Assembly: GCA_037143235.1 (NCBI GenBank)
Contig: JBAWZC010000001.1
Coordinates: forward strand, 65,132-129,131
From: Candidatus Berkelbacteria bacterium
GTDB lineage: Bacteria > Patescibacteriota > UBA1384 > XYA2-FULL-43-10 > 1-14-0-10-43-13
Direction of reading: 5' to 3'
DNA: 64,000 nt
Shown: one piece after another, positions 1 through 64,000 of the stretch
Layout of the letters: the number at the start of each line of letters is the position of its first letter
Numbering within the stretch: the stretch's first letter is position 1
Translations under genes and position numbers: made by a program
The notes under the pieces: generated by a model
Told to the model about the DNA's origin: nothing
The model's database searches: none
What the model saw: the letters and a program-made list of their open reading frames with translations, nothing else

Positions 1-362
1 AAATCCTGAAATATGACACCAACTTTGCGGCGATAAACCGGGATCTCTCGTGGTTTCAGCTGAGCGATGTCCCGTCCAGCGACCATAATCCTGCCAGCGG
101 TTGGTTTTTCCGCACAGGTCAAAAGTTTAATCAATGTTGACTTGCCTGCGCCTGACGGACCTACCAGAGAAATAAATTCACCGAAATGAATTTTGAAAGA
201 TACATCAGAAAGTGCCCTGATCGGACCAGGATAAGTCCGAGACACTTTGTCAAACTCAATTACAACATCCTTGGCCTCTTTTTTTGCTTGGCTTTGATTC
301 GCTGTATCTGTCTCAACTTTTGTATCTTTGTTTTTTTCGTGCAATCGAATATCGTCTGACAT
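1..362 (-). CDS. ABC-type ATP-binding protein, FtsE-like (N-terminal part; runs off window start)
   Basis: Minus-strand translation from ATG at 360-362: MSDDIRLHEK...VSFKIHFGEFISLVGPSGAGKSTLIKLL (Walker A) ...; truncated by window edge. Confidence 0.6.
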   Translation of the reverse strand, partial: MSDDIRLHEKNKDTKVETDTANQSQAKKEAKDVVIEFDKVSRTYPGPIRALSDVSFKIHFGEFISLVGPSGAGKSTLIKLLTCAEKPTAGRIMVAGRDIAQLKPREIPVYRRKVGVIFQD

Positions 363-433
363 ATTTCGAAAAATTCTTTAATTACCAATTTCTAAATCAA
401 TGACCAAATGACTAAATGATTCCCTGTTTCCTA

Positions 434-2032
434 TTATATCATAGCTGTCGTCAAATCCATCCCTGACATATCCGCAGGCTGCTTGACACCAAGATTAGCC
501 AAGACAGACGGAGCTATGTCAGCCAATACACCGATTGGTGTTCCCATACAGTATTGGATATATTCATCTTTTGTAAATTCGCTCTCGCTCATCTCAAATG
601 GTCTTTTCAGGAAATCCAAATAGACAAAAGGTACGGAATTAGTAGTATGCTCTTTGTTTGGCGACTTTGTTTGCTCATTAATCATCAACTCACAATTACC
701 ATGGTCGGCGGTTAAAATAACCTTGTATCCTGCCACGGAAGCCTCAGCAAAAACTTGGGCCAAATTTTTATCAACTTCTTCGCAAGCTAAAATAGCTGCT
801 CTATCATCTCCTGTGTGACCAACCATGTCACCATTCGCATAATTCACCACGATCAAATTCTCATTCTTCTTAATCGCGCCGATCACTTTCGCAGTAATTT
901 CTTTGGCTGACATCTCTGGCGATTTAGCATAGCTAGCAACCTTCTTTGAAGGCACCAACTCATCATCCTCGCCTTTTTGGCCCATCTCTTTGCCGGCATT
1001 GAAAAAATATGTCACATGAGCGAATTTTTCAGTCTCAGCGGTATGAAATTGAGATAAATTCTCCGCCGCTACTACCTCAGGCAAAGTATTATCAAGATCG
1101 ATCGCCGGAAAAACCATCGGCACTGTTTGGTCTTTCTGGTATTGAGTCATCGTGACCAGATTCAAATCTTTTGGCGGAATGATGCCATCTACCTTGCCAC
1201 AAAATGCCGACAATAGCTGCTTCGCCCTATCAGCTCGAAAATTGAATAATAAAACCGAATCGCCTGACTCTATCTTCGCTCCTTCACCAATAACAGAAGC
1301 GTCCATATTCTCATCATCATGCTTTTCGGCATAATTTGCTCTAATCGCCTCCTCGGCGGTTAAATATTGTTTACCAGTATTGTCGAAAAATAACTCCGTA
1401 GCGGCTCTTATCCTCTCCCAGTTTTTGTCACGATCCATCGCAAAAAAACGACCAATCATCGTAGCAATCTTGCAATCTTCTAGAGCTGATAATTCAGCTT
1501 CAATCTGATTCAAATATTTTTCAGCCGCTCTCGCTTCTGTATCACGACCATCACTAATAAAATGAATTCTGAGTCTAGCGACACCTCTCTGACTCAAGAT
1601 ACGACAGAGCGCAATCAAATGACGAATATGGGAGTGAACCCCACCATCCGACACCAAACCAACCAAATGAACAGTCTTATCGTTTTTCTTTGAATACTCT
1701 GCCGATTTGGCCAAGACTTCATTTTCATCAAGTGTTTTATTCTCAATGTCCTGATCAATGCGTGGCAGACTCTCCCAAACTACACGTCCTGTGCCAATAT
1801 TCATATGGCCGACTTCAGAATTTCCTGGCTCGCCAGGAGTCAGGCCAACTTCAATCCCCGAAGCAGACAAAGATGTCTTGGGATATCTTTGGTATACCGA
1901 ATCAAGAGTTGGCGTCTTGGCTTGAAAAGGCGCATTGCCCATTTCACTGCCAGAAAGTCCCCAACCATCCAAAATTATCAACATTACTTTTTTATCACTC
2001 ATACTTCCCTCACTTATTTTCCAGAGATACAA
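434..2032 (-). CDS. gpmI: 2,3-bisphosphoglycerate-independent phosphoglycerate mutase
   Basis: 532 aa; N-term MSDKKVMLIILDGWGLS, metal-binding/iPGM-typical motifs throughout. Confidence 0.9.
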   Translation of the reverse strand: MYLWKISEGSMSDKKVMLIILDGWGLSGSEMGNAPFQAKTPTLDSVYQRYPKTSLSASGIEVGLTPGEPGNSEVGHMNIGTGRVVWESLPRIDQDIENKTLDENEVLAKSAEYSKKNDKTVHLVGLVSDGGVHSHIRHLIALCRILSQRGVARLRIHFISDGRDTEARAAEKYLNQIEAELSALEDCKIATMIGRFFAMDRDKNWERIRAATELFFDNTGKQYLTAEEAIRANYAEKHDDENMDASVIGEGAKIESGDSVLLFNFRADRAKQLLSAFCGKVDGIIPPKDLNLVTMTQYQKDQTVPMVFPAIDLDNTLPEVVAAENLSQFHTAETEKFAHVTYFFNAGKEMGQKGEDDELVPSKKVASYAKSPEMSAKEITAKVIGAIKKNENLIVVNYANGDMVGHTGDDRAAILACEEVDKNLAQVFAEASVAGYKVILTADHGNCELMINEQTKSPNKEHTTNSVPFVYLDFLKRPFEMSESEFTKDEYIQYCMGTPIGVLADIAPSVLANLGVKQPADMSGMDLTTAMI

Positions 2033-2057
2033 AGACTTTTTTCACCGCTTACCTCTC

Positions 2058-2567
2058 TTATCTTTTTGATCTCAATATCAATGCCATCCCGCCGATGACC
2101 AAAATCAATGGCCAAAAATTATATGAAATCAAATTCAAGACCAAAAACAGTATACCAAAACCAGCCAAAATATTCGCTGAGATAAAAACACCGCTTAGTT
2201 TACGATCACCAAAGTAATAAAACACATAGAGTGCAAGACCGACGATGAACGGAAATACTGGCCAGAGAATATCGATCCCCTGCCAAGAAACTGCAGCCAT
2301 ATAGTAAAGAAATATCGAAGATAGAATCAAAATTACAATTGGGATCACAAGCCCAACATTTTTTTCTTTATTTTTGCTGAAGCCGTAAAACACGATCAGC
2401 GAGATACCTGGGACAAGCACAAATGTTGGCCATAGATTGCCAAAATCAAGACCAAGTCTCGGCAATAAAAACAATACCCCAAGCAAGATTAAGATTATGC
2501 CTGGTACCATCGCTCCGTTGTCCTTGCGTTCAATCTTCTCGACAATATTTTTATCATCTTCCATCAT
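2058..2567 (-). CDS. hypothetical polytopic membrane protein
   Basis: 169 aa, 4-5 hydrophobic helices, no recognisable motif. Confidence 0.5.
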   Translation of the reverse strand: MMEDDKNIVEKIERKDNGAMVPGIILILLGVLFLLPRLGLDFGNLWPTFVLVPGISLIVFYGFSKNKEKNVGLVIPIVILILSSIFLYYMAAVSWQGIDILWPVFPFIVGLALYVFYYFGDRKLSGVFISANILAGFGILFLVLNLISYNFWPLILVIGGMALILRSKR

Positions 2568-2608
2568 TCCTCCTTGGTTGCCATTCCCGTAAAAACAGGA
2601 ATTTTATT

Positions 2609-3031
2609 TCATTTAATTTCCAATAACTCTCCCTTGATCACAGTAGGAGCAAAACCGATTATTTCATCTTTCATAATGTTATCTGGAATTGGATTATAAA
2701 GAAATATTTTTTTTCCCAATTCAAATGCTTTGTACATCTCCAAAAATGTTGCACCCCCAATATAATCTTTCTGGCCATTCTTTTCAAAGTTCACGACAAG
2801 TATCACATCATTGTCTTCGATTTTTTTGACCTGCTCTCTGAAAAATTTCTGCTTCAATTGGACATGCTTTTCGGCCGATTCTTCTCTTGTTCGATTCTCC
2901 ACAAACGGATCATCAAAACTGTTTGGCAAAGTAATTTCGTGCCCCAATCCCTCAAGCTCTTTTTTTATCTCTGGGATATATTTGTAATTGTATTTACTCG
3001 CACAAATAAATATCTTCATTTTATTTTCCAC
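2609..3031 (-). CDS. nucleoside 2-deoxyribosyltransferase-like fold protein (tentative)
   Basis: 140 aa; MKIFICASKY... ILVVNFEKNG...GGATFLEMYKAFELGKKIFLY resembles Rossmann-like deoxyribosyltransferase-like small proteins; assignment by eye only. Confidence 0.35.
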   Translation of the reverse strand: MENKMKIFICASKYNYKYIPEIKKELEGLGHEITLPNSFDDPFVENRTREESAEKHVQLKQKFFREQVKKIEDNDVILVVNFEKNGQKDYIGGATFLEMYKAFELGKKIFLYNPIPDNIMKDEIIGFAPTVIKGELLEIK

Positions 3032-3123
3032 AACATTTCTTATACTTCTTGCCGCTGCCGTCCTCCTTCGCCCTTTTTAGTAGGGCTACGGCAGGACTCC
3101 GCTTCTACAGCAGATTAACTACA

Positions 3124-5769
3124 TTATTTCCCACAACAATGCTTATACTTGATTGGTCGTCCGTCTGAATGCTTCGCTCCGCATGGGCAAGCATCGTTTC
3201 TCCCAACCTTCGTATGAGCACTGACTGTATTGTTCGCCACAGAATTGTTATCTTTCATGCGATCAAAAACAGTTTTGCCCTTATCGATATTTTTGGCCAC
3301 TTTCTGCACCGCTTCATCAGTTTTTCCAGTATTTTCAGCTTGAGATGAACTAATTTCAATTCTAGCACGAAAGATCGTTCTAGCAACATTAGTTTCGATC
3401 GTTGCCAATAAACTTTCAAAGTATCCGTGAGCCTGTTGCTTGTATTCAACTAGCGGGTCTCTCTGGCTATATCCGACCAGGCCGATGCCAGCACGCAATT
3501 CATCCATCGTGGTCAGATGTTCAACCCAAAGCAGATCAATCGTGCGCAAATAAATCATTTTCTCTAACTGTCGCATCACTTCGCTGCCCATTTCTTTCTC
3601 TTTGACCTCATATATCTCAGTAGCCAGTGATTTGGCCTTGTCAATATCAAGACCAGTCACTTCCATCTCACCAAAAATATTCTTGATGTTCTGCTCAAAT
3701 AATTCTCGATTGTCGGAATAAAGTGAATAAATCTTTTCAATCTCGTCTTTGACAATACCAACGATTTCATCTTTGAGCCAATGGTCGCTATCAGTGCTAT
3801 CCATCTCTAAAATTTTGCGGCGTTTTTTATAAATGACTTCACGCTGCTTATTCATCACATCATCGTAGTCGACCAAATGTTTCCGAGTATCAAAATTATT
3901 ACCTTCGACTCTCTTTTGCGCCGACTCAATCGAACCAGAGATCATCTTATTTTCTATCGGCATATCATCAGGCAAACCAAGAGATTCCATCAAATTTTTT
4001 AATCTATCGCCACCGAATATTCTCATCAAGTCATCTTCCATCGATACAAAAAATTGTGATGAACCAGTGTCGCCCTGTCTTCCAGCCCGACCTCTCAGCT
4101 GATTGTCAATTCTTCTTGCTTCGTGTCGTTCAGAGCCAATCACATGCAAACCACCAACTTCTCTGACACCCTCGCCAAGTTTAATATCAGTACCACGGCC
4201 AGCCATATTTGTCGCCACCGTCACTGCTCCCTTTTGGCCAGCTTTAGAAATAATTTTTGCCTCACGTTCGTGATTTTTGGCGTTTAAAATTTCGTGCTTG
4301 AGCCCAGCAGTCTTGAGCATCTTGCTCATCATCTCGTTTTTGGTGACAGATGCGGTACCGATCAAAATTGGCTGCCCCTTTTCAGTTCGTTCCTTTACTT
4401 CAAGAACGATAGCCTCAAATTTACCTTTTTCGGTTTTGTAGATACGGTCAGGCAGGTCAAGACGCTGCACAGCTTTATTGGTCGGGATTTCCACAACATC
4501 AAGTTTATAAATTTTATAAAATTCCTCCGCCTCAGTTGAGGCTGTGCCAGTCATACCAGCCAACTTATTATACATTCGGAATAAATTTTGAAAAGAAATA
4601 GTCGCCAAGGTCTGAGATTCTTTGTTGACTTCAACCTTCTCTTTGGCTTCAATTGCTTGGTGCAATCCCTCGGAATATCTTCGACCAACCATTAGTCGAC
4701 CAGTAAATTCATCAACGATCACGATTTCACCTTCACGAACAACATAATCACGATCTTTTTTAAATAATGCCTTTGCTTTTAAGGCTTGCTCCAGATGATG
4801 CGCCATCGCCATATCGGCTGATTCATAGACATTCGCGATACCAAGGGCACCCTCTACTCGAGAAAGCCCAGCATCTGTCAGCATCACAGCTCTGTCTTTT
4901 TCATCGACCGTGTAGTCATTTTCTTCCTTGAGGCCAGAGACGACCCCTGCAAATCGCTGATACAAGCTCGTCGATTCTTCTGCCGGAGCTGAGATAATCA
5001 AAGGAGTTCTAGCTTCATCAATCAAGATTGAGTCCACCTCATCAACAATCGCAAAATATTGTTCTCTCTGCGAGCATAACTCAACACTTGGCGCCATATT
5101 ATCACGCAGATAGTCGAAACCAAATTCATTATTAGTTCCATATGTCACATCACAAGCATAAGCCTCTTTGCGACTACATTGCTCCAGGTTCTCTCCATCG
5201 CAAGCAGAATAATGGTCGTATTTTTTATTTTTCTTAAATTTATAACTAACCTGATTGCTTTGAATAATGCCAGTCGACAAGCCCAAAAAGTCATAAACCT
5301 CCCCAATTCCCTCACCCTGATGTTTGGATAGATAATCATTTACCGTGACTAAGTGTACACCTCGACCAACGAGGGCGTTCAGGTAAATTGGCAACGCAGC
5401 CACGATAGTTTTACCTTCACCCGTTCGCATTTCTGCAATTTTGCCTTCATGCAAAACCAAACCACCAATGAGCTGAACATCAAAATGACGCTCACCCCAA
5501 ACTCGTTTCATCGCTTCGCGCATGACAGCAAAAGCCTCAGGTAAAATCTCTTCTATGATTTCACCTTCTGGCTGCCTTCTGTCTTCTGGCTCATGACTGC
5601 CGCTCACTCGCTCATCGATTTTTTTACGAAAATCGGCTGTCTTTGCTTTGAGATCAGCGTCAGACAACAGAGAGACAGTCTTTTCCATTTCATTAATCTG
5701 ATCGACCTTGCTTTGCAAGCTCGACAAGACTCGTTTACTCGGATTGTAGAAAAAATCTAAAATTGACAT
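3124..5769 (-). CDS. secA: preprotein translocase ATPase SecA
   Basis: Start MSILDFFYNP with RBS; DEAD-like motor motifs; C-terminal Zn finger CPCGAKHSDGRPIKYKHCCGK; ORF-track N-extension to 5862 judged non-coding. Confidence 0.92.
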   Translation of the reverse strand: MSILDFFYNPSKRVLSSLQSKVDQINEMEKTVSLLSDADLKAKTADFRKKIDERVSGSHEPEDRRQPEGEIIEEILPEAFAVMREAMKRVWGERHFDVQLIGGLVLHEGKIAEMRTGEGKTIVAALPIYLNALVGRGVHLVTVNDYLSKHQGEGIGEVYDFLGLSTGIIQSNQVSYKFKKNKKYDHYSACDGENLEQCSRKEAYACDVTYGTNNEFGFDYLRDNMAPSVELCSQREQYFAIVDEVDSILIDEARTPLIISAPAEESTSLYQRFAGVVSGLKEENDYTVDEKDRAVMLTDAGLSRVEGALGIANVYESADMAMAHHLEQALKAKALFKKDRDYVVREGEIVIVDEFTGRLMVGRRYSEGLHQAIEAKEKVEVNKESQTLATISFQNLFRMYNKLAGMTGTASTEAEEFYKIYKLDVVEIPTNKAVQRLDLPDRIYKTEKGKFEAIVLEVKERTEKGQPILIGTASVTKNEMMSKMLKTAGLKHEILNAKNHEREAKIISKAGQKGAVTVATNMAGRGTDIKLGEGVREVGGLHVIGSERHEARRIDNQLRGRAGRQGDTGSSQFFVSMEDDLMRIFGGDRLKNLMESLGLPDDMPIENKMISGSIESAQKRVEGNNFDTRKHLVDYDDVMNKQREVIYKKRRKILEMDSTDSDHWLKDEIVGIVKDEIEKIYSLYSDNRELFEQNIKNIFGEMEVTGLDIDKAKSLATEIYEVKEKEMGSEVMRQLEKMIYLRTIDLLWVEHLTTMDELRAGIGLVGYSQRDPLVEYKQQAHGYFESLLATIETNVARTIFRARIEISSSQAENTGKTDEAVQKVAKNIDKGKTVFDRMKDNNSVANNTVSAHTKVGRNDACPCGAKHSDGRPIKYKHCCGK

Positions 5770-5856
5770 GTTGTTGTTTCCAAGGTACAAGTTACAATAA
5801 TCAGTTAAATTCCAATCACCAAATCGCAATGACCACAATTTAAAACATCTAACATT

Positions 5857-5922
5857 TGTCATTCCCGCGAAGGCGGGAATCTATTAAACAATTTGTGGAT
5901 TCCCGCCTTCGCGGGAATGACA
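5857..5922. repeat. TGTCAT-hairpin mini-element, two inverted copies (TGTCATTCCCGCGAAGGCGGGAATC ... GATTCCCGCCTTCGCGGGAATGACA) with 16-nt spacer
   Basis: Perfect 25-nt inverted pair, each arm itself a GC hairpin with GAAG loop; same unit recurs at 44558, 23713, 27737, 28032. Confidence 0.85.
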
Positions 5923-5953
5923 GACTATTTAACTGTTTCTTGATTATCGGGTA

Positions 5954-6124
5954 TTATTTTTTAATCTCTTCTTCTCTCTCTTTGATCGACGCTGCAAAAT
6001 CTTCCATACTTGCATAAACGACGCCACCAACCGACACACTACCGTCATCATTTATTTTCAAGCTGTCAGACTTACTCAAGTCAATTTTTTTTGAACTTTC
6101 ATCGCTCGGAATTTTATCAGACAT
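5954..6124 (-). CDS. small hypothetical protein (56 aa)
   Basis: ATG 6122-6124 preceded by AAGGAG; MSDKIPSDESSKK...; longer ORF-track version overlaps hpf and is not supported. Confidence 0.4.
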   Translation of the reverse strand: MSDKIPSDESSKKIDLSKSDSLKINDDGSVSVGGVVYASMEDFAASIKEREEEIKK

Positions 6125-6137
6125 AATACTCCTTGAT

Positions 6138-6521
6138 TTATTTTTCGTCTTGATCTTCTTTTTTTGACCAACTACCAAAAGTCTCCCAAATTTTCCACGA
6201 ACCACGCTTGCGAGTCTTCTCAACTTTTTTGTTATGGTCGCGCACCAACTGTCTCTCAATAGACTTATGGGCATATGCAAAAGCTCTCAACATTTTATCG
6301 TCCACCTCACGGACAAAGAGCTTTTCTTTGCCAAAGGTAACCGCAATTTCTACTGCCTGATCCACTCCCCCTTTTTCTAGACTGGTTTCATCTTTCAAAT
6401 ATATATCAACATTAACTGGTTCCCCTGGGACATATTTTTTCAGACCACGCAACTTTTTTTCGATCAAATCCTTTTGCTTCTTGCCAATGATGATATCCTT
6501 GATGTGAAAAGCAATCTTCAT
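6138..6521 (-). CDS. hpf: ribosome hibernation promoting factor / RaiA family
   Basis: MKIAFHIKDIIIGKKQKDLIEKKLRGLKKYV...VDIYL pattern typical of HPF/YfiA. Confidence 0.8.
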   Translation of the reverse strand: MKIAFHIKDIIIGKKQKDLIEKKLRGLKKYVPGEPVNVDIYLKDETSLEKGGVDQAVEIAVTFGKEKLFVREVDDKMLRAFAYAHKSIERQLVRDHNKKVEKTRKRGSWKIWETFGSWSKKEDQDEK

Positions 6522-6534
6522 AATAGCACCTCCT

Positions 6535-7788
6535 CTATTTAATTTCGCTAAAGCCTGTGTATTTTATCAAAACCTCTGGCACTTTGATACTACCATCTTT
6601 CTGTTGATAATCTTCCAGTATTGCGATCAATGGTCGCTCTGAAAAAGCTGTACCATTTAATGTGTGCAAAGTTTCAATCTTGCCAGCTTTTGTTTTGTAA
6701 CGAATATTTAGTCTTCTAGCCTGATAATCGGTGCAGTTTGAGCACGAATGAGTTTCACGATAATCATTCTCTCCCGGCATCCAAACCTCAATATCAAATT
6801 TTTTCGTCGCTGGCGCGCCCAAGTCCCCGGCGCAAATATTAACCACCTGATAATGAAGTCCTAGTCCTTGCATCAATTTCTCTTCCAGAGAAACGAGATA
6901 ATCGTGCTCTTTAGCCGAGTCTTCTGGTTTCACAAAAGAGAACATCTCAACTTTGTTGAATTGATGGCCACGCAAGATACCGCGAACATCTTTGCCGTGA
7001 CTGCCCGCTTCACGACGGAAACAGGTCGAGATACCAACATAACGCAGTGGTAATTTGGATTCATCCAATATCTCATCTGCATGATATCCAGCCAAAGACT
7101 GTTCTGAAGTACCAACCAGATATGTATCATCTTGTGTCTTGTAGATCTCATCCTCGCCGCCAGGAATATATCCAGCGCCCTCCATGATCCTTCGAGACAG
7201 CATCACTGGAGGAATGACAGGGATGAAGCCTTCGGCGACCAAAGTATCGATTGCGTAGCGAAATAGTGCCAACTCCAAGATGACCATCTCATTTTTCAAA
7301 TAGAAAAATCTTGACCCAGAAACCTTGCCTGCTCGAGCGGTGTCAAATAGGTCGTGCTGCTCAGCCAGAGCTACATTATCTTTGATATCAAAGTCAAAAA
7401 CTGGCTTCTCTCCCCAAGTACGATTAACAGTATTCTCCTTGTCCGAAGCGCCATCGATCACCTCTGGCGCGGGTGGGTTCGGAATACCATACATGACCGT
7501 TCGATATTCCTGATCAGTTTTTTCCATCTCCGGTCTCAACTGCTTGATCTTATCTGACAATGTACTAGCCGTATTGATCGCATCGATCTTCTGTTGGCCA
7601 TGAAGCTGAGCAATTTCCTTTGACTTTACATTCAGCTCGCCTTGATACTGCTCAAGTTTCACAATTGCTTCACGACGAAGCTGATCGAGCCTGATCGCCT
7701 CATCAATCAATCCGGCACCTGCTCCTTTGCGAGCAACCGCCTTCTTCACTTCCGCAGTATTTTCTCTGATATATTTGATGTCTAGCAT
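6535..7788 (-). CDS. serS: seryl-tRNA synthetase
   Basis: 417 aa; N-terminal coiled-coil arm, class II motifs (FRREAGS..., GSALA-like). Confidence 0.9.
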   Translation of the reverse strand: MLDIKYIRENTAEVKKAVARKGAGAGLIDEAIRLDQLRREAIVKLEQYQGELNVKSKEIAQLHGQQKIDAINTASTLSDKIKQLRPEMEKTDQEYRTVMYGIPNPPAPEVIDGASDKENTVNRTWGEKPVFDFDIKDNVALAEQHDLFDTARAGKVSGSRFFYLKNEMVILELALFRYAIDTLVAEGFIPVIPPVMLSRRIMEGAGYIPGGEDEIYKTQDDTYLVGTSEQSLAGYHADEILDESKLPLRYVGISTCFRREAGSHGKDVRGILRGHQFNKVEMFSFVKPEDSAKEHDYLVSLEEKLMQGLGLHYQVVNICAGDLGAPATKKFDIEVWMPGENDYRETHSCSNCTDYQARRLNIRYKTKAGKIETLHTLNGTAFSERPLIAILEDYQQKDGSIKVPEVLIKYTGFSEIK

Positions 7789-7838
7789 GGGCTCCTTCGT
7801 TACATAAATGGATAGCTAATATCCTAATGGCTAATTTA

Positions 7839-8231
7839 CTAATATATGTTCGGGATTCTCTTTATCTTCACACCATCTTTTGTGAAACGAATTATTAATC
7901 CCAGCTTTAGGTTACTCGATTTTAAGTATTGGTACAATTGCCTACAAGCATCTCGATATTTTGTTGTCGAAACCTTCAACTCAAGCACAATTTTATTATC
8001 TATCAGAAAGTCGAAGAACTTCTTTTTAATCACCACACCTTCGATTTTCATCGGAGAATATACTTCTCTTGCGTATGAAATATTATTCTTCTTAAGCAAT
8101 ATTTCGAGCGCATCGGCATAATTCTTTTCACTGTGACCACTTCCCAACTTGTTATCAATGTCAAACGCCAACCCGCACAATGTATATGACAACTCCTTGT
8201 ACAACAAGTCATCCATTCTTTTTGCCCTCAC
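7839..8231 (-). CDS. GxxExxY family protein (PD-(D/E)XK-like)
   Basis: LLYKELSYTLCGLAFDIDNKLGSGHSEKNYADAL... characteristic GxxExxY motif. Confidence 0.7.
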   Translation of the reverse strand: MRAKRMDDLLYKELSYTLCGLAFDIDNKLGSGHSEKNYADALEILLKKNNISYAREVYSPMKIEGVVIKKKFFDFLIDNKIVLELKVSTTKYRDACRQLYQYLKSSNLKLGLIIRFTKDGVKIKRIPNIY

Positions 8232-8272
8232 ATTCGCTTATTCGCTATTAGGATATTCGCCATCCATTTCTG

Positions 8273-9742
8273 CTATTGCTTCTCTGGTCGCAATAGCGGA
8301 AACATTACTGCCTCGCGGGCTGACTTGTCTGCCAAAAAGGAAAATAATCGCTCGGAAAAACCAAAGCCGGAAGTTGGCGGCATCCCGTGCTCAAGTGCTT
8401 CAACGAAATCATAATCATGCATCTGAGCCTCGAGATCACCGTCTTCTCGCATCTTGGCTTGCTCCCGAAATCTTTCAGCCTGATCGATCGGATCGTTCAA
8501 CTCGCTATATCCATTGCCCATCTCAGAACCAGCCAAAATAACTTGATATCTCTCCACCAATCTCGGATCGTCTGATTTTCTCTTGGCCAGCGGCGAAACT
8601 TCAACTGGATGATTAATCAAAAACACTGGTCCAGCAATTGTTTTCCTGATTTGTTTCCAAAGTGTATCGATCAATCGTCCACGCTTGTCATTAACATTGA
8701 ACTTTACCTTAAGATTCATTAACTTTTTCTTAAGCTCGTCATCACTGGCAGATAAAACATCGATACCAATCTCGTCCTTGATCGTCGTGACATAATCAAT
8801 TTTTGGCCATTGCTTATCGAGATCAACCTCAAATTGACCAATCTTGAACTTCAGCGTCCCGAAAGCTTCACGAGCAATATATTTATACATCTCTTCAACC
8901 AGCCTCATTGAGTCTTCGTAGTTGGCGTAAGCCCAATAAAATTCCATCTGGGTATAATCCTGCAAATGTTCTCGACTGATGCCTTCATTGCGGAACTGTC
9001 GCCCGATCTCAAAAGTTTTTTCAAAACCACCGACCATCAAACGCTTCTGCCAAAGTTCACCCATCGATATTCGCAGATAGACATCAATATCTAGAGCATC
9101 GTGATGAGTCACAAACGGGCTAGCGTCCGCTCCCCCTGCCGTAGTTTCCAAAGCTGGTGTTTCCACTTCCAAAAAACCTTTACCAATCAAAAAATTACGA
9201 GTGGCCTGCCAAAATTTGGCCTTTTTGGCGAACATCTCTCGCAACTCAGGACTAAGTGCCAGGTCAAGATATCTTTTACGGTATCGTGACTCTTCGTCTG
9301 TGATCCCCTTCCAAAGTTCAGGCAGAGGTCGAAGAGCTTTGGAAATCATCCGCGCCGACTTGGCTTCAACTGTAGTTTCACCAGCCTTCGTAATAAATAC
9401 TTTGCCTGCCACCTCAACAAAATCTCCAACATCAAAACACGAGACGATTTCTATCGCCTCACCCAAGATGTCAACCTTAAACACGACCTGTATCTTGCCT
9501 TTTTCATCAACAATATCAGCAAAAATAAGTTTGCCATGACCTCTGACTGCCATCAATCGGCCAGCTACAGTCACAACTTCCTCGGAAGCAATCAACTTTT
9601 CCTGATCAGCCAAAACCTGCAAGGAGAGATGATCTCGATGTGACTTTGATGGGAAAGCCGGCAAACCCAAAGACTCAAGTTTCTTCAACTTTTTGTGTCT
9701 AAACTCGATAATATCCTTCTCTGATAAGCCCACATTTTCCAT
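8273..9742 (-). CDS. lysS: lysyl-tRNA synthetase, class II
   Basis: 489 aa; OB anticodon-binding N-domain, class II core (FRNEGIS..., EFTQMEFYWAY). Confidence 0.9.
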   Translation of the reverse strand: MENVGLSEKDIIEFRHKKLKKLESLGLPAFPSKSHRDHLSLQVLADQEKLIASEEVVTVAGRLMAVRGHGKLIFADIVDEKGKIQVVFKVDILGEAIEIVSCFDVGDFVEVAGKVFITKAGETTVEAKSARMISKALRPLPELWKGITDEESRYRKRYLDLALSPELREMFAKKAKFWQATRNFLIGKGFLEVETPALETTAGGADASPFVTHHDALDIDVYLRISMGELWQKRLMVGGFEKTFEIGRQFRNEGISREHLQDYTQMEFYWAYANYEDSMRLVEEMYKYIAREAFGTLKFKIGQFEVDLDKQWPKIDYVTTIKDEIGIDVLSASDDELKKKLMNLKVKFNVNDKRGRLIDTLWKQIRKTIAGPVFLINHPVEVSPLAKRKSDDPRLVERYQVILAGSEMGNGYSELNDPIDQAERFREQAKMREDGDLEAQMHDYDFVEALEHGMPPTSGFGFSERLFSFLADKSAREAVMFPLLRPEKQ

Positions 9743-9934
9743 CTTGCCTCTTCCCTGCTCAATATTTTATATATACTCGCTCGAAATATAACCATATAGC
9801 TAATACTATATGTATAATTTATATCACAAATCAAGCCTCGAATCAAAAAGACGCACTGAATCAGACTGAGTGGTTGAAAACCAGATTGTTTGAGCATAAA
9901 ATAAGGATGAATAAATTAAAATTACGGAACCAAT

Positions 9935-11215
9935 ATGCCAGATGAAATAAACAAAATTAAACCCGCTGGTTTACCACCAGGCGATGAAAAATTTCTACAT
10001 AGCGATGCAGAACGGGCAGAAATGATAGAAGAGCAAACAGAAGCAATAGAAGAGGACACAAATGTAGAAGAATCACTAAGAATCGCAATAGAAAAACTTC
10101 ACACTCTTCTTGGCGATAACTTCACTGATTTTGGAATTAGATTTGTGAATGTTGAAGAATATTTGTGGATTTTGACAAATCAGAAATTGCCCCATCGAGA
10201 AGTAGGAAAATTTAGTCCTCAATTAAAGAGTGAACTCGGCAAAGAAACAATAAATTTTACTCAGTATTTACAAGAATCAGTTGCAAAAGGTTGGGAAGAT
10301 ATCATTTACGATCAAACCGATTGGAGCCACAGTCTTTACGCACTACAACGCTATAGCATGGCCATGACAAAACTACGCGAATTTCATCGTGAAGTGAAAC
10401 ATCAACCGAACAGAGAGAATACTATCCGCGAAGCCACGACAAATCGTTTTAAAGAATATTTAACAAGTACAATTTTAGGCGATGAGCAAAGCGTAGGACT
10501 GAGACTTGGAATCGAACAATTAAAAAGACAAGTTGATGAGATTAGAAATGAAATGGGAGATGATGATTCCGAGGCTAGAGTCTCAGAAATTTTTTCAAAG
10601 GTGATGCTTGAACTTAATAGCGGAAAACCTCCTCGAGATTTAAACATACTTTTTCCAGAATATTTCGATGAGTCGGGACAAGAAGATGTTTTTGCCGATT
10701 TGAAAACAAAAGGACAGTCAACCTCCAGATATATGGCATATGGCCTTATGAAAATCGCTGAAAATTATGGTATCCAAACACTAGATTTAATGGAATTTCT
10801 TACTCAAATACATCCTAATAGCCAAGTCTTAAGAAAAGCAATCTACACTTACTGCAATTTTAATCCTAGTCATGGTTTTCGTGTTGATTCCAAGGACCAA
10901 TATCGAGGAGCCAGTAAAGCACCTTACCAGATGGCCATGGTTTACTCAAAAGAAGTAACTAATACACCAGGATTTAAAGACTGGTATGCTCTAGATGATA
11001 ATCAAATAAAAAACTCCGGCACATCACTCGGTAGTCATCTTTTAGGAGTAGTAGCTTGTTTCCCTATGCAAGAATTCACAAAAAAACTTGTTGAAATATC
11101 GTCTGAATCTGGCAAATGGGCGTGTCCTGTTTTTGATGCTCACGGGATTGCTCAGTATCCAATAGAAAAACCAGATGATGTAGCCTTGACTAGCAATCAA
11201 GATAATATCTTGTAA
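9935..11215 (+). CDS. hypothetical acidic soluble protein (426 aa)
   Basis: Long ORF, no TM, no recognisable motif; opposite strand to flanking housekeeping genes. Confidence 0.5.
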   Translation: MPDEINKIKPAGLPPGDEKFLHSDAERAEMIEEQTEAIEEDTNVEESLRIAIEKLHTLLGDNFTDFGIRFVNVEEYLWILTNQKLPHREVGKFSPQLKSELGKETINFTQYLQESVAKGWEDIIYDQTDWSHSLYALQRYSMAMTKLREFHREVKHQPNRENTIREATTNRFKEYLTSTILGDEQSVGLRLGIEQLKRQVDEIRNEMGDDDSEARVSEIFSKVMLELNSGKPPRDLNILFPEYFDESGQEDVFADLKTKGQSTSRYMAYGLMKIAENYGIQTLDLMEFLTQIHPNSQVLRKAIYTYCNFNPSHGFRVDSKDQYRGASKAPYQMAMVYSKEVTNTPGFKDWYALDDNQIKNSGTSLGSHLLGVVACFPMQEFTKKLVEISSESGKWACPVFDAHGIAQYPIEKPDDVALTSNQDNIL

Positions 11216-11439
11216 AAAATAAGCTACAAAAACAGCTCGGAAATCCGAAGACTCAGTCACATCTTGACTGCGCCACTCGATACTACCCATATTGCGCCAG
11301 CCGTACAGGTCAATATTGAGCCACGGCCGACAAGATTAAAGAGTTCGGTCTGATGAGCGATATTTGGCAGGAAATAGAAAACAGACACGATTGAAAACAA
11401 GATATAGACAGCAAAAAAATAAATTAGTAAGGAGTTTAT

Positions 11440-12423
11440 ATGCCATACGGATTAAACGGCGAACGGCCAGGTATGTATTTAGATAAAGATGAAGGTTCAA
11501 ATGGTGGCTCACAGAAGAAAAATGAACAAACTGAGGAAATAGAGCTCGACCCAATAAAGATGAAAAGCTCTGAAGAACTATATTCATACTGGACAGAACG
11601 TTATATAACTTTTCTAACTAATTCTGCCAATCGGGTAGAATCCGAACAATTTGATGCAGGGGGAGCTCTAACCGAGCTAGAATCGAGTAAACCTGAGATA
11701 AGATCTGCAGTAAATAAATTCAAGGAAGATCTAAACAATTTTTGCGAAACAGAAGGTATATTTGCTCTAACCGAAAATCTAGAAATAGCTGACAAGGATG
11801 TTCTTAACCAAAAAGTTGAAAAATTTCATTCGTTTTTTATCCAGCGCTATAATGAATTAATTGATACAATAAGCAGCTGTTTGTCTGGGCTATCTATAGT
11901 CAGAATGAATGACACCTTGGTGGATGTTAACAAAGATGTAGTTGACCTTTACAAAACTAATCTTGCCTCGAACAGACAAATCCGAAAAATCAGAGAAGAT
12001 GATGAAGAATTTTCAGGTGCATCCGATAAGATTTGTTACAATATCGGGCACAATCTTGGCAATATGGTGCCCGGCATCCCAACCCGATCTTTTGACGCAA
12101 CTATAGAAGAAGCAAGAAAAGAAACCGAAGAAATATACAAAGGCAATTTGGGAGGAATGCTTATAAAGCATAATTTTGTTGATGTCTCATTTCACTCATT
12201 AAGATTTCTTTTCAATCTATCAGGTAATTTTGAAACAATCGCTAGGCATGCCAAAGCTATTCCAGAATTAAAAAAAGATCCAGAAAAATTAAGAGAGTTA
12301 TTTAATTCGATTCCTTCGTTGGGAAATAATGTAATTTATATCGTTCCCGAAAGTTACGATCAAGTAAGAAATTCCAGGGACGAAATTTCAAATAAATTTG
12401 GTGAGTTTAGTTTTATTTCCTGA
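11440..12423 (+). CDS. hypothetical acidic soluble protein (327 aa)
   Basis: ORF with GGAG-like RBS (aaggagtttatATG); no recognisable motif. Confidence 0.5.
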   Translation: MPYGLNGERPGMYLDKDEGSNGGSQKKNEQTEEIELDPIKMKSSEELYSYWTERYITFLTNSANRVESEQFDAGGALTELESSKPEIRSAVNKFKEDLNNFCETEGIFALTENLEIADKDVLNQKVEKFHSFFIQRYNELIDTISSCLSGLSIVRMNDTLVDVNKDVVDLYKTNLASNRQIRKIREDDEEFSGASDKICYNIGHNLGNMVPGIPTRSFDATIEEARKETEEIYKGNLGGMLIKHNFVDVSFHSLRFLFNLSGNFETIARHAKAIPELKKDPEKLRELFNSIPSLGNNVIYIVPESYDQVRNSRDEISNKFGEFSFIS

Positions 12424-12492
12424 AGCAGTTTTAATTTTAACTCAATTGCAAAAGCCAGATTAGACTTTATTATCCATTCTCTGGTCACATAA

Positions 12493-12527
12493 AAGCCCGA
12501 GAATCGCAATGACTCCCGGGCTTTTAT
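12493..12527. terminator. bidirectional rho-independent terminator
   Basis: aaaagcccgagaatcgcaatgactcccgggctttt hairpin flanked by A/T runs between convergent 11440-12423(+) and greA(-). Confidence 0.75.
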
Positions 12528-12558
12528 TTCTTACTGCGCAACTAAAACAAATATAGTC

Positions 12559-13014
12559 CTATCGAATATCGACAATTTTGAACTCGGACACGCCAGCTGG
12601 TGTTGTAACTTTGACATTATCACCTTTTTTGGCACCAACGACGGCTCGACCCACAGGTGAATCGATAGAGATACGACCATTTAGCGGATCGGCTTCCTCT
12701 GAGCCAACGATCTGATAGATAACTTTCTCACCATCATCAAGAATCTCGACGGTGCAACCAATCGTGACAACTGATTTGTCGCAAGCCTTAGTTTCAATAA
12801 TCTCAGCATTCTTAATTTTAAACTCAATCTCCTGCTCACGACCAACCAAGAAAGACTGCTCGTTTTTTGCTTCGTGATATTCGGCGTTCTCTGACAGATC
12901 ACCAAATTCTCTCGCTTCTTTGATCTTGAGCGCGACTTCTTTTAATTTTAGCTTTATCTCGGCTAATTCTTCCTTGAGTTTAGCCAAGCCCTCTACGGTA
13001 ATAAAATTGCTCAT
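12559..13014 (-). CDS. greA: transcription elongation factor GreA
   Basis: Start MSNFITVEGLAKLKEEL...; FGDLSENAEYHEAK motif; C-terminal FKBP-like domain. Confidence 0.9.
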   Translation of the reverse strand: MSNFITVEGLAKLKEELAEIKLKLKEVALKIKEAREFGDLSENAEYHEAKNEQSFLVGREQEIEFKIKNAEIIETKACDKSVVTIGCTVEILDDGEKVIYQIVGSEEADPLNGRISIDSPVGRAVVGAKKGDNVKVTTPAGVSEFKIVDIR

Positions 13015-13049
13015 TTTGTCTCTGATTAAATATCTCTGATAAAAAACTA

Positions 13050-13072
13050 AAACACGAAGGATCTTCGTGTGT
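13050..13072 (-). terminator. hairpin terminator downstream of 13151-13531
   Basis: cacgaaggatcttcgtg stem-loop. Confidence 0.5.
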
Positions 13073-13150
13073 CTGCCCCTTGATTTACAAGCCGATTTTC
13101 TCAAAAATATCAGTTAATGTCAATAGAAAGACTAAACGCAATAGAATGTT

Positions 13151-13531
13151 TCAGCTCTCAAAATCTTCATCGAAATGTTTCTGATTTACTGCTGTAATCT
13201 TGACTTCTATCACGCCTTTTGGATAATAGCCTTCGTTATCAGGATTGTTCTTTGCGTACTCGAGCAATGCGCCACTATCGTGATATGTCGCCAACCCGTC
13301 TATGTTAATAATTAAAGAATAATCCTTGCTGTATGCGAGCACAAACACTTTATTGTTAATCTTAATATTCGAAATTGTCTGCTCCATATGATTATCTGTA
13401 ATAATCAGGCTACCATTCTCGATTTTGTTGATCTCAACAAAAATTGCGTGAGGCTGATTATTCATGTCTGATGTAGTCAAAACCAAAATAGTTTGTTTTT
13501 TTAGCAATTCAAGTTGTTTGTCGTTCAACAT
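13151..13531 (-). CDS. pyridoxamine 5'-phosphate oxidase-like FMN-binding split-barrel protein
   Basis: 126 aa; LLKKQTILVLTT...PHAIFV pattern of PNPOx-like/general stress protein 26 family. Confidence 0.6.
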   Translation of the reverse strand: MLNDKQLELLKKQTILVLTTSDMNNQPHAIFVEINKIENGSLIITDNHMEQTISNIKINNKVFVLAYSKDYSLIINIDGLATYHDSGALLEYAKNNPDNEGYYPKGVIEVKITAVNQKHFDEDFES

Positions 13532-13688
13532 CGTATCCCTTCAATATAATTCTAATCTCAATACTATTCTAACAAATTATTATGATAGATTGCCACCATC
13601 CTACGCCAAGGCTACGGACGGCAGGCAGTCGCAGACTCCTCGCAATGACAATTAATTAATGGATGGCGCGTGACTCCCTCTGACTGCC

Positions 13689-13717
13689 GTTTTCTGTTTT
13701 CTGTTTTCTGTTTCCCC
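13689..13717. repeat. (GTTTTCT)3 microsatellite in GC-skewed intergenic spacer
   Basis: gttttctgttttctgttttctgtttcccc. Confidence 0.8.
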
Positions 13718-13737
13718 TATCTCCTGACTCCTGGCTC

Positions 13738-15675
13738 TTATCTTGTAAAGTAATAATTAAAAAGATCCTTGGCCATCGGCACCGCCGTCGCCGTTGACAT
13801 CCCGCCGCCCTCCACCATCGTCAAAACGGCAATTTGCGGATTGTCATAGGGCGCGTAACCAACAAACCAACCATGAACTCGCTGATTGTTATCGTACTGT
13901 GCCGAACCAGTTTTTCCAGCAACCTCCACTGGCAGGTTAGCCATCGCCATTGCTGATCCACCCGTCGCGACCAACCGCATTCCTTCTTGCACCGTCTTCA
14001 AATTTTGCGGCGAAATAAAATTAGCATTGACCACTTCCTCGCCATATTCTTTGATCACATTACCCTCTGGATCTGTGACTTTCTTGACAATATGCGGCAC
14101 GACCACCTTGCCGCCATTTGCAATGGAGTTCACCATTCGCAACATCTGAATCGGCGTGACCAACAGATCGCCCTGACCGATCGAAACATGATAAGTGTCG
14201 CCAATATACCAGTTCTCGCCCTGAGCTTTCTTTTTCCAGGTCGGGTCAGGCAACAAACCAGAGGCCTCACCAAGAAGATCTACCCCCGTAGGTCGGCCCA
14301 AACCAAACAGTTGCCAATACTTCTTGATTCGATCAATGCCTAGTCCTTTGATTGGCCCATACCCTCCCCCAGCGGCGTAAAAGAAAATATTATTCGAAAA
14401 CTCCAGAGCAGATCTGACCGTTGTCGCGCCAAGTTCCTTGCTCTCAAAATTGATAAAAGTCGAACCACCGACCGTAATACTACCAGGTGCATCAAAAACA
14501 GTGTTAGCATTGATTGTACCCTCTTGGAGGGCTGCAGCTGCAAGCATCGGCTTCGAGCTCGATCCGGGCGGATAAGTACCAGCAATCGAACGGTCAAACA
14601 TCGGCATGGATTTATCCAACAAAATTTTCGAATAATTTGTGCCGCTATCCGCACCAGAGAACAAGTTTGAATCATAATCAGGCGTCGAGACCATTGCAAG
14701 GATACCACCAGTTTTAACATCCATTACGATAGCAACTGCCGTTTTAATGTCATCTTTGCCAGTATCTTCTTTCGCTTTAACCAAAGCATCGGCGGCGACC
14801 TTCGCCGCTTCATTTTGCAAACCACGATCCATATACAGCCAAACATTATTACCTGCGACGGGCTCGGTACTATTATCGTCCAACAAGATTTGATTTACAT
14901 TTCCCTTCGAGTCAACTTCGACCTGTTCGACACCAGGGACGCCACGCAGATATTGTTCTGCCGTTTTTTCAATCCCAGTTTTTCCGACATGGTCAGAAAG
15001 ATAGTAGCCTGTCCCATTTTTCAGCTCGTTCTCGGTGATTGCTCCCGTGTACCCAAGCACATGGCCCAAACCAAGAGTATAGCTATACTCACGACTATAA
15101 CGCTTGGCAATGAATAAGCCAGGAACAGTCTTGATCTTCTCCTCCAAAAGAAGAGCATCATCCCTGGGCATATCTTCCTTAATTATTGCCATATCCAAAG
15201 AAATCAAGCCATTTTTCTCAGCATTTTTCTTCACTTCGGCTTGATCCATGCTAACCAATGCAGCAATTTTTTGATAATACTCCTCGCGATCAGATTTTTT
15301 CTTTGGTAGATCCGATGGATACAACGCCAAAGAAAAATCAGAGGTATTTCTAGCCAACCACCCGCCAGAACTATCCAAAATTTGACCTCTTGGTGCTTCG
15401 ATCAAACGAGGCCTAATACTATTGCCCAAAGCCAAACTTTTATTTGCCTCCCCCTGAACTATCTGCAAGCTAAAGACACGCAGGATCATAATGCAGAAGA
15501 TTCCTACGACAGCAAATTTAACCCACGACAAAGTCGTCCGATCTTTTTTCTTTTCAATAGTCGATATCCGATCAATGGCCGTATCGCCGTACTCAAAATT
15601 GAGCTCCTCTTTGCGGCGTACGCGTCGAGCTTTGGTGTCTCCCCTGATATCAGAAAAATTACCGAGTATATCCAT
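13738..15675 (-). CDS. mrdA: penicillin-binding protein 2 (peptidoglycan D,D-transpeptidase)
   Basis: 645 aa; N-terminal TM, dimerisation domain, transpeptidase SxxK/KTG(S) motifs (GSSSKP..., AGKTGSAQ); located in mre cluster. Confidence 0.85.
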   Translation of the reverse strand: MDILGNFSDIRGDTKARRVRRKEELNFEYGDTAIDRISTIEKKKDRTTLSWVKFAVVGIFCIMILRVFSLQIVQGEANKSLALGNSIRPRLIEAPRGQILDSSGGWLARNTSDFSLALYPSDLPKKKSDREEYYQKIAALVSMDQAEVKKNAEKNGLISLDMAIIKEDMPRDDALLLEEKIKTVPGLFIAKRYSREYSYTLGLGHVLGYTGAITENELKNGTGYYLSDHVGKTGIEKTAEQYLRGVPGVEQVEVDSKGNVNQILLDDNSTEPVAGNNVWLYMDRGLQNEAAKVAADALVKAKEDTGKDDIKTAVAIVMDVKTGGILAMVSTPDYDSNLFSGADSGTNYSKILLDKSMPMFDRSIAGTYPPGSSSKPMLAAAALQEGTINANTVFDAPGSITVGGSTFINFESKELGATTVRSALEFSNNIFFYAAGGGYGPIKGLGIDRIKKYWQLFGLGRPTGVDLLGEASGLLPDPTWKKKAQGENWYIGDTYHVSIGQGDLLVTPIQMLRMVNSIANGGKVVVPHIVKKVTDPEGNVIKEYGEEVVNANFISPQNLKTVQEGMRLVATGGSAMAMANLPVEVAGKTGSAQYDNNQRVHGWFVGYAPYDNPQIAVLTMVEGGGMSTATAVPMAKDLFNYYFTR

Positions 15676-15690
15676 ATGTAAAACTTAATA

Positions 15691-16179
15691 TTATTTGAAT
15701 ATCCCGATGCGTTGTTTTCTGCCAATATTTTGAATTACCCCATAGGCCCAGATTCCAATAGTTGCATTTAGTACGACGAAAAAAGAAGCAGTCAAAAAAG
15801 CACCCACGAAATATGATCCGGTTACGATAATAAAACATAACTCGAAGATTATTAATGGCGCTACGATTATCGGAACCGCTCCGATGACTGGTAGCTCTGG
15901 CAAAACCCTCTTTCTGAGGAAGGCGATGAACATCGGCACGAGCAAGAAACCAACCAAGATGACAATCAATGGTAATGACGACAAAATTGTCAAAAAGATC
16001 ATCGAAGATAAGCCAAAGATCAGGGTTTTTTGCTGCCCCCAAAACAAACTGACCAGGATTACCACGACAAGAGATAAAAATATCGTTCCCCCGTACAGAT
16101 CAAGAAAACTAAAGAAAGCGATATCCAAAAAGACCAAAACCAGAGACAAACCGATCAAATACAAATTATTGTTTTTCAT
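15691..16179 (-). CDS. mreD: rod shape-determining protein MreD (polytopic membrane)
   Basis: 162 aa hydrophobic protein between mreC and mrdA. Confidence 0.6.
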   Translation of the reverse strand: MKNNNLYLIGLSLVLVFLDIAFFSFLDLYGGTIFLSLVVVILVSLFWGQQKTLIFGLSSMIFLTILSSLPLIVILVGFLLVPMFIAFLRKRVLPELPVIGAVPIIVAPLIIFELCFIIVTGSYFVGAFLTASFFVVLNATIGIWAYGVIQNIGRKQRIGIFK

Positions 16180-16958
16180 TTTTGCACGAAAACTAATTCT
16201 ATTTTTGATAAATCAGCTAACGGCTCGACCACGATACTTTTATATATACCGCCACTCGTTTGAACTGACGCAGCCCGACCAATCAACAGCCCGGGTGACA
16301 TGCTTCCACCAAGACCAGAAGTCACGACATATTCACCCTTTTTGAAATCAACATCCTGAATAATATTTTCTAAAAGCAAACCGGAAACGCCTCCAGAGAG
16401 AGTGCCTTTTGTGCGACTATCCTGCAACATCGCCTGGATGATCGAGTCTTTGCTGGTGATCAAGGTAATCTTGGCACTAGATTTAAATATTTGGGATACT
16501 TTACCGATCAAGGCCCCTCCGGACATTACTGGTTGGCCCCCTTTAACTCCGTCGTCTCCGCCTTTGTCGATAACGATATAATCAAGAAATGATATCGGAT
16601 CACGCTCGATAATTCTGGCCGGCACCATCTCCACGGATCCATAGGTTTCAGTAAAACCAATCTCTTTTTTCAGGAAAGTATTCTCGTTTTCAAGCTCAGT
16701 GATACGGCTTCTGTCAATCTGCAATTGAGTAATTTTATCGACTAACTCTGCATTTTGTCGAGTCAGGTTCTGGATATTAGTCCAAAAATACAAACTAGTC
16801 TTTATTTTCTTGCCGACAAAACTGAAAGCGGAAGCAGGTGTCTTGATCGTACTCTGAGCTGCATACGACACATCTTTTCTAAAAGTTGGCCAAACCCACA
16901 GTAAAATAAAAAAAGCAGTAAGTATTACAAATATAAATTGTTTGTAATTATTTTTCAT
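16176..16958 (-). CDS. mreC: rod shape-determining protein MreC
   Basis: N-terminal TM, coiled coil (QNAELVDKITQLQIDRSRITELENEN), beta-rich C-domain. Confidence 0.8.
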   Translation of the reverse strand: MKNNYKQFIFVILTAFFILLWVWPTFRKDVSYAAQSTIKTPASAFSFVGKKIKTSLYFWTNIQNLTRQNAELVDKITQLQIDRSRITELENENTFLKKEIGFTETYGSVEMVPARIIERDPISFLDYIVIDKGGDDGVKGGQPVMSGGALIGKVSQIFKSSAKITLITSKDSIIQAMLQDSRTKGTLSGGVSGLLLENIIQDVDFKKGEYVVTSGLGGSMSPGLLIGRAASVQTSGGIYKSIVVEPLADLSKIELVFVQK

Positions 16959-18011
16959 TTAACGATTGAACTCTTTCGGTAATAATACATTTGAGAGCAA
17001 ATCAAGATCTTCCAAGACTAACCCAGCGCCCCGAACCACAGCTGTTAGCGGATCATCAGCAATATAAACCTTCGTCTGGGTTTCCTGGGCCAAGCGTTCT
17101 GCCAAGCCGTCGAGTAATGCTCCCCCACCAGATAGGATAATCCCACGATCCATAATATCCGAAAGCAATTCAGGCGGAGTCTCCTCCATCGTTACTCTGA
17201 CACTTTCGATAATAGTATTCAATGACTTTCTGATCGCTTCTCTGATCTGTTCATCATTAACAATAATTTCTTTCGGCAAACCAGAAACTAAATCCCTGCC
17301 ACGCATCGGAGCTTCACGACGATCTTTTCTCGTCATAGCCGAACCAATTTTAATCTTGATCTCTTCAGCAGTTCTCTCCCCAAGCAATAAATTGAACTTA
17401 TCGCGAGAGTATTGGATAATATCATCATTTAATTCATCACCGGCGATACGCAAAGATCGAGAAGCTACGACGCCACCAAGCGACATCACTGCTACTTCAG
17501 TTGTTCCACCACCGATATCAACGATCATGCTCCCTGAAGCATCTTGAATAGGTAACCTCGCCCCGATCGCGGCGGCAATTGGCTCTTCGATCAGATAAAC
17601 TTCTCTCGCCCCAGCGTTGATCGCCCCTTCTTCAACTGCTCGTCTTTCAACCTCAGTCACAGAATGTGGAATACCAATCACGACTCTCGGCCGAGGTATC
17701 AGAGTAAATGAAATCTTCTGAACTTTTTCAAAAAAATACTTAAGCATCTGCTCGGTGATCTCAAAATCAGAAATAACTCCATCCACAAGTGGACGAATCG
17801 CCACAATATGAGCAGGTGTACGCCCAACCATCCTCTTGGCTTCTTCTCCTACGGCCAATATCTCATTTGTCCGCTTATTGATCGCGACTACTGATGGCTC
17901 TCTGATCACAACTCCATGACCACGAACATACACCAAAGTATTTGCCGTGCCCAGATCAATGGCTACGTCATGTGAAAATCGTGAATAAATTGAACTTAAT
18001 ATGCTTGCCAT
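16959..18011 (-). CDS. mreB: rod shape-determining actin homolog MreB
   Basis: IDLGTANTLVY..., DIGGGTTEVAV actin-fold motifs. Confidence 0.92.
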   Translation of the reverse strand: MASILSSIYSRFSHDVAIDLGTANTLVYVRGHGVVIREPSVVAINKRTNEILAVGEEAKRMVGRTPAHIVAIRPLVDGVISDFEITEQMLKYFFEKVQKISFTLIPRPRVVIGIPHSVTEVERRAVEEGAINAGAREVYLIEEPIAAAIGARLPIQDASGSMIVDIGGGTTEVAVMSLGGVVASRSLRIAGDELNDDIIQYSRDKFNLLLGERTAEEIKIKIGSAMTRKDRREAPMRGRDLVSGLPKEIIVNDEQIREAIRKSLNTIIESVRVTMEETPPELLSDIMDRGIILSGGGALLDGLAERLAQETQTKVYIADDPLTAVVRGAGLVLEDLDLLSNVLLPKEFNR

Positions 18012-18098
18012 TTACACCAAAAATTATCCCGCTCCAGTTTCAGCTGACTTATCTGAGTCTAATACAAAAACAACACTTTAGTCAAATATATTCTTAGG

Positions 18099-19079
18099 CT
18101 ACTTTTTTCCATTTGCCAAATGCTCAGCATAAGTTTTTGCTGGGTAAAACACCCCTTTCACATGCTGGAAATAGAGATAATCTGTTTTTTGATAATTTTT
18201 GACAGCCTTGAGTGTCTCCAAACTCGGATTACAGATCGGCCCCTCGGGCAAACCAAAGGAATAATATGTATTATAGGGCAAAGACAAACTATTCAACTCG
18301 CTGATGCTGATCGCTTTCCAAAAAAGATAATCTATTTTGTCTGATCGAGCGAGTGCATTGTACGCAATTGTATCTTTGGCATAAATCCCCGTCGGATCAG
18401 CCTGCAACTTCATGTCGATTTTTAGGCGATTGAAATAGATACCGGCAATAATTGACTTCTCCTCTGCTCTATCTGTTTCCCTCTCCACGATCGACGCCAG
18501 TATAATATCGTCATCAGAAACTTCGAGCCCTTGCGTTTGATCATAAAATTCTTTGACCATCATCTGCACTATATCGGCAGCTGGGGTTCCTGGCTTGATA
18601 AAATATGTTGCCGGGAAAAGTTGTCCTTCATAACTAGAGGAAGCAGAATCAAAAGAACTCTCAGTCACAATGTTCTTCTTCTCTAGCGCTCGACCGATTT
18701 GCTCTCGACGCCAGCCCTCAGGTATCGTCACTCGCTCAATAAAATTTTCACCAGTCGTGAAAAATCTGATCAAATCAAATATTGATACTTTTTCCGGAAT
18801 CTCCCAGAAACCAGCTTTGAAAGGCTTCTGGTTTAGTCGAGAAAAAAAATCAAACGCAAGGGTTGATGAAATCAAGCCTTTGCCCTGTAGCTCTTTCGAC
18901 ACATATTGCTTGCTTGAACCCTCAGGAATTTCAAAAAATATCTTGGGCTGACCGGTATCAAATGGAGTCTCAGCAATCTTTTCGATACTTCGATAACTCC
19001 AAAACGCTGCGCCAATCATGGCAACAAGCACAAAAATAACAATGGCGAAAACAATTTTCGTCTTTTTGCTGAAATTCAT
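18099..19079 (-). CDS. mltG: endolytic murein transglycosylase MltG (YceG-like)
   Basis: N-terminal TM then YceG-like domain. Confidence 0.8.
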   Translation of the reverse strand: MNFSKKTKIVFAIVIFVLVAMIGAAFWSYRSIEKIAETPFDTGQPKIFFEIPEGSSKQYVSKELQGKGLISSTLAFDFFSRLNQKPFKAGFWEIPEKVSIFDLIRFFTTGENFIERVTIPEGWRREQIGRALEKKNIVTESSFDSASSSYEGQLFPATYFIKPGTPAADIVQMMVKEFYDQTQGLEVSDDDIILASIVERETDRAEEKSIIAGIYFNRLKIDMKLQADPTGIYAKDTIAYNALARSDKIDYLFWKAISISELNSLSLPYNTYYSFGLPEGPICNPSLETLKAVKNYQKTDYLYFQHVKGVFYPAKTYAEHLANGKK

Positions 19080-19471
19080 CTGTTCTCTGCGTTAATATAC
19101 TGTTCAAGAATCAAGACAGCCGAAAGTTCATCTACCTTGGCCTTGTCCTTCGATATGTCAACTCCGTTCTCGCCAAGCAATCTTTCAGCCTCCACCGAAG
19201 TAAACGATTCTTCTTCGAATATCACGGGCAAAGACGCACTTCTTTCGAGTAAAGCTGCGAAAGATCGGATTTGAGCGCCCATGCCGCCATCAGTCCCGTC
19301 TTCTCGCTTCGGCAAGCCAATAATAATTTTTTCAATCTGTTCGGCCCTGCATTTTTCTACAATCTCATCGATCACTTCTGGAGAATTTTCTAAAACGCCA
19401 AAACCTCTAGCCATCTTCTCACCGATAGCCAATCCAATTCTTTTCTTACCATAATCTATAGCTAAATACAT
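19076..19471 (-). CDS. ruvX: Holliday junction resolvase-like protein RuvX/YqgF
   Basis: MYLAIDYGKKRIGLAIGE... canonical YqgF N-terminus. Confidence 0.9.
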   Translation of the reverse strand: MYLAIDYGKKRIGLAIGEKMARGFGVLENSPEVIDEIVEKCRAEQIEKIIIGLPKREDGTDGGMGAQIRSFAALLERSASLPVIFEEESFTSVEAERLLGENGVDISKDKAKVDELSAVLILEQYINAENR

Positions 19472-19540
19472 AAATTCCGTAAATATTAATTCAAGTAGCC
19501 AATAAATATTTATTCAATTAGTCATTTAATCATCTAGTCA

Positions 19541-19640
19541 TTGATTTTCTCCACTCCTTTTCAAGGAGAGGTGGGGTGAGGTTTAATGTTTAAGATGAAA
19601 CCTCATCTATCTTCTCCTTCAAAAGGAGAAGAACCCTTGG
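19541..19640. repeat. structured ~100-nt repeat R1 (three hairpins: CTCCTTTTCAAGGAGAG / GTGAGGTTT..AAACCTCA / TTCTCCTTCAAAAGGAGAA)
   Basis: Near-identical second copy R2 at 19691-19825; contains SD/anti-SD-like self-complementary segments. Confidence 0.8.
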
Positions 19641-19690
19641 AAATTTAATAATTGAATATTGGTTATTAACTGATTATTGTCTCTTGGTTA

Positions 19691-19825
19691 TTGTATTTCT
19701 CCTCTCCTTTTCAAGGAGAGGCAGGGGTGAGGTTTAATGTTTTAAAATGAAACCTCAGCTAACCCATTCGTCTTCGCTCAGGGCAGGCTTTCTCCTTGAA
19801 AAGGAGAAGAACCCTTAGGTTAATT
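19691..19825. repeat. structured repeat R2 (copy of R1 with 30-nt internal insertion)
   Basis: Same three hairpins as R1. Confidence 0.8.
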
Positions 19826-19838
19826 AGATTAATTTATT

Positions 19839-21530
19839 TTACTTTTTGTAGTCAAACCTCACATCAATCCGATTGGCGCGCAAAGGCATAAAAGGCATGA
19901 ATGATGGAGAGACAGCTACTTTGGCACTCTCCACACCCTCCATCTTCGAAATTGCTACTTCGGCTGTTATCTTTTTCTTGAAGATAGACTTATCGACAAT
20001 CGTCTTTGCAGCAATTTTTTGACCAGATTGCCCGAGAAAATCAACATCAAGTTTGAGCAATCCCGCAGCTGCATCATTTGACAGCACAGTATAATTGGTT
20101 GTAGCCGCTTCGGGATTGATAATCGTTTTTGAACTTCCCAAATCAGCGGTGGCCAAACTCATCGCAAAATCGTATAAATTTTGTTCAGCAAAACCGAGAA
20201 CAGTCAGCTTGCCGCTGCCAACAGCATCAAATTGGTCTGCCTCGTCATCAGCTTTTTTATTAAACTGGACACTAGTTAATTCGAAGGCAACAGAAGTATC
20301 AATCACCTTTACGCCCTCTTTGGTCGCTTTATCCAATATTTCTGGCTTGCCTTCGGTCAACATCGCATCCTTTATCGCAACATTAGCCTTCTCAATATCC
20401 TCTGCGGTCACGACTTTCACTTCCTTGTCTGTACCACCAGCGGTACTTCCTTTGGCCGAAATCGTACTTGGTTTTCCGGCAACCACAAAGACAGAACCAT
20501 CAGAAAAGTTACCAGCCACACCGCCGGCGACAGCCGTGACTGATCCCTGTATTGTGCCAGCAATAGGCAAACCATTAGAACCGAGTGTGCCCTTCGGAAC
20601 AATGATAGTTTTGTCGACCGTAAAACTAACTTGACCGCTTGTAACCGTAGATCCAGCATTGATCTGTTGATTGTCAACACCATTTGTATTCGAAAATGTC
20701 AGTGTTCCCTTGGCCTTTTCACCATTATTTTTTGTGCCAGTCGCAGGATAAGTTTTGGTCAAGCTTTTATCAAGTAGGACGACGACACCAGGCAAGATAG
20801 CCTTAGCGCTATCGAGAACAGTCGCATTTTTATCGACCACAATCTGGAATTTTTGTTTATACTCAACTGTTTTCATGGTTACAGCAACTGTCGCCGACGG
20901 AATGTAAATAGCCCAAGCGATCAGAGCCAAAAAAACCAGACCGACGAGCCCCATATTCACATATTTTCTGTATTTCGAATTATTCATATCCTTACCTCGC
21001 AATTCTTTAGGTAATTGTCGGTGCAAATAATTTGTATCCTTGCTGTGATCATCAGTAGCGGCTGCCAAGGGTAATGCCTCGCCATCACTAATCTTAATTT
21101 TTCGAACTTTGATCTTGTCTTCAACTTCGACAGACTCATCAGTACCAGTCATTAAGTCAACATCATCATTTACCAGTCTCTCACTTTCGTTCTGGTAATT
21201 ATGAACGCGAAAATTTGGTCGGCTATCAGCCGCAATTGCCTCGGCCGCTGGAGACCAATCAGCATTTTTAACTTCATCAATACTATCAAATGATTCAATG
21301 CCGAGCTGACCAGATAAATTCCTTGTAACGCTGTCGGAAGTAACTATACAAATGCGTTTGTGCGATTCCTTTGCTGCCCGCAGCAATAATTTTAAGTTAA
21401 TCACACTTTGAGCCAATGTCGAATTTCTTGGAATAACGAAAATAAGCTGCTTTTCCTCAGCTTTTTTGAGCTTATCGATAACCTCAGTTATCTCTTCGTT
21501 GATTTCCAAATAAATCGTTTTATTCATCAT
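19839..21530 (-). CDS. hypothetical bitopic membrane protein (cytoplasmic N-domain, single TM, Thr/Gly/Val-rich extracellular C-domain)
   Basis: 563 aa; TM MGLVGLVFLALIAWAIYIPSA near residue 200; directly downstream of ftsA. Confidence 0.6.
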   Translation of the reverse strand: MMNKTIYLEINEEITEVIDKLKKAEEKQLIFVIPRNSTLAQSVINLKLLLRAAKESHKRICIVTSDSVTRNLSGQLGIESFDSIDEVKNADWSPAAEAIAADSRPNFRVHNYQNESERLVNDDVDLMTGTDESVEVEDKIKVRKIKISDGEALPLAAATDDHSKDTNYLHRQLPKELRGKDMNNSKYRKYVNMGLVGLVFLALIAWAIYIPSATVAVTMKTVEYKQKFQIVVDKNATVLDSAKAILPGVVVLLDKSLTKTYPATGTKNNGEKAKGTLTFSNTNGVDNQQINAGSTVTSGQVSFTVDKTIIVPKGTLGSNGLPIAGTIQGSVTAVAGGVAGNFSDGSVFVVAGKPSTISAKGSTAGGTDKEVKVVTAEDIEKANVAIKDAMLTEGKPEILDKATKEGVKVIDTSVAFELTSVQFNKKADDEADQFDAVGSGKLTVLGFAEQNLYDFAMSLATADLGSSKTIINPEAATTNYTVLSNDAAAGLLKLDVDFLGQSGQKIAAKTIVDKSIFKKKITAEVAISKMEGVESAKVAVSPSFMPFMPLRANRIDVRFDYKK

Positions 21531-21616
21531 TTTATTAAATTATTTCATCAATCTGTTTAAATCAGTAATCTGTGTGGAATTGTAATCGGTATAGTACTGT
21601 AATCTGTGTTGCGCAT

Positions 21617-22870
21617 TCATCTTCGTAGTCCGTCGGTAATCTTATCCATTATACTACCAACCACACCTTCTTCACCAGCCAAATCAATCGCCAGATTGGC
21701 CAACCCCATCGGCGTGATATCCTGTGCACCAGAGAGCTTGCCAACCTCATCGACGACAGTTGAAACATGTTCAGGCGAGACAAAATCAATCTTCGGATGC
21801 TTGGCAAAAGGCAATCGCTTGCTCCACTCCCTCTTCTCCAGATAATCTTTTATCTCTGGCAGGAGTGATCCGCCGCCACACAACATAATTTTGGATGGCA
21901 ACAAATCAACTTGATTGAACTCTTCGAGAGCAAGTTCAACTCCAGAGAGCCAAACGTCAGAGACATTTTCCAAAGCATCGCTAACTTTTTTTTGCTCTTT
22001 TTCGTCTTCGATCTCGCCCTGAGAATATTTCAGTTTCAATCTTTCGGCGTCGGCAAAAGTCAACTCCAAAGCGTCAGCAATGGCTTTGGTAAAAACTCGT
22101 CCGCCAATTGCGAACATCTTTGTACCATCCAGTCCGCCAGACCGAACCACAGCGATATCGGTCGTACCACCACCAATATCAATAAAAATAGAGGAAAAAT
22201 CTGCCGAGTCGTCCATCCCCACGCACCGAGCGACGGCATATGGCTCGGCCGCCACTGCCAATAAATCAAGACCGAGATTTTCTGCTACTGTTTGCAAAGC
22301 AGATAGATGCAATACAGGCGCAAACGAGTTGTAAATACCAACCTCGACATCTTTGCCCTGAAAACCAACTGGGTTATTGACCTTAAAACCATCGATCTTC
22401 ACATCGACAATCGCCGAATTGACCAACTTCACATTTGGCTCTTCCTGCCCCGTCTCCCACGCCAAGTCGGCGCGTGTTTTTTCAAATGATTTCTCCTGAA
22501 CCTGACCAATAATATTTTTGAGTTCTTCTAGTGTGATATTTTTATCCGGATCAGCTCGATGATAATGAACGGTCGTGGTCGCACCTTTAACTAATTCGCC
22601 AGCAATCCCGATGACACACTGCTCTGGTGCCACGCCAGCCATCTGAAAGGCCTGCTCAAGCGCTTTTTCACAATTCGCCGACACTCCAGCAATATCAGTC
22701 ACATGCCCACCCTGCATGTCAGTCAGACCTTGTCGCTGTTTGCCCACACCAACCACAAACGCTTTGTTATCTTCCAAACGAAAAACTAGCACCTTAACAA
22801 ACTCGGTACCAATATCTAGAGCAATCGCATAATGTTTCTTATTTTTTCCCCAGCCGAACAAGTTCACCAC
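21617..22870 (-). CDS. ftsA: cell division protein FtsA (actin-like ATPase)
   Basis: IALDIGTEFVKV..., FIDIGGGTTDIAVV, C-terminal amphipathic tail; PilM not excluded. Confidence 0.75.
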   Translation of the reverse strand: MVNLFGWGKNKKHYAIALDIGTEFVKVLVFRLEDNKAFVVGVGKQRQGLTDMQGGHVTDIAGVSANCEKALEQAFQMAGVAPEQCVIGIAGELVKGATTTVHYHRADPDKNITLEELKNIIGQVQEKSFEKTRADLAWETGQEEPNVKLVNSAIVDVKIDGFKVNNPVGFQGKDVEVGIYNSFAPVLHLSALQTVAENLGLDLLAVAAEPYAVARCVGMDDSADFSSIFIDIGGGTTDIAVVRSGGLDGTKMFAIGGRVFTKAIADALELTFADAERLKLKYSQGEIEDEKEQKKVSDALENVSDVWLSGVELALEEFNQVDLLPSKIMLCGGGSLLPEIKDYLEKREWSKRLPFAKHPKIDFVSPEHVSTVVDEVGKLSGAQDITPMGLANLAIDLAGEEGVVGSIMDKITDGLRR

Positions 22871-22933
22871 TCCCTCACTTTCAGTATCTAAAATCTATAT
22901 TGCATTACAATATCATTGTATCACAATCGTCCT

Positions 22934-24826
22934 CTAAGATAATACTGCCTTGATACGCCGTACCCCTGCACTCGAGCTCTCTTCTTTCAAAATCTTGAAA
23001 TGACCAAGCTCACCAGTTCTGTTGGCATGGGGACCGCCACAAATCTCCTTAGAAAAATCATCGACGGTATAAACTTTAACTTTGTCGCCATATTTGGCGT
23101 CAAATACACCCATAGCACCCTGTCCTTTAGCTTCATCCACACTCATCTCTGCCATCTCTACAGGCAGGTCTTTCTCAATTTGTGCGTTCACTAGAGCTTC
23201 GACCTGTTTAATTTGTTCGACAGTCATTTTTTCAGGATAAGAAAAGTCAAATCTGAGTCTTTCTGGCGTGATGTTTGATCCTTTTTGGTAGACATTCTCA
23301 CCCAAAACGAACCGTAAAGCAGCCAACATCAAGTGAGCAGCGGTATGCAACTTCGTTGTTTCTTCTCCAGCATCGGCCAGACCACCCTTGAACATCCCCG
23401 CGGAAGCCGTACGAGACAAATCTTGGTGATTCCTTAGCATCACTTCAAAAGTTTTTCTGGTATTATTTTCTATGGGGATATTTAATCGTGTTGCCTCCTC
23501 TGCACTCAATTCATAAGGAAATCCAAAAGACTGATATAAATTGAAAAATTCTTCAGCAGTAAATTCTACTTTTTTCCACTCTTCTTCATTGCTCTTTGTC
23601 TTCATGGCGGCAATAATTTTAAACTGAAGCAGCCCTCTTGTAAGTGTTCCTCTAAATTTCTCCTCTTCTTTTTCCAACTCGAAGAGAATCATTTTTTGTT
23701 TGTCATCATTTGCTGTCATCTCGAGCGAAGTCGAGAGATCTTTTTCTGTAGATTTCTCCACCCTCTCTTCGAGTGGAGTCGAAATGACAGACCCAAAATA
23801 AACTCCGTTGTAAATCTCGAAAACTTTGCGAGCAACCTTGGCGGTAAAATTCTGTTCAATCCCCAGCTGTTGCCCCTTCACAATCGCCCGCCTGATCAAA
23901 CGACGCAAAACATAGCCTCTATCCTTATTTGAGGGCACGACCCCATCATTGATCATAAATGTGGCAGCTCGAATGTGATCAGCAATTACACGAAAAGATC
24001 TCTCGACTTCACTCGAGATGACAGAGGAAGAGCTATATTTTTTACCAGAAATACTTTCAATTTCTCCCAAAATAACCTCGAATAGATCAGTTTCGTAAAC
24101 ATTATCTCTCCCTTCGAGGTATGCCAGTAAACGCTCTAACCCACCACCAAAATCGACATTTTTTTGTTTCAAAACTTCCAGAGTACCATCAATGTTCTTA
24201 TTAAATTGCATAAAAACATTATTGCCGATTTCTACCCACTTCTTGTCGGCTGGATCATATTTCAGAGGGGCATCCCCTTCACCTGTCCAAACAAATATTT
24301 CGGTATCATGGCCACACGGACCGGTGACACCAGCAGGACCCCACCAGTTGTCTTCATAACCCAAAAACGCAATTCTCTCATCGGGGATACCGAGAGATCG
24401 CCAAATACCCGCAGCCTCCTCGTCCTTAGCAAGATCATTTGCAGAGTCACCCTGAAAACAAGTAACAGCCAGATTCTTCCGATCGATCAAAAGTTCTACC
24501 GTCAAAAATTCATAGATATTTTTGATCGCTTCTTCTTTGAAGTAATCCCCGAGTGACCAATAACCAAGCATCTCAAAAAATGTGCAATGAGTTTTGTCTC
24601 CAACCTCGTCAATATCACCCGTCCTGATGCATTTCTGAACATTACAAAGCCTCTTGCCCGCCGGATGGCCTTCCCCCATCAGATATGGCACCAGAGGGTG
24701 CATACCAGCAGTCGTAAAGAGCACTGTCGGGTCATTTTCTGGCACCAAAGAAGCAGAAGGCACCACTTGGTGCCCCTTTTCTTTGAAGAAATTGATAAAT
24801 TTTTGTCGTAGTTTTATAGAAGTCAT
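22934..24826 (-). CDS. alaS: alanyl-tRNA synthetase (short form: catalytic + editing domains, no C-Ala domain)
   Basis: N-term MTSIKLRQKFINFFKEKGHQVVPSASLVP..TTAGM; editing HxxxH (HTAAHLMLAAL), CGGPH; only 630 aa. Confidence 0.88.
   Translation of the reverse strand: MTSIKLRQKFINFFKEKGHQVVPSASLVPENDPTVLFTTAGMHPLVPYLMGEGHPAGKRLCNVQKCIRTGDIDEVGDKTHCTFFEMLGYWSLGDYFKEEAIKNIYEFLTVELLIDRKNLAVTCFQGDSANDLAKDEEAAGIWRSLGIPDERIAFLGYEDNWWGPAGVTGPCGHDTEIFVWTGEGDAPLKYDPADKKWVEIGNNVFMQFNKNIDGTLEVLKQKNVDFGGGLERLLAYLEGRDNVYETDLFEVILGEIESISGKKYSSSSVISSEVERSFRVIADHIRAATFMINDGVVPSNKDRGYVLRRLIRRAIVKGQQLGIEQNFTAKVARKVFEIYNGVYFGSVISTPLEERVEKSTEKDLSTSLEMTANDDKQKMILFELEKEEEKFRGTLTRGLLQFKIIAAMKTKSNEEEWKKVEFTAEEFFNLYQSFGFPYELSAEEATRLNIPIENNTRKTFEVMLRNHQDLSRTASAGMFKGGLADAGEETTKLHTAAHLMLAALRFVLGENVYQKGSNITPERLRFDFSYPEKMTVEQIKQVEALVNAQIEKDLPVEMAEMSVDEAKGQGAMGVFDAKYGDKVKVYTVDDFSKEICGGPHANRTGELGHFKILKEESSSAGVRRIKAVLS
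23701..23789. repeat. TGTCAT-hairpin mini-element (inverted pair) inserted in-frame inside alaS
   Basis: TGTCATCTCGAGCGAAGTCGAGAGATC ... CTCTCTTCGAGTGGAGTCGAAATGACA; encodes linker peptide ...VISTPLEERVEKSTEKDLSTSLEMT... Confidence 0.7.
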
Positions 24827-24980
24827 AAATGATACATTTATTTATTCATTTAGCCATTTAGTCATTTAATCATTTATTGAATATTTGATTATTGGTTATT
24901 AACTGATTATTGTCTCTTGGTTATTGTTTCTTGTCTGTTTAGGTCAATTAGAATAATTAAAGCAATTAGATTAATTCTAC
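24827..24980. repeat. ~150-nt intergenic repeat family copy (catttagYcatttaatcat...ttggttattaactgattattgtctcttggttattgt...ttaggtcaattagaataatta..attagattaattcta)
   Basis: Homologous copies at 19472-19838 (interrupted by R1/R2), 48900-49030, 37681-37850 (inverted) and partial at 380-425. Confidence 0.8.
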
Positions 24981-25664
24981 TTATTTCTTGAGATCCAGTC
25001 CACCAAATATAGTATCAAAAATTCTCATCCATACAAGTCCCTTAACATCAGCCACAGAGTTTTCCTGCGGAGTCACGATATTGACCGTAGGAACAAGGCC
25101 AAGCTCCTTGGGATACATCGTCTCATAAACCTTCATATAGTTTTTTACTCTACGAACATAACTGACGGTTTCACTCTTACTGTTGCTACCGATGATCTTC
25201 TCAAAAATATTTCTCGACACCCAGCCATCAACAGTTCCGCCTCCGGCGTTGTATGCTGCCAGCGCTTTATCGAAATCGCCATTGTATTTTACCAACATAT
25301 CGTGAAGATGAGCTGCGCCGAACTCAATCGATGTTTCAGGATCAAAGATGTTGTAGTTAGGATACCTACCAGTCTCTTTGGCCATCGTCTTGGCAGTACT
25401 CGGCATAAATTGCATAATACCCTGAGCCCCAGCCCCCGACTTTGCATTTGGATTGAAACGACTTTCTTGTAAGATCACTGCTGCGACTAATGCAGGTGAT
25501 ACATCCCACTTATTTGAATATTTGACGATCAAATCCTCATATTTAAGTGGGTATACTTCATCAGCCAACATTCCCGGCAACCAAAAATAGCCCCCTATTA
25601 AAAAGGCAAAAGCAATTCCCAAAAATATAAATAATTTTATTTGCTTGCGCTTCTTTGTCATCAT
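24981..25664 (-). CDS. lytic transglycosylase (SLT domain) with N-terminal TM anchor
   Basis: VILQESRFNPNAKSGAGAQGIMQFMPSTAK catalytic motif (ES...GLMQ-like). Confidence 0.8.
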   Translation of the reverse strand: MMTKKRKQIKLFIFLGIAFAFLIGGYFWLPGMLADEVYPLKYEDLIVKYSNKWDVSPALVAAVILQESRFNPNAKSGAGAQGIMQFMPSTAKTMAKETGRYPNYNIFDPETSIEFGAAHLHDMLVKYNGDFDKALAAYNAGGGTVDGWVSRNIFEKIIGSNSKSETVSYVRRVKNYMKVYETMYPKELGLVPTVNIVTPQENSVADVKGLVWMRIFDTIFGGLDLKK

Positions 25665-25713
25665 CTAAATTATAACACAAAAGATATTTCAAAGTAAAAA
25701 TGATTGGGATTAC

Positions 25714-25742
25714 ACCCCCTCCTACCTCAGGGAGGGGGTGCC
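25714..25742. terminator. GC-rich hairpin (cccctcctacctcagggagggggtg)
   Basis: Perfect 9-bp GC stem in AT-rich context at 3' end of 25722-26099 ORF. Confidence 0.55.
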
Positions 25743-26099
25743 GATTTGTAGCAATGACAGGATTTGTTGCGCCACTGGCGCAATCTTGATCGTGGCATCG
25801 ACCCGGCATAAGCAAGAAATCTTGTCGGGGTCAGCTTCAATTCTGATTTGGTAAATTGAAGCAACCAAATCACCGAAGATTGACTCATCATTAGCCATCT
25901 TCCTTCCGATCAGGAACGAATGGTTAATCGAACGTGCGATCTTCGCATTCAAAAACAAAATTTCATTCGTCCCAGATGGCTTTACGCCACCAAAACAAGT
26001 CAATACTTGCCTGTCTTTTGCCTCCACTAGGTGGAGATAAATCAGGCCATCATAAACAACGACGCCATAAACACCGTGATACACTGTTCGTATCTCCAC
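25722..26099 (-). CDS. hypothetical protein (125 aa)
   Basis: ORF only; upstream neighbour of the heliorhodopsin gene, same strand. Confidence 0.45.
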   Translation of the reverse strand: MEIRTVYHGVYGVVVYDGLIYLHLVEAKDRQVLTCFGGVKPSGTNEILFLNAKIARSINHSFLIGRKMANDESIFGDLVASIYQIRIEADPDKISCLCRVDATIKIAPVAQQILSLLQIGTPSLR

Positions 26100-26193
26100 T
26101 CTACACCTCCTTTATTTTGTCCCTTGATCGGACAAAATACGACCAGACGACACTATGAAATCGTCCCACTTCACAATATCCAACTTTCTCTAA

Positions 26194-26952
26194 CTATGGT
26201 CTCAAAGTGCCGGCAAAAACCTGCCAAGCCAAAAGTGATTTCGCTACGAGAGACAAGACGATATAGACCCACTCACCGTAGATATAATTCTTCCATTTGC
26301 CAACCTTTTTGTACTGCAAAACTTGGTTGACCGCGAAAATATTGAAGAAGACAAACATAGAAAAGAAAATCCAATAGACAAATGTTGGCGGGTTGCTGAC
26401 ACTACCAGGACTCCACAAATACAAACCGATTGCCAACCATGGGGCGATACCAGCGATACAACCGAAAATAAACGCTGTCCAATTGGTCTTTTGCGTCGAC
26501 TGATTGTGCAGCTCCATCATCCAACCAAAGAGAATCATCGAAACATTGGCAAAGAAAATACCGATCAAGGCCGCGCTATCTGTAATTCCAACCAATTCAG
26601 AGATAACAAGGATCATTACCGACGAACTGAAGGCATACTCGATCCAACGAGCATAGTTTGCACCTTTGGCCAAATTTTTATTGTACCAACCATTAATACC
26701 TGGCAAGGAAATCAACAAATGAGCCAGAGAAGACATAAATAAAAATGTTGCAATCATCGGTGCCAACGGAACCTCAAACCAAGTCTTGGGATCAGGCACC
26801 AGGGTTTGCGTTGCTGGATTGAACTTCAAAAAAGAATTTACAACTGGTACTTTCATATCTGTAGACAGTACCATCATCGCTACGCCCTGCACAAAATGCA
26901 GACAGGACATAAAAATATTAAACTTCCGCAAGCGCACGAACTCTTTTTCCAC
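26194..26952 (-). CDS. heliorhodopsin (7-TM retinal protein with inverted topology)
   Basis: 252 aa; near-colinear with prototype HeR 48C12: RWIEYAFSSSVMILVI, NVSMILFGW, FGCIAGIAPW, FFNIFA..QYKKVGKWKNY..GEWVYIVLSLVAKSLLAWQVFAGTL (Schiff-base Lys in SLVAK). Confidence 0.85.
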   Translation of the reverse strand: MEKEFVRLRKFNIFMSCLHFVQGVAMMVLSTDMKVPVVNSFLKFNPATQTLVPDPKTWFEVPLAPMIATFLFMSSLAHLLISLPGINGWYNKNLAKGANYARWIEYAFSSSVMILVISELVGITDSAALIGIFFANVSMILFGWMMELHNQSTQKTNWTAFIFGCIAGIAPWLAIGLYLWSPGSVSNPPTFVYWIFFSMFVFFNIFAVNQVLQYKKVGKWKNYIYGEWVYIVLSLVAKSLLAWQVFAGTLRP

Positions 26953-26989
26953 TTGGACTCCTTTGATTAAAAAGTAATTAATTATTGTT

Positions 26990-27607
26990 TTATCTGCTTA
27001 TACAGGTACCGACAACTGGATATTTCGTAATAGCCGAAAGGGCATGTCTGGTAAAAAAATCATTTGTCAGATCTTGCCCGGCAGCGTGTCCGTAATGATA
27101 ACCATTTTTGAAAACAGAAGAGAGATCGTAAACAGTCCCATTGACGGCCAGATAAGCCGCTACGCCGTTTTTACCATTATACTGCGCCAATTGAGACGCT
27201 GTAAATGTTCGCGTGGTGCTAGAACTTGATATTTGAGATGTTGAAGAAGTCGATGTGTCAGAGGCAACACTGACGACCTGACCACCCTCCTCACTCTCTC
27301 CTTTGCCATAATACCGGTCAACATAAACAAAACCGATGACAAAAGTCATGTATACCAACAATAAAACTATTTTGGAGAATATATTCCAAAAGGACCACCG
27401 CTTCAATGCCAGATGAATAGCAAAAGAAGTATGAATAACGAAAGAAATCAACAGCATGTAAGTCAAAATATTGTTATGAATCGTCGTCGCCCACGAAGCA
27501 TCTATGATCCCCTTCGTCATACCATAACCGCTTATAATATAAAGAAAGAGTGTGATCAACAACACCCAAGCCGCGATGCGATCAAGTTTAATTAACATTT
27601 TCATCAT
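26990..27607 (-). CDS. membrane protein with C-terminal cytochrome b5-like heme/steroid-binding domain
   Basis: 3-4 N-terminal TMs, Ser/Thr linker, then LAQYNGKNGVAAYLAVNGTVYDLS...GYHYGHAAGQDLT (cyt-b5-like fold). Confidence 0.6.
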   Translation of the reverse strand: MMKMLIKLDRIAAWVLLITLFLYIISGYGMTKGIIDASWATTIHNNILTYMLLISFVIHTSFAIHLALKRWSFWNIFSKIVLLLVYMTFVIGFVYVDRYYGKGESEEGGQVVSVASDTSTSSTSQISSSSTTRTFTASQLAQYNGKNGVAAYLAVNGTVYDLSSVFKNGYHYGHAAGQDLTNDFFTRHALSAITKYPVVGTCISR

Positions 27608-27614
27608 AATATGA

Positions 27615-27700
27615 AAACTCCTCAGCTTCTCAGTTTGTCAACTTTCTAACTTATCAGCTTAAACACTTACTGGCTTATCAGCTTAAACTCTTACCAGTTT
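27615..27700. repeat. intergenic repeat family 'AGCTTAAACACTTACTAGCTTATCAGCTT' (tandem units)
   Basis: Similar arrays at 28085-28175 and 50560-50655. Confidence 0.75.
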
Positions 27701-27708
27701 ACTCGCTT

Positions 27709-28057
27709 CTGTCATCTCGAGCCCCCCCCTTTTTTTTGTCATCTCGAGCTTGTCGAGAGATCTTTCAACTCTGGATTCATCTCACAAATCAGAGCTAATT
27801 TCTTTGACCGACTCCATCTTTTTAACTGTTTTTCTCTTTCTAATATTACTTTAACATCATTTGATAATTCGAAATATACTAATTTATGGCATCTGTATTT
27901 CTTTGTAAATCCATCGACTAAATTGTTCTTATGCTCATATACTCTTCGGACAAGATCATTGGTCATGCCGATATACAACACATTACTAAAACTGGCCACA
28001 ATATAAACATAATATGTTTTATCTTGCATAAGATTTCTCCACAAGGTCGAAATGACA
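27709..28057 (-). mobile_element. mini mobile element: GIY-YIG endonuclease gene bracketed by inverted TGTCAT-hairpin repeats (27737-27762 and 28032-28057)
   Basis: TGTCATCTCGAGCTTGTCGAGAGATC on the 3' side and its relative GATTTCTCCACAAGGTCGAAATGACA (inverted) immediately 5' of the ORF start; solo half-copy plus poly(C)/poly(T) at 27709-27737. Confidence 0.6.
27739..28029 (-). CDS. GIY-YIG homing endonuclease-like protein
   Basis: Start MQDKTYYVYIVAS...LYIGMTNDLVRRVYEH (GIY..YIG, R, E motif); ORF-track N-extension is repeat-derived. Confidence 0.8.
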   Translation of the reverse strand: MQDKTYYVYIVASFSNVLYIGMTNDLVRRVYEHKNNLVDGFTKKYRCHKLVYFELSNDVKVILEREKQLKRWSRSKKLALICEMNPELKDLSTSSR

Positions 28058-28173
28058 GGAGTGTGATGGTCCAAACAACAGAAAAACCGGATGAAACGAC
28101 ACTGATTCAGCTAACTGGCTTTCTGGTATAAACAATTATTAGCTTAAACACTTACTAGCTTATCAGCTTGTTT

Positions 28174-29364
28174 CTATTCATATCTCAAAACATCCAAAGA
28201 CTTGACTCTGACTGCCCTTCTGGCCGGATAAATGCCAGTCAAAATACCAATCAATACCGAAATAATGACAATCGCAATGATAAAATATGTAGGGTAATAG
28301 AAAATTGAGACAGCTTCCCCTCCCATACTGGTCGCATAATGATTCAAAACCATATTTACCGCATTTCCTGATAACACGCCCAAAATTAGACCAAGCACAC
28401 CACCCGTCACACCCAGCAAGACGGACTCAGTCAGAAAAATGCTATTAATATCATGGCTCCTCATCCCGAGCATTTTCATCAGCGCAATCTCCTTAATTCT
28501 CTCAAGCAAGGAGATTGTTAAAGTGTTGAACATGCCCAAAACCGCCACAATCAGAGTGATCAAACCAAATGCTGCCAATATAGCACGAAATATGCCGAAA
28601 ACTTGGTTAATTTGAGCAACGGTATCACCGACATATTGAGTTTTTAACCCCATATTTTCAATCTGTCTTCTGATTTCAGGCACTTTATCTTTGGCCAAGA
28701 CCTCAACTTTAAACTGGCCAAACGATGTCACTCCCATCGCTCGAAGATTGTTTAGATTGGTATAAACCTTCATTGACGATTCATCGTTTGTCACGCCAAC
28801 CACTTTATATTTCTGGTCGGAGATTTGCACATTTTCAGATTTATCTACCAATTCTTTGGGGATGACAATATCGAACGAGATCTCCTTCCCCATTACCTCG
28901 CTTTCGCTAATATTTAAAAATTTTACAAAAGCAGTATTGATAATCATTTCATTGTCTTTACCAACCAGAGAAGCTCCTTTGGCTATCTTAATACCAGATT
29001 TATCTAAATAGGCCTTGTCGGCTCCGTAAAAGGAAACGTCCACATTCCTTTCGCCAATTTCTGATTTTGCCCCTACGGTGACCAATCCATAAACATTTCC
29101 GACACCACCAATCCCTTTAATATTTGAGGCCGTTGTGTCAGTCAATTTAATAATTTGTGAGTTCCCCGTGCCAACATCCACCAATTTAAAAGCATCACCA
29201 CTCGTTACCTCGTTTGTCACCAGCCGTTCGATACCAAAAGCAAATGCGACCAAAAATACAATCGCCGAGATACCGATGACAACACCCATCAAAGTCAATA
29301 TTGCTCTCAGGCGGTGCAGTTTCAGGTTACGAAAGGCAAATTTCAATATAAATATCTTATCCAT
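28174..29364 (-). CDS. ABC transporter permease, FtsX/MacB-like
   Basis: N-terminal TM, large periplasmic domain, C-terminal 3-TM FtsX fold. Confidence 0.8.
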   Translation of the reverse strand: MDKIFILKFAFRNLKLHRLRAILTLMGVVIGISAIVFLVAFAFGIERLVTNEVTSGDAFKLVDVGTGNSQIIKLTDTTASNIKGIGGVGNVYGLVTVGAKSEIGERNVDVSFYGADKAYLDKSGIKIAKGASLVGKDNEMIINTAFVKFLNISESEVMGKEISFDIVIPKELVDKSENVQISDQKYKVVGVTNDESSMKVYTNLNNLRAMGVTSFGQFKVEVLAKDKVPEIRRQIENMGLKTQYVGDTVAQINQVFGIFRAILAAFGLITLIVAVLGMFNTLTISLLERIKEIALMKMLGMRSHDINSIFLTESVLLGVTGGVLGLILGVLSGNAVNMVLNHYATSMGGEAVSIFYYPTYFIIAIVIISVLIGILTGIYPARRAVRVKSLDVLRYE

Positions 29365-30088
29365 GGTTCACCTCTTTGATAATCTGGCCATCTCTCATCT
29401 CGATCCGCTTCGTCCCGAGATCCCAATATGCTGGATTGTGAGTAACCAACAAAATGGTTTTTTTCATCTCAACATTCAAAGTATTAAACAATGCCATAAT
29501 CTCGTCGGAAGCGGTTGAGTCCAGATTTCCCGTTGGTTCATCAGCAATGATAATCCAAGGATTTGAGATCAAAGCCCTCGCAAAACCTATCCTTTGCTGC
29601 TCACCACCCGATAACTGTGTCGGTATCTGCGTCGCTAATTTTGAAACTTTCAGCTCCTCCAACAAATCCATTGCTCGTGCGATGGCTTGCTTCTCCTTAA
29701 TCCCCTCTATCAACAGCGGCATCGCAACATTCTCCACCACATTCAACGACTTAATCCAATAAGACATCTGATAAATAATACCCATTTTTTTTGAACGAAA
29801 CAGACCACGCTCATCCTCATTCATTTTGAAAATATTTCTATCACGAACAATTACCTTGCCAGTTGTTGGTTCATCGGCACCCGAAATAATATTCAAGAGA
29901 GTTGATTTGCCACAACCTGACGGCCCAAAAATTACCACAAAATCCCGACTTTTTACCTCAAGATTAGCCTCTTTTAATGCTTCAACCTTCCGACTTCCCA
30001 AATCAAAGCTTTTGCTGACATTTTCAACCTTTATCACAGTCTCATGACAAGGCTCCGCAGTCTCTAGTTTCTCTATATCATCAATCAT
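29357..30088 (-). CDS. ABC transporter ATP-binding protein, MacB/LolD-like
   Basis: GPSGCGKST Walker A, LSGGEQQR signature; overlaps permease start. Confidence 0.88.
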   Translation of the reverse strand: MIDDIEKLETAEPCHETVIKVENVSKSFDLGSRKVEALKEANLEVKSRDFVVIFGPSGCGKSTLLNIISGADEPTTGKVIVRDRNIFKMNEDERGLFRSKKMGIIYQMSYWIKSLNVVENVAMPLLIEGIKEKQAIARAMDLLEELKVSKLATQIPTQLSGGEQQRIGFARALISNPWIIIADEPTGNLDSTASDEIMALFNTLNVEMKKTILLVTHNPAYWDLGTKRIEMRDGQIIKEVNHG

Positions 30089-30113
30089 AGTGCATTCATT
30101 AATTTAATCATAA

Positions 30114-33100
30114 CTACTTTATCCATCTTCCCATCCAACCAAAGATGTTTTGCATCGTGTTCAAGATAATCTGCAAGGCAGATCTCGAAATATCACCAGA
30201 AATGACCGTGTTATCACCCGAGGTAGACATATTCGCAGACATATCAGCTGAAAGAATTCTCAGATGGTATGGTTTACCTGGATCAAGATCAGAAATAATA
30301 ACCAAATGATGATTGGTAAATGTCGTATCAAGTGATGTCTTGTTGGTGTACTCGTTCCCAGACAAACCAATGCCAAACTCAACCTGCGAACTAGCCGGTT
30401 CGTCTGTTTTCCATGAAACTGCAACCTGAGCCTTGGCATTGCCAGTATTACCAATATTGGATGATTCAATCACAATATCGGAAATTCTCGGCGGGCGGCT
30501 ATCATTTGGCGTATCAAAAACTGTTTTCGTTGATTCCGCCACATTACCAAATTGATCCCTGCCCTGAGAGTATACGGTATATTTCTGATTATCGGCCAGA
30601 TCTGAGACTACAATCTCATGAACGAGAGACAGGTCAGATATTGATTGCTCTTTGAAATTGACGCCGTCAGTCGAGTATTTGACCGTCCCAGAAGTTGGCA
30701 CATTTGTCTCCCAAGCAACCTTGAGCGTAGTAGTCGGTGCCTCTTTGACTGGTTCGATGCCAAATTTGGAGATTGTCGGCATCGGCAGAGTAGCAAAAGA
30801 GTTCTCACTTCGAAGCTCATTACCGTCAGAGTCTCCTCCAACCAAGCGATAGAAATATGTTGTGCCTGGCTTCAGGTTGGAGATAGCCAAACTATGATTG
30901 GTCGTCGAACTATTAGAATCTTCGTTAATATTTTCACCAAAATCAGAGGTTTCACCATATTTGAGGGTGAAGTTTGCCATCGAAGTGCTCTTGAAATTAA
31001 TGATCGCCGAACTCTGGGTGATATTGGAAACAGTTAAATCATAAACACTTGGCGTGTTCGCTGTTTTGAATTCTTGGTTTGGCCCCAACAGCGAATTGCC
31101 GTCGACATCAGTCGATCGAATATTAAAAGTATAATCCGTTTGAGATTTCAAGCCGACAACTTTCACTTCGTGATCGGTGGTTTGAGCGACCTGACCCTGT
31201 TCAGAGACAAAAGTGTTGCCATTTTTGATCTGTACAAACGAAGATGATTCCCGATCAGTGACCCATTTCACACTGATCGAAGTTGGATTGACGGTGATCT
31301 TCGGCGCAGAAACCAAAACAGGTGGTGTAGTATACCGACCAGTTGGAGTGACTGAGACGACAGCAGAGGGAGCAGATGATTGACCAGCACTGTCCTTTGC
31401 AACAACATAATAGTAATACTGTGTAGATATCATGGGAGAGACGTCAGAACCTGCATCAGCAAAAATACGACTATCTGTTGGACCAATATTAGCGAAAGTA
31501 ACCCCATCGGTTGAACGATAAACATTATACCCAGCAAATACGCCTGTGCCCTTATCCTCGGGCGCATTCCACTTCACCGCTACAGCATAATTTTGAGTAT
31601 TGCGGTCAGAAATATCATATGCTTGAACCGCGCCAGGAATACCAGGGGCTGTCGTAGTCGCAGAAAAAGCAACCGCCGCGCAAGTGTCAGTATTTGCATT
31701 ATAATTAACCGACGATGGGGAGCAACCAGAAAAATCATAATTTCCTGCATTATCCTTGGCTACGACATAAAGAATATTCTCGCCTTGTTTCGTCGCATAG
31801 GAACCAGTCGACAAAGAAGTACCAGAAGCAAAGTTCGCACTATCAATTGAAGGGACAACATTCACCGAATAATAATATCCAGCAATTTCGCCCGGTGAAG
31901 CATCCCAAGCAAAAGCAAACTGATTGGTGCTTGAATTGGCAGAGGTCGTTCGCAAATTTGCTGGTGCTGCTGGTGCCAGATTATTAAAATAAAAGTTAGT
32001 ACGTACTGGTAAACTGCTCGCGTTGCCAGCCGTATCGACAGCTTGGAGATAAAATATATTTACACCCTGTGCTGCCACATCTGCCAAAGTCACCGAATTC
32101 GTCGTGGCATCTCCAGTGATATCATGCCACGAAACCTCGTTGCCAATCCGATACTGATATTTTTGCAAACCTGAACCACCCGTATCTACCGCCGCGTTTT
32201 GGCCAGTTGTCGGCCAAGTGAAGGTGAAATTGTTTGTTCGGCTATAGCCAGAAGGAGCAACCGAGACATACAGAGGTGTCGCCGGCGCCACATTATCATA
32301 TTTATAGGCAAACAAATTGTAGTCGGTAGAAGTCGCGTGATAGGCAGGGTTCGAAGCATTGTCAACTGCCACTACCTTCAGGTAATAAGTTGAACCAGCA
32401 ACAAGCGTTGTCGAAGAAGTAAAGGTATCTGATACACCAACTGTATTTTGCCAAATAAATGAACCATTGTTGGCGCCAACCGCAACTAAACCACTAGAAA
32501 GACCGATATTGGCGGTATTATCTGTGCCAAAGTAAACCAAGTAACCAGCCAGACCAGAAGTAAGTTCATTTTGATTTGCGTTGTCAGCCGGTGCGGTCCA
32601 TGAAAACGATGGTGTGGCGTAATTATGCCAAGTATCGGTGGTCAAAGTCGTCGCTCCACCCAAAGCATTTTTGGCAACAACGGTGACAACACTGGGATTG
32701 TTCGGTGCCGCCGTATCGGAAACATAGGTCATATTAATTGAACTTAGGGCTGGATTATCTATTCCGTCAGTGACGAAAAATGCTCGCCATTTGATATTAT
32801 GCGCCGGCGTAATAGTCGGAAAAGTAGAAATATTAGCATTTACTTCCGCAGCTGTATTGGTCTGATAAGCATTATTTTTATCAGCCAAAGTCCAAGCCGC
32901 ACCATTGTAGTAGTAATAGCTAGCCGAGGCGATACTACCAACCGTAGAATCATTTGACAATTGATAATGCAGTGTCCCAGTCGAGCCACCAGCTAAGCTT
33001 TCACTATAGCCCTCAAGCGACGAATAAGTCATTGGCGATTTGAGTGACAAAGTTGGATAAATCGAGCTGCTCGCCGCTGGTGTCGAACTCTCAGCAACAG

Positions 33101-35921
33101 TGATGCCATACTTGGCACCCAAAGTTTTTTCCACACTATTGCGTGAAGTATTATCTAAAATAGATTTTTGAATAACGACCGGCCCAATCCAACCGTCAAA
33201 GGCTCGGTCACCAGCCGCTTTATTGCCAAGATATGTTGGACCTCCAACAGTAGGAGGTCCAGATACTTGGTCAGCAGTTCCGCTGAGTGCCCCATTAATA
33301 TAAACATTAACTTTACCATCAGCTTTGCGTGTCACAGAAACAACGTAAGGAGTGTTAAAAGCAATTGAAGATATTGGTGTCACCGCATATCCTGTACTGC
33401 TATCACTACTAACCTGTATTGCATTACTATTTACATTACTCATGCATATATAAAATTTGGAATTATCAATAATTCTTCCCACACTACTGCCTCCACTACT
33501 TCTTGGTTTTATCACCGTCGTCACCGTTACATCGCCCGTACCAATCAAATCGGTAGAATTACCCAATGTATCATCAACCCCATCAAATTGAAAAGCTGGG
33601 TGGCTATTTATACCAGATACATCATAAACCGGTCGCAGGGTTTGAGATGTCTGAGTGAAGGTGTTGGAATGACCAGAAAGATCAGTTATTTTACTAACTG
33701 CACCATCATAATAACCAACACCGTATCCCTGAGTAACTGTTCCAACATCACTCAAGTCATTTCCATTGGCTGTCTGGTCTAACCTAGTTCCCGATTTTGT
33801 ATCTAAATTCCAAAATCCTTTGAGACTCGCATCACCAGAAATTGAAGTCGGTAGTCCCGCGTATTTTAATCCTTTGCCGCCATTAAATAATGCTGTTTTT
33901 TCATCTGTCGTTAAAATCCTCTTAATCATTCCCCAGCCGTCAGCACGACCTGGAAGAGAATTTGCTGCCCCATTGGCGTAACTACCGATATTGAAGTCAT
34001 TTGCTGCAGACAAAACCCCAGCGGAAGTCGCCGTAGTAACTGGCGTACCATTGTTTACACTAATAAATATCTGATTGTTTACTGAGTCGTGACCATAAAC
34101 GATAAAATACCAGTTGCTAGTTGAAACAACATCTGTGAATACATTCTGACTAGCGCTATCTGCAGCATTTCTGACATAGAATTGAAACCTATTAAATGGA
34201 GCAACTGTAGCAGTTCTCAACATATATTCACCACCAACACCATTGGCGTTTCCTTTAGAAATAATTCCGCCTGGATTAGAGCCGACAAAGAAATTGTCCA
34301 TATTCACCCAACCAAATAGAGTGAAGTCAATATCTCCAGTTTGTAAAGAGGCGTTGCTTGTTCGTTTTAGATAATTGCTTGTTCCATTAAACTGAGCTGC
34401 AAAGTTAGAGTCTGTTGAAAGTCCTGCAGCGATACCAGCAGCAGCCAGAGGTCCGACTGATTCAATAGTGACATTGTCCAAAAATACTGATTTTGAAATA
34501 TAACCTGAGTTTCCAGTAATATAGAAGTTACCATTAGTGGCTGTAAAATAAACTGTGTATTGAGCATAAGATGTCGTCAGTGTGACCGTTGAGTATCCTG
34601 TGTTACTATCACCAACCCTGATTACAACACCAGTTCCAGAAGCCTTACCATAGAAAGTTACCTTGTACTTTTTACCAGTGACCAAGCCTCCATTTTGAGC
34701 AAGGGAAGCACCTTGTGCAGCAGCATCAAAGTCAAACCTAGCAGCATAAGTTCCTGAGTAAGGAGCGGAAGTTTCAGCATTTATTGTTGATAATCCAGCA
34801 CGAGTCTCTATCCAAGTAGCAAATACGTCAGCACCACCAGCACCGAGAGTCTCAAATCCACCATTGAGAGTCGTAGCATTGATTAGTTGGACGCCAGCAG
34901 GAGTTAAATTGTTAGTACCCTTGGCGTCGTAGCGAGTGCCAGACTCCTCATTCATACCCCACCAAGAAGTCAATGCAGTTTGAAAACTATCCAAACCATT
35001 GGCCGAGGTCAAATCTGCATAAGTACGACCATTGCCAGAATTATACAAAGCTGTTGCTTCGCCAGAAGTTGAAATGGATTTTTTGAAATATGCGGAGTCG
35101 ATACGACCATTGAGAGGTAGTGCGAGGTCGGATTGATTTCCGATTACAAAGGCAGTAGCACCAGCCGTAATAGCTACATCAGCTAAAGAAATTGTAGCAG
35201 CATTATTGACAGAAATGTTGACTGTATTAGCCGTAGCGTCGTGCCAACCCCGAACAAAATACCAAGTAGAAAGGCTCGCCGTTCCAGTTTGTATTGCTAC
35301 CGCAGTATTACCACCAAACTTAAAGTTCTGACTAACAGATGAATACCAAAGTCCATATTCACCACTACCAGCTAATCCTTTTGAAATAATCATTCCACTC
35401 ACATTGCTATCAAGGTAAACCCACGCTCCAACCTCGAAATCGATATCACCAGTCTGGAGCGAGGCGTTGCTTGGAACAGTTAAATAGTCTTTGTTTGCTG
35501 CTGTAAACTGTGCCGCACCATCGGCACTGACGCCAGAAGCAGGGTTGATATTAGTCGTGGCACCAGTGGCAGCACCTGGAGTTGAAAGAGTCGCTTTTGA
35601 ACTTGTAGTGGAAATCCCAGCATCGGCCTGATAAATACTATTGTCGCCACTAAAATTCCAGGTTTGGGTTGCCGCCATAACCTTATCTGGCGAGCCACCG
35701 TAAAAAGTTGTAAGCAAAAAACTGGCGAGCAATAAGATGACGCCGACTGTGACCGAACCAGCTTTGACATTCAAATTCAAATGCTTTTTGCGAAGCTGCC
35801 AAGCAGATGGCTTCGCCGAGATATTATTTTTAACAGCAAAAACACTCTTCTTTACACCTAAAGCAAAAGTTTTTAGACCCTTTACAACTTTTTTGAGGCT
35901 AATCTGCAATCCCCTCCCCAA
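30114..35921 (-). CDS. giant secreted/surface protein (1935 aa) with repeated LamG/ConA-like jelly-roll and FN3-like modules
   Basis: N-terminal TM/signal; repeated LTVPSNASLQTGDIDF.. / LKRTSNASLQTGDIDF.. blocks; Ser/Thr/Asn/Gly-rich beta repeats. Confidence 0.7.
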   Translation of the reverse strand: MGRGLQISLKKVVKGLKTFALGVKKSVFAVKNNISAKPSAWQLRKKHLNLNVKAGSVTVGVILLLASFLLTTFYGGSPDKVMAATQTWNFSGDNSIYQADAGISTTSSKATLSTPGAATGATTNINPASGVSADGAAQFTAANKDYLTVPSNASLQTGDIDFEVGAWVYLDSNVSGMIISKGLAGSGEYGLWYSSVSQNFKFGGNTAVAIQTGTASLSTWYFVRGWHDATANTVNISVNNAATISLADVAITAGATAFVIGNQSDLALPLNGRIDSAYFKKSISTSGEATALYNSGNGRTYADLTSANGLDSFQTALTSWWGMNEESGTRYDAKGTNNLTPAGVQLINATTLNGGFETLGAGGADVFATWIETRAGLSTINAETSAPYSGTYAARFDFDAAAQGASLAQNGGLVTGKKYKVTFYGKASGTGVVIRVGDSNTGYSTVTLTTSYAQYTVYFTATNGNFYITGNSGYISKSVFLDNVTIESVGPLAAAGIAAGLSTDSNFAAQFNGTSNYLKRTSNASLQTGDIDFTLFGWVNMDNFFVGSNPGGIISKGNANGVGGEYMLRTATVAPFNRFQFYVRNAADSASQNVFTDVVSTSNWYFIVYGHDSVNNQIFISVNNGTPVTTATSAGVLSAANDFNIGSYANGAANSLPGRADGWGMIKRILTTDEKTALFNGGKGLKYAGLPTSISGDASLKGFWNLDTKSGTRLDQTANGNDLSDVGTVTQGYGVGYYDGAVSKITDLSGHSNTFTQTSQTLRPVYDVSGINSHPAFQFDGVDDTLGNSTDLIGTGDVTVTTVIKPRSSGGSSVGRIIDNSKFYICMSNVNSNAIQVSSDSSTGYAVTPISSIAFNTPYVVSVTRKADGKVNVYINGALSGTADQVSGPPTVGGPTYLGNKAAGDRAFDGWIGPVVIQKSILDNTSRNSVEKTLGAKYGITVAESSTPAASSSIYPTLSLKSPMTYSSLEGYSESLAGGSTGTLHYQLSNDSTVGSIASASYYYYNGAAWTLADKNNAYQTNTAAEVNANISTFPTITPAHNIKWRAFFVTDGIDNPALSSINMTYVSDTAAPNNPSVVTVVAKNALGGATTLTTDTWHNYATPSFSWTAPADNANQNELTSGLAGYLVYFGTDNTANIGLSSGLVAVGANNGSFIWQNTVGVSDTFTSSTTLVAGSTYYLKVVAVDNASNPAYHATSTDYNLFAYKYDNVAPATPLYVSVAPSGYSRTNNFTFTWPTTGQNAAVDTGGSGLQKYQYRIGNEVSWHDITGDATTNSVTLADVAAQGVNIFYLQAVDTAGNASSLPVRTNFYFNNLAPAAPANLRTTSANSSTNQFAFAWDASPGEIAGYYYSVNVVPSIDSANFASGTSLSTGSYATKQGENILYVVAKDNAGNYDFSGCSPSSVNYNANTDTCAAVAFSATTTAPGIPGAVQAYDISDRNTQNYAVAVKWNAPEDKGTGVFAGYNVYRSTDGVTFANIGPTDSRIFADAGSDVSPMISTQYYYYVVAKDSAGQSSAPSAVVSVTPTGRYTTPPVLVSAPKITVNPTSISVKWVTDRESSSFVQIKNGNTFVSEQGQVAQTTDHEVKVVGLKSQTDYTFNIRSTDVDGNSLLGPNQEFKTANTPSVYDLTVSNITQSSAIINFKSTSMANFTLKYGETSDFGENINEDSNSSTTNHSLAISNLKPGTTYFYRLVGGDSDGNELRSENSFATLPMPTISKFGIEPVKEAPTTTLKVAWETNVPTSGTVKYSTDGVNFKEQSISDLSLVHEIVVSDLADNQKYTVYSQGRDQFGNVAESTKTVFDTPNDSRPPRISDIVIESSNIGNTGNAKAQVAVSWKTDEPASSQVEFGIGLSGNEYTNKTSLDTTFTNHHLVIISDLDPGKPYHLRILSADMSANMSTSGDNTVISGDISRSALQIILNTMQNIFGWMGRWIK

Positions 35922-36035
35922 ATTTATTTACACTTTTCACTTCGGAACTGTATACATATAATTATATACAAAAAAATAACTCGCGACAATGGCAGACAAG
36001 TTATTTTTTTCTGTTCTATAGCTTTTTACAAAGAT

Positions 36036-36178
36036 TGGTGCCCGAGGCGGCCTGCCCGCCATCGCAAGGCTCAGGCATTGCAGGCGGGGAGTCGAACCCG
36101 CATAGCTTGAGGCCACATCATTTTAAGTGATGCGTACCTGCCTGCCGGCAGGCAGGTATACCATTCCACCACTCGCCC
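36036..36178 (-). pseudogene. tRNA-Leu(UAA)-like chimeric/disrupted copy
   Basis: Shares 5' acceptor/D-arm and anticodon arm (CATCA-CTTAAAA-TGATG) with intact tRNA at 36305-36389 but has a 20-nt palindrome (CTGCCTGCCGGCAGGCAGG) after the D-arm, a ~34-nt insert after the T-arm, and a 3' acceptor (CTCGGGC) that pairs with the 5' fragment at 36690, not its own 5' end. Confidence 0.55.
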
Positions 36179-36304
36179 ATTATTGTTTTAACTATTTTCC
36201 AAGAACCGTTTATAAGCTCTATTCTACCATTCAATGAGAAATCGGCTACCTTTTTGTGAAGCAAAAGAATGGCTGCGGATCGGCATGCTGTTTAAATTTA
36301 TTTG

Positions 36305-36389
36305 TGGTAGGCGAGGCGGGAGTCGAACCCGCATCCCTTGAGGGGACATCATTTTAAGTGATGCGTGTATACCATTCCACCACTCGCCC
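36305..36389 (-). tRNA. tRNA-Leu(UAA), CCA encoded
   Basis: GGGCGAG..GTGGAATGGTATAC..CATCA-CTTAAAA-TGATG..long variable arm..GCGGGTTCGACTCCCGC..CTCGCCT-ACCA. Confidence 0.85.
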
Positions 36390-36390
36390 A

Positions 36391-36632
36391 TTATTGTTTT
36401 AACAAACCGTCGATCTCTTCTCTTCCGATACCTGATTTAAAATACTTTTCTCTTTCCCGTGCTTCTGTTCTAGTGGCATATTTCTCAAAATGAATCAACT
36501 TCAAGGGCATTTTATTTTTCGTTGACCGAACTCTTCCAGAATTATGCTGACTTATTCTTCTTTCAAGATTATCAGTTAATCCTTTGTAAACAAAATTACG
36601 AGACTCTGATTTTAGAAGATACACATAATACA
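36391..36632 (-). CDS. GIY-YIG homing endonuclease-like protein
   Basis: Start MYYVYLLKSESRNFVYKGLTDNLERRISQHN; ATG directly abuts a duplicated tRNA anticodon-loop segment; ORF-track N-extension is tRNA-derived. Confidence 0.8.
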
Positions 36633-36690
36633 TTTTAAGTCCTTCGTGCCTGCCTGCCGGCAGGCAGGTATACCATTCCACCACTCGGGC
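36633..36690 (-). pseudogene. tRNA-Leu 5'-half fragment (acceptor GCCCGAG..D-arm..palindrome..anticodon loop CTTAAAA)
   Basis: GCCCGAGTGGTGGAATGGTATAC-CTGCCTGCCGGCAGGCAGG-CACGAAGGACTTAAAATG; ends at GIY-YIG ATG. Confidence 0.6.
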
Positions 36691-36692
36691 TT

Positions 36693-37700
36693 TTATACAA
36701 TTTCCCAAATATTATTGACCTTGGATAGCTCACCTTCGATCGTAAACCCAGCAGCTTTTTTATGGCCGCCGCCGCCAAGCAGTGAGGCTAATTTTGACAG
36801 GTCAACATCATCTCGCTCAGTTCGCAAGCTCCCCATGATAGTACCATTTTCACTCTCGTATATCAACAAAGTCGCCCGAGTTCCGGGCACAGTATTCAGC
36901 AAATTAATCAAACCAGAAAGATCATCCTCTGACGCCCCAGATAGCAATCTATCTTCTTTCGACAAAACTGAATAAGCAATGCCAAACTCATCATTTATCG
37001 ACAGACGATCCATCGCCACTCCCCAAATTTTCAGCTTTGAAACTGACTTTTCGTGAGAAATATTCTCAGAGATTTTCTTCAATCTAGCTCCACAACACAA
37101 CAGCTTGGAGACTATTTTCATCACATCTTCCGAGGTATTGCTGTGCTGAAAACCGCCTGTATCAGTGTATATTCCGCACAAAATATAGGTCGCAACATCA
37201 GCATCAATATCACAGCCTAGTCCAGTTACGATCCGATAAACTATTTCAGCCGTCGAACTTGCCTGATCATCCACATAGTTCACATCGGCCAGTCGCCAGA
37301 GATCATTTTTGGGATGATGGTCGATATTGATAACAAAATTGCCATTTTTCTTGCAGTCAAGAATCATTTGCTCAACCTTGGTTCGACGCAAATCACCACA
37401 ATCCAAAATAATGATCGTCTCTTCTTGGGAAACAGTGAGACTATGAAGTCCATTCGTACTAACAATCTGGTCGTGCTCACCGAGAAATCGGAAAACTTCC
37501 GGTACTGGGTCAGCACAAATCATTCTGACTTCCTTGTTCTTTTGCCTCAACATTGCCGCCATTGCAAGAATAGACCCGACGGCATCACCATCAGGACTCT
37601 CGTGGCAAATGAGCACAAAAGATTTGGTTCCCTCGATCAACTTTTTCAGATTTGAGAATGAACCCATGTGAAATATAATTACCGATTGATCAAGATACAA
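36693..37700 (-). CDS. DHH/DHHA1 family phosphoesterase (NrnA-like)
   Basis: LICHESPDGDAVGS, NIDHHP motifs. Confidence 0.85.
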   Translation of the reverse strand: MYLDQSVIIFHMGSFSNLKKLIEGTKSFVLICHESPDGDAVGSILAMAAMLRQKNKEVRMICADPVPEVFRFLGEHDQIVSTNGLHSLTVSQEETIIILDCGDLRRTKVEQMILDCKKNGNFVINIDHHPKNDLWRLADVNYVDDQASSTAEIVYRIVTGLGCDIDADVATYILCGIYTDTGGFQHSNTSEDVMKIVSKLLCCGARLKKISENISHEKSVSKLKIWGVAMDRLSINDEFGIAYSVLSKEDRLLSGASEDDLSGLINLLNTVPGTRATLLIYESENGTIMGSLRTERDDVDLSKLASLLGGGGHKKAAGFTIEGELSKVNNIWEIV

Positions 37701-37850
37701 TAACCAAGAAACAATAATCAGTTAATATCCAATTACCAATTTCCAACCTGCCTGTCGGCAGACAAATTACTCAATCAATGTTCATATAATCAAATTACCA
37801 AATAAATGGCTAAATGATTAATTGATTAAATGACTAAATGATTAAATGCT
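37681..37850. repeat. ~150-nt intergenic repeat family copy (inverted orientation)
   Basis: reverse complement matches 24827-24980 family (..ggatattaactgattattgtttcttggttattgtatcttg..). Confidence 0.75.
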
Positions 37851-38330
37851 TTAGCTCTCCAACACATACGCTACTCGGCCCTCGACTGGCAAATCAGACT
37901 TTTTGATCTTCAGCAGATCAACTGAAGTAGCCTTCTCCGCAGCAGTAAATTCAGCAATGTCAGTATACAGCATTGGGATGACGCAAAATGGATCGATCTT
38001 CGATAACATCGTCAAAGCCTCCTTGATCTTCACGGAACCGTCTTCACCCAAAGGCAAGAACAAAATATCAATATTACCAATCTCCTTGATCTCGTCTTCC
38101 TTGAGCAGATGGCCAATCTTGCCGAGATAACAGATGTTCAACTCTTCGGCACGAATAACATATATAGCATTTGATTCATCTTGTATACCATGGACGATCA
38201 CACCGCTCTTCTCGTATTCACCGGGACCAGGCAAAACAAATTTATCAATTGACACAGTATAACCAAGATCAATAGTGGCAGACTTCGTTTTGATTTCGAA
38301 TTTTTCGCCACCAAGAAATTTTATTTGCAT
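37851..38330 (-). CDS. hypothetical protein, possible MBL-fold-like small hydrolase
   Basis: MQIKFLGGEKFEIKTK...; lacks clear HxHxDH, so only fold-level guess. Confidence 0.35.
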   Translation of the reverse strand: MQIKFLGGEKFEIKTKSATIDLGYTVSIDKFVLPGPGEYEKSGVIVHGIQDESNAIYVIRAEELNICYLGKIGHLLKEDEIKEIGNIDILFLPLGEDGSVKIKEALTMLSKIDPFCVIPMLYTDIAEFTAAEKATSVDLLKIKKSDLPVEGRVAYVLES

Positions 38331-38341
38331 ATTTCCCCTCT

Positions 38342-39658
38342 CTACTTAGTTTTCTTCTCGGCCTTAACCTTTTTTTCTTTAACCGGTTTTTCTTCGACTA
38401 CAGCCTCGATCATATCTTCAACCTTTTTGGTCTTGGTTGCTTTCGAAACCTTCTTCTCGGCAACTTTATCGGTTGATTCGCTTGGCTCAACATCAGCTGA
38501 GACAGAATCTTCCTTCGCTGCAGCTTTTGCTGACTTTTTCAATGTCAGACCAAGTCTATGACTATCAGTTTCAATATTGATAATTGTGAAATCGTATTTT
38601 TTACCAACTTCGACAAATAGATTCGGATCAGTCACTTTATCAGAAGATAGCTCAGAAATATGAACTAAACCGTCAATATCTTTATCAAGAGAGACAAAAG
38701 CACCAAACGGCGTGATCTTTGTGACTTCACCATTGATAGACTGACCTACTTTGTATTTAGCTGTAGCTTGTGACCATGGATCAGGCAAAAGTTTCTTGAT
38801 CGATAGAGAAACCCTACCATCATCGACAGAGATAACCATAGTTTCGACTTCGTCACCAACCTTAAATAGATTGTGCAGGTTGTTTACACGAGTCCAAGAA
38901 ATTTCTGAGATATGGACGAGTGCTTCGATCTCAGGATCGATTGAAACAAATAAACCGAAATCAACGATACCAGTGATGCGGCCCTTAATCTTGTCGCCGA
39001 CAGCAAATTTATCAATCTTAGTCTTGACCTCAGTTGCTCTGACAGCTTTTTCCGAAAAAATCAGCTTATTGTTCTCGAGATCGCAGTTGATAACTTTTAC
39101 AGACAACTCTTCGCCGATAATCTGACGCAGTCTATTCAAGATTTCATCCTTGTCGCCGCCATGAACACGTGGGTAGTGGATTGGCGCCAGCTGCGACACA
39201 GGCAAAAAGCCCATGATGCCGCCAGTTTCAGTCATCAAGCCACCTTTGTTCGCATCAGTAATTTTGATAGAAACAGGCTCGCCAGATTTGAATTTGGCTT
39301 CCATCTCGGCCCAGAACTTATCACGATCAGCTCGTTTGAGAGACAAAACAACATTACCTTCTTCGTCCTCCATCGCTATAACTGTCGCTAAAATCATATC
39401 CCCGACCTTGAGACCAGCTCTAGTCGTAATTTCACGCTCTGGCACAAAGCCAAGCGACTGGCCAGCCACATCAACCCAGATGCGGTTGCCACTGACAGCC
39501 AAAATCTTAGCTTCGATATTGTCACCCTCAGAGAATGGCAAAATTTTATCACCAAGTTCGGCGATCAAGCTCTCCATCGTATCAACTTTTGGTTTTGTAG
39601 AAACAGCTGTTTTTTCTGCTGCAACCTCTTCTGTTTTTTCGATCTGTTCGTCTACTGA
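38342..39658 (-). CDS. rpsA: 30S ribosomal protein S1 (four S1 domains, Lys-rich tail)
   Basis: Repeated S1 OB-fold units (G..V.G.V..I...G.FV.L); start MSVDEQIEK. Confidence 0.85.
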   Translation of the reverse strand, partial: SVDEQIEKTEEVAAEKTAVSTKPKVDTMESLIAELGDKILPFSEGDNIEAKILAVSGNRIWVDVAGQSLGFVPEREITTRAGLKVGDMILATVIAMEDEEGNVVLSLKRADRDKFWAEMEAKFKSGEPVSIKITDANKGGLMTETGGIMGFLPVSQLAPIHYPRVHGGDKDEILNRLRQIIGEELSVKVINCDLENNKLIFSEKAVRATEVKTKIDKFAVGDKIKGRITGIVDFGLFVSIDPEIEALVHISEISWTRVNNLHNLFKVGDEVETMVISVDDGRVSLSIKKLLPDPWSQATAKYKVGQSINGEVTKITPFGAFVSLDKDIDGLVHISELSSDKVTDPNLFVEVGKKYDFTIINIETDSHRLGLTLKKSAKAAAKEDSVSADVEPSESTDKVAEKKVSKATKTKKVEDMIEAVVEEKPVKEKKVKAEKKTK

Positions 39659-39677
39659 CATGCTATTAATTCCTTTC

Positions 39678-40088
39678 TTATTTCTTTTTCTTTGGTAAAT
39701 ATTTATTATATTTCGATTCAATTGACTTTACTTTGGTCGTGATCGCAATAGTTTTTGTCATGATAGTGGCTTCAACAACCAGCCAGACAAAAAATACGAC
39801 GACAATCACATCCAAAACAATTCTAGCTGACAGATAGGGCAAATTTTCAGATCGGACGAAGGTATATATCAATCCGATCAGTCCCACCGTCATCAAGATC
39901 GTAAACAAGCGAGACAAAGTTTTCTTTATCTCCCCTTTCAAGAAAAACCACACACAGGCCAATACGACCAAAAGGCCAAAACACGATGAATACAGGATAG
40001 TCAGTAATGTCGAAGCTGGTGGTCGCGGATCCAACAACATGCTGGTCGTAAAATAACTAAACAAGTTTTGAAAAAAATCTGTCATGTT
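39678..40088 (-). CDS. hypothetical membrane protein
   Basis: Start MTDFFQN...; 3 TMs; longer ORF-track version would overlap tRNA-Leu(GAG). Confidence 0.5.
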   Translation of the reverse strand, partial: NMTDFFQNLFSYFTTSMLLDPRPPASTLLTILYSSCFGLLVVLACVWFFLKGEIKKTLSRLFTILMTVGLIGLIYTFVRSENLPYLSARIVLDVIVVVFFVWLVVEATIMTKTIAITTKVKSIESKYNKYLPKKKK

Positions 40089-40109
40089 TGATTCTCGTGA
40101 TTCCAATTG

Positions 40110-40196
40110 TGGTGCCGGGAACAGGACTTGAACCTGCAAGCTTTTTACAGCACAGCCACCTCAAGGCTGCGAGTTTACCAATTTCTCCATCCCGGC
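40110..40196 (-). tRNA. tRNA-Leu(GAG), CCA encoded
   Basis: GCCGGGA..anticodon loop TTGAGGT..long variable arm..GGTTCAAGTCC..TCCCGGC-ACCA. Confidence 0.85.
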
Positions 40197-40793
40197 AATA
40201 ATTGCTTTTTCAAACTTATCTTTTTTTCTTGTCAAAAATATCCGAGCGTTTTTATACATATTTTGATATATGACAAATGATGCTTTTTTTGCAAATGTCA
40301 GCTGAAAAACACTACCAGATTTTTTAATTTTTCCTCGAACATGCAGAAGATCCTCAATAGTGTCCCTAATCCACTCCAGATGAGTCCTGCTGGCACTAAT
40401 AAATTGAGTATATATCATATAACTACTCTTCCACCGTTTATCCCAATAAGAATAACTCGAACCATCTCCGTCGAAGCAGCCACGCAAAAAATGAAGAAAA
40501 TATTTATCTGGCACCTTGATAATTCCAATCGTCTTCGATTTATTGGGGGTTAATCCGATAGTCAACATCCACCGATATAAAGCAACATCGCTAAATTGAA
40601 TTCTCGGGTACATCCGACCACAACCTCCAACTTTCCAAGTTATCTTATGATCAGCTGACAAACATTTATTAAAGTTTTCTAGCTGTTCAATATCTTTTGA
40701 AGTCAAATCCAAATGGCGACCATCCCTTGAAAGATTGCCATCTGTTACCATCAAACCAACTGCATATGCTATTTTAGACGACCACCTTGGCAT
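40161..40793 (-). CDS. LAGLIDADG homing endonuclease (double-motif)
   Basis: AYAVGLMVTDGN and HFLRGCFDGDGS motifs; 3' 36 nt overlap tRNA-Leu(GAG) 5' half. Confidence 0.85.
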   Translation of the reverse strand: MPRWSSKIAYAVGLMVTDGNLSRDGRHLDLTSKDIEQLENFNKCLSADHKITWKVGGCGRMYPRIQFSDVALYRWMLTIGLTPNKSKTIGIIKVPDKYFLHFLRGCFDGDGSSYSYWDKRWKSSYMIYTQFISASRTHLEWIRDTIEDLLHVRGKIKKSGSVFQLTFAKKASFVIYQNMYKNARIFLTRKKDKFEKAIIAGMEKLVNSQP

Positions 40794-40917
40794 AGTTGTC
40801 CAAATCTCAAGATAATAGTGTCTACCACTATTTTAACAAATAAAGACAAGTTGTAAAAGTGCTATTTGATGGAATTGGCTCCATTTTGAAAAAACCGTTG
40901 CTTGAATTATGTCAAGC

Positions 40918-40993
40918 GTGGTGCGCGCTGAGGGGCTCGAACCCCCGACATCCTCGGTGTAAACGAGGCGCTCTACCAACTGAGCTAAGCGCG
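40918..40993 (-). tRNA. tRNA-Val(UAC), CCA encoded
   Basis: GCGCGCT-TA-GCTCAGTTGGTAGAGC..CCTCG-TTTACAC-CGAGG..GGGGGTTCGAGCCCCCT-CAGCGCGC-ACCA. Confidence 0.88.
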
Positions 40994-41007
40994 CATATAA
41001 ACAAAAA

Positions 41008-41023
41008 ATCGGGCTTCAGCCCG
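41008..41023. terminator. short GC hairpin (tcgggcttcagcccga) between tRNA genes
   Basis: flanked by A-run and T-run; could be processing/terminator element. Confidence 0.4.
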
Positions 41024-41124
41024 AGTAATTTTTACACTATTCAAGCTGGTTTAATGATTTTTATAAATATAATATATCAAATAAAATCAATACTGTCAAA
41101 GTCGAGAAAAAACCTATTCTTTTC

Positions 41125-41162
41125 TTGGTGTGGCACTGAGCGTCGCTTATACCACACTAAGC
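41125..41162 (-). pseudogene. degenerate tRNA-like fragment (GCTTAGTGTGGTATAAGCGACGCTCAGTGCCACACCA)
   Basis: Resembles collapsed tRNA-Leu(CAG) 5'/3' ends incl. terminal ACCA; adjacent to intact gene. Confidence 0.45.
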
Positions 41163-41247
41163 ATGGTGCCGAAGGCGGGATTTGAACCCGCAATCCGTGA
41201 GGAACACGGCTCTGAACCGTGCGCGTATACCAATTCCGCCACTTCGG
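41163..41247 (-). tRNA. tRNA-Leu(CAG), CCA encoded
   Basis: GCCGAAG..anticodon loop TTCAGAG..long variable arm..GCGGGTTCAAATCCCGC-CTTCGGC-ACCA. Confidence 0.85.
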
Positions 41248-41253
41248 CAATAA

Positions 41254-41484
41254 TCAAATTCTTTTTTTTAAATAGGCTCTGCCAAATCCAGTCTTCAATG
41301 ATTTTTCTCTCGAGATTGCTTTTTCTCTGCTCAGACATGCCTCGTAATACACCAACTTGAAAGGAATTCTGTCGCTCGTTGATTTCACCTTGCCAGCATT
41401 ATGTTCTTCCACTCGTCCTTTCAAATCATCAGACCACCCGATATACAAATCGTTATCTCGCAAACTCTTTAATACATAAGTGTA
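41254..41484 (-). CDS. GIY-YIG homing endonuclease-like protein
   Basis: MYYTYVLKSLRDNDLYIGWSDDLKGRVEEHN; 6 nt from tRNA-Leu(CAG); upstream leader shares GGCCTGCCCGCC..ATCGCAA..CAGGCATTGC block with insert in tRNA-like 36036-36178. Confidence 0.8.
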   Translation of the reverse strand, partial: YTYVLKSLRDNDLYIGWSDDLKGRVEEHNAGKVKSTSDRIPFKLVYYEACLSREKAISREKSLKTGFGRAYLKKRI

Positions 41485-41617
41485 ATACATAGCCTTATTA
41501 TATTCCATTTCACCCGCCTGCAAAAGCTGCTGCTTTAGCAATGCCTGCCAGCAATCGCTTTGCGATAGCAATGCAGGCTGGCGGGCAGGCCATTCGCCCA
41601 TAAACAAATAAAACTCT

Positions 41618-43141
41618 CTACAAATCGCTGACTTTTTTCACTCGCTTCTCCATGATGTACCAATTACTGATATCTGCAAATCTTGATCCAGGGATATTAC
41701 CACGGACATCAGCAACAGCCTTGATCTCACTTTTGACAAAATATTTATACTTAATTGGATCAAAAGTCTGATACAGATACTCACTCTGAAGCTTGGCATA
41801 AATCTGATCGTATTTGGCATTTCGCGCGTTCACATCGAGCAACATTCGCGCATCTTCGATCAGAATATCTGTCGCCTTGTCGCTATATCCAGAAAAGTTT
41901 TTCAGATCCTTCTGTGATGAATGCCAGAAAGCGTACGGGTCTCGATCGTAGCCTCGGTCATAGCCATAGACAAGTAGCTCGAAGTCTTTGCTATTAATTG
42001 CCGCCTGATAGTCTTGCAGGCTGAGATATCGAACTTGAATTGACACATTCTTTTTCTGCAGCGCAGCTTTCTCTTTCTCGGCCACAGCCCTCTGAATATC
42101 ATTGTCCTGTGCCGTGATTGTAAAAGTAGCCTTTGCATCAAAATCAGTCTGCCCAAAAAGTTTTTCACGTCCTGCTTTTGTCGAAAGGCTGGCTTTGCGC
42201 GTGTTGGCAAATAAAATCAACTCTTTTTGCGAATTATAGCTACGATCGATTGCGTCCTTCGCCTCAGCTCCAAATATGGCCGACACGGCTCTATTTTTGC
42301 CAAATGCTGCCACAGCGCTAGCTTCAGTTGTATAGAGATCAAAGGTAAGTTTCTGAATATATGGTGCTACACCATAATAATTACTATTTGACTGAAGCTG
42401 AACCTGTGTAATCTTGTTGTCAGTCTGGATACCCTTGGTAAATTTATATTTACCAGCCCCCGTAAACCGCTTAGAAAAAGTAACAGGATCAACATTGGCC
42501 GGAATTATGCCAAAATTACAATTATAAATAAATGGTCCGTACGAATTTGGCAAGTTAAAAGTGACCGAATTTTGATCCAGATCATAAGATACTGTCACGC
42601 CCTTTAAGTTCGCGGCCAGCGGACTTTTCAGAGAGTCAGAGAGAATATTGGAAACTGTATATGACACATCGGACGGCGAAAGTGGTGTGCCATCGTCAAA
42701 AGTAATACCGTTTCGTAGGTAAAAAGTATATGTCTTCTCGTCTTTGCCTATCTCCCAGCGCTCAGCCAGATCCGGCAATATTTCACCATTAGAACCAACT
42801 GAAATCAGCCCTGGGAAAATCAATGACGAAATAGACTTTTCGGCGTCAGTAGTGACCAAGACTGGGTTTAAGGTTTTGACCTCGCCAACCATCGCCTCTT
42901 CGTACACACCACCAACGATCGGCACGGCAACAGTTCGATAAAGATAGCTTCGATAGATCAAGAAAACACCCAAGGCTACCGCCAGAGCAGTCAAAAGAAC
43001 AGCAATCACTCTCTCCCACATTGGCATCAGCTTGAAGCTTATAGCCAATCTTTTGAAAAATTTACCAATATTATAAGCAGAATTTCGAATGAAATTCCCG
43101 ACTAATTCAAAAATAACCTGAATTTTGGTTTTGTTCGACAT
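41618..43141 (-). CDS. membrane-anchored solute-binding protein (family 5, OppA/DppA-like)
   Basis: N-terminal TM; size and SBP_bac_5-like composition; by-eye call. Confidence 0.5.
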   Translation of the reverse strand: MSNKTKIQVIFELVGNFIRNSAYNIGKFFKRLAISFKLMPMWERVIAVLLTALAVALGVFLIYRSYLYRTVAVPIVGGVYEEAMVGEVKTLNPVLVTTDAEKSISSLIFPGLISVGSNGEILPDLAERWEIGKDEKTYTFYLRNGITFDDGTPLSPSDVSYTVSNILSDSLKSPLAANLKGVTVSYDLDQNSVTFNLPNSYGPFIYNCNFGIIPANVDPVTFSKRFTGAGKYKFTKGIQTDNKITQVQLQSNSNYYGVAPYIQKLTFDLYTTEASAVAAFGKNRAVSAIFGAEAKDAIDRSYNSQKELILFANTRKASLSTKAGREKLFGQTDFDAKATFTITAQDNDIQRAVAEKEKAALQKKNVSIQVRYLSLQDYQAAINSKDFELLVYGYDRGYDRDPYAFWHSSQKDLKNFSGYSDKATDILIEDARMLLDVNARNAKYDQIYAKLQSEYLYQTFDPIKYKYFVKSEIKAVADVRGNIPGSRFADISNWYIMEKRVKKVSDL

Positions 43142-43143
43142 AT

Positions 43144-43365
43144 TTAGACGACAAAAACTAGAGCAAGAGCATTTAAGCAGAACAACACCGCGACCACGAT
43201 AGTTGCATTAAATAGAAACTTCTCGATCCCTCGTCGAGATCGATAGACATTGCCTTCGCCACCAAAAGCAGCCCCGAGCCCAGAACCACGCTGCTGGAGC
43301 AAGATAAAGAAAACAACAAGAACGGCCAAGACAATTTGAATAATTTGTAAGAGATTTGTAAGCAT
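43144..43365 (-). CDS. secG: preprotein translocase subunit SecG
   Basis: 73 aa, two TMs with Gly-rich GSGLGAAFGGEG loop. Confidence 0.75.
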   Translation of the reverse strand: MLTNLLQIIQIVLAVLVVFFILLQQRGSGLGAAFGGEGNVYRSRRGIEKFLFNATIVVAVLFCLNALALVFVV

Positions 43366-43448
43366 TGGTTTGATAAAGAATATTACAAAGCTAGCGTTTT
43401 TGCAAGTTTGTGCTTACAATTCATTCACATTTTTGCTACAATCGCCGC

Positions 43449-44459
43449 ATGACCACAGATTTTTACCAATATCTCGAAAGTATGACATCGCTTCGTCGCA
43501 AACAGATGAAAACGGCTATTTTTGTCAATCTGATCGACCAAGTTTCGGAGATTACCACCCTCTCAAAATTTGAACGAGAAAAAATTTCCTCCGAACTCGA
43601 GATCACCCCGTTTACTCTCGAAAAAGAACAAAAATCTACTGACGGCTCGACCAAATGGGCACTAAAACTTGCTGACGGCCACATCATCGAGACAGTCCTG
43701 CTGGAATTTCGCGACGGTCGCAACACCGTCTGCATCTCCTCACAGGTTGGTTGTGCCTCAGGCTGCCTCTTTTGTGCCACCGGACAGCTCGGCTTTACTC
43801 GCAATCTGACCAGTTGGGAGATCGTCAGTCAGGTTCTATTTGCCGCACGATATTTGAAAAAGAAAAAAGCTGAAGACTTCCGCCTGACCAATGTCGTCTT
43901 CATGGGCATGGGCGAGCCACTCCTGAACTTGGATAATGTGCTATTTGCTATCAAAGAATTAAACGATCCCGACTATTTCAATCTTGGCCGCCGCCATATG
44001 ACAGTTTCCACCTGTGGTGTAATCAACAATTTACAGAAATTCATCGAGGCTGATACCGGCACAACTCTGGCCATTAGCTTGCACGCGCCAAATCAAGCAC
44101 TTCGAGAGAAACTAATGCCGATTGCTCGTGCTCATCCGCTCGACCAGCTGATCAAAACTCTAGATAATTTTGTTCGCCAGACCAAGAAACGTGTCAGCTA
44201 CGAATATCTCCTCTTGGACGGGATCAATGATAGCGAAAAAGAAGCCAACGAACTAGTCTCGCTCTTTCGCCAGAGGCTTGTCTTTATCAATCTCATCACC
44301 TTCAATCCGATCGGCAGCACCAACTTCAAGCCGACGCCACGAGATCGAGCCGACCGTTTCAAATCAATTTTAGAAAAAAATAATATCCCTGTGACCGTCC
44401 GTGTCAGCCTCGGCGATGAAATCTCTGCCGCCTGCGGCCAACTCGCAGGGGAAAAATAA
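43449..44459 (+). CDS. rlmN: 23S rRNA/tRNA adenine C2-methyltransferase RlmN (radical SAM)
   Basis: CASGCLFCATG radical-SAM cluster motif, C-terminal GDEISAACGQL. Confidence 0.88.
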   Translation: MTTDFYQYLESMTSLRRKQMKTAIFVNLIDQVSEITTLSKFEREKISSELEITPFTLEKEQKSTDGSTKWALKLADGHIIETVLLEFRDGRNTVCISSQVGCASGCLFCATGQLGFTRNLTSWEIVSQVLFAARYLKKKKAEDFRLTNVVFMGMGEPLLNLDNVLFAIKELNDPDYFNLGRRHMTVSTCGVINNLQKFIEADTGTTLAISLHAPNQALREKLMPIARAHPLDQLIKTLDNFVRQTKKRVSYEYLLLDGINDSEKEANELVSLFRQRLVFINLITFNPIGSTNFKPTPRDRADRFKSILEKNNIPVTVRVSLGDEISAACGQLAGEK

Positions 44460-44557
44460 CTCTCACAAAACAAACTGACCACCCCGAATAACGAGGTGGT
44501 CGTGGTTTTTTGTAATTCATCGAAACTGCCGAGTAAGTGCCGACAATTTCTCCCTTT

Positions 44558-44589
44558 TGTCATTCCCGCGCAGGCGGGAATCCACAAAT
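44558..44589. repeat. solo TGTCAT-hairpin unit (TGTCATTCCCGCGCAGGCGGGAATCCACAAAT) between convergent rlmN and membrane gene
   Basis: matches arm + CACAAAT tail of 5857-5922 element; probably also acts as terminator. Confidence 0.8.
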
Positions 44590-44600
44590 AGTTCTCCCCC

Positions 44601-45062
44601 TCAGAATCCAAAGATCGCCTTGGCGAGGAGAAATAACCCCGCTCCTCCAAGTGCGACCAAGAACATCCAAAGCAATATCCGCCAAAAATTGACGAAAATC
44701 CAGGCCACTGATTGGCCAACAATCAGAATAACATTAGTCAGTGCCCACGCCACAAGCGTGTAGGGCAATAACCCCCACACAAAAAACCAGAAAAAAATCC
44801 AATCCAATTTGTCCTCCGGCCATGTTTTGTCTTTGATCTGCCGGACTACCATCGCGACCGCAATAAGGATTATTACATATCCAATCTGACCCATAGCCCA
44901 TCGATGATAAACAGTCACCGATGGTGCCAATAACGACATGATCGATCCGAGAAGTCCAAGCGTGGTTGCCAACACGAGAAGAACAGTCCAAAGAAGAAGA
45001 ATGGCGTTACCATGGTTGTAGGTTTCCCTAGTAACAACTTCTTTTAAAGAAAGAATCTTCAT
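44601..45062 (-). CDS. hypothetical membrane protein
   Basis: Start MKILSLKEVV with GGAGGG RBS; 4 TMs. Confidence 0.5.
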   Translation of the reverse strand: MKILSLKEVVTRETYNHGNAILLLWTVLLVLATTLGLLGSIMSLLAPSVTVYHRWAMGQIGYVIILIAVAMVVRQIKDKTWPEDKLDWIFFWFFVWGLLPYTLVAWALTNVILIVGQSVAWIFVNFWRILLWMFLVALGGAGLFLLAKAIFGF

Positions 45063-45316
45063 TTTTCCCTCCTTGCGTAAAACCCGCCGGCCAGCTTTGA
45101 ATGTCAAAGTGCACACTATCTAGCACTATTGTTAGATAGAATTGGATTGAAAAATCCTATTTCTTAGATACCACAAAACACTCTTAAAAGCAATGAACCA
45201 AGGCCAAAAATTTACGACCCACATTTTGCAACGATTACCAAAAAGTCAATATTTTTAGGATTATTCTGTTATTTTTTTCCAAGAAAAAAGCCCCAACATA
45301 ATTGGGGCGTTTTTCT

Positions 45317-45390
45317 TGGAGCGGGTAACGGGAATCGAACCCGTTTCTCGTCCTTGGCAAGGACGCATAATACCGGTATACTATACCCGC
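45317..45390 (-). tRNA. tRNA-Gly(GCC), CCA encoded
   Basis: GCGGGTA..CGTCC-TTGCCAA-GGACG..GGGTTCGATTCCC..TACCCGC-TCCA. Confidence 0.85.
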
Positions 45391-45398
45391 AAAATCAA

Positions 45399-45473
45399 TG
45401 GAGGCCTGGTCGGGAATCGAACCCGACTACGCGGTTTTGCAGACCGCTGCCTAACCTCTCGGCCACCAGGCCA
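45399..45473 (-). tRNA. tRNA-Cys(GCA), CCA encoded
   Basis: GGCCTGG..GCGGT-CTGCAAA-ACCGC..GGGTTCGATTCCC..CCAGGCC-TCCA. Confidence 0.85.
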
Positions 45474-45474
45474 T

Positions 45475-45738
45475 TTATTTGACTGACAAATAACTGGCTA
45501 ATTGTTTTTTCAAAAATCTGCGACCAGATCCACTTTTTAGAAATTTCTCTCTTCCCAGAGCGTCTCTCTTGTCAAGATAACTTTCGGAATAAATCAACTT
45601 CCAACATCCTTGCTTCCGACCGGTATAATCACCGCCGATCTTGCTATTATGTTCCGTCAATCTGCGATCGATATCAGTCGTAAATCCTGTATACCAAGAC
45701 TTATCGATCGAATTCTCAATCAGATAAACGAAAAACAT
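45475..45738 (-). CDS. GIY-YIG homing endonuclease-like protein
   Basis: MFFVYLIENSIDKSWYTGFTTDIDRRLTEHN; abuts tRNA-Cys by 1 nt. Confidence 0.8.
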   Translation of the reverse strand: MFFVYLIENSIDKSWYTGFTTDIDRRLTEHNSKIGGDYTGRKQGCWKLIYSESYLDKRDALGREKFLKSGSGRRFLKKQLASYLSVK

Positions 45739-45910
45739 GCTTCCCTCCGTTTCAACATTCGGCCGCACCACGTGAAAATCTTGTTTTCCAAGACTCGGTT
45801 TTCGGCAGTGCCACGTGAATCGAGCCATTTCGGAGATTAAAAGCCCCGTAAAACTCACTCCGTTCGCCACGGGACACGTAAAAATCTCGCTGAAGCACTC
45901 GATTTTTACG

Positions 45911-45950
45911 TGGTGCCGATGGTCAGAATTGGACTGACGACACAAGGCCC
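45911..45950 (-). pseudogene. 3' half of a split tRNA-Phe paralog (..CCTTGTGTCGTCAGTCCAATTCTGACCATCGGCACCA)
   Basis: T-arm + acceptor CATCGGC-ACCA pairs with 5' half at 46100-46130 (GCCGATG). Confidence 0.55.
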
Positions 45951-46008
45951 CGAAAAACAAATCTTTGATTTGTATCGGGGTAAAATTTTCAACTTGCCCC
46001 GTAAAAAT

Positions 46009-46083
<75 letters not shown>

Positions 46084-46099
46084 CAATTTTTTTTACGGG

Positions 46100-46130
46100 G
46101 TCCTCTGCTCTACCACTGAGCTACATCGGC
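46100..46130 (-). pseudogene. 5' half of the split tRNA-Phe paralog (GCCGATGTAGCTCAGTGGTAGAGCAGAGGAC)
   Basis: Ends in anticodon stem; followed by CCCGTAAAAA.. inverted-repeat arm. Confidence 0.55.
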
Positions 46131-46269
46131 ATATTCGAAACAATATCTCGTAACATCCAGCTTCACGAAACTAATACTACCAAAAACTAGTTCATTCGTA
46201 AAGATTGCAAATCACAAAAGAATCGAATACATTATTGTTAAGATAAAAAAGATAATTAATCACGCTATT

Positions 46270-46626
46270 TTGCCCATGAATGGGTCAGGTAGCCAATACA
46301 ATATGAGCAAGAAGAAACACAATAAGTTCAAAAAGAAACAACAAGCAATCACAGTCAAGGAAACTACCCAACCAGAGGCGATCAGTTCTGGCGATGAGTT
46401 GATCATGAGCAAAACGATCACCAAAGAGCTCGCTGTTGAGGCCGAAAACGAGATCGTAAACGGGCATGATTACAGCTATGTCAAAAAAGATCTCAAAAAA
46501 ATTGGCATCGTCCTCGCAATACTGGTAATTTTATTTGTCAGCTTCTATATTCTCGGTATCAAAACAAATCTTTTAAATGCTTTTGGTGACTGGATTTACA
46601 AGATACTTCACATCAACATCTCGTAA
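46270..46626 (+). CDS. hypothetical small membrane-anchored protein
   Basis: 118 aa; Lys-rich N-term, one C-terminal TM. Confidence 0.4.
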   Translation: MPMNGSGSQYNMSKKKHNKFKKKQQAITVKETTQPEAISSGDELIMSKTITKELAVEAENEIVNGHDYSYVKKDLKKIGIVLAILVILFVSFYILGIKTNLLNAFGDWIYKILHINIS

Positions 46627-46641
46627 GCAATCTCTCTCAGC

Positions 46642-48177
46642 TCAATATGTCTTTTCTTTCGGCCGATACTGCAGCGCCTCAGAGATATGTTCTATTTTAA
46701 TATTTTCGCTGCTATCGAGGTCAGCAATAGTTCGAGCTAATTTCAAAAGTCGATGATAAACACGACCAGACAGCTTCATGCTGTCAACGGCCTGAGCAAT
46801 CAATTTTTCAGCTTCGGCCTCGAGTTTGCAATAATTTTTGATATCTTTGGCTCCCATATCAGAATTTGACTTTATCTTGGTGTCGATAAATCTTTTTCTC
46901 TGCACCTCTCTCGCCTGCTCAACTCTGGCCCTGACAATATCGGACGATTCGGCAACTATATCTGAGGCCAATTTCTCATATTTAATTCTTGGCACCTCGA
47001 TATGAATATCGATACGATCGATGATCGGCCCAGAAATCTTTTTTTGATATCGCATGATCTGAGTCGGCGTGCAGATACAGTGCTTCTCCGGATCTGACAT
47101 ATAGCCACAGGGACAGGGATTTTGCGCCGCAACCAACAAGAATTCGGCTGGAAAAGTCAAACTGCCAGTTGCGCGAGAAACAGTCACGACACCGTCCTCA
47201 AGTGGCTGTCGCAAAGCCTCTAAAACAGACCGTGGAAATTCGGGAAATTCATCAAGGAAAAGTACACCTCGATGGGAGAGACTTATCTCACCTGGACGAG
47301 GCCAACTACCTCCACCAATCAAGGCAACGCCCGAAGTAGTGTGATGAGGCGATCGGAACGGTCGGACTTCAACCAATCCTTCATCCCCTCTGAGCATCCC
47401 CGCGACCGAATATATTTTCATCACTTCCAGCACTTCATCGTCATCCATACTCGGCAAAATAGTCGCCAAACTACGAGCCAGCAATGTTTTGCCGGATCCG
47501 GGAGGCCCAGAAAGCAAGATATTGTGGCCACCGGCAGCCGCAATTTCCAAGGCTCTCTTGGCTTGTTCCTGACCAGAAACATAGGCGAGATCAAATTCTG
47601 CTTTCTCGGAGCTCGTCTCCTTGCGTCTTTTGTGCGCAACATAAGGTTTAACCCTGGCTTCATTTCGCAAATGTGCCACCAGCTCTTTCAACGACTTGAC
47701 TGGTACGACCTCGACCCCTTTAATCAAACTCGCCTCCTCGGCATTGACCGCAGGTAAAAATATTTGCGTGTAGCTCTTTTCAGCCGCGAACATTGTGATC
47801 GGTAATATCCCGTTTACATGTCGAAGCTCTCCGTTCAGCGAAAGTTCACCGACAAAGAGAGAATTTTTCAGCTCATCGTTGTCAAGTATTTGTTCCCCAG
47901 CCGCGAGTATGCCAACGGCCATCGGTAGATCAAAGCTCGGTCCCTCTTTTTTCACATCAGCAGGTGCCAGATTTACCGTCAAGCGATGCTGCGGAAACAT
48001 CAACCCAGAGTTCTTGATCGCTGCCCTGATCCTTTCCTTACTCTCGTCAATCGCTTTGTCGGGCAGCCCGACGATTGTGAAAGCCGGCAGACCAGCGCCA
48101 ATATCAACTTCCACATCTACCAAATACGAATCTAGTCCTACCGTCGCCGCCGAAAACACCTTTGAAACTTGTTTCAT
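46642..48177 (-). CDS. comM: YifB/ComM family Mg-chelatase-like AAA+ ATPase
   Basis: ChlI-like N-domain, Walker A GPPGSGKT, C-terminal ComM tail. Confidence 0.85.
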   Translation of the reverse strand: MKQVSKVFSAATVGLDSYLVDVEVDIGAGLPAFTIVGLPDKAIDESKERIRAAIKNSGLMFPQHRLTVNLAPADVKKEGPSFDLPMAVGILAAGEQILDNDELKNSLFVGELSLNGELRHVNGILPITMFAAEKSYTQIFLPAVNAEEASLIKGVEVVPVKSLKELVAHLRNEARVKPYVAHKRRKETSSEKAEFDLAYVSGQEQAKRALEIAAAGGHNILLSGPPGSGKTLLARSLATILPSMDDDEVLEVMKIYSVAGMLRGDEGLVEVRPFRSPHHTTSGVALIGGGSWPRPGEISLSHRGVLFLDEFPEFPRSVLEALRQPLEDGVVTVSRATGSLTFPAEFLLVAAQNPCPCGYMSDPEKHCICTPTQIMRYQKKISGPIIDRIDIHIEVPRIKYEKLASDIVAESSDIVRARVEQAREVQRKRFIDTKIKSNSDMGAKDIKNYCKLEAEAEKLIAQAVDSMKLSGRVYHRLLKLARTIADLDSSENIKIEHISEALQYRPKEKTY

Positions 48178-48375
48178 AGCACGAAACTATTTATTTACTT
48201 TTCTAATAAATATTTAGTAAAAATACTCTCCTAATTTTAAACATTTCCGCGACAGAAGTAAACAAACAGCGAGACTTGTCCACAATTTTCAAATCTTGAC
48301 CACTACACCACAAAGTGGTAAAACATTATACATCATGACTCTGAATATGCAGAGCATGACGGAAGGTGGTCAAAA

Positions 48376-48831
48376 ATGACAGAAACTAGTTTCAAAGAAG
48401 ATGGTCACCAAATCGATGGGCTGGCTCGCTTTCTAGCAGAGGCACTAGAGGCTACAACCAGCACGGAGCACAGGCACGAGATGGTTCTTTCTGCGGCGAG
48501 AAATATCGCCAAGCTGAATATCTCACTCGAGAACAAGGTCAGATTGACCAAAATTCTCAACTGTTCGTCAAATTTGAAAGCCGAGTTCATCGCTCTGGCT
48601 TCCAAAGACCTCGCTGAAATGGCTGCAATCATCAAAGCAGCAGAAGCAGGGGTCTGTTCACAAGGTGCCCTCGTGTGGCACATCGGTGATGACGCAATGA
48701 AGGCATCACTGATCTCGAGTTTGGGAAAAGGAAACCCGTCGAAGACGGACTACTTGATCACCCTGATCGCAGGAAGTGATAAACGCAAAAGAAGAACAAT
48801 TAGGCAGCTAACAGCTGCTTACCAGAACTAA
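48376..48831 (+). CDS. hypothetical protein (151 aa)
   Basis: ORF with possible TTGACC-17-TAAAAC promoter upstream. Confidence 0.4.
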   Translation: MTETSFKEDGHQIDGLARFLAEALEATTSTEHRHEMVLSAARNIAKLNISLENKVRLTKILNCSSNLKAEFIALASKDLAEMAAIIKAAEAGVCSQGALVWHIGDDAMKASLISSLGKGNPSKTDYLITLIAGSDKRKRRTIRQLTAAYQN

Positions 48832-48899
48832 TCCGAGTGGAGAGGTTTGCACCATGCATTCCTCTCCGCTTTTCGTTTTGGAGATAATAAAGCAGAGCA

Positions 48900-49030
48900 A
48901 AAAAGCTAAGAGAAAGAATCATTAGTGATTGAGTGTTGGTTATTAACTGATTATTGTCCCTTGATTATTGTATCTTGTCCGCTTAGGTCAATTAGAATAA
49001 TTAGAAATTAGGTTAATTCTATACTGATCA
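48900..49030. repeat. ~150-nt intergenic repeat family copy
   Basis: gttggttattaactgattattgtcccttgattattgtatcttgtccgcttaggtcaattagaataattagaaattaggttaattcta. Confidence 0.75.
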
Positions 49031-49124
49031 GTTGAATCAATCTCATTTTCTTGACCGCCAAAGCCATCTTCTGTTAATCTATACGCAAGGGGTTATATTT
49101 TTATTGCACAGAGAGCTGCTTTCG

Positions 49125-49352
49125 ATGAAAAAATACCTTTTGATGTCATTTGGTATGATTGGACAGATCGGTTTTGTCGTGGCTGTCCCGATGGTCGGCC
49201 TAGGTCTCTTTGGCCGTTATCTCGACAATCAGTTCACGACCAAACCATATCTTTTCTTGCTCTGTCTGCTTATTGCCACCCTGATCGCGTTTTTCTCAGT
49301 CAAACTAATCGTTCAAAAACTGATCGAAGAAATGAACAAAAATGGAAATTAG
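49125..49352 (+). CDS. ATP synthase protein I-like small membrane protein (AtpZ/AtpI)
   Basis: Two-TM 75-aa protein immediately before atpB. Confidence 0.5.
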   Translation: MKKYLLMSFGMIGQIGFVVAVPMVGLGLFGRYLDNQFTTKPYLFLLCLLIATLIAFFSVKLIVQKLIEEMNKNGN

Positions 49353-50085
49353 CTTAGCGGCAGAAAAAATTGGCCAGATCGGCGCACTCCCGATTACCAA
49401 CTCCATGCTCACTGGTTGGATCGGCTCAGCAATTTTAATTATCTTTGCGACAGTCGCTAGCTACAAGATGAAAATCATCCCGTCGGGTGTACAAAATGTT
49501 TTTGAATATATCATCGAATTTCTCTACAACACTGCCGACTCCATCATCGGCGACGAAAAACAAACCAGAAGATATTTTCCTCTCGTCGCGACAATATTTC
49601 TCTTTATTATTTTCAACAACTGGCTCGGCCTCATCCCCGGAGTTGGTACGATCGGTTTGCACGAAACTTTTCATGGTAAAGAAATCCTCGTTCCCCTCTT
49701 TCGCTCAGCCAACGCCGATCTCAATATGACGATTGCCCTAGCCGTCATCACAGTGCTGTCGATCCAAATTTTTGGCATCGCCGCGATCGGTTTTTTCAAA
49801 TACGGCAAGAAATTCATCAATCTCTCTAGCCCAATCAACTTTTTTATTGGTATACTAGAGCTGATCGGCGAAGTTTCGAGAATGATTTCTTTCTCTTTCC
49901 GATTGTTCGGCAATGTTTTTGCCGGCGAAGTTCTGCTCGTAGTCATCGCCTTCATCGTGCCGTATATCGCCCCAATCCCCTTTTACGGTCTAGAGATCTT
50001 TGTCGGTTTCATCCAAGCACTTGTTTTCACTATGCTTGCTCTGGTTTTCATCAAATCAGCCATTACGGACCATGAAGCACACTGA
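49342..50085 (+). CDS. atpB: F0F1 ATP synthase subunit a
   Basis: RLFGNVFAGEVLL motif (essential Arg). Confidence 0.9.
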   Translation: MEISLAAEKIGQIGALPITNSMLTGWIGSAILIIFATVASYKMKIIPSGVQNVFEYIIEFLYNTADSIIGDEKQTRRYFPLVATIFLFIIFNNWLGLIPGVGTIGLHETFHGKEILVPLFRSANADLNMTIALAVITVLSIQIFGIAAIGFFKYGKKFINLSSPINFFIGILELIGEVSRMISFSFRLFGNVFAGEVLLVVIAFIVPYIAPIPFYGLEIFVGFIQALVFTMLALVFIKSAITDHEAH

Positions 50086-50094
50086 TAAATTCGA

Positions 50095-50536
<442 letters not shown>

Positions 50537-50559
50537 ATAGGGACAGCTAGGAGCTAGGA

Positions 50560-50655
50560 AATTATAAACCTATTCGACTACATTCGGAAGCTTATTAGCT
50601 TAAACACTTACTAGCTTACCAGCTTAAACACTTACTAGCTTATTAGCTTAAACCA
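50560..50655. repeat. 'AGCTTAAACACTTACTAGCTTA' tandem intergenic repeat
   Basis: three tandem units; same family as 27615-27700, 28085-28175. Confidence 0.8.
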
Positions 50656-51143
50656 TGGAATCACTTGGTATAGACATAAAACTTTTGATCGCTCAAGCAG
50701 TCAATTTTCTGATTGTGATGTTTTTGTTATGGAAATTTGCCTATAACCCCGTACTAAAAATGTTGGACGAACGAAAATCCAAGATTGAAAAAGGCTTGTC
50801 TGACGCCAAAGCCAGTGAAGAATCATTGGGTTTAGCCGAGAAAAAAGCCAAAGAGATCAAGAACGAAGCGCTTTCTAGCGCTGCAGATATTATCAAAGAA
50901 GCCAGAACCGCCGCCAGCGCTGAGCTCGCCGCCCAACTAGCCAAAGCGAATGAAATGTCTGCCAGAATTATCGAAAATGCCACCAAAGAAGCAACTACGC
51001 TCAAATCAAAAGTCTTGACGGAAGCTAAAAAAGAAATTTCAGGATTGATCGTGGCTTCTCTCGACAAAATTGTCGGTGACAAACTAACTACAGTTCAAAA
51101 AGAAAAACTTGCTGAAAAAAGACTGCAAGAAATTCAAAATTGA
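50655..51143 (+). CDS. atpF: F0F1 ATP synthase subunit b
   Basis: N-terminal TM then long Ala/Lys/Glu coiled coil. Confidence 0.85.
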   Translation: MESLGIDIKLLIAQAVNFLIVMFLLWKFAYNPVLKMLDERKSKIEKGLSDAKASEESLGLAEKKAKEIKNEALSSAADIIKEARTAASAELAAQLAKANEMSARIIENATKEATTLKSKVLTEAKKEISGLIVASLDKIVGDKLTTVQKEKLAEKRLQEIQN

Positions 51144-51147
51144 TACC

Positions 51148-51567
51148 ATGAAATACAGACCAAAAATATATGCTGAGATGTTGGTAGACACAGCAACAGA
51201 AATCAAAAACGATTCCGCTGACACAAGAGAAAAATTAAAATTGATCGCAAAGAACTTTTGGCGATTACTTCAAAAAAACAAACAATATCGCGAGCTGCCA
51301 AAAATAATGACATCACTCTGCGAAATGTCAGCGATGAAACGAGGCAAAACCACAGTCAAAGTCTTTTCCTCGAATTTTGAAGCTGATTTTGACAGTATTT
51401 TTCAAAAAAGAATTGAAAAAATTGTCAAAAAAGAGATTATTTTTGAAAAAATTACAAAAAGCGTAAATGATGGCCCTGTTTTTGTCTACGAAGATAAAAT
51501 CATCGATCTGTCGAGTCGAAATCTGATCTCAAAACTGGCGACTAAACTCAAAGAGAGCATTTCGTAA
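51148..51567 (+). CDS. atpH: F0F1 ATP synthase subunit delta (OSCP)
   Basis: position between b and alpha; helical OSCP-like. Confidence 0.7.
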   Translation: MKYRPKIYAEMLVDTATEIKNDSADTREKLKLIAKNFWRLLQKNKQYRELPKIMTSLCEMSAMKRGKTTVKVFSSNFEADFDSIFQKRIEKIVKKEIIFEKITKSVNDGPVFVYEDKIIDLSSRNLISKLATKLKESIS

Positions 51568-51592
51568 GTAAAAATATAATTATCGGAGTCCT

Positions 51593-53140
51593 ATGTCTGA
51601 CATCATCGAACAACTGAAAAAAGAGATATTAAATTTTGACACTAAGGTCAAGGAAGAAATTGCCGGCGAAGTTGCTGAAATTGGCGACGGCATCGCCAAA
51701 ATCTACGGGCTAAAGGGGGCCAAGTCAGGCGAACTTTTGAGCGTCGAGACAGTTAATGGCAAAGTTGCCGCGATGGTTCTAAATCTCGAAGAAAGTTCCA
51801 TTGGTGCTGTCGTTCTCGGCGATTACAAAAACATTACCGCAGGCGACAAAGTCGTCTGTACCGGTGAGGTCGCGAGCATCAATGTCTCTGATGATATTAT
51901 CGGTCGGGTTGTTAACCCACTTGGCTTACCGCTTGACGACAAGGGCACGATCAAGGCTGGCAAATCCATGCCTATCGAAAAAGTCGCGCCAGGGGTAATC
52001 ACTCGTCAATCTGTGACCGTTCCATTGCAAACTGGCATTAAAGCTATCGATGCATTGATTCCGATCGGCCGCGGCCAACGCGAGCTGATCATCGGCGATC
52101 GTGGTACAGGCAAAACAGCTATTGCCATCGACACAATCATCAATCAAAAAGATCTTCCCAAAGACAAAAGACCAATCTGTATCTATGTTGCCATCGGTCA
52201 GAAAAAATCAAAGGTCGCTCGTATCGTTGCCAAGCTCGAAGAATCAGGTGCGATGGCTTATACAATCGTCGTTTTGGCTGGAGCATCTGACCCCGCTTCC
52301 CTTTCCTTCATCGCACCATACTCTGGCTGCGCCATTGGCGAATATTTTATGGAAAGCGGCAAAGATGTCCTAATTATTTTCGATGACCTAACCAAACAAG
52401 CATGGGCCTATCGTCAAGTTTCGCTCTTGCTGCGACGACCACCAGGCAGGGAAGCCTATCCCGGCGATGTTTTTTACCTCCACTCTCGCTTACTTGAGCG
52501 CGCTTGCCGCCTGAACAAAGACTTTGGTGGCGGCTCGATGACTGCCCTCCCGATCATCGAAACCCAGGCAGGTGATGTCTCTGCCTATATCCCAACCAAT
52601 GTCATATCTATCACCGATGGCCAAATCTTCTTGGAGAGCGATCTTTTTTACCAAGGCATTCGTCCCGCTCTAAATATTGGTATTTCAGTCTCTCGTGTTG
52701 GCGGTGCTGCTCAAATTAAAGCAATGAAAAAAGTAGCTGGTCGTCTCAAACTTGAAATGGCCCAATATCGTGAGATGGCTGCCTTCGCTCAATTTGCTTC
52801 TGATCTTGACGCCGATACCAGAAAGACAATCGAACGCGGCAAACGCATTACCGAAGTAATGAAACAACCTCAATACTCCCCTGTCTCGGTCGAAGACCAA
52901 GTCGTCGTCCTATATGCCGCTATCAACGGCTATCTTGACGGCTATGATGTCGCCGATATCGTCGAGGTTGAAAAAGGCATTATTTCTAAAGCCAAAACAG
53001 GTATCAAAGAAGTCCTTGCCGCCATTCGCGAAACTGGTGAATTAAATGAAGCCGATGAAGCCAAATTGAAAGATTTTTTAGCTAAAAATAGCAAAAAAAT
53101 TGAACAGGACGTAGAAGAAATACCAAAGGGCAATAAATAA
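51593..53140 (+). CDS. atpA: F0F1 ATP synthase subunit alpha
   Basis: GDRGTGKT P-loop, full-length alpha. Confidence 0.95.
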
Positions 53141-53815
53141 ATGGACAATGAAACAGAAAATTTAGTCAGAACAAAAAAACCACGAACAATGCTGTGGGCA
53201 TGCTTCGGTTTTGTTTTAATTATAGTTTTAGGATATGGCTTATTTTCTTGGCTGAAACCTGAGTCTAAATATTCGATTAATAATATCTCTAAACACAACA
53301 TCGTACCGCAAACACCAAGCATTCAGTATGGTATTGTTCATTCTACTCTCGAGAATGCGTATATCTCTATTTCATTTCAGGATCGGCTTGATATGGCCCA
53401 AGCGAATGAGATTCTAAAGAATTACGCCTCTTTAAACGATAATATGACTTACAATGTTTTTCAGGACCGCTTTTGTTCTTATAGCATCAAACCGAAAACA
53501 TCAGACCTTCAGCACGATATTTCTACCATCGAGCCATCCCTTGTCGGACCAACCCTGCTCAATCATTCGGCAGACCTTCTCGAAGCCACCAGAGACATAA
53601 ACGGTAATCCGATAATAGTTGGCACTGCCCACAGTGCTTCTTGTGCTGAAATACAGCGAACGATTGAGTCGTTTGGATTTACTGTCATCAATATCAATCA
53701 AACACCAGTTTATGCCACAGTTAAGACAGATACAAACAAGAAAGAGGCACTTTTGGAGCTATTGAATAAAGATGTCGACTCATTCCAAAATGTTCAATTT
53801 GATTATCCAGTGTGA
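53141..53815 (+). CDS. hypothetical membrane-anchored protein inserted between atpA and atpG
   Basis: ATG overlaps atpA stop (TAAATG); N-terminal TM MLWACFGFVLIIVLGYGLFSWL; no known motif. Confidence 0.55.
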   Translation: MDNETENLVRTKKPRTMLWACFGFVLIIVLGYGLFSWLKPESKYSINNISKHNIVPQTPSIQYGIVHSTLENAYISISFQDRLDMAQANEILKNYASLNDNMTYNVFQDRFCSYSIKPKTSDLQHDISTIEPSLVGPTLLNHSADLLEATRDINGNPIIVGTAHSASCAEIQRTIESFGFTVININQTPVYATVKTDTNKKEALLELLNKDVDSFQNVQFDYPV

Positions 53816-53845
53816 GATCGTAAATTAACAAAAATGAAATAGACC

Positions 53846-54781
53846 ATGCCTTCAACCCAAGAATTCCGACGGAGAATTAAATCTGTCAACAACACCAGAC
53901 AAATTACTAAAGCGATGGAAATGATCGCCTCTGTTAAGATGCAAAAAGCCACCAAAACAATCGCTGCTGCGCGGAGCTATGTTCAAAATGCTTGGAATAT
54001 GCTGCAAAAATTAAGTGCCTCTGTTCTGCCTGACAATCACCCCCTAGTCTCAGCCACGAAAGTCAACAAAACAGCAGTCATCCTGATCACCTCAGATCGT
54101 GGTCTCTGTGGCGGTTACAACGCTGAAATTATCAAAAGGTTTATTCGCTTCGAGAAAGAAGAGTGCGCTTGCTCAATTACCGATAAAAAATCAGCTTGCG
54201 GAGACTATTCTGGTAGCTGTGATGTCATAGCTATCGGCAAAAAAGGGGCTGAATACACAGAAAGATACAAAATTGGCCGACTGATTGCCGAATTTCCTGC
54301 TTTTGAAAACGATGTCCAGATCGAAGATATCGTCGCTATCTCCAAATTAACCAATGGCGAATATCTAGCTGGCCACTACGACAAAGTTGTCGCCATTTAC
54401 TCTCATTTTGAATCCTCAATCAAACAAACTGGTGTCGTCAAACAAATTTTACCCCTCTCGACTAATCACATCGACAAGCTTGATCTTTGGGAGGCCGACC
54501 CTGACCTCGAGACCAATAACCTTGAAAATTTCAAATTTGAGCCATCACCTGATATCGTTTTTGAGGGCATATTAAAACAATTTCTTCGAGTTCAAATATT
54601 TGGCGCCATTCTGGAAGCAAACGCCTCCGAACACTCAGCTCGCATGGTAGCAATGAAAAACGCCACTGACAACGCCAAAGATCTGATTGATGAATTACAA
54701 CTGATATACAACTCAGTTCGTCAAGATAGCATCACTCGTGAAATTGCCGAAATCAGCGGCGCCGCAGAAGCGATGGGATAA
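53846..54781 (+). CDS. atpG: F0F1 ATP synthase subunit gamma
   Basis: MPSTQEFRRRIKSVNNTRQITKAMEMIASVKMQKA N-terminus; C-terminal helix. Confidence 0.9.
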   Translation: MPSTQEFRRRIKSVNNTRQITKAMEMIASVKMQKATKTIAAARSYVQNAWNMLQKLSASVLPDNHPLVSATKVNKTAVILITSDRGLCGGYNAEIIKRFIRFEKEECACSITDKKSACGDYSGSCDVIAIGKKGAEYTERYKIGRLIAEFPAFENDVQIEDIVAISKLTNGEYLAGHYDKVVAIYSHFESSIKQTGVVKQILPLSTNHIDKLDLWEADPDLETNNLENFKFEPSPDIVFEGILKQFLRVQIFGAILEANASEHSARMVAMKNATDNAKDLIDELQLIYNSVRQDSITREIAEISGAAEAMG

Positions 54782-54894
54782 TATAGACAATGATCAAATA
54801 CCAAGGGTCAATGATCAAGTAAGTATCAAGTGAGAAATAAGTTAAGTAATGATCAAGCAAGTGGAAAACAAGAATCAATAATAGATATTTATTA

Positions 54895-55281
54895 ATGGAA
54901 ACGCAAAATCCAAAATACAATCTTCAGGAGCGAACGCTAAATTTTGGCAAGGATATAATTAGACTTTGCAAATCGATAAAATATTGTCCTGTTTCATTCA
55001 AAATTATTGACCAATTGGTTAGATCTGGCACAAGTGTCGGTGCTAATTATATGGAAGCAATAAACGGATCATCAAAAAAAGACTTCAAAAATAAATTGTT
55101 TATCTGCAAAAAAGAATCGCAAGAAACCAAGTATTGGCTAAGCATGTTAAAAGAATCTGAATCAGACAGAGCTATGGATATCACCCCTTTAATACAAGAA
55201 TGTCACGAACTAAATCTTATTTTCCAAAAATCGATAAACACAGTAGAAGAAAACTTAATACTTAATAAATTAAAAACTTAA
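54895..55281 (+). CDS. four-helix-bundle protein (23S rRNA intervening-sequence protein family)
   Basis: ..DQLVRSGTSVGANYMEA..KDF..KL.ICKKESQETKYWL typical of this family; inserted between atpG and atpD. Confidence 0.7.
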   Translation: METQNPKYNLQERTLNFGKDIIRLCKSIKYCPVSFKIIDQLVRSGTSVGANYMEAINGSSKKDFKNKLFICKKESQETKYWLSMLKESESDRAMDITPLIQECHELNLIFQKSINTVEENLILNKLKT

Positions 55282-55313
55282 TTGATCATTGACACTTGAT
55301 CATTGACCATTAA

Positions 55314-56687
<1,374 letters not shown>

Positions 56688-56697
56688 AAGGAGCAAT

Positions 56698-56919
56698 ATG
56701 CCACTAACTTTAAAAGAGTATATTACAATCAATCTTGAATTATTAATATTAATAATATTTATTAGCTCCTTTCCTGTATTTTTCTGGAGCCTAAAGGATC
56801 CTCGAAAAAAAATCTGGAAATTTTGCTCTATCATCTCATTTATTCTATCGGGAATATTTTTGAGCTGGCTTGGCTTTACAATAATAAATTTCGCAATCGG
56901 TATGTCTAATTTCAATTAA
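56698..56919 (+). CDS. hypothetical small membrane protein inserted between atpD and atpC
   Basis: 73 aa, two TMs; AGGAG RBS (aaaggagcaatATG). Confidence 0.45.
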   Translation: MPLTLKEYITINLELLILIIFISSFPVFFWSLKDPRKKIWKFCSIISFILSGIFLSWLGFTIINFAIGMSNFN

Positions 56920-56920
56920 T

Positions 56921-57337
56921 ATGAACACCTTCAAATTAAAACTCATCTCCCCCTCCGGTATAGCTTACGAGGCCGAAGCTACCGAAATTACACTCCCAAC
57001 GACCGATGGCGAGATTGGCATTTTGCCAAATCACGAACCCTTGATCACCCTGATCAAAGCAGGATTGATCAAGATCAAAAACGGCCGCGAAGAAAAAGAG
57101 TTAGCAACCGAAGGCGGCATCGCTGAAATCAATAACAATGTTATCAAAATTTTGGCCGACACCGCCGAAGACACCGCCAATCTCGATGAATTAAAAATTA
57201 TGAAAGCCAAAGAGTTAGCAGAAAAACATTTAACCGAAGCCAAAAATGAAATTGAATTCGCTGATGCTTCCGCCAATCTCGAGAAACAGCTCACTATGCT
57301 CAGTTTAGCCACCAAACGCAAAAAGAAATATCGTTAG
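56921..57337 (+). CDS. atpC: F0F1 ATP synthase subunit epsilon
   Basis: beta-sandwich N-domain (KLISPSG..YEAEA) + helical C-domain. Confidence 0.85.
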   Translation: MNTFKLKLISPSGIAYEAEATEITLPTTDGEIGILPNHEPLITLIKAGLIKIKNGREEKELATEGGIAEINNNVIKILADTAEDTANLDELKIMKAKELAEKHLTEAKNEIEFADASANLEKQLTMLSLATKRKKKYR

Positions 57338-57358
57338 TATTATTCCAATACAATAATC

Positions 57359-58356
57359 TTAGTGCTCTAAAAATATCTTGGCAAATCTTTTGATTTGTTC
57401 ATAATTGGGCAACCATTGAATCTCAGGAAAACGGTGAAACCAAGTCATCTGACGACGAGCAAATTGATGAGTACAATACTTCAAATCCTGAGACATGGCT
57501 TGAAATTCAGAATTATGAATCACGAATGATGAGTCACGGTTCTCGCCCAATTTTTCCCATAATTGAATATTCTTAATTCTTAATTCTAGAAGGTATTGAG
57601 TAATTTCTCTGTATTCCAGACCCAGCCCGATCAACCAGACCGGATCAACTCCTGATATTAACAAATCACGCACCTCCTGAGTCATTCCAACCTCAAATCT
57701 CTCGTCAACTCTTTTATCAATTCGCTGATGTAATTCTGTGCGTGGCACATCTACTCCGATCTGTAAGACCTCGAAATCAGGCTTAATCTTCACAGGGTTG
57801 AGCCCCTCTTGCGCTAGTTCAATTGCTCTGATCAATCGATGCCGATTTTTGTGATCGATTGATTCATATTTCTGGACATCACTTTTCTCCAAGACCTCGT
57901 TCAGCTCTTTTGTTGTCAGTTTGTCTAATTGCTCACGCGAATACTCTGCTTTCTGTTTTTTACCTGCCCCTCGTAGCCCTGGCGTAGTGGAGTTTTCTGT
58001 TTTCTGCTGAAGAGCGAACCCTTCGACAAGTCCCTGAATATATAGCCCACTGCCCCCAACGAGGATCGGCACCTTGCCACGAGCAAAGATGTCTTCAATT
58101 GCCGATCGAGCCAGTGGCAAATAGTCGAAAAGCGTCATCTTCTCCCCTGGGTCAACGATATCTATCATGTGATATTTCACCTCGCCATATTCAGCCAGAT
58201 CTTTACCAGTTCCGAGATCAAGCCCACGATAAACCTGACGGCTATCAGCAGAGATGATTTCGCCGTTAAATTCCTTTGCTAGTTTCACCCCAATCCCCGT
58301 CTTTCCTGAGGCTGTTGGTCCAACAATCGCAATAATTTTTCGCTTTTTTGTAATCA
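57359..58356 (-). CDS. miaA: tRNA dimethylallyltransferase MiaA
   Basis: IIAIVGPTASGKTG P-loop, ADSRQVYRGLDLGTGK; start probably GTG at 58356 (ORF-track upstream extension unlikely). Confidence 0.85.
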
Positions 58357-58403
58357 CGGTATATAATTTATATAGCACAACTTGAACAATTAATGAATTA
58401 ATT

Positions 58404-60116
58404 ATGACAAAAATCATTCGTTCTATTTGGCTAGTGCCTCTGTTCACTCTTTCTTTTTTACTTTTTCCTCTGATCACCCAAGCTCGTAGCGCCTCCGAAA
58501 TCACCGACTGGTATCTAAAAGATTTTCATTCTGACATCACCGTCAATACCGACGGCACTATTGATGTTACAGAAAAAATAACAGCTGATTGTGGGGATCT
58601 GCCCGACAAACACGGCATCTTCCGCGTTCTCCCAACCCGATTCAAACTTGACGGCAAATTTATCGAAACTCCGATCAAGCTTATCGACATCACTGATCTA
58701 GTGGGTCAAGATTATATGTATTCCGAGTCAACTGATCAATTTAACCACACACTGACGTGGAAAATTGGCGACCCAAACATCTCTGTAACTGGTGCAAATG
58801 ACTACATACTCAAATATCGCATTCGAAACACTATCATCGACAGTAGAGCAACCGATCGATTTTTCTGGAACCTTTCTGGTAATCAATGGGGTATTCCAAT
58901 TGACAAATTCAGCGCCACTGTCACCTTCCCCCCTGCCGTCAACAAAATCAATACATTGGCGTATTTTGGAACACAAGGTTCGACAAACTCAGATGATCTC
59001 AAAGTGACACAGTTAGCGAACAATGTTATCAATTTCGAAACTTCTCGGACCATTGTTCAGGGCGAAGGCGTCAGCGCCGACTTTAGTATTGCTCCCAATA
59101 ATATGATATCCAACGCCGGCCTGACTTGGTTTGAACTTTATGACAATTATCTTTTCGTCCTTATCCCCATCCTGATTTTTGTCTTCATTTTCAATTACTG
59201 GAAAAAGTATGGCCGTGATCACAAGGTGAATAAATCTATCATGGCTGAATATGAGCCACCCAAAAACCTGTCGGCTGGCGCAGTCCAATTCCTTGCTCGT
59301 GGCGGCTATTTCGACAACAATATTGTCACAGCCGAACTCATCTATCTTGCGACCAAAGGTCATCTTAAGATCGAAGAAATCGAGAAGAAAGGCCTCTTTG
59401 GCGGCAAAGATTACAAACTGACCAAGATTGATAAATCCGACAAGCTTCTGCCATATCAAGACATTCTACTTGGATGGTTCTTCCAAAGTGGGTCCGAGTC
59501 ATTACTTTCTAGCATCAAAAAAGATGCTATCTCCAACAACAAATACTTGAAGATCTTTCAAGACGATCTACGAAAATACTGTGAGGACTCTGGATATATC
59601 GAAAAGGGCGGCGCAACGCGAATGATCGTCTTCATCATTCTTGGGGTAATCCTCATCGTTGGTGGGTTCTATGTTGGCTCCCTAAACTTATATCTGGCCG
59701 CTGCCATCATCATTTCTGGAATAATTGCCATTATTTTCGGCGCACTAATGCCCAAATTAACTCAAAGTGGTGCCGAGCTGGCTTGGCAGATCAAAGGGCT
59801 GAAGCTATTTATGACCACAGCCGAAAAATATCGCCAACAATTCAACGAAAAAGAAAACATCTTTGACAAACTTCTCCCCTATGCCATTGGTTTTGGTATC
59901 ACGGGGCTTTGGATCAAGAAGATGAAACTGATTTATGGCGACCAATACTTCGGGGCATACCACCCTATTTGGTACTACGGCGCCATCGGCTCGTTTGATG
60001 TCGATTCGTTTACATCAGCGATGAACTCAGTTACAAGCGCCGTTTCCTCCGCTTCGTCCTCTGGCTCTGGCGGTGCCGGGGGCGGTGGAGGTGGTGGAGG
60101 AGGAGGCGGTTGGTAA
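58404..60116 (+). CDS. DUF2207-family membrane protein with C-terminal poly-Gly tail
   Basis: signal peptide, large extracytoplasmic domain, 3 TMs, terminal SGSGGAGGGGGGGGGGGW. Confidence 0.7.
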   Translation: MTKIIRSIWLVPLFTLSFLLFPLITQARSASEITDWYLKDFHSDITVNTDGTIDVTEKITADCGDLPDKHGIFRVLPTRFKLDGKFIETPIKLIDITDLVGQDYMYSESTDQFNHTLTWKIGDPNISVTGANDYILKYRIRNTIIDSRATDRFFWNLSGNQWGIPIDKFSATVTFPPAVNKINTLAYFGTQGSTNSDDLKVTQLANNVINFETSRTIVQGEGVSADFSIAPNNMISNAGLTWFELYDNYLFVLIPILIFVFIFNYWKKYGRDHKVNKSIMAEYEPPKNLSAGAVQFLARGGYFDNNIVTAELIYLATKGHLKIEEIEKKGLFGGKDYKLTKIDKSDKLLPYQDILLGWFFQSGSESLLSSIKKDAISNNKYLKIFQDDLRKYCEDSGYIEKGGATRMIVFIILGVILIVGGFYVGSLNLYLAAAIIISGIIAIIFGALMPKLTQSGAELAWQIKGLKLFMTTAEKYRQQFNEKENIFDKLLPYAIGFGITGLWIKKMKLIYGDQYFGAYHPIWYYGAIGSFDVDSFTSAMNSVTSAVSSASSSGSGGAGGGGGGGGGGGW

Positions 60117-60162
60117 TTTAGTTAACGATAAATGTTGCACGAAAATTCAATTTGATCAGACT

Positions 60163-60798
60163 ATGGATTTGAAATGGAATAAAAACCTAGCATACGCTGT
60201 TGGCTTATTCGTTTCTGATGGTTATTTATCAATAGATGGCCGTCATCTAGATTTTACCTCAAAAGATATTGAGCAAATTGAAAATTTCAAGCAATGCCTC
60301 TCCATCACAACGCCAATATCTCTAAAATCAAACGGACACAACAATCGCGACTACTTTCGCATCCAATTCAGCAATGTTGCGCTATATAAGTTTTTTAACA
60401 AAATAGGCATCACAAACAATAAAAGCCTAACGATTAGTCAGGTGGAAATAAACGTCAGGTTTTTCGCTGATTTTTTGCGAGGACTACTCGACGGTGACGG
60501 ATCGATTAGCCTATCGAAGCACCCTGAAAGCAAATTTTTGCAAGTAAAAATACGATTTGCCTCCGGTAGTAAAAATTTTCTAGTTTGGCTGATGAAAAAT
60601 ATAAAAAACGAGACAACCGTCACGGGAGGTTTTTTAGTAAGTGTTTCGCGTTGTTGGCAACTAGTTTACGGCAAAAATGACTCACAAAAATTGATTCGTT
60701 ATATGTACAGTAAAGACAATATTATTTGTCTTAGCCGAAAAAAAGCAACTGCGATGTCTGTTTTACGTTTACAAGAGGAACAAAATAAGGTAAAATAG
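60163..60798 (+). CDS. LAGLIDADG homing endonuclease (paralog of 40161-40793)
   Basis: AYAVGLFVSDGY and DFLRGLLDGDGS; ~45% identical by eye to the other copy; ends 8 nt before tRNA-Leu(UAG). Confidence 0.85.
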   Translation: MDLKWNKNLAYAVGLFVSDGYLSIDGRHLDFTSKDIEQIENFKQCLSITTPISLKSNGHNNRDYFRIQFSNVALYKFFNKIGITNNKSLTISQVEINVRFFADFLRGLLDGDGSISLSKHPESKFLQVKIRFASGSKNFLVWLMKNIKNETTVTGGFLVSVSRCWQLVYGKNDSQKLIRYMYSKDNIICLSRKKATAMSVLRLQEEQNKVK

Positions 60799-60805
60799 TC
60801 TTAAT

Positions 60806-60889
60806 GCGGGCGTGGCGAAATGGTACACGCGCATGCCTTAGGAGCATGTGGGGAAACCCTTGGAGGTTCAAGTCCTCTCGCCCGCACCA
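60806..60889 (+). tRNA. tRNA-Leu(UAG), CCA encoded
   Basis: GCGGGCG..CATGC-CTTAGGA-GCATG..long variable arm..GGTTCAAGTCC..CGCCCGC-ACCA. Confidence 0.85.
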
Positions 60890-60978
60890 TAAACGATTAA
60901 TTTCAAAAATTTGCATTATATTTCTAAAGGTTTTATAATAAAATCAACAATTTAATTTTACTCTTTCAAGGAGGGACC

Positions 60979-61548
60979 ATGGGAGATGACGAAGACAAAG
61001 TTCTGGAAGAAGAATCCAAGAACTGGGGTACGCCAAGTCAAAAGACGACCGACGATAGCACTGATAACGCAACTACATCTAGCGATGATGGTGATTTTAC
61101 TTTTCATCCATTTGCCAACTCGCCAGCGCAACCCGCTGTCGATACAAAAATAGCTGACACAAAGCCAGCCAAATCTCCATTTGATGATGACGAGGAAGAT
61201 CTTGCTCCCGACACCATCGTTGGTAGTCCTGTAGTCAAAACAGACTCGGAAACCAAAGATGACGCTACTTTCACCGTTGACGATGTCAAAAATGAAACTG
61301 GGGACACAATAGTGAACAATAGCGAAGACAAAAAGGTCGAGACTACCGCAGATTTGTCCTCGATCAAAACTGATTTCGACAAAGCTGCTTCCGATATCAA
61401 GGCTGGCATCGACAAGATGTCTTCGATCCTATCAGATCTGATTGCTAAGTCAGATTCACTTGAGAAGTCAAACCAATCGCTCGAGGACGAAAAAACCAAG
61501 CTCGAAGCTGGTATCGCCAAAGTCAAAGACGCGTTCTCCACACTATAA
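60979..61548 (+). CDS. hypothetical highly acidic protein (189 aa, Asp/Thr/Ser-rich then C-terminal coiled coil)
   Basis: GGAGGG RBS; low complexity. Confidence 0.45.
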   Translation: MGDDEDKVLEEESKNWGTPSQKTTDDSTDNATTSSDDGDFTFHPFANSPAQPAVDTKIADTKPAKSPFDDDEEDLAPDTIVGSPVVKTDSETKDDATFTVDDVKNETGDTIVNNSEDKKVETTADLSSIKTDFDKAASDIKAGIDKMSSILSDLIAKSDSLEKSNQSLEDEKTKLEAGIAKVKDAFSTL

Positions 61549-61552
61549 TTTT

Positions 61553-62083
61553 TTAGAGAGTTATAAAATCTTTCAATTTATTAAAGGTAGCATCTCCAAT
61601 ACCTTTGACATTTTTTAGTTCTTCGAGAGTCTTAAAACCGCCCTTCGCCACCCGATAATCGATAATTCTACCCGCATAAGCCGCCCCTATCCCCGGCAAA
61701 GTATCTAGTTGTGCCGCATTTGCCGTATTGATATTTACCTTACCTTTTGGCGCAATTATTGCAGCAGTTTTCGAAGTCGACGAGCTTTGAGACTCACTAC
61801 TGGCAGAGGCCACAGCGATAGATTGCTCACTTGAGACACTTGGACTACCTAGTGATTTATCTGCAGTTTTGCTTTCCAGCGCACTCAGTCGAGCCGACAA
61901 CTCTTTGTACTCGGCTTGCCACTCGGGCTCTCCCCTGTTTTCTAACCAAAGCAGACCGCCAGAAAGCACTATCACAAAAATTAATAGTCCGCCGCCGATA
62001 TATAGTCGATATTTATCGACGAATTCTTTCGTCTTCTCAATAAATTTCTCGTACTCAGTTTTTTTGAGCTTGATCTTGTCCAT
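61553..62083 (-). CDS. comEA: ComEA-like competence protein (TM + tandem helix-hairpin-helix)
   Basis: NINTANAAQLDTLPGIGAAYAGRIIDYR...LKNVKGIGDATFNKL. Confidence 0.8.
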   Translation of the reverse strand: MDKIKLKKTEYEKFIEKTKEFVDKYRLYIGGGLLIFVIVLSGGLLWLENRGEPEWQAEYKELSARLSALESKTADKSLGSPSVSSEQSIAVASASSESQSSSTSKTAAIIAPKGKVNINTANAAQLDTLPGIGAAYAGRIIDYRVAKGGFKTLEELKNVKGIGDATFNKLKDFITL

Positions 62084-62129
62084 ACAAATATTTTATCACC
62101 ACCAACTATTGGCCACAAACGGCAACTAT

Positions 62130-62879
62130 TTATTCTTTTGAAACTTTCCAAAGTTGTTCAAACCAACTTTTCATTGTGATAGCGTATTCCTTCGAAGTCA
62201 CGACAAATCCAAAATTCTCCTTGGCTGTCGTGATTACTGCAACTGTATTTTGATAAATCGTCACATGCCCAGGACTAACAAAATCAGCTGGCGAGTATCT
62301 GATTTGACGAATAGTCTCCTCTGGTGACTGGAAGATGGATTCAGCTACTTCCGCTGCACGAACTCTGACAGATCGAGTTTTTATCCCCTTGGCAATTCTG
62401 TTTTTAATGAATTTTTCCAGATAACGCTTCCCAATTACCTCAACAATCTTGTCGTATTCTCCGACATACAAAATCTCTGTCTCCCCGGAGACAATCATTT
62501 CATCATAAATCTGACGAATCTCATCTTGACCCTTGAAAAATCGCATACTCGGCTCGACCATCGAAGTTGAGTACAACCTTTTTAATTCTGGCAAGATTGA
62601 TTTTGCTGTTTTTTCTCGTTCAGTAGCCTCATCCTTCTGTCTTTTCGCAAGATTCAAAACAGCTTCAGGTGGATTCGGTAGATACACACGCCTCGAACAT
62701 CTCTGCAATATTTCAACCAATCCTATACTTTTCAGGTTCTCCAAAATATACACCACCGTATTTCGCGGCAATTCTACTTTTTGGGCCAACGGCACGATAT
62801 GAGTCTCGCCCATTTCGAGCAAGGCCAAATACACCTTCACATCCTTCTTATCCAAGCCTAATTTTTCAATTTCTTCCAT
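62130..62879 (-). CDS. TrmB-family transcriptional regulator
   Basis: N-terminal wHTH LGLDKKDVKVYLALLEMGETHIVPLAQKVELPRNTVVYILENL + C-terminal TrmB-like domain. Confidence 0.7.
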   Translation of the reverse strand: MEEIEKLGLDKKDVKVYLALLEMGETHIVPLAQKVELPRNTVVYILENLKSIGLVEILQRCSRRVYLPNPPEAVLNLAKRQKDEATEREKTAKSILPELKRLYSTSMVEPSMRFFKGQDEIRQIYDEMIVSGETEILYVGEYDKIVEVIGKRYLEKFIKNRIAKGIKTRSVRVRAAEVAESIFQSPEETIRQIRYSPADFVSPGHVTIYQNTVAVITTAKENFGFVVTSKEYAITMKSWFEQLWKVSKE

Positions 62880-62973
62880 ATTTTTATAATCTCGTTTCGT
62901 CGAACTATTTCGACATTATTATTACAATACAATATATCAGGGCTGTATCTTTGTCAATATATGTCTATATGTA

Positions 62974-63207
62974 TTGACATTATATAAATATAGTGCTATA
63001 ATGCCAATTGTTACGATCAGTATTATGGCTGACGTAAAGAGGAGAAAGAAAATGCTAGAATTAAGCGTTGTGGCAATATTTACAGTTATTGCCTATGTAA
63101 TCGCATGCTTTTTAGGCATGCAAGGGCTGATATTGGCTCTAACGACAATCGCTATCGTCATCATAATGATAGCAACGCTATTCTATGTAATAGAAAAAAA
63201 AATTTAA
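62974..63207 (+). CDS. hypothetical small membrane protein
   Basis: 77 aa, two TMs. Confidence 0.35.
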   Translation: MTLYKYSAIMPIVTISIMADVKRRKKMLELSVVAIFTVIAYVIACFLGMQGLILALTTIAIVIIMIATLFYVIEKKI

Positions 63208-63223
63208 CGATGGTGATTTCATA

Positions 63224-63775
63224 GTGACGTTGGTAATGGTACTAGCGTCTACCACCTGCATAATCGGAATAGTGATAGGAAAACTTGGAACAAATACAAT
63301 TTGGCCAATGGTGGCCATCGTCGCAATAATGGTTTCGATCAAGATTCAGCTCTCATATAGGGAAAGATTCGTTGACAAGAAACCATTCGAGACAGTTGAT
63401 ATCACTAAGGAGATAGTATTCGACTGTCGCTACACAGGAGAGCCTCTAAACAAACCCAATGTGAGAAAAATATTTCTCTCCTTGGGCTGCTCGAGTGAAA
63501 TCATCCAATGGTATGATGATGAATTTCGAAATTTGTTGGAGCGCTACTCCTCTGATTATTGGCTGCTCGAAATACGAGCCATCGTAAACCATGGTGAGGC
63601 AAAGGAAGATATAATGTGTTACGAGATCTCAATACGAGATCGCTGCATTATATCGGCAGCAGGCTCAACAATGAGCAGTGGCTACACATTCTGGGTAACG
63701 GGTACCCTCCAGCACCCGACTGGAGTCTATCTCCCAGAAAAGTGCAGATTACACATCAGAGGTGAAAAAAATTAG
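63224..63775 (+). CDS. hypothetical protein with N-terminal TM pair
   Basis: 183 aa ORF. Confidence 0.4.
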   Translation: MTLVMVLASTTCIIGIVIGKLGTNTIWPMVAIVAIMVSIKIQLSYRERFVDKKPFETVDITKEIVFDCRYTGEPLNKPNVRKIFLSLGCSSEIIQWYDDEFRNLLERYSSDYWLLEIRAIVNHGEAKEDIMCYEISIRDRCIISAAGSTMSSGYTFWVTGTLQHPTGVYLPEKCRLHIRGEKN

Positions 63776-64000
63776 TAATCTCCAAACGCAAGACCAGCCC
63801 TGACTCATAGTCACGGCTGGTCTATTTTATTTTATACTCCCCGTCCCGATCCACTCAAAACTTTATTCCATATGTAGTGCGGACTCAAAATTTTTCATTT
63901 TTTCTATCAATTTCGGGTATTTGTCTATTTCAGGAGTAATTGTCTTGGCTGCTTGAACTGCCAAATCCATAGTTTCAATATCACCCATACTTGCCATTTT

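Follow-up and report, generated by a model that had tools for sequence, protein, structure and literature searches.

BoxC/PIT/TM_ECO-type doublets nested in an intergenic repeat upstream of ruvX in a Candidatus Berkelbacteria genome, and a possible link of the family to DUF559 cassettes

INTRODUCTION

The Escherichia coli repeats described as BoxC in the 1990s were later designated PIT elements (Hoyne and Maher 2000) and then renamed TM_ECO (Holder et al. 2015; PMC4666352). E. coli MG1655 carries 23 copies of TM_ECO, five sites hold inverted pairs, each made up of one type A and one type B arm, and related G/C-rich motifs are present in >260 genomes (PMC4666352). In vitro, a stable triplex is adopted by the isolated TM_ECO strand; none was detected in vivo. 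According to the same study, neither promoter nor terminator activity was found for these elements, they were not associated with transposons, phages, or plasmids, transposition of BoxC in E. coli has not been reported, and TM_ECO loci are more variable and more often rearranged among E. coli strains (PMC4666352). In a second paper, this sequence was interpreted as a switch between a G-quadruplex and a hairpin. BoxC repeats have remained unexplained since the 1990s, and the puzzle is both their nature and the presence of near-identical copies in unrelated phyla.

Here we describe two such elements, R1 and R2, from a stretch of 64,000 nucleotides of a Candidatus Berkelbacteria genome (the window). 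The first-pass annotation had placed them in the leader of ruvX as insertions into a copy of an intergenic repeat family and had suggested a miniature inverted-repeat transposable element (MITE), an attenuator, or a small structured RNA.

RESULTS

The R1/R2 locus and its host repeat

The window has a G+C content of 42%, and its genes are mostly on the minus strand. R1 and R2 are located in a 367-bp spacer between two co-directional minus-strand genes. Upstream of the spacer is an ORF of 563 amino acids (positions 19839 to 21530), and downstream is ruvX (131 amino acids; 19076 to 19471), identified by a match to TIGR00250 (RuvX; E = 1.3e-22) and followed by mltG, mreB, and mreC. The RuvX protein is identical to MEI8143079.1 of a Candidatus Berkelbacteria metagenome-assembled genome (MAG; CPR/Patescibacteria), and the MreB and AlaRS-like proteins of the window also have exact NCBI matches in a Candidatus Berkelbacteria MAG (MEI8143077 and MEI8143082). 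The 563-amino-acid ORF matches no NCBIfam or Pfam family and has only 12 homologues among 5.8 billion proteins, including one that is 100% identical and one that is 50% identical.

The intergenic repeat in the spacer, here called the host repeat, is divided into three plus-strand segments. The left segment (19472 to 19544) is an A+T-rich array of CATTTAnT-type octamers that aligns to positions 24827 to 24876, the middle segment (19639 to 19694) contains the core TTGGTTATTAACTGATTATTGT at 19659 to 19680, and the right segment (19817 to 19838; TTAGGTTAATTAGATTAATT) aligns to 24940 to 24980 and 48985 to 49020. Uninterrupted plus-strand copies, recognized by both core match and alignment, are found in the alaS leader (24827 to 24980) and at 48929 to 49030. 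An inverted copy on the minus strand (37681 to 37850) contains a different small G+C hairpin, TCTGCCGACAGGCAGG, and a partial fifth copy of the core on the same strand (5780 to 5840) adjoins a dRS3-like palindrome pair. The host repeat has gathered other small hairpins too. The core matches at 19659, 24892, and 48936 on the plus strand and at 37711 and 5794 on the minus strand, i.e., five times versus 0.00 expected from shuffled sequences.

Multiple alignment of the copies shows R1 and R2 as clean gaps relative to the host-repeat copies at 24827 and 48880, which bears out the proposed nested insertion. The gaps align cleanly to the uninterrupted copies, but the junctions are approximate and not base-precise, and R2 replaces ~11 nucleotides (TCTTGTCYGY). 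All of the hairpins and repeat segments quoted in the first-pass annotation are present, and there are three levels of nesting: the host repeat contains the doublets, and one doublet contains a mini-hairpin.

Structure of R1 and R2

The limits first given for R1 (19541 to 19640) and R2 (19691 to 19825) were refined by the alignment of four copies to 19545 to 19638 and 19695 to 19816, respectively. Both are plus-strand doublets, i.e., inverted pairs of triplex motifs, R1 being the short form and R2 the long form, and neither contains an ORF. Their alignment shows 82% identity and an extra 26 nucleotides in R2 (19763 to 19788). Both elements are long imperfect palindromes, R1 having arms of 37 nucleotides that are 78% complementary; folded as single-stranded DNA, R1 forms three hairpins (-21.4 kcal/mol; z about -4.2), in agreement with the structure described earlier, and the z value for R2 is -5.5. 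The hairpin CTCCTTTTCAAGGAGAGG is located at 19554 to 19571 and 19704 to 19721, with inverted copies at 19611 to 19628 and 19789 to 19806. Together with its inverted versions it gave five matches, all within R1 and R2 (0.07 expected from shuffles), and the 19-mer GGGGTGAGGTTTAATGTTT occurs exactly at 19573 and 19724 (two matches versus 0.01 expected).

A third block, GGTGAGGTT, had been overlooked; it mirrors the purine block and identifies the elements as BoxC/PIT/TM doublets. Each motif consists of a pyrimidine block (Y), a purine block (R), and a mirror block (H) separated by loops. The left motif of R1 (19551 to 19583, plus strand) has the order CCACTCCTT (Y), ttc, AAGGAGAGG (R), tgg, and GGTGAGGTT (H), with nine triads and one mismatch in Y; the right motif of R1 (19599 to 19632, minus strand) has TCTTCTCCTT, ttg, AAGGAGAAGA, t, and AGATGAGGTT, with 10 of 10 triads; and the left motif of R2 (19701 to 19734, plus strand) has CCTCTCCTT, ttc, AAGGAGAGG, cagg, and GGTGAGGTT, with 9 of 9 triads. 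The right arm of R2 (19751 to 19808, minus strand) is split by an insertion: its hairpin, TTCTCCTT/AAGGAGAA, is at 19790 to 19808 and its mirror block is at 19751 to 19758, and the G+C-rich, 26-nucleotide mini-hairpin CCCATTCGTCTTCGCTCAGGGCAGGC (19763 to 19788, plus strand) lies in loop 2. Despite this insert, the arm retains an 8-bp hairpin and seven of eight mirror positions. Class II motifs are defined by stems of 6 to 15 nucleotides, at most one mismatch, and short loops. A finder for such motifs, run with ITxF-like limits, called three of the four arms and nothing comparable elsewhere in the 64 kb; the right arm of R2 was missed because its loop 2 is expanded.

Read in reverse, the purine block gives the third block, in which G faces G and either T or A faces A; exactly this rule governs antiparallel purine-motif (class II) intrastrand triplexes. 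A single position distinguishes the two arms of R1, and there the purine block changes from AAGGAGAGG to AAGGAGAAG, the pyrimidine block from CC.. to CT.., and the mirror block from GG.. to GA... All three blocks change together, and therefore the mirror block follows its own arm and not the opposite one; the central stem consequently contains a G.T mismatch. The same combination of a left AAGGAGAGG arm and a right AAGGAGAAG (A) arm is present in R1 and in a further copy, R3 (see below). The covariation seen across the family (see below) is consistent with the predicted formation of a triplex by the isolated strand.

R1 and R3 show a gap in place of the R2 mini-hairpin; a fourth copy, R4 (contig L122), has a homologous insert. 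A similar CCCTGAGCGAAG..GGG insert was found in a motif loop of another locus (L016), and when CCCTGAGCGAAG..GGG was considered as a frequent element, only two regular-expression matches were obtained in the fetched loci, so that the idea was dropped and the case is anecdotal. An independent assembly of the region (Logan SRR7053653; contig L120) is 100% identical to the window as far as the center of R1, where that contig ends. Such an end fits the frequent stops of assemblers at palindromes.

Membership in the BoxC/PIT/TM_ECO family

GTDB was scanned, with one genome per species, for the pattern TTCAAGGAGAGG-N0-4-GGGGTGAGG taken from R1/R2. More than 119 genomic stretches matched, versus ~1.4 expected by chance according to our estimate. 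The matches listed include Nitrospirota, Bacteroidota, Ignavibacteriota, Desulfuromonadota, Geomonas/Geomesophilobacter, and alpha-, beta-, and gamma-Proteobacteria, as well as Chloroflexota (Dehalococcoidia), Melainabacteria, Leptospirales, and five CPR MAGs. A few archaeal matches in coding regions have no pyrimidine block and are probably due to chance. The copies grade into the E. coli form, for which the described consensus is CCCTCTCCC-N-GGGAGAGGG-N-GGGTGAGGG, and the string GGAGAGGGCCGGGGTGAGG leads to the description by Holder et al., who tabulate the same motif as TM_ECO/BoxC (PMC4666352). An inverted partner motif was present within 160 nucleotides in 28 of the 124 matches listed, forming the same three-hairpin doublet as in R1 and R2. 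The purine blocks of the partner arms are varied (AGGGGAGGA, AGGAGAAGG, AGGGGGAGG, and AAGGAAGGAGA, among others), and in each arm the pyrimidine and mirror blocks match them.

The mirror rule was assessed in 275 independent polypurine hairpins with asymmetric purine blocks, the arm selected by the pattern being left out to avoid circularity. A perfect mirror block was found in 61 of them, whereas the direct-repeat rule was followed in 8 and swapped purine blocks gave a mean of 6.6 (maximum, 12). These counts show that the mirror constraint is real and holds generally, and a direct-repeat origin of the third block is ruled out by the asymmetric purine blocks. R1 and R2 are not a new RNA; they are members of the BoxC/PIT/TM_ECO family and are new only in being A+T shifted and in residing in a CPR genome.

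Further copies in the lineage

The additional copies called for by the first-pass annotation were obtained in a metagenome scan with an R-specific pattern, which yielded R3 and R4 on JGI contigs with a G+C content of 41.5 to 42.2% and shared repeats that are 91 to 99% identical. R3 is a short form in the fusA-tuf spacer, and R4 is a long form in the dnaX-dnaB spacer; R4 has the homologue of the 26-nucleotide insert of R2 in the same place and another G+C hairpin in its other arm. A 563-amino-acid ORF on the R4 contig (L122) that had been considered as a paralogue of the 563-amino-acid ORF of the window is dnaX. At least four R copies are thus known from the lineage, distributed over four spacers that are normally co-transcribed; their neighbors are unrelated housekeeping genes (ruvX, tuf, and dnaB), and with respect to transcription they occur both ways round. 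Two R copies contain insertions that break an arm.

In a syntenic relative (L121), which encodes a homologue of the 563-amino-acid protein with 50% identity, the orthologous genes are separated by 58 bp devoid of repeats. This is the sole relative with an "empty" R site, and as a distant one (50% amino acid identity) it leaves the insertion undated. No target-site duplication was found at the flanks of the four R copies or of five DUF559 cassettes (described below). The A+T-rich flanks are alike in three of the four R copies, with CATTTAnT arrays on the left and AAATTTAATAATT on the right; as far as the flanking sequences go, a target preference, or joint duplication of R and a piece of the host repeat, may explain these copies as well as simple insertion would.

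Searches for RNA and regulatory signals

Rfam, searched with both gathering and E-value thresholds, identified only tRNAs in the window at the gathering score, and in the R region it gave only generic miRNA-hairpin look-alikes below the threshold. The terminator scan of the region found no (0) sites with a hairpin and a T run, and promoter-like sites were not in excess over shuffled sequences. The segments that had been described as Shine-Dalgarno/anti-Shine-Dalgarno-like are a side effect of the polypurine and polypyrimidine blocks.

DUF559 cassettes in other phyla

All-against-all clustering of the 2366 ORFs from the 119 motif-bearing loci listed produced a single small family that recurs beside the motifs, a DUF559 protein of 110 to 130 amino acids found at five of these loci and always <350 nucleotides from a motif. 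No transposase family, RAYT included, was recurrent near the motifs in this set. At three loci (L018, L044, and L037), the DUF559 gene is bracketed by two inverted motifs with their mirror blocks facing the gene. The cassette ORF (~125 amino acids) matches PF04480 and PF18741, and it matches the Neisseria gonorrhoeae "endonuclease-like protein" 3HRL with an E value of 2e-29. Its close homologues number 2545, and most of them come from very short contigs. When cassette loci were chosen by exact protein identity and not by motif, every distinct site had the same order, namely, a motif (Y-R-H), TGGGT, ATG, the ORF, and a stop codon supplied by the TGA within the right motif's loop, the whole cassette being ~440 bp. 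Gene-less doublets of the same lineages keep the cassette arm types AGGAGAGGG and AGGGGAGGA and the TGGGT/ACCCA inner junctions, with a spacer of 18 to 20 nucleotides versus 362 to 377 nucleotides in the cassettes. From their sequences, these doublets look like internal-deletion derivatives of cassettes.

One orthologous site was found in different states. It is empty in L147, where a methyltransferase gene and its downstream neighbor (79% identical between the genomes) are adjacent; it holds a solo motif in L148 and L149; and it holds a full cassette plus a solo motif in L133, L125, and L135.

More distant DUF559 genes (40 to 58% identity) were located by tblastn in PLSDB records. Motifs were present within ~100 nucleotides of the DUF559 gene in all six isolates inspected (Sinorhizobium, Sphingomonas, Azospirillum, Deinococcus, N. 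gonorrhoeae, and Picosynechococcus PCC 7002), with lineage-specific purine blocks (GGGGAGAGGG, GGGAGGGG, GGGGGAGGG, and G only). In 49-kb sequence sections, motifs were <250 nucleotides from a DUF559 gene in four of four cases in Sinorhizobium and in five of seven in Sphingomonas, and one of the two dense motif arrays of N. gonorrhoeae abuts a DUF559 gene. The DUF559 gene of E. coli, ycjD, has TM_ECO no. 9 located 168 nucleotides downstream on the same strand, where the sole second copy is degenerate; given its non-canonical motif orientation, it was set aside as a clean example and is taken as supportive adjacency only. The architectures vary by lineage between compact motif-ORF-motif and doublet-ORF-doublet arrangements, and a single simple transposition model therefore fails to cover every case.

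In the 93 kb of the Berkelbacteria lineage that were covered (the window, L122, and L123), no DUF559 ORF was found, and a link between DUF559 and R1/R2 is therefore one that we infer from the other phyla, where cassettes with matching ends are seen. Phages are not an evident carrier, since among 2.9 million viral contigs just 4 matched the general pattern and none matched the A+T-shifted one. A search of the literature on DUF559, ycjD, COG2852, and PF04480, in which subscription journals are largely uncovered, returned no link to BoxC/PIT/TM and no published function or repeat association of DUF559.

DISCUSSION

The MITE-like option raised in the first-pass annotation agrees with what was found: R1 and R2 are quasi-palindromic, lack an ORF, are multi-copy, occur in unrelated spacers, and are absent from the orthologous spacer of the relative. 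We infer that they are selfish, non-autonomous insertions. It is quite probable that these BoxC/PIT/TM doublets are insertions of this kind and not regulators of ruvX; going one step further, they may be derivatives of DUF559 cassettes. As such, R1 and R2 would tolerate transcription of the operon and be tolerated by it, and their structured, paired ends would serve as recognition sites for the machinery that spreads them. Retention of the mirror block would be explained if the recognized form or intermediate were a folded single strand, either a triplex or a hairpin with a flanking G tract; alternatively, a protein may read both blocks.

To judge from the other phyla, doublets such as R1 and R2 may be internally deleted ~440-bp DUF559 cassettes, the terminal inverted repeats of which would be the same two motif types that bracket the DUF559 ORF. 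The DUF559 protein, a PD-(D/E)XK nuclease of the Vsr fold, would then be the likely mobilizing or homing enzyme, acting in trans on the doublets and, hypothetically, on R1 and R2. Extended to the whole family, this leads to a proposal that we put forward tentatively: BoxC/PIT/TM repeats could be the terminal repeats, solo remnants, and miniatures of very compact, selfish cross-phylum cassettes of ~440 bp, the only gene of which would encode a DUF559 nuclease that recognizes the triplex-capable hairpin ends, with R1 and R2 as gene-less members. On that proposal, and with the same reserve, the repeat might co-diversify with the nuclease, giving the GGGAGAGGG, GGGGAGGA, GGGAGGGG, GGGGG, and AAGGAGAGG types.

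The attenuator and small-RNA options were not supported. A cis-regulatory RNA in the ruvX leader could act as an attenuator, a terminator, or a set of processing or stabilizing hairpins, with AGGAG/CTCCT segments sequestering or mimicking a Shine-Dalgarno sequence. The stable folds of R1 and R2 and their position between co-directional genes would suit such a role, and REP-type hairpins stabilize upstream mRNA in E. coli. This reading is nevertheless very improbable, as the region has neither an Rfam match above the threshold, nor a hairpin with a T run, nor an excess of promoter-like sites, the other R copies precede tuf and dnaB in the opposite orientation, two copies have arm-breaking insertions, and the orthologous spacer of the relative is devoid of R. 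In addition, PIT elements tested in E. coli acted neither as promoters nor as terminators (PMC4666352). The unrelated neighbors, both orientations, the empty relative, and the absence of an RNA signature therefore favor tolerated selfish insertions over an attenuator or a small RNA. That the elements are an assembly artifact or a chance similarity is hardly credible: palindromes do often break or mis-join assemblies, and L120 stops at the center of R1, but the independent Logan and NCBI assemblies are identical up to that point, further copies exist on JGI contigs, and the shuffle expectations are only 0.00 to 0.07.

Two other explanations concern the family as a whole. Following Holder et al., the motifs could be non-mobile DNA structures (triplex, G-quadruplex, or cruciform) selected by the host, i.e., hot spots of replication or recombination that provide useful variability. 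The strong triplex-compatible covariation, the more frequent rearrangement of TM_ECO loci among E. coli strains (PMC4666352), and the other small hairpins gathered by the host repeat speak for this, yet instability is equally expected of selfish palindromes and no triplex was detected in vivo (PMC4666352). Near-identical sequences across phyla, orthologous sites polymorphic for presence or absence, and a tightly bracketed nuclease ORF point instead to horizontal spread, and we regard host selection as unlikely. It is also rather unlikely that the doublets are landing pads that spread by another route and have their spacer invaded by a free-standing DUF559 homing endonuclease gene. Such invasion is compatible with the ORF always lying exactly in the doublet spacer, with the gene-less solo motif at one orthologous site, and with the existence of Vsr-fold homing endonucleases such as I-Bth0305I (as cited in PMC3424549). 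It leaves the arrival of doublets at new sites unexplained, and in several lineages with different motif sequences the right motif encodes the C terminus and stop of the ORF, which suggests long co-evolution over repeated invasion.

Taken alone, R1 and R2 are ordinary selfish repeats of modest novelty that extend the range of BoxC/PIT/TM to a CPR lineage. The association with DUF559 may prove important, as it opens the origin of BoxC/PIT repeats to direct testing. If DUF559 proteins are the cognate enzymes, a role would be assigned to a large "domain of unknown function" family that includes YcjD and the 3HRL protein, the cassettes would be a new kind of minimal mobile element, and a candidate reader would be available for the triplex-compatible covariation. 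Such a role would also account for the breaks in assemblies at motif sites and for the spurious, proline/serine-rich extensions of ORFs there.

Comparison with known repeats and nucleases

Like classical MITEs (Correia/NEMIS, RUP, BOX, and Nezha), R1 and R2 are ORF-less elements of ~100 nucleotides with terminal inverted repeats that are intergenic, often co-transcribed, and subject to nested insertion; they differ in that a target-site duplication is absent and a DDE-transposase parent was not found. The REP/REPIN-RAYT system resembles the motif doublets in its short structured palindromes and in the inverted doublets that form long hairpins, and it resembles the motif cassettes in the absence of target-site duplication and in the single-copy gene bracketed by repeats that it putatively mobilizes. 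The bracketed gene of the cassettes encodes a DUF559 PD-(D/E)XK nuclease, whereas RAYT is a Y1 (IS200/IS605-like) transposase. Unlike REPs, the triplex motifs have no GTAG-type 5' tetranucleotide, contain a third, mirror block, and are near-identical across phyla, whereas REPs are species specific. The cassette ORF, with its matches to PF04480, PF18741, and 3HRL, compares with the DUF559/Vsr-fold nucleases (YcjD, the 3HRL protein, and I-Bth0305I); no such gene is seen near R1 and R2.

The closest relatives are BoxC/PIT/TM_ECO. Published work on these repeats draws no link to mobile elements, and the putative link to DUF559 cassettes comes from the present comparison. R1 and R2 share with them the block order (Y, loop, R, loop, and mirror G/T block), the core letters CTCTCC..GGAGAGG..GGTGAGG, an intergenic, multi-copy occurrence as single motifs or inverted pairs of two arm types, and the absence of a promoter or terminator signature. 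R1 and R2 are distinguished by A+T-shifted ends (..CCTT, AAGG.., and ..GGTT) that add T*A:T triads, by their residence in a CPR genome of 42% G+C, and by their nesting in a local repeat while they themselves host a 26-nucleotide G+C hairpin.

Palindromes nested in the triplex motifs and in the host repeat

Some triplex motifs of the BoxC/PIT type carry further small palindromes in their loops. Loop 2 of R2, one of the motif doublets in the ruvX spacer, contains an inserted G+C mini-hairpin (19763 to 19788) of the CCCTGAGC(GAAG)..CGAAnGGG type, and loop 2 of R4, the copy in the dnaX-dnaB spacer of the same-lineage JGI contig L122, contains another (~10480 to 10510); the other arm of R4 has a second G+C hairpin, unlike the CCCTGAGC type. 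Mini-hairpins of this type were also identified at ~3300 to 3325 of locus L016 and in L058, including one inserted into loop 1 of a triplex motif in a Kapaibacterium MAG. These mini-hairpins suggest a third level of nesting, and it is possible that the motif loops are preferred by them as a place of insertion. Copies of the A+T-rich host repeat likewise contain or adjoin other small G+C hairpins, CCTGCCTGCCGGCAGGCAGG, TCTGCCGACAGGCAGG, and GGTCTCGAGCTTGTCGAGAGA (37740 to 37790 on the minus strand, 36119 to 36175, and 36631 to 36687; ~8640 to 8700 in L122), and the host repeat seems to be a favored landing zone of G+C palindromes.

Other repeats and genes in the window

The ATP synthase c-subunit gene is preceded by a 133-nt A+T-rich palindromic element (50120 to 50252), and a copy with 99% identity lies upstream of dnaX in L122 (8254 to 8386). 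The element looks MITE-like, recently duplicated, and unrelated to the R doublets. In three intergenic regions a 24-nt unit, AGCTTATCAGCTTAAACACTTACT or a variant of it, is repeated in tandem (27600 to 27712, 28109 to 28173, and 50565 to 50653). Beside the annotated tRNA-Leu(taa) are duplicates of the 3' half of tRNA-Leu and of segments flanking it (36087 to 36135 and 36318 to 36366; 36156 to 36192, 36367 to 36403, and 36668 to 36704), which look like either tRNA gene remnants or a repeated integration site. At 630 aa, the AlaRS-like protein encoded at 22934 to 24826 is short; its match is to PRK01584, a short form, and its NCBI name is "alanine--tRNA ligase-related".

Motif ends and elements shared with other lineages

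The extension CAGCC(G/A)AC, 2 to 6 nt ahead of the pyrimidine block, is conserved in many motif copies of three phyla (L150 and L158 of N. gonorrhoeae; L001, L014, and L041 of Nitrospirota; L004, L026, and L030 of Geomonas), which raises the possibility that the element's functional end lies beyond the triplex motif itself. R1 to R4 have TT(T/A)TC(T/C)CC in its place. N. gonorrhoeae L158 contains 21 triplex motifs in 49 kb, including tandem arrays with ~280-nt units (23716 to 24410 and 31836 to 34105), one of which abuts a DUF559 gene; these arrays may be neisserial intergenic mosaic elements.

The dRS3-like hairpin GTCATTCCCGCG(A/C)AGGCGGGAATC, present as an inverted pair (5848 to 5915), as a single copy (44549 to 44582), and as a 91.5% identical copy in L122 (2399 to 2469), matches the Neisseria dRS3 consensus ATTCCC-N8-GGGAAT. 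In a Chiayiivirga MAG (L076), this sequence lies beside a triplex motif; it is a further small palindrome that crosses phyla. In some Nitrospirota populations (L127, L128, L132, and L138), the triplex motif at the right end of the DUF559 nuclease cassette carries an inserted rve-family (IS3-like) transposase element, which recalls the IS elements that target REP sequences.

Follow-up and report, generated by a model that had tools for sequence, protein, structure and literature searches.

A probable SRM/CGTC-REP hairpin dimer in frame within alaS of a Candidatus Berkelbacteria bacterium, 4 kb from an ssnA-like GIY-YIG gene

In REP/BIME-RAYT and IS200/IS605 systems, a small nuclease gene is flanked by hairpins that are recognised as single-stranded DNA (ssDNA), and gene-less hairpin pairs are scattered elsewhere; transposition of IS200/IS605 has been demonstrated and its enzyme is an HUH Y1 transposase. 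Palindromic DNA within genes is represented by RPE-1, reportedly described by Ogata et al. in 2000, which is said to be a selfish element of about 100-150 bp that lies in frame in housekeeping genes, is translated as a surface peptide and belongs to a sequence family different from the repeats considered here. We know of no nuclease gene associated with RPE-1.

The closest described repeats are the CGTC/TGTC-tagged REPs (Di Nocera 2013; PMC3733652), which include Neisseria dRS3 and Rickettsia RPE-4 and RPE-6 and fall into four families with stems of 8-9 bp and loops of 4-5 nt. They mostly form inverted dimers, a single unit and a dimer can share one ORF, and in-frame CGTC-REP or RPE dimers encoding 20-30 aa are known with tRNA synthetase genes among their hosts; in 2013, no dedicated enzyme or transposase was reported for them (PMC3733652). 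In 2025, Chenal et al. (Nat Commun; PMC11893778) renamed such hairpins Ssn-related motifs (SRM) and revealed small GIY-YIG Ssn nucleases (cd10448) that bind the tag-plus-hairpin units only as ssDNA of the tag strand and cleave a few nucleotides upstream of the tag. An IS-like NTS-ssnA-NTS architecture was described in the same study, in which NTS were rarely intragenic in Neisseria (2%) and mobility of an SRM-ssnA-SRM cassette was put forward as a hypothesis only (PMC11893778).

The 64-kb stretch of DNA analysed here (the window) carries hairpin units of this kind in alaS, around a small GIY-YIG gene and in intergenic positions (Table 1). The alaS product is an alanyl-tRNA synthetase (AlaRS) of 630 aa that is without a C-Ala domain, matches PF01411 (E=1.4e-115) and PF07973 (E=4.3e-16), keeps all columns that are invariant across 82 aligned AlaRS sequences, and is identical to a protein named as from Cand. 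Berkelbacteria. An initial annotation had proposed that a TGTCAT-hairpin inverted repeat is inserted in frame in this gene at 23701-23789, a position we refer to as site 2. The two sequences it quoted, TGTCATCTCGAGCGAAGTCGAGAGATC at 23714-23740 (+) and CTCTCTTCGAGTGGAGTCGAAATGACA at 23763-23789 (+), are indeed present and are translated from the minus strand in frame as ...GSVISTPLEERVEKSTEKDLSTSLEMTANDD... within the AlaRS ORF. Inverted repetition of the pair holds for the termini, which form a repeat of 11-12 nt (CTGTCATCTCGA/TCGAAATGACAG, 92%); the 27-mer arms themselves are complementary at merely 15 of 27 positions (counted by eye from the sequence), and each is a separate small hairpin unit of a different type. 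From tag to tag, this dimer spans 76 nt (23714-23789) with both tags pointing outward; the proposed start at 23701 coincides with an extra partial tag. In RNA, the whole site-2 element folds to -29.9 kcal/mol (z=-2.4), and a DNA stretch slightly longer than the left arm (23744-23792) folds to -8.3 kcal/mol (z=-2.5).

Table 1. Coordinates of alaS, the ssnA-like gene and the hairpin units in the window.
Feature	Position	Strand	Sequence or remarks
Intergenic inverted dimer of canonical units, tags outward	5857..5922	.	TGTCATTCCCGCGAAGGCGGGAATC; adjoins secA start; both units match SRM motif
alaS (alanyl-tRNA synthetase), host gene of insertions	22934..24826	-	ORF, Pfam, named identical protein
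Partial duplicated tag, TGTCATC	23701..23707	+	13 nt outside right arm; gene strand ..NDDK
Right arm of site-2 dimer, type 2 unit	23714..23743	+ (tag strand)	TGTCATCTCGAGCGAAGTCGAGAGATCTTT; gene strand reads KDLSTSLEMT
Spacer between site-2 arms	23744..23749	-	6 nt, ACAGAA; nuclease ORF occupies equivalent place in full cassette
Left arm of site-2 dimer, type 3 unit	23750..23789	-	TGTCATTTCGAC[TCCACTCGAAGAGAGG]GTGGAGAAATCT; loop holds 16-nt nested mini-hairpin; translated VISTPLEERVEKS
Solo type 2 hairpin unit, in frame at site 1	23997..24023	-	TGTCATCTCGAGTGAAGTCGAGAGATC = VISSEVERS; just before conserved FRVIADH motif
Duplicated partial tag at ssnA-like gene	27710..27736	+	TGTCATCTCGAGC, then C8 run and T run into right unit
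Right (3') flanking unit of ssnA-like gene, type 2	27737..27765	+	TGTCATCTCGAGCTTGTCGAGAGATCTTT; DNA fold -4.9 kcal/mol, z=-2.5
ssnA-like gene, single-domain GIY-YIG nuclease, 96 aa	27739..28029	-	ORF and Pfam
Left (5') flanking unit of ssnA-like gene, type 3	28031..28057	-	TGTCATTTCGACCTTGTGGAGAAATCT; GGAG Shine-Dalgarno-like motif 7 nt before ATG
Solo canonical unit	44558..44585	+	TGTCATTCCCGCGCAGGCGGGAATCCAC; about 100 nt downstream of ORF ending at 44459

Comparison with orthologs showed that the site-2 segment is extra. Of 120 orthologs, 66 have a segment of 15 aa and 24 one of 12 aa, compared to 42 aa in the query, and a codon alignment with the closest insert-free ortholog (P0004) revealed 30 additional codons, in agreement with the length of about 90 nt, a multiple of three, that had been stated initially. 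The insert is common only to the nearest relatives P0002, P0003 and P0013 (71% identity) and is absent from P0004-P0008 (63-68% identity). A segment of similar sequence and length in these nearest relatives is what would be predicted if the palindrome were a coding coincidence in a native linker of this lineage, with no mobile element involved. This reading has almost no probability left, because 90 of the 120 orthologs have just 12-15 aa at the site, the codon alignment places the segment as extra, and the same DNA units recur outside alaS, where they flank a nuclease gene, as well as in unrelated genomes; the test that could have spoken against an insertion, a comparison with the linkers of orthologs, did not do so. 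An assembly artefact was likewise rejected, as relatives with independent assemblies (JGI, ENA) carry this insert too. Judged by these sequence comparisons, the alaS insertion is real. Its junctions were inspected for traces of the event: no direct repeat flanks the dimer as a target-site duplication, only the duplicated partial tag at 23701-7, no scar was seen in the closest insert-free alaS genes, and an empty allele from the same species was not found, the closest empty site being a 68%-identical ortholog that is too diverged for a nucleotide-exact junction.

In the AlphaFold2 model of AlaRS (mean pLDDT 89.4), values below 50 are confined to residues 346-370, which fall within the site-2 insert, and to residues 474-484. 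In this model, the insert forms a loop of the helical tRNA-recognition domain, bounded by helices 328-338 and 372-407. It is predicted to be a disordered surface loop of 27-30 residues and does not belong to the linker that joins the aminoacylation and editing domains, where the initial annotation had placed it; the model makes segment 474-484, which precedes the C-terminal region with the tRNA_SAD match, the more likely interdomain linker.

A third unit, which the initial annotation did not include, lies in alaS 210 nt upstream of site 2, at a position termed site 1. It differs by one mismatch from 23714-23740 and has the opposite orientation (0 such copies expected). Relative to most orthologs, it adds 7-8 residues (length mode of 16 aa among the 120 orthologs, 23 aa in the query), and it is also common to P0002, P0003 and P0013. 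The near-perfect inverted pair formed by these two units (24023/23714) was considered as the boundary of a single 310-nt element, which was rejected since the intervening DNA codes for the conserved core of AlaRS (FRVIADH...GYVLRRLIRRA).

Exact matches to TGTCATYTCGA occur six times in 64 kb, each of them in alaS or flanking the one GIY-YIG gene, and a TGTCAT tag followed by a perfect hairpin occurs nine times (shuffle mean 1.1, maximum 4). The tag, from which a unit takes its orientation, is found outermost in each of the three alaS units and in the two units flanking the ssnA-like gene. A generic tag-plus-hairpin detector was used for these analyses because the published SRM regular expression misses the alaS units and most flanks of ssnA-like homologs. 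In a scan of the window, the published motif HGTCWYN(0-2)YYVSBRHN(0-5)WNVSBRGN(0-2)RNCYNB matched at 5857(+), 5922(-) and 44558(+) only (shuffles 0.1), and neither the alaS units nor the ssnA-flanking units matched it. Since it is found within 300 nt at merely 7 of 80 homolog loci (the best 80 of 580), the published motif is narrower than the family. The three canonical units correspond to the CGTC-REP description (tag, 8-9-bp stem starting from AT, 4-5-nt loop, CCA-type tail), and the dimer at 5857..5922 folds as DNA to -8.9 kcal/mol (z=-4.4). The alaS units, with perfect stems of 5-6 bp, loops of 5-6 nt or with a 16-nt nested hairpin, and a CTT tail, lie outside this description in stem, loop and tail. 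In arrangement, the site-2 element conforms to a CGTC-REP dimer, being inverted, with outward tags, and adding 27-30 aa. Type 2 units (stems of 5-6 bp) have DNA folds of -4.2 to -4.9 kcal/mol (z -0.3 to -2.5), with the two in alaS no more stable than shuffled sequence (-4.2 kcal/mol, z about -0.3 to -0.5), and the AT...AT hairpin closure of type 2 units requires a 2-nt bulge (read by eye). On sequence grounds, the alaS units are variants of the CGTC-tagged REPs; the kind of repeat is already known, and the window units are not a new class.

Both alaS arms can be traced to the flanks of the ssnA-like gene, which is located 4 kb from the site-2 dimer, a link that was likewise outside the initial annotation. 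Its ORF matches PF01541 (E=2.3e-14, covering 2-76 of 78 model positions) without a second domain. The start codon lies 1 nt past the left hairpin unit, and at the other end the ORF stops with a TGA that is part of the right unit's ATGACA tag. The product is Ssn-like by size, domain and flanking hairpins, and its membership of the family is putative: the ORF had no family match in NCBIfam and just weak generic GIY-YIG matches in PHROGs, and a PDB sequence search returned 1ZG2 (UPF0213, E=0.04) as sole relative, with no solved Ssn to compare. Relatives of the gene number 580 across phyla. Among the best 80 of these (51-76% identical), a forward tagged hairpin is found upstream in 31 and a reverse one downstream in 31, with both in 23; the stems at these flanks differ between loci and are internally complementary. 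Some of these homologs are flanked by canonical NTS-like units (e.g. TGTCATTCCCGCGAAAGCGGGAATCCAC), and those from CPR bacteria have a left unit of the same type as the query. At a Saccharibacteria ssnA locus (L013), the left unit agrees in 28 of 28 positions with the left arm of the dimer in P0035 alaS, the right arm of which is 26/27 identical to that of the query.

In the query genome, the cassette has one type of unit on its left and another on its right, and the arms of the alaS dimer are the same two unit types in the same order and orientation. The type 3 unit of the left arm, TGTCATTTCGAC...GTGGAGAAATCT, recurs directly upstream of the GIY-YIG gene start, and an alignment of dimer and cassette shows CTGTCATTTCGAC and GTGGAGAAATC in common on the left and AAAGATCTCTCGAC and CTCGAGATGACA on the right, where the right arm and the unit at the 3' end of the gene differ in the loop (TTCG vs AAG). 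The sequence AAAGATCTC in the dimer was first taken as a remnant of the C-terminal codons of ssnA (KDL); it may be the tail of the right unit, read through by the ssnA ORF in the query genome. The dimer thus has ends that align with the cassette flanks, a 6-nt spacer instead of the ORF and no coding capacity of its own. Because its arms match the ssnA flanks in type and in left/right order, it resembles an SRM-ssnA-SRM cassette without its ORF, a relation as between a MITE and an IS. We therefore consider it likely that 23701-23789 is a non-autonomous inverted dimer of SRM/CGTC-REP hairpins inserted in alaS, which bears out the in-frame mobile insertion initially proposed. The dimer has entered alaS and probably persists because it is in frame, free of stop codons and in a surface loop, and the solo unit in the second alaS loop belongs to the same repeat family. 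The local Ssn may recognise the variant units and mobilise or copy them via a single-strand intermediate. The alaS copies would probably be selfish or neutral passengers and not adaptations.

It is hardly credible that the segment is missing from mature AlaRS, through an intron, an intein or translational bypass. In favour of such removal, GIY-YIG nucleases are well known as homing endonucleases of introns, and in RNA the ends of the element pair strongly. Against this, a self-splicing intron needs far more than 76-90 nt and an intein more than 30 aa, an Rfam scan of 22000-29000 gave no match at E<=1, and all lineages examined have inserts that keep the frame and contain no stop codon, in two frames, as expected if a translated insert is under selection.

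Across many CPR lineages, different SRM species reside in these two loops of AlaRS and are read in different frames. At one and the same site, insert sequences and stems differ between lineages, and the tags are read in two frames (VI. vs.H.). Many AlaRS inserts end in ...(Q/N)DD(K/T), which is the reverse tag read in one frame. One ancient SRM entry per loop, early in the CPR clade, could have been followed by precise losses and by turnover, either through gene conversion of the resident unit or through nested insertion of new SRMs beside old ones, rather than by independent insertions into empty sites. The shared ending fits this history, as do the extra partial tags beside dimers (23701-7 in the query; P0040), which are consistent with nested or sequential events, and REPs are known targets of further insertions (PMC3733652). 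Nonetheless, on a neighbour-joining tree, parsimony cannot explain the 21 site-2 carriers with fewer than 15 changes, the tags stand in two frames at the same site and the closest insert-free genes are without a scar, so that we regard a single early entry as rather unlikely.

Retention of the insert for a function is a further possibility, in which the hairpin dimer or the 27-30-aa peptide would have been exapted in alaS, for instance as a structure for mRNA stability or translation pausing, as a site of Ssn action or as a lineage-specific protein-interaction loop, and kept by selection. The occupation of the same two loops in many CPR lineages and the RNA fold of the whole element are in line with this idea, as is the presence of the insert in AlaRS proteins that are only 71% identical. 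Moreover, third-position identity between query and P0002 is 0.90 and 0.70 in the insert versus 0.42 in the remaining gene; with synonymous sites conserved beyond the rest of the gene, neutrality alone would need gene conversion, recent re-insertion or a DNA-level constraint. On the other hand, the peptide is predicted to be disordered, sequences, stems and reading frames vary between lineages, the P0002 copy has lost the left tag (TGTTAT) and differs at the right junction, most orthologs are without any insert, and SsnA does not interact with RNA (PMC11893778). Taken together, exaptation appears improbable.

The dimer, which we favour as a gene-less derivative of the cassette, invites a broader reading that we offer tentatively, as possible rather than probable. 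SRM-ssnA-SRM would be an autonomous ssDNA mobile element, its GIY-YIG enzyme would mobilise CGTC-REPs, dimers of left and right units would be its MITEs, the two alaS loops would be targeted repeatedly, and tags would be left as footprints. Repeated targeting of alaS in Patescibacteria might occur directly or by landing beside a resident unit. The duplicated terminal tags, found at 23701-7, at the ssnA 3' end (27710-27722), in L006 and in P0040, may be footprints of a cut-and-copy mechanism; P0002 has a single tag where the query has the duplicated one. To our knowledge, mobility of an SRM-ssnA-SRM cassette has never been demonstrated. If this reading is true, Ssn would be the long-sought mobilising enzyme of CGTC-tagged REPs, and the window would provide a natural series of filled sites for how a GIY-YIG ssDNA nuclease moves DNA.

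What is new here is the match between the dimer arms and an ssnA-like cassette 4 kb away in the same left/right order, the position of both hairpin types outside the published SRM search motif, the occupation of two AlaRS loops by different SRM species in many CPR lineages, and the coincidence of the insert with a disordered segment of the AlphaFold model. Searches of the literature on the translated-repeat peptides and the canonical hairpin sequence gave no match, those on COG2827/UPF0213/YhbQ gave nothing relevant, and those on GIY-YIG with CPR or MITE gave nothing direct. With these observations, the range of the Ssn/SRM system comes to include CPR bacteria as well as hairpin variants overlooked by the published motif. 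Here a cassette with its gene and a dimer without one lie side by side and have the same asymmetric ends, so that the mobility question becomes more directly testable, and an essential, well-aligned host gene allows many lineages to be compared at filled and empty sites. That VIS/VIP..., CHSE..., ...LEMT and ...QDDK in CPR proteins are translated repeats and not native sequence is relevant to annotation, alignment and structure prediction.

Compared with known systems, the window units share with SRM/NTS and SsnA the TGTCAT (HGTCWY) tag, behind which a hairpin is predicted and, putatively, an ATC-type tail, as well as a single-domain GIY-YIG gene (about 94 aa) with outward-tagged units on both sides, and canonical NTS-like units (26/28 to CGTCATTCCCGCGMAVGCGGGAATCYRG) are also present in the window. 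They differ in that the alaS and ssnA units have CTCGA/TCGAG stems or ATTTC..GAAAT with an internal loop, in that a single essential gene holds 3 of about 9 units, compared to 2% intragenic NTS in Neisseria, and in their CPR host, as the SRM/NTS paper makes no mention of CPR/Patescibacteria. Like CGTC-REPs, the alaS units have a terminal CGTC/TGTC tag and a predicted stem opening with AT, form an inverted dimer, add an in-frame intragenic segment in the 20-30-aa class, combine a single unit and a dimer in one ORF and reside in a tRNA synthetase gene; such an insertion in an essential gene is thus less unusual than first suggested, in-frame CGTC-REP dimers in tRNA synthetase genes having been published (PMC3733652). 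Unlike the CGTC-REPs as described, their stem and loop sizes fall outside the four families, and the dimer arms are traceable to the flanks of a specific nuclease gene. RPE-1 resembles the alaS insert as a function-compatible extra peptide but is longer and of another sequence family. The cassette architecture is like that of REP/BIME-RAYT and IS200/IS605, built around a nuclease of a different fold, GIY-YIG instead of HUH Y1.

The product of alaS was identical to a deposited protein from a Candidatus Berkelbacteria MAG in a homolog search. Both sequences that the initial annotation had quoted as an inverted pair within this gene were recovered and are read in frame, the gene strand giving VISTPLEERVEKSTEKDLSTSLEMT. 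As 27-mer arms they are complementary at only 15 of 27 positions by our count, and the true inverted repeat is a terminal one of 11-12 nt (CTGTCATCTCGA/TCGAAATGACAG, 92%). Each arm forms a small hairpin unit of its own, tagged with TGTCAT at the outer end, so that we refer to the element as a dimer. Its right arm recurs elsewhere in alaS with 1 mismatch (0 expected), exact copies of TGTCATYTCGA occur six times in the window (three in alaS and three flanking a small ORF near 27.7-28.1 kb), and TGTCAT with a perfect hairpin was found nine times, compared to a mean of 1.1 in shuffles. The dimer is thus not a chance palindrome.

Coordinates of the repeat units and neighboring features in the window
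Feature	Position	Strand	Description
alaS	22934-24826	minus	630-aa ORF; PF01411 (class-II AlaRS catalytic domain), E=1.4e-115; tRNA_SAD domain
Dimer (site 2)	23701-23789		quoted sequences at 23714-23740 and 23763-23789
Solo unit (site 1)	23997-24023		copy of right arm
GIY-YIG ORF (ssnA-like)	27739-28029	minus	96 aa; PF01541, E=2.3e-14; single domain
3' half of left unit of ssnA	28031-28045		contains GGAG
Tandem array	27627-27708; 28120-28169		16-nt period, TTATCAGCTTAAACAC-like; 7 overlapping 34-nt copies
Duplicated half-units	23701-23713; 27710-27737
Type 1 units	5857; 5922; 44558	+; -; +	intergenic; TGTCATTCCCGCG(A/C)AGGCGGGAATC
Type 2 unit			TGTCATCTCGAG-N5/6-TCGAGAGATC
Type 3 unit			TGTCATTTCGAC...GTGGAGAAATC
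Inverted dimer of canonical units	5857-5925		intergenic, adjoins secA start
Heliorhodopsin gene	26194-26952	minus	full-length; PF18761, E=2.3e-103
Membrane-protein gene	26990-27607		cytochrome b5-like domain; adjoins heliorhodopsin gene

The initial annotation had proposed an in-frame insertion and a comparison with orthologs, which we carried out on the 120 best AlaRS homologs, all of Patescibacteria type and about 575-730 aa long. At site 2, the loop with the dimer (residues 339-380), the query has 42 aa, compared to 15 aa in 66 and 12 aa in 24 of the 120 homologs, confirming the insertion; with 90 homologs this short, a palindrome arising by coincidence in native coding sequence is hardly credible. 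At site 1, the loop with the solo unit (residues 262-284), 23 aa compare to a mode of 16 aa. Both inserts are shared by the nearest relatives (P0002, P0003 and P0013; 71% identity, independent JGI and ENA assemblies), and neither is present in the next ones (P0004-P0008; 63-68%). In a codon alignment with P0004, site 2 had 30 unmatched query codons and site 1 had 7-8, so that a linker of equivalent length was not found in this ortholog. The reading frame stays open, and removal of the insert by splicing is extremely improbable.

An AlphaFold2 model built from 82 sequences (mean pLDDT 89.4) placed the insert between helices 328-338 and 372-407, with pLDDT below 50 solely at residues 346-370, which lie within the insert, and 474-484. 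Together with alignment to Aquifex AlaRS (1RIQ), this locates the insert in the helical tRNA-recognition domain, after the catalytic core, and not in the linker between the aminoacylation and editing domains as had been suggested; in the model, that linker more likely corresponds to residues 474-484, just before the C-terminal tRNA_SAD-matching region. Site 1 is the loop right before the conserved FRVIADH helix, where pLDDT dips to 73. The model shows the insert as a predicted disordered loop, and every family-invariant AlaRS column is kept in the query.

The hairpin units of the window fall into three types, of which types 2 and 3 are present in alaS. From left to right, the dimer consists of a type 3 unit, whose loop holds a nested mini-hairpin of 16 nt, then a 6-nt spacer and a reversed type 2 unit. 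The same arrangement encloses the ssnA-like ORF: a type 3 unit (TGTCATTTCGACCTTGTGGAGAAATCT) lies directly upstream, and a reversed type 2 unit lies at its 3' end, where the ATGACA tag provides the TGA stop. Because dimer and cassette are built alike and have the blocks CTGTCATTTCGAC, GTGGAGAAATC(T), AAAGATCTCTCGAC and CTCGAGATGACA in common, the dimer equals the cassette minus its ORF. We regard this ORF as a putative Ssn protein on the basis of size, fold family and architecture. Its Shine-Dalgarno-like GGAG, 7 nt ahead of the ATG, falls inside the left hairpin, so that a hairpin in the mRNA could gate translation of the nuclease. A tandem array flanks the cassette on both sides and is interrupted there by about 410 nt, which suggests insertion of the cassette, along with about 60 nt that precede its left unit, into a pre-existing array. 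Nearby, this CPR genome carries a heliorhodopsin gene; all genes examined within 19.8-29.4 kb are on the minus strand, and GC skew is negative throughout the 64 kb (cumulative -2.2). Next to secA, a mechanical ORF list translates the intergenic dimer as MSFPRRRESIKQFVDSRLRGNDR; such peptides stem from the translation of repeats and can contaminate gene calls.

A search in one genome per species yielded 580 relatives of the ORF. Among the best 80 of these (51-76% identity, across many phyla), a generic detector found tagged hairpins forward upstream at 31, reversed downstream at 31 and both at 23 loci. Tags are conserved, and stems vary yet stay complementary (ATTCCCGC/GCGGGAAT, ATCCTGAA/TTCAGGAT, ATTGCCCGG/CCGGGCAAT and others). 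The type 3 left unit is also present at CPR ssnA homologs, and in a Saccharibacteria MAG (locus L013) the one preceding ssnA is identical at 28 of 28 positions to the left arm that the alaS dimer has in P0035, from another CPR organism.

In the DNA of seven insert-bearing alaS genes, all seven site-2 inserts had a forward tag at one end and a reverse tag at the other, each either intact or in partial decay. Their stems differ: ATTCCAGCC in P0031, ATCCCCGA / ATTCCCGTG in P0040, ATTCTGAGC in P0032, ATTCCCGCG plus a type 3 half-unit in P0015, and type 3 plus type 2 in the query, P0002 and P0035. The tag is translated in two frames, as VI(S/P) or (S/C/R)H. When the insert regions were left out of a neighbor-joining tree, no fewer than 15 state changes were required to explain the 21 site-2 carriers; since this tree is not a robust one, the figure is a rough estimate. 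As the origin of these hot spots, one ancient entry followed by turnover is possible but rather doubtful, and it is compatible with our main explanation. The repeated occupation implies that the two loops are targeted preferentially, that insertions persist under selection there, or that a resident unit attracts later ones; the extra partial tags beside dimers (query, 23701-7; P0040) are in line with the third possibility. Much larger repeat-derived inserts are found in P0113, P0015 and P0029: P0015 has dimers at both sites, and P0113 holds several units at site 1, with about 70 extra residues including CHPELVSGSP, VIPTAVEES and VIPTEAEES. In 13 homologs of one subgroup (e.g. P0032, P0027, P0030), site 1 has another, well-conserved 16-residue insert (GDKTDEEYIA.DKQCWVD.RK), which may be a repeat fixed long ago or a native extension; its DNA in P0032 holds GATGACA and GGTGACA strings. 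At several independent loci, the right-hand unit has its tag-proximal half repeated outside the element, at a distance of a few to about 20 nt, namely at both window elements (CTCGAGATGACA-A7G8-CTCGAGATGACA at the ssnA 3' end, GATGACA-GCAAAT-GATGACA in alaS), downstream of ssnA in L006 and in alaS of P0040 (L088).

Third-codon-position identity between the query and P0002 was 0.42 gene-wide. For the 10 codons of the site-1 unit it rose to 0.90, and for the 23 aligned codons of the site-2 insert to 0.70; values of 0.73-0.80 also occur in a few other windows of 15 codons, so the contrast is suggestive and not decisive. This pattern may reflect constraint at the DNA level, re-insertion, or gene conversion by copies elsewhere in the genome; peptide selection fits less well, and exaptation of the insert is unlikely. 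In P0002 the left tag is lost (TGTTAT) and the right junction differs.

Taken together, these analyses show a real insertion of units from a repeat family, with ends common to the ssnA cassette, an open frame and the same sites filled in other lineages. We propose that the local nuclease would act on the variant type 2 and 3 units and spread them, probably via single-strand intermediates, the alaS copies being presumably tolerated passengers. Type 1 units fit both the CGTC-tagged REPs (CGTC/TGTC tag, 8-bp stem opening with AT, 4-nt loop, CCA tail), a family that takes in Neisseria dRS3 and Rickettsia RPE-4/-6 (Di Nocera et al. 2013, PMC3733652), and the Neisseria Transformation Sequence and Ssn-related motif (NTS/SRM; Chenal et al. 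2025, PMC11893778), whose degenerate motif was matched by 3 of 3 type 1 copies (0.1 expected) and not by types 2 and 3 in a scan of the window. Ssn proteins are small single-domain GIY-YIG proteins (cd10448, about 94 aa) encoded between such units, which they bind as ssDNA only, with a cut site shortly upstream of the tag, and the cassette architecture has been likened to an insertion sequence (PMC11893778). A hairpin repeat inside an essential gene is less unusual than initially annotated: published cases of in-frame REP/RPE insertions already include CGTC-REP dimers that encode 20-30 aa, an ORF with both a dimer and a single unit, and host genes for tRNA synthetases (PMC3733652). With the Ssn-hairpin link published as well, in 2025 (PMC11893778), our finding belongs to a known kind; new are the occurrence in a CPR host, two variant units that the published motif does not cover, the asymmetric left/right match of a dimer lacking the gene with the local ssnA cassette, the recurrent occupation of two AlaRS loops, and duplicated terminal tags that may be footprints of the insertion or copying mechanism.

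Follow-up and report, generated by a model that had tools for sequence, protein, structure and literature searches.

A GIY-YIG nuclease gene bracketed by inverted hairpin repeats in a Berkelbacteria genome resembles the Ssn/SRM module

The Ssn family, described in 2025, was founded on a 94-aa single-domain GIY-YIG protein with catalytic residues Y6, Y17 and E64 (PMC11893778). Ssn binds and cuts its repeat as single-stranded DNA (ssDNA) only, a few nucleotides 5′ of the unit, and the sole activity shown experimentally is this site-specific ssDNA cleavage, which restricts transformation in Neisseria (PMC11893778). There, SsnA modulates transformation through the NTS (CGTCATTCCCGCGMAVGCGGGAATCYRG), and the NTS repeats of the genus include the dRS3 core (PMC11893778). 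Of the Ssn homologues, 71% lie close to one or more SRMs and 42% are flanked by them on either side, the published search pattern for the SRM being HGTCWYN(0-2)YYVSBRHN(0-5)WNVSBRGN(0-2)RNCYNB (PMC11893778). In N. meningitidis, 2% of the repeats lie within genes, and the IS-like architecture of the ssn module was noted by its authors (PMC11893778).

The locus studied here, in a 64-kb window (the whole stretch of Candidatus Berkelbacteria DNA that was analysed), is very probably an SRM-ssn-SRM module of this family, to judge from its sequence. It consists of an ssn-type gene for a 96-aa GIY-YIG nuclease at 27739..28029 on the minus strand (ATG at 28029, stop TGA at 27741-27739) and, as a first-pass annotation of the window had proposed, of two inverted TGTCAT-hairpin-ATC units that bracket the gene at 27737-27762 (+) and 28032-28057 (-). 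With the described modules it shares a single-domain GIY-YIG protein of ~95 aa, outward GTCAT...ATC hairpins on both sides, many genomic copies of the hairpin, three window units near-identical to the NTS consensus and a matching spacing of catalytic residues. It differs from them in its host, a member of the CPR (Berkelbacteria), in flanking units that lie beyond the published search pattern, and in having units in frame in an essential gene, as against the 2% of genic repeats in N. meningitidis. Because the architecture and the analogy to IS and REP elements have already been published, this is not a new element type; the locus corresponds to the NTS-ssnA-NTS arrangement that Chenal et al. 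described.

The 96-aa protein is matched by the Pfam GIY-YIG family (PF01541, E=1.5e-14) over residues 6-77 and by no other domain, and its AlphaFold2 model (pLDDT 91) is one compact domain of GIY-YIG topology. All family-invariant residues are kept, including Y9, Y19, R29, E66 and N85. The catalytic set Y9/Y19/E66 stands against Y6, Y17 and E64 in Nm SsnA, with a Tyr-to-Glu spacing of 47 in both proteins; in the alignment, the Tyr-Tyr spacing is 10 in the window protein and 11 in Nm SsnA because of a one-residue loop deletion in the former. An identical database protein carries the name GIY-YIG nuclease family protein (Candidatus Berkelbacteria), and an NCBIfam search with the 96-aa protein returned no family. 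A fold search of the PDB with the Ssn-type model recovered only generic GIY-YIG folds (UPF0213, Slx1 and UvrC), with 1zg2, a UPF0213/YhbQ-type protein, as the top structural match at 24% identity. UPF0213/YhbQ-type proteins (1zg2 and 1ywl) have the fold and the size of the Ssn-type protein, which nevertheless matches no PDB sequence significantly (phmmer, none at E<=0.01). The window itself contains three UPF0213-type GIY-YIG genes, which match 1ywl (5e-8) and adjoin tRNA genes; as an internal control, no TGTCAT unit lies within 300 nt of any of the three.

In both gene-flanking units, the TGTCAT ends point outward. The upstream unit, of variant C and in the orientation of the gene (TGTCATTTCGACCTTGTGGAGAAATC; 28032..28057, -), contains in its 3′ arm a GGAG ribosome-binding site (28037-28040) 7 nt ahead of the ATG, and the same unit recurs at equal spacing ('ggagaaatcttATG') in L001, a homologue with 86% identity. 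The downstream unit, of variant B and inverted with respect to the gene (TGTCATCTCGAGCTTGTCGAGAGATC; 27737..27762, +), encodes the final residues of the protein, DLSTSSR, together with the stop codon, the TGA lying within ATGACA. This unit-encoded stretch overlaps the conserved C-terminal KDLS motif of the family, and an inverted downstream unit overlaps the 3′ end of the gene in five of five close homologues. Of the two ORF extensions that had been attributed to the repeats, the N-terminal one is indeed unit-encoded (PVISTLWRNL, in the 111-aa ORF); the C-terminal one is not an extension, DLSTSSR being already within the 96 aa. Outside the downstream full unit lie a 5′ half-unit (TGTCATCTCGAGC, 27710-27722) and a homopolymer spacer, together at 27710..27736 (+). 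The half-unit had been recognized before, and its spacer, previously given as C8T9, is C8T8, because the ninth T already opens TGTCAT. This layout of unit, spacer and half-unit recurs in L001 and L106. The stems of the gene-flanking units are TCTCGA/TCGAGA and ATTTC..GAAAT. Folded as ssDNA, the unit at 28032-28057 forms a weak hairpin (-2.6 kcal/mol, z -1.05), variant B units reach -4.2 to -4.9 kcal/mol and variant A units reach about -9 kcal/mol (z -4.3 to -4.9).

A structural scan of the 64 kb, in which a unit was defined as GTC, a stem of at least 5 bp beginning AT, and C, found 8 full units, compared with 0.46 in dinucleotide shuffles (shuffle maximum 2). Together with 2 half-units these make up the window total, the additional copies lying near 5.9, 23.7, 24.0 and 44.6 kb, and the unit termini agree from copy to copy (TGTCAT ... 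ATC). Canonical NTS-type units form a doublet of variant A (TGTCATTCCCGCGAAGGCGGGAATC; 5857-5881(+)/5898-5922(-)) upstream of secA and a solo copy between convergent ORFs (TGTCATTCCCGCGCAGGCGGGAATC; 44558..44582, +), the latter already reported at 44558. The published SRM pattern matches three window units (0.13 expected), all of variant A and near-exact copies of the Neisseria NTS; the flanking B and C units fall outside it. A second cargo-less doublet, with B at 23714-23740 (+) and C at 23751-23789 (-), repeats the B(+)...C(-) composition of the gene-flanking pair and likewise has an outer half-unit, in this case a stub of TGTCATC plus spacer at 23701..23713 (+). Both cargo-less inverted pairs of the first-pass annotation were recovered (5857-5922 and 23714-23789), although the second proved to lie inside an alanyl-tRNA synthetase (AlaRS) ORF and not in intergenic DNA. 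A further unit within AlaRS, at 23997-24023 (-), had been missed. An Rfam scan of the window returned tRNAs only; GC skew is negative throughout, and a replication origin, sought as a possible explanation of unit orientation, is not evident.

The link between the units and the GIY-YIG gene is both specific and general. In a comparison set of 80 homologous loci from more than 10 phyla, whose proteins are 51-64% identical to the window protein (one at 49%), a unit stands in the expected place and the expected orientation in 66, compared with 4.05 in shuffles, and units stand on both sides in 38, compared with 0.05. Upstream units lie in gene orientation 48 times and inverted 18 times; downstream, 56 are inverted and 16 are in gene orientation. 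Some loci, for example those of a Rickettsiaceae (L090) and a betaproteobacterium (L077), carry the exact NTS core on both sides, and the window protein is 54-60% identical to homologues flanked by this core. Loci with units of the TCGAG/TCGAC type encode proteins 55-58% identical to the window protein which, judged by eye, are no closer to it than those with other unit types. Neisseria proteins are absent among the best 120 matches listed for a betaproteobacterial homologue.

In the same 80 loci, the published SRM pattern detects units in 12 and the structural definition in 66, and the pattern is therefore too narrow as a criterion of membership. It recovers about one-fifth of the units found structurally beside ssn genes, and the SRM totals published for genomes are therefore probably too low. 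The host range of Ssn/SRM is widened to Berkelbacteria, several other CPR groups, Clostridia, Chloroflexota and Bifidobacterium.

Several comparisons bear on the mobility of the module. First, positions among relatives, a comparison that the first-pass annotation had called for, vary: for homologues 76-86% identical, the five closest groups lie in five different gene neighbourhoods. Second, in an alignment of close homologues, the TGTCAT and ATGACA edges are invariant and DNA conservation beyond them is nil. Third, the target-site duplications suggested as a check were looked for at the 5.9-kb, 23.7-kb and gene-flanking pairs, and no direct repeat abuts any of these unit pairs. A 34-nt repeat flanking the locus (27651-27684 and 28136-28169, 94% identity) was ruled out as a target-site duplication; it belongs to a separate family of tandem repeats with a 24-nt period, also present at 50588-50652. 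Fourth, a search for an empty site in 18 loci related through FtsX, the permease that neighbours the cassette (metagenome contigs, 32-73% identity), found the downstream region conserved in none; cytochrome-b5, heliorhodopsin, ssn and the units are all missing downstream of FtsX in these 18 loci, and synteny is not conserved. No same-species relative was found, the window Ssn and the window AlaRS each occurring on one contig. On these comparisons, the gene and its two units appear to form a portable cassette. The reading as a mobile element receives partial support: for the TIR-bounded, MITE-like family originally proposed, portability, consistent ends and the cargo-less B/C doublet stand, a target-site duplication is lacking, and no empty site was found in the 18 FtsX loci. 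Mobility is inferred here by comparing lineages that are only ~70% identical in AlaRS. Chenal et al. left the mobility of the module open, and the boundary-limited conservation, the varied contexts and the AlaRS insertions add comparative evidence on this point.

The AlaRS ORF (22934-24826, -) holds three units, all in frame: the doublet is translated as SVISTPLEERVEKSTEKDLSTSLEMT and the solo B unit (23997..24023, -) as SVISSEVERS. The window shares these insertions with the sister orthologues P0122/P0123; ten more distant orthologues lack them. Being common to lineages with 71-73% AlaRS identity, the insertions observed are old. The C unit is identical at 35 of 39 positions in the sister locus L004, compared with 70.7% identity over the whole gene, and the solo B unit is identical at 26 of 27 positions to a sister-genome copy, a match that ~1% of the 27-nt windows of the gene equal. 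At two loops of AlaRS, the inserted unit variant and its reading frame differ among several CPR lineages; the occurrence of different variants at the same two loops in separate lineages requires repeated unit insertion. In the searchable literature, we found no earlier description of in-frame AlaRS units, of directional 5′ half-units or of the failure of the published pattern to detect most units.

By analogy with the Neisseria, N. elongata, N. wadsworthii and Wolbachia enzymes, the 96-aa enzyme would bind its cognate hairpin only as ssDNA, recognizing the conserved 5′ flank GTCAT and the stem, and would cut a few nucleotides 5′ of the unit. With the units facing outward, cut sites are predicted at both cassette boundaries, on opposite strands. 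Additional copies are found as inverted doublets, as intergenic solos and, in this lineage, also in frame in AlaRS. Ssn cleavage itself may drive the spread of units and cassette, for example if SRM copies undergo gene conversion or break-induced copying, and one possible role in the host is to control recombination or incoming ssDNA. In its strongest form, which we put forward tentatively and would not expect to hold in full, this proposal would make the locus an active, self-propagating SRM-ssn-SRM cassette, a hairpin-bounded functional analogue of REPIN/RAYT driven by a GIY-YIG ssDNA nuclease, whose gene-less doublets colonize even essential CPR genes in frame. The half-unit repeats would then be a scar left when mis-aligned repair synthesis follows Ssn cleavage, and their directionality suggests that cleavage leaves such a scar.

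A related but more doubtful reading, the one taken in the first-pass annotation, is that of an autonomous transposon with MITE-like derivatives. The GIY-YIG protein would then be a transposase that cuts at both hairpins and carries cassette and cargo-less doublets to new sites, as TnpA does in IS200/IS605 and RAYTs do for REP/REPINs. This reading would account for inverted units with outward TGTCAT that bound the sole conserved block, for the B/C composition and outer half-unit that the cargo-less doublets share, for the varying neighbourhoods of close homologues and for the different unit variants at two AlaRS loops in several lineages, and it fits the IS-like architecture noted in PMC11893778. 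The window system also resembles REP/REPIN-RAYT and IS200/IS605 in that inverted hairpins flank the gene, gene-less inverted doublets are dispersed and the enzyme, by analogy for the window protein, would recognize ssDNA hairpins and cut beside them. Unlike those systems, it has a GIY-YIG hydrolase and not an HUH Y1 tyrosine transposase, no covalent intermediate is expected, and the predicted cuts fall on opposite strands, compared with one strand in IS200/IS605. GIY-YIG enzymes are hydrolytic and act without a covalent DNA intermediate; strand transfer would therefore need other factors, and we know of no GIY-YIG hydrolase that serves as a transposase and of no transposase chemistry for one. 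Also weighing against a transposon are the lack of a target-site duplication and of a conserved target at the unit pairs, the failure to find an empty site in the 18 FtsX loci and the age of the insertions seen, which lineages 71-73% identical in AlaRS have in common.

Spread could instead be homing-like, which we consider unlikely: Ssn would nick ssDNA at an SRM, repair from another SRM-flanked locus would copy ssn or extra units into the break, with the short units serving as homology arms, and half-units would be products of mis-aligned repair. In the 80 other loci, copies of the 5′ half-unit, in 1-4 repeats, lie upstream of 22 of 325 units and downstream of 5, that is, preferentially on the side of the cut described for Ssn, as such repair might produce. 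Distant phyla share unit variants, and the AlaRS units, 90-96% identical where the gene is 70.7% identical, are compatible with homogenization between copies, although selection for recognition by the nuclease could explain unit conservation equally well. Against this reading, the homology arms would be just 25-40 nt, direct evidence of conversion tracts was not found, and the repair model was devised post hoc to fit the pattern. The nuclease gene seems to travel with its own recognition sites, as in GIY-YIG homing endonucleases of the I-TevI type, but the window protein has neither a separate DNA-binding domain nor an intron or intein context, and the documented substrate of the Ssn family is ssDNA, not dsDNA.

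Less probable again is a purely host-serving system, in which the hairpins stay in place as cis-elements, for example as sites that control recombination or transformation or as signals for transcription and translation, with the nuclease as their housekeeping partner; nothing would move, and neighbourhoods would differ through ordinary genome rearrangement and paralogy. Such a role is in keeping with the modulation of transformation by Neisseria SsnA through the NTS, with the ribosome-binding site that the upstream unit supplies to ssn, and with insertions that are all ancient; gene order in the CPR is in any case poorly conserved, the region downstream of FtsX differing in 18 of 18 related loci. 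A static arrangement is difficult to reconcile with the repeated insertion needed for different variants and frames at two AlaRS loops, or with conservation that ends precisely at the unit ends, and a gene family that keeps 51-64% identity and the same kinds of unit from phylum to phylum suggests that the whole cassette has moved horizontally.

That the units are generic intrinsic terminators lying beside a GIY-YIG gene by coincidence, the fallback named in the first-pass annotation, has next to no probability and is refuted: they are stem-loops and some are intergenic, such as the one at 44558 between convergent ORFs, but a terminator scan detects nothing terminator-like at the units near the gene, a T-tract after the stems is absent, three units are translated inside AlaRS, and neither the non-palindromic GTCAT flank nor the cross-phylum tie to GIY-YIG genes (66 of 80 loci, against 4) would be explained.

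The in-frame SRM units also invite comparison with Rickettsia palindromic elements (RPEs), which are translated as extra loops and to which, to our knowledge, no enzyme has been assigned. RPEs are reportedly (Ogata et al. 2000) palindromes of ~100-150 bp that lie in frame in coding genes, including essential ones. Compared by description only, RPEs and the window units are alike as short palindromic repeats in frame in essential protein-coding genes; RPEs differ in being longer and in lacking an assigned enzyme. In CPR protein annotations, in-frame SRM peptides such as VIPAKAGIQ, HSREGGN and VISTPLEERVEKS account for many unusual insertions and false N-terminal extensions.

The 96-aa GIY-YIG gene at 27739–28029(−), hereafter ssn, is bracketed by inverted TGTCAT-hairpin-ATC units, as the first-pass annotation had noted from the sequence. 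Read on the + strand, the locus consists of a 5′ half-unit (27710–27722(+), TGTCATCTCGAGC), a C8T8 spacer, a unit downstream of ssn (27737–27762(+), TGTCATCTCGAGCTTGTCGAGAGATC), the ORF as its reverse complement and a (−) unit upstream of ssn (28032–28057(−), + strand reading GATTTCTCCACAAGGTCGAAATGACA). Every other copy listed in that annotation is also present, namely an inverted pair (5857–5881(+) and 5898–5922(−)), a gene-less pair (23714–23740(+) and 23751–23789(−)) and a solo unit (44558–44582(+)), but the list was incomplete, having overlooked an additional unit at 23997–24023(−). A structural scan for GTC plus a stem of at least 5 bp starting AT plus C gave 8 units in the window, compared with 0.46 expected from dinucleotide shuffles. 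Their sequences fall into three variants: A (TGTCATTCCCGCGmAGGCGGGAATC), B (TGTCATCTCGAG....GTCGAGAGATC) and C (TGTCATTTCGAC...TGGAGAAATC). Folded as ssDNA, variant A hairpins are strong (around −9 kcal/mol, z < −4), variant B hairpins are moderate and the C unit adjoining ssn forms a marginal hairpin.

The dRS3 repeat of Neisseria lies within a longer, oriented hairpin called the NTS (CGTCATTCCCGCGMAVGCGGGAATCYRG), with which a single gene is associated across bacteria: ssnA, encoding a 94-aa single-domain GIY-YIG protein (CDD cd10448; Chenal et al. 2025, Nat Commun 16:2388, PMC11893778). Such units, or SRMs, are found near 71% of ssnA homologues and on both sides of 42%. Binding of SsnA to the hairpin requires ssDNA, and the cut falls a few nucleotides upstream; cutting is abolished by Y6A, Y17A and E64A, and the enzyme lowers transformation by NTS-bearing DNA (PMC11893778). 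The authors liken NTS–ssnA–NTS to an insertion sequence and offer a REP/RAYT analogy as a hypothesis (PMC11893778); the architecture picked out in the first-pass annotation had therefore already been published.

Judged by its sequence, the window locus is most probably a member of this known Ssn/SRM kind, borne by the candidate-phylum group (CPR) that includes Berkelbacteria. Its protein matches SsnA in size and in having a single domain, and Y9, Y19 and E66 match the SsnA catalytic residues with equal Tyr-to-Glu spacing, although a loop deletion makes the Tyr–Tyr spacing differ by one residue. The units lie on both sides of ssn with their flanks oriented outward. Variant A, a near-exact copy of the NTS, conforms to the SRM pattern as published, which has 3 matches in the window versus 0.13 expected; the B and C units on either side of ssn itself do not.

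The ssn ORF, with its ATG at 28029 and stop at 27739, gives a Pfam GIY-YIG match (E = 1.5e-14) and no second domain. An identical protein is on record from a Candidatus Berkelbacteria MAG, on a contig of 144,911 bp. An AlphaFold2 model built from a 28-sequence alignment (pLDDT 91) has the expected beta-beta-alpha-alpha-beta-alpha-alpha topology; the protein has no sequence match in the PDB, and the closest solved folds are UPF0213 BH0048, Slx1 and the UvrC N-terminal domain, at 18–24% identity. The gap between the end of the upstream unit and the ATG is 2 nt, and a GGAG from the 3′ arm of that unit sits 7 nt before the start. At the other end, the last residues, DLSTSSR, are encoded by the downstream unit, and the stop codon TGA lies within its ATGACA (27737–27742). 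The first-pass annotation counted a C-terminal extension of the ORF as repeat-encoded; the C-terminal KDLS is, however, kept across the Ssn-type family (D90 invariant, L91 nearly invariant), so what the downstream unit overlaps belongs to the protein proper, with no tail added. ATGACA, the reverse complement of the TGTCAT flank, also occurs at 5857–5862, where it gives a spurious ATG start that lengthens the secA ORF by ~30 codons; TGTCAT-type units probably give rise to wrongly called gene ends in CPR annotations.

We compared 80 homologous loci (L023–L102; 49–64% identity) from species-representative genomes of Acidobacteriota, several CPR groups, Chloroflexota, Clostridia, Cyanobacteria, Bifidobacterium, Alpha-, Beta-, Gamma- and Deltaproteobacteria, including Rickettsiaceae, and others. 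Defined structurally as GTCWY plus a perfect stem of at least 5 bp, a unit was present in the expected place and orientation in 66/80 loci (shuffled mean 4.05) and on both sides of the gene in 38/80 (shuffled mean 0.05). Orientation was biased relative to the gene, with 48 upstream units in the gene's orientation and 18 inverted, and 16 and 56, respectively, downstream. The exact NTS core GTCATTCCCGCGAAGGCGGGAATC flanks the gene in several loci, for example in Rickettsiaceae (L090), a betaproteobacterium (L077) and Saccharibacteria (L100). The published degenerate pattern detects units near the ssn homologues in only 12/80 loci and is thus too narrow, a point worth following up, and published SRM counts are probably underestimates. 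As an internal control, the window also holds three UPF0213/YhbQ-type GIY-YIG genes (36391–36636(−), 41254–41490(−) and 45475–45738(−)), which are 35–40% identical to the Ssn-type gene and match PDB 1ywl (E = 5e-8); no TGTCAT unit lies within 300 nt of any of them.

The first-pass annotation took the cassette, that is, ssn with its two flanking units, for a mobile element, and a transposon reading, raised earlier in print, is a plausible hypothesis. Gene neighbourhoods of the closest ssn homologues differ: FtsX/ssn/cytochrome-b5 protein in the window, gyrA/ssn/unknown gene for P0002 (86% identity), nucleotidyl-transferase/ssn/recO for P0009 (81%), DUF4012/ssn for P0006 and P0008 (77% and 76%) and PNPase ... 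/ssn/UDG for P0020 (76%). In a six-locus DNA alignment, invariant columns start at the TGTCAT of the upstream unit and stop at the ATGACA of the downstream unit, with unrelated sequence beyond. The gene-less pair at 23714–23789 has the composition and order seen around ssn (C on the ssn-sense strand, B inverted) and shares an outer half-unit stub with the ssn pair, and in the sister contig L001, 95-bp C...B doublets lie on both sides of the cassette. By contrast, no target-site duplication abuts any unit pair in the window, and the 18 related FtsX loci yielded no empty site, since none of them conserves the gene order downstream of FtsX. Further, GIY-YIG enzymes are hydrolases, so strand transfer is impossible for them on their own; and, as the units face outward, the predicted Ssn cuts would fall on opposite strands, unlike those of IS200/IS605. 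We conclude that over evolutionary time the cassette is portable. A 34-nt direct repeat that flanks the cassette was rejected as a long target-site duplication: it belongs to a 24-nt-period tandem-repeat family (CTTATCAGCTTAAACACTTACYAG) that occupies three intergenic places, two flanking the cassette and mimicking such a duplication (27641–27701 and 28129–28169) and one elsewhere (50588–50652). A terminator reading of the units was excluded. Directly downstream of the cassette, on the same strand, a membrane-protein gene with a C-terminal cytochrome-b5-like domain (26990–27607(−)) adjoins a heliorhodopsin gene (26194–26952(−), Pfam E = 2e-103).

Units also occur within the coding sequence of an essential gene. 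The ORF at 22934–24826(−) encodes alanyl-tRNA synthetase (AlaRS; Pfam tRNA-synt_2c and tRNA_SAD) and contains three units in frame, giving the peptides SVISSEVERS and SVISTPLEERVEKSTEKDLSTSLEMT. In an alignment with 12 orthologues, both insertions are common to the two closest (71–73% identity) and absent from the other 10, which show gaps of 8 and ~32 residues; P0129, among the latter, carries at the second site an insert of unrelated sequence. DNA comparison with the sister locus L004 gives 26/27 and 35/39 matching positions for the AlaRS units; the gene overall is 70.7% identical, and only ~1% of its 27-nt windows reach 26/27. Among 120 CPR AlaRS sequences, insertions with unit-type peptides (for example, VIPAKAGIQ, HSREGGN, VIPTEVEES, CHPELVSGS and VIPAPDQVEGKAPAGIQ) occur at the same two loops, at about residues 268 and 343 in window-protein numbering, in several lineages (P0135, P0151, P0155, P0233 and others). 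Three cases were confirmed at the DNA level: L111 carries two copies of the exact Neisseria-type NTS core, each read in a different frame (1356–1378 and 1693–1715), L112 an inverted unit pair (1515–1613) and L113 four units of two variants (1342–1749). The differences in variant and frame suggest that units inserted independently in different lineages, at two sites that are either permissive or preferred. In N. meningitidis, 2% of NTS lie inside genes, in-frame copies not being mentioned (PMC11893778), and a literature search for the AlaRS unit peptides and motif found no other paper; the in-frame insertions merit following up. Further hairpin-like peptides occur at other AlaRS positions, such as PSTRSARSGS near residue 590.

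Full units are often accompanied by their 5′ part alone (GTCAT plus the 5′ arm, ~12 nt), which lies on the 5′ side across an 8–16-nt spacer; half-unit and spacer are sometimes in tandem, 1–4 times. In the 80 loci, the first 11 nt are repeated at most 50 nt upstream in 22/325 units versus 5 downstream. Examples come from across phyla (L064, L045, L040, L101, L031, L072 and L099) and from Berkelbacteria (L001, 4752–4841; L106; window 27710–27762), and the B unit of the gene-less pair has a shorter stub of 7 nt, TGTCATC, on its 5′ side (23701–23713). The published cut falls a few nucleotides 5′ of the unit, and the first half can be cut with the second half supplied in trans; the same paper contains no description of natural half-unit arrays (PMC11893778). 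We infer that a break 5′ of the unit, followed by mis-aligned re-copying of the flank and 5′ arm, could generate half-unit repeats, which are likewise worth pursuing.

The three UPF0213-type genes each lie immediately 5′ of a tRNA gene (tRNA-Leu-taa, tRNA-Leu-cag and tRNA-Cys/Gly), and a tRNA fragment precedes each of them. Besides an intact tRNA-Leu(taa) at 36305–36389(−), a second copy (36075–36176(−)), with a degenerate 3′ end and without an ARAGORN call, is split by a 20-nt palindrome, CTGCCTGCCGGCAGGCAGGT, placed exactly between D arm and anticodon stem; a third tRNA 5′ fragment with this palindrome (36645–36697(−)) lies directly upstream of a UPF0213-type gene. The interrupted tRNA-Leu copies resemble the products of a system that targets tRNAs, by insertion or duplication, and is distinct from the SRM units. 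Elsewhere, one intergenic region holds two copies of an unrelated ~100-nt repeat (19545–19640 and 19697–19818), each containing hairpins CTCCTTTTCAAGGAG and TTCTCCTTnAAAAGGAGAA, and a strong hairpin, CACCCCCTCC-N8-GGAGGGGGTG, lies at 25713–25740.
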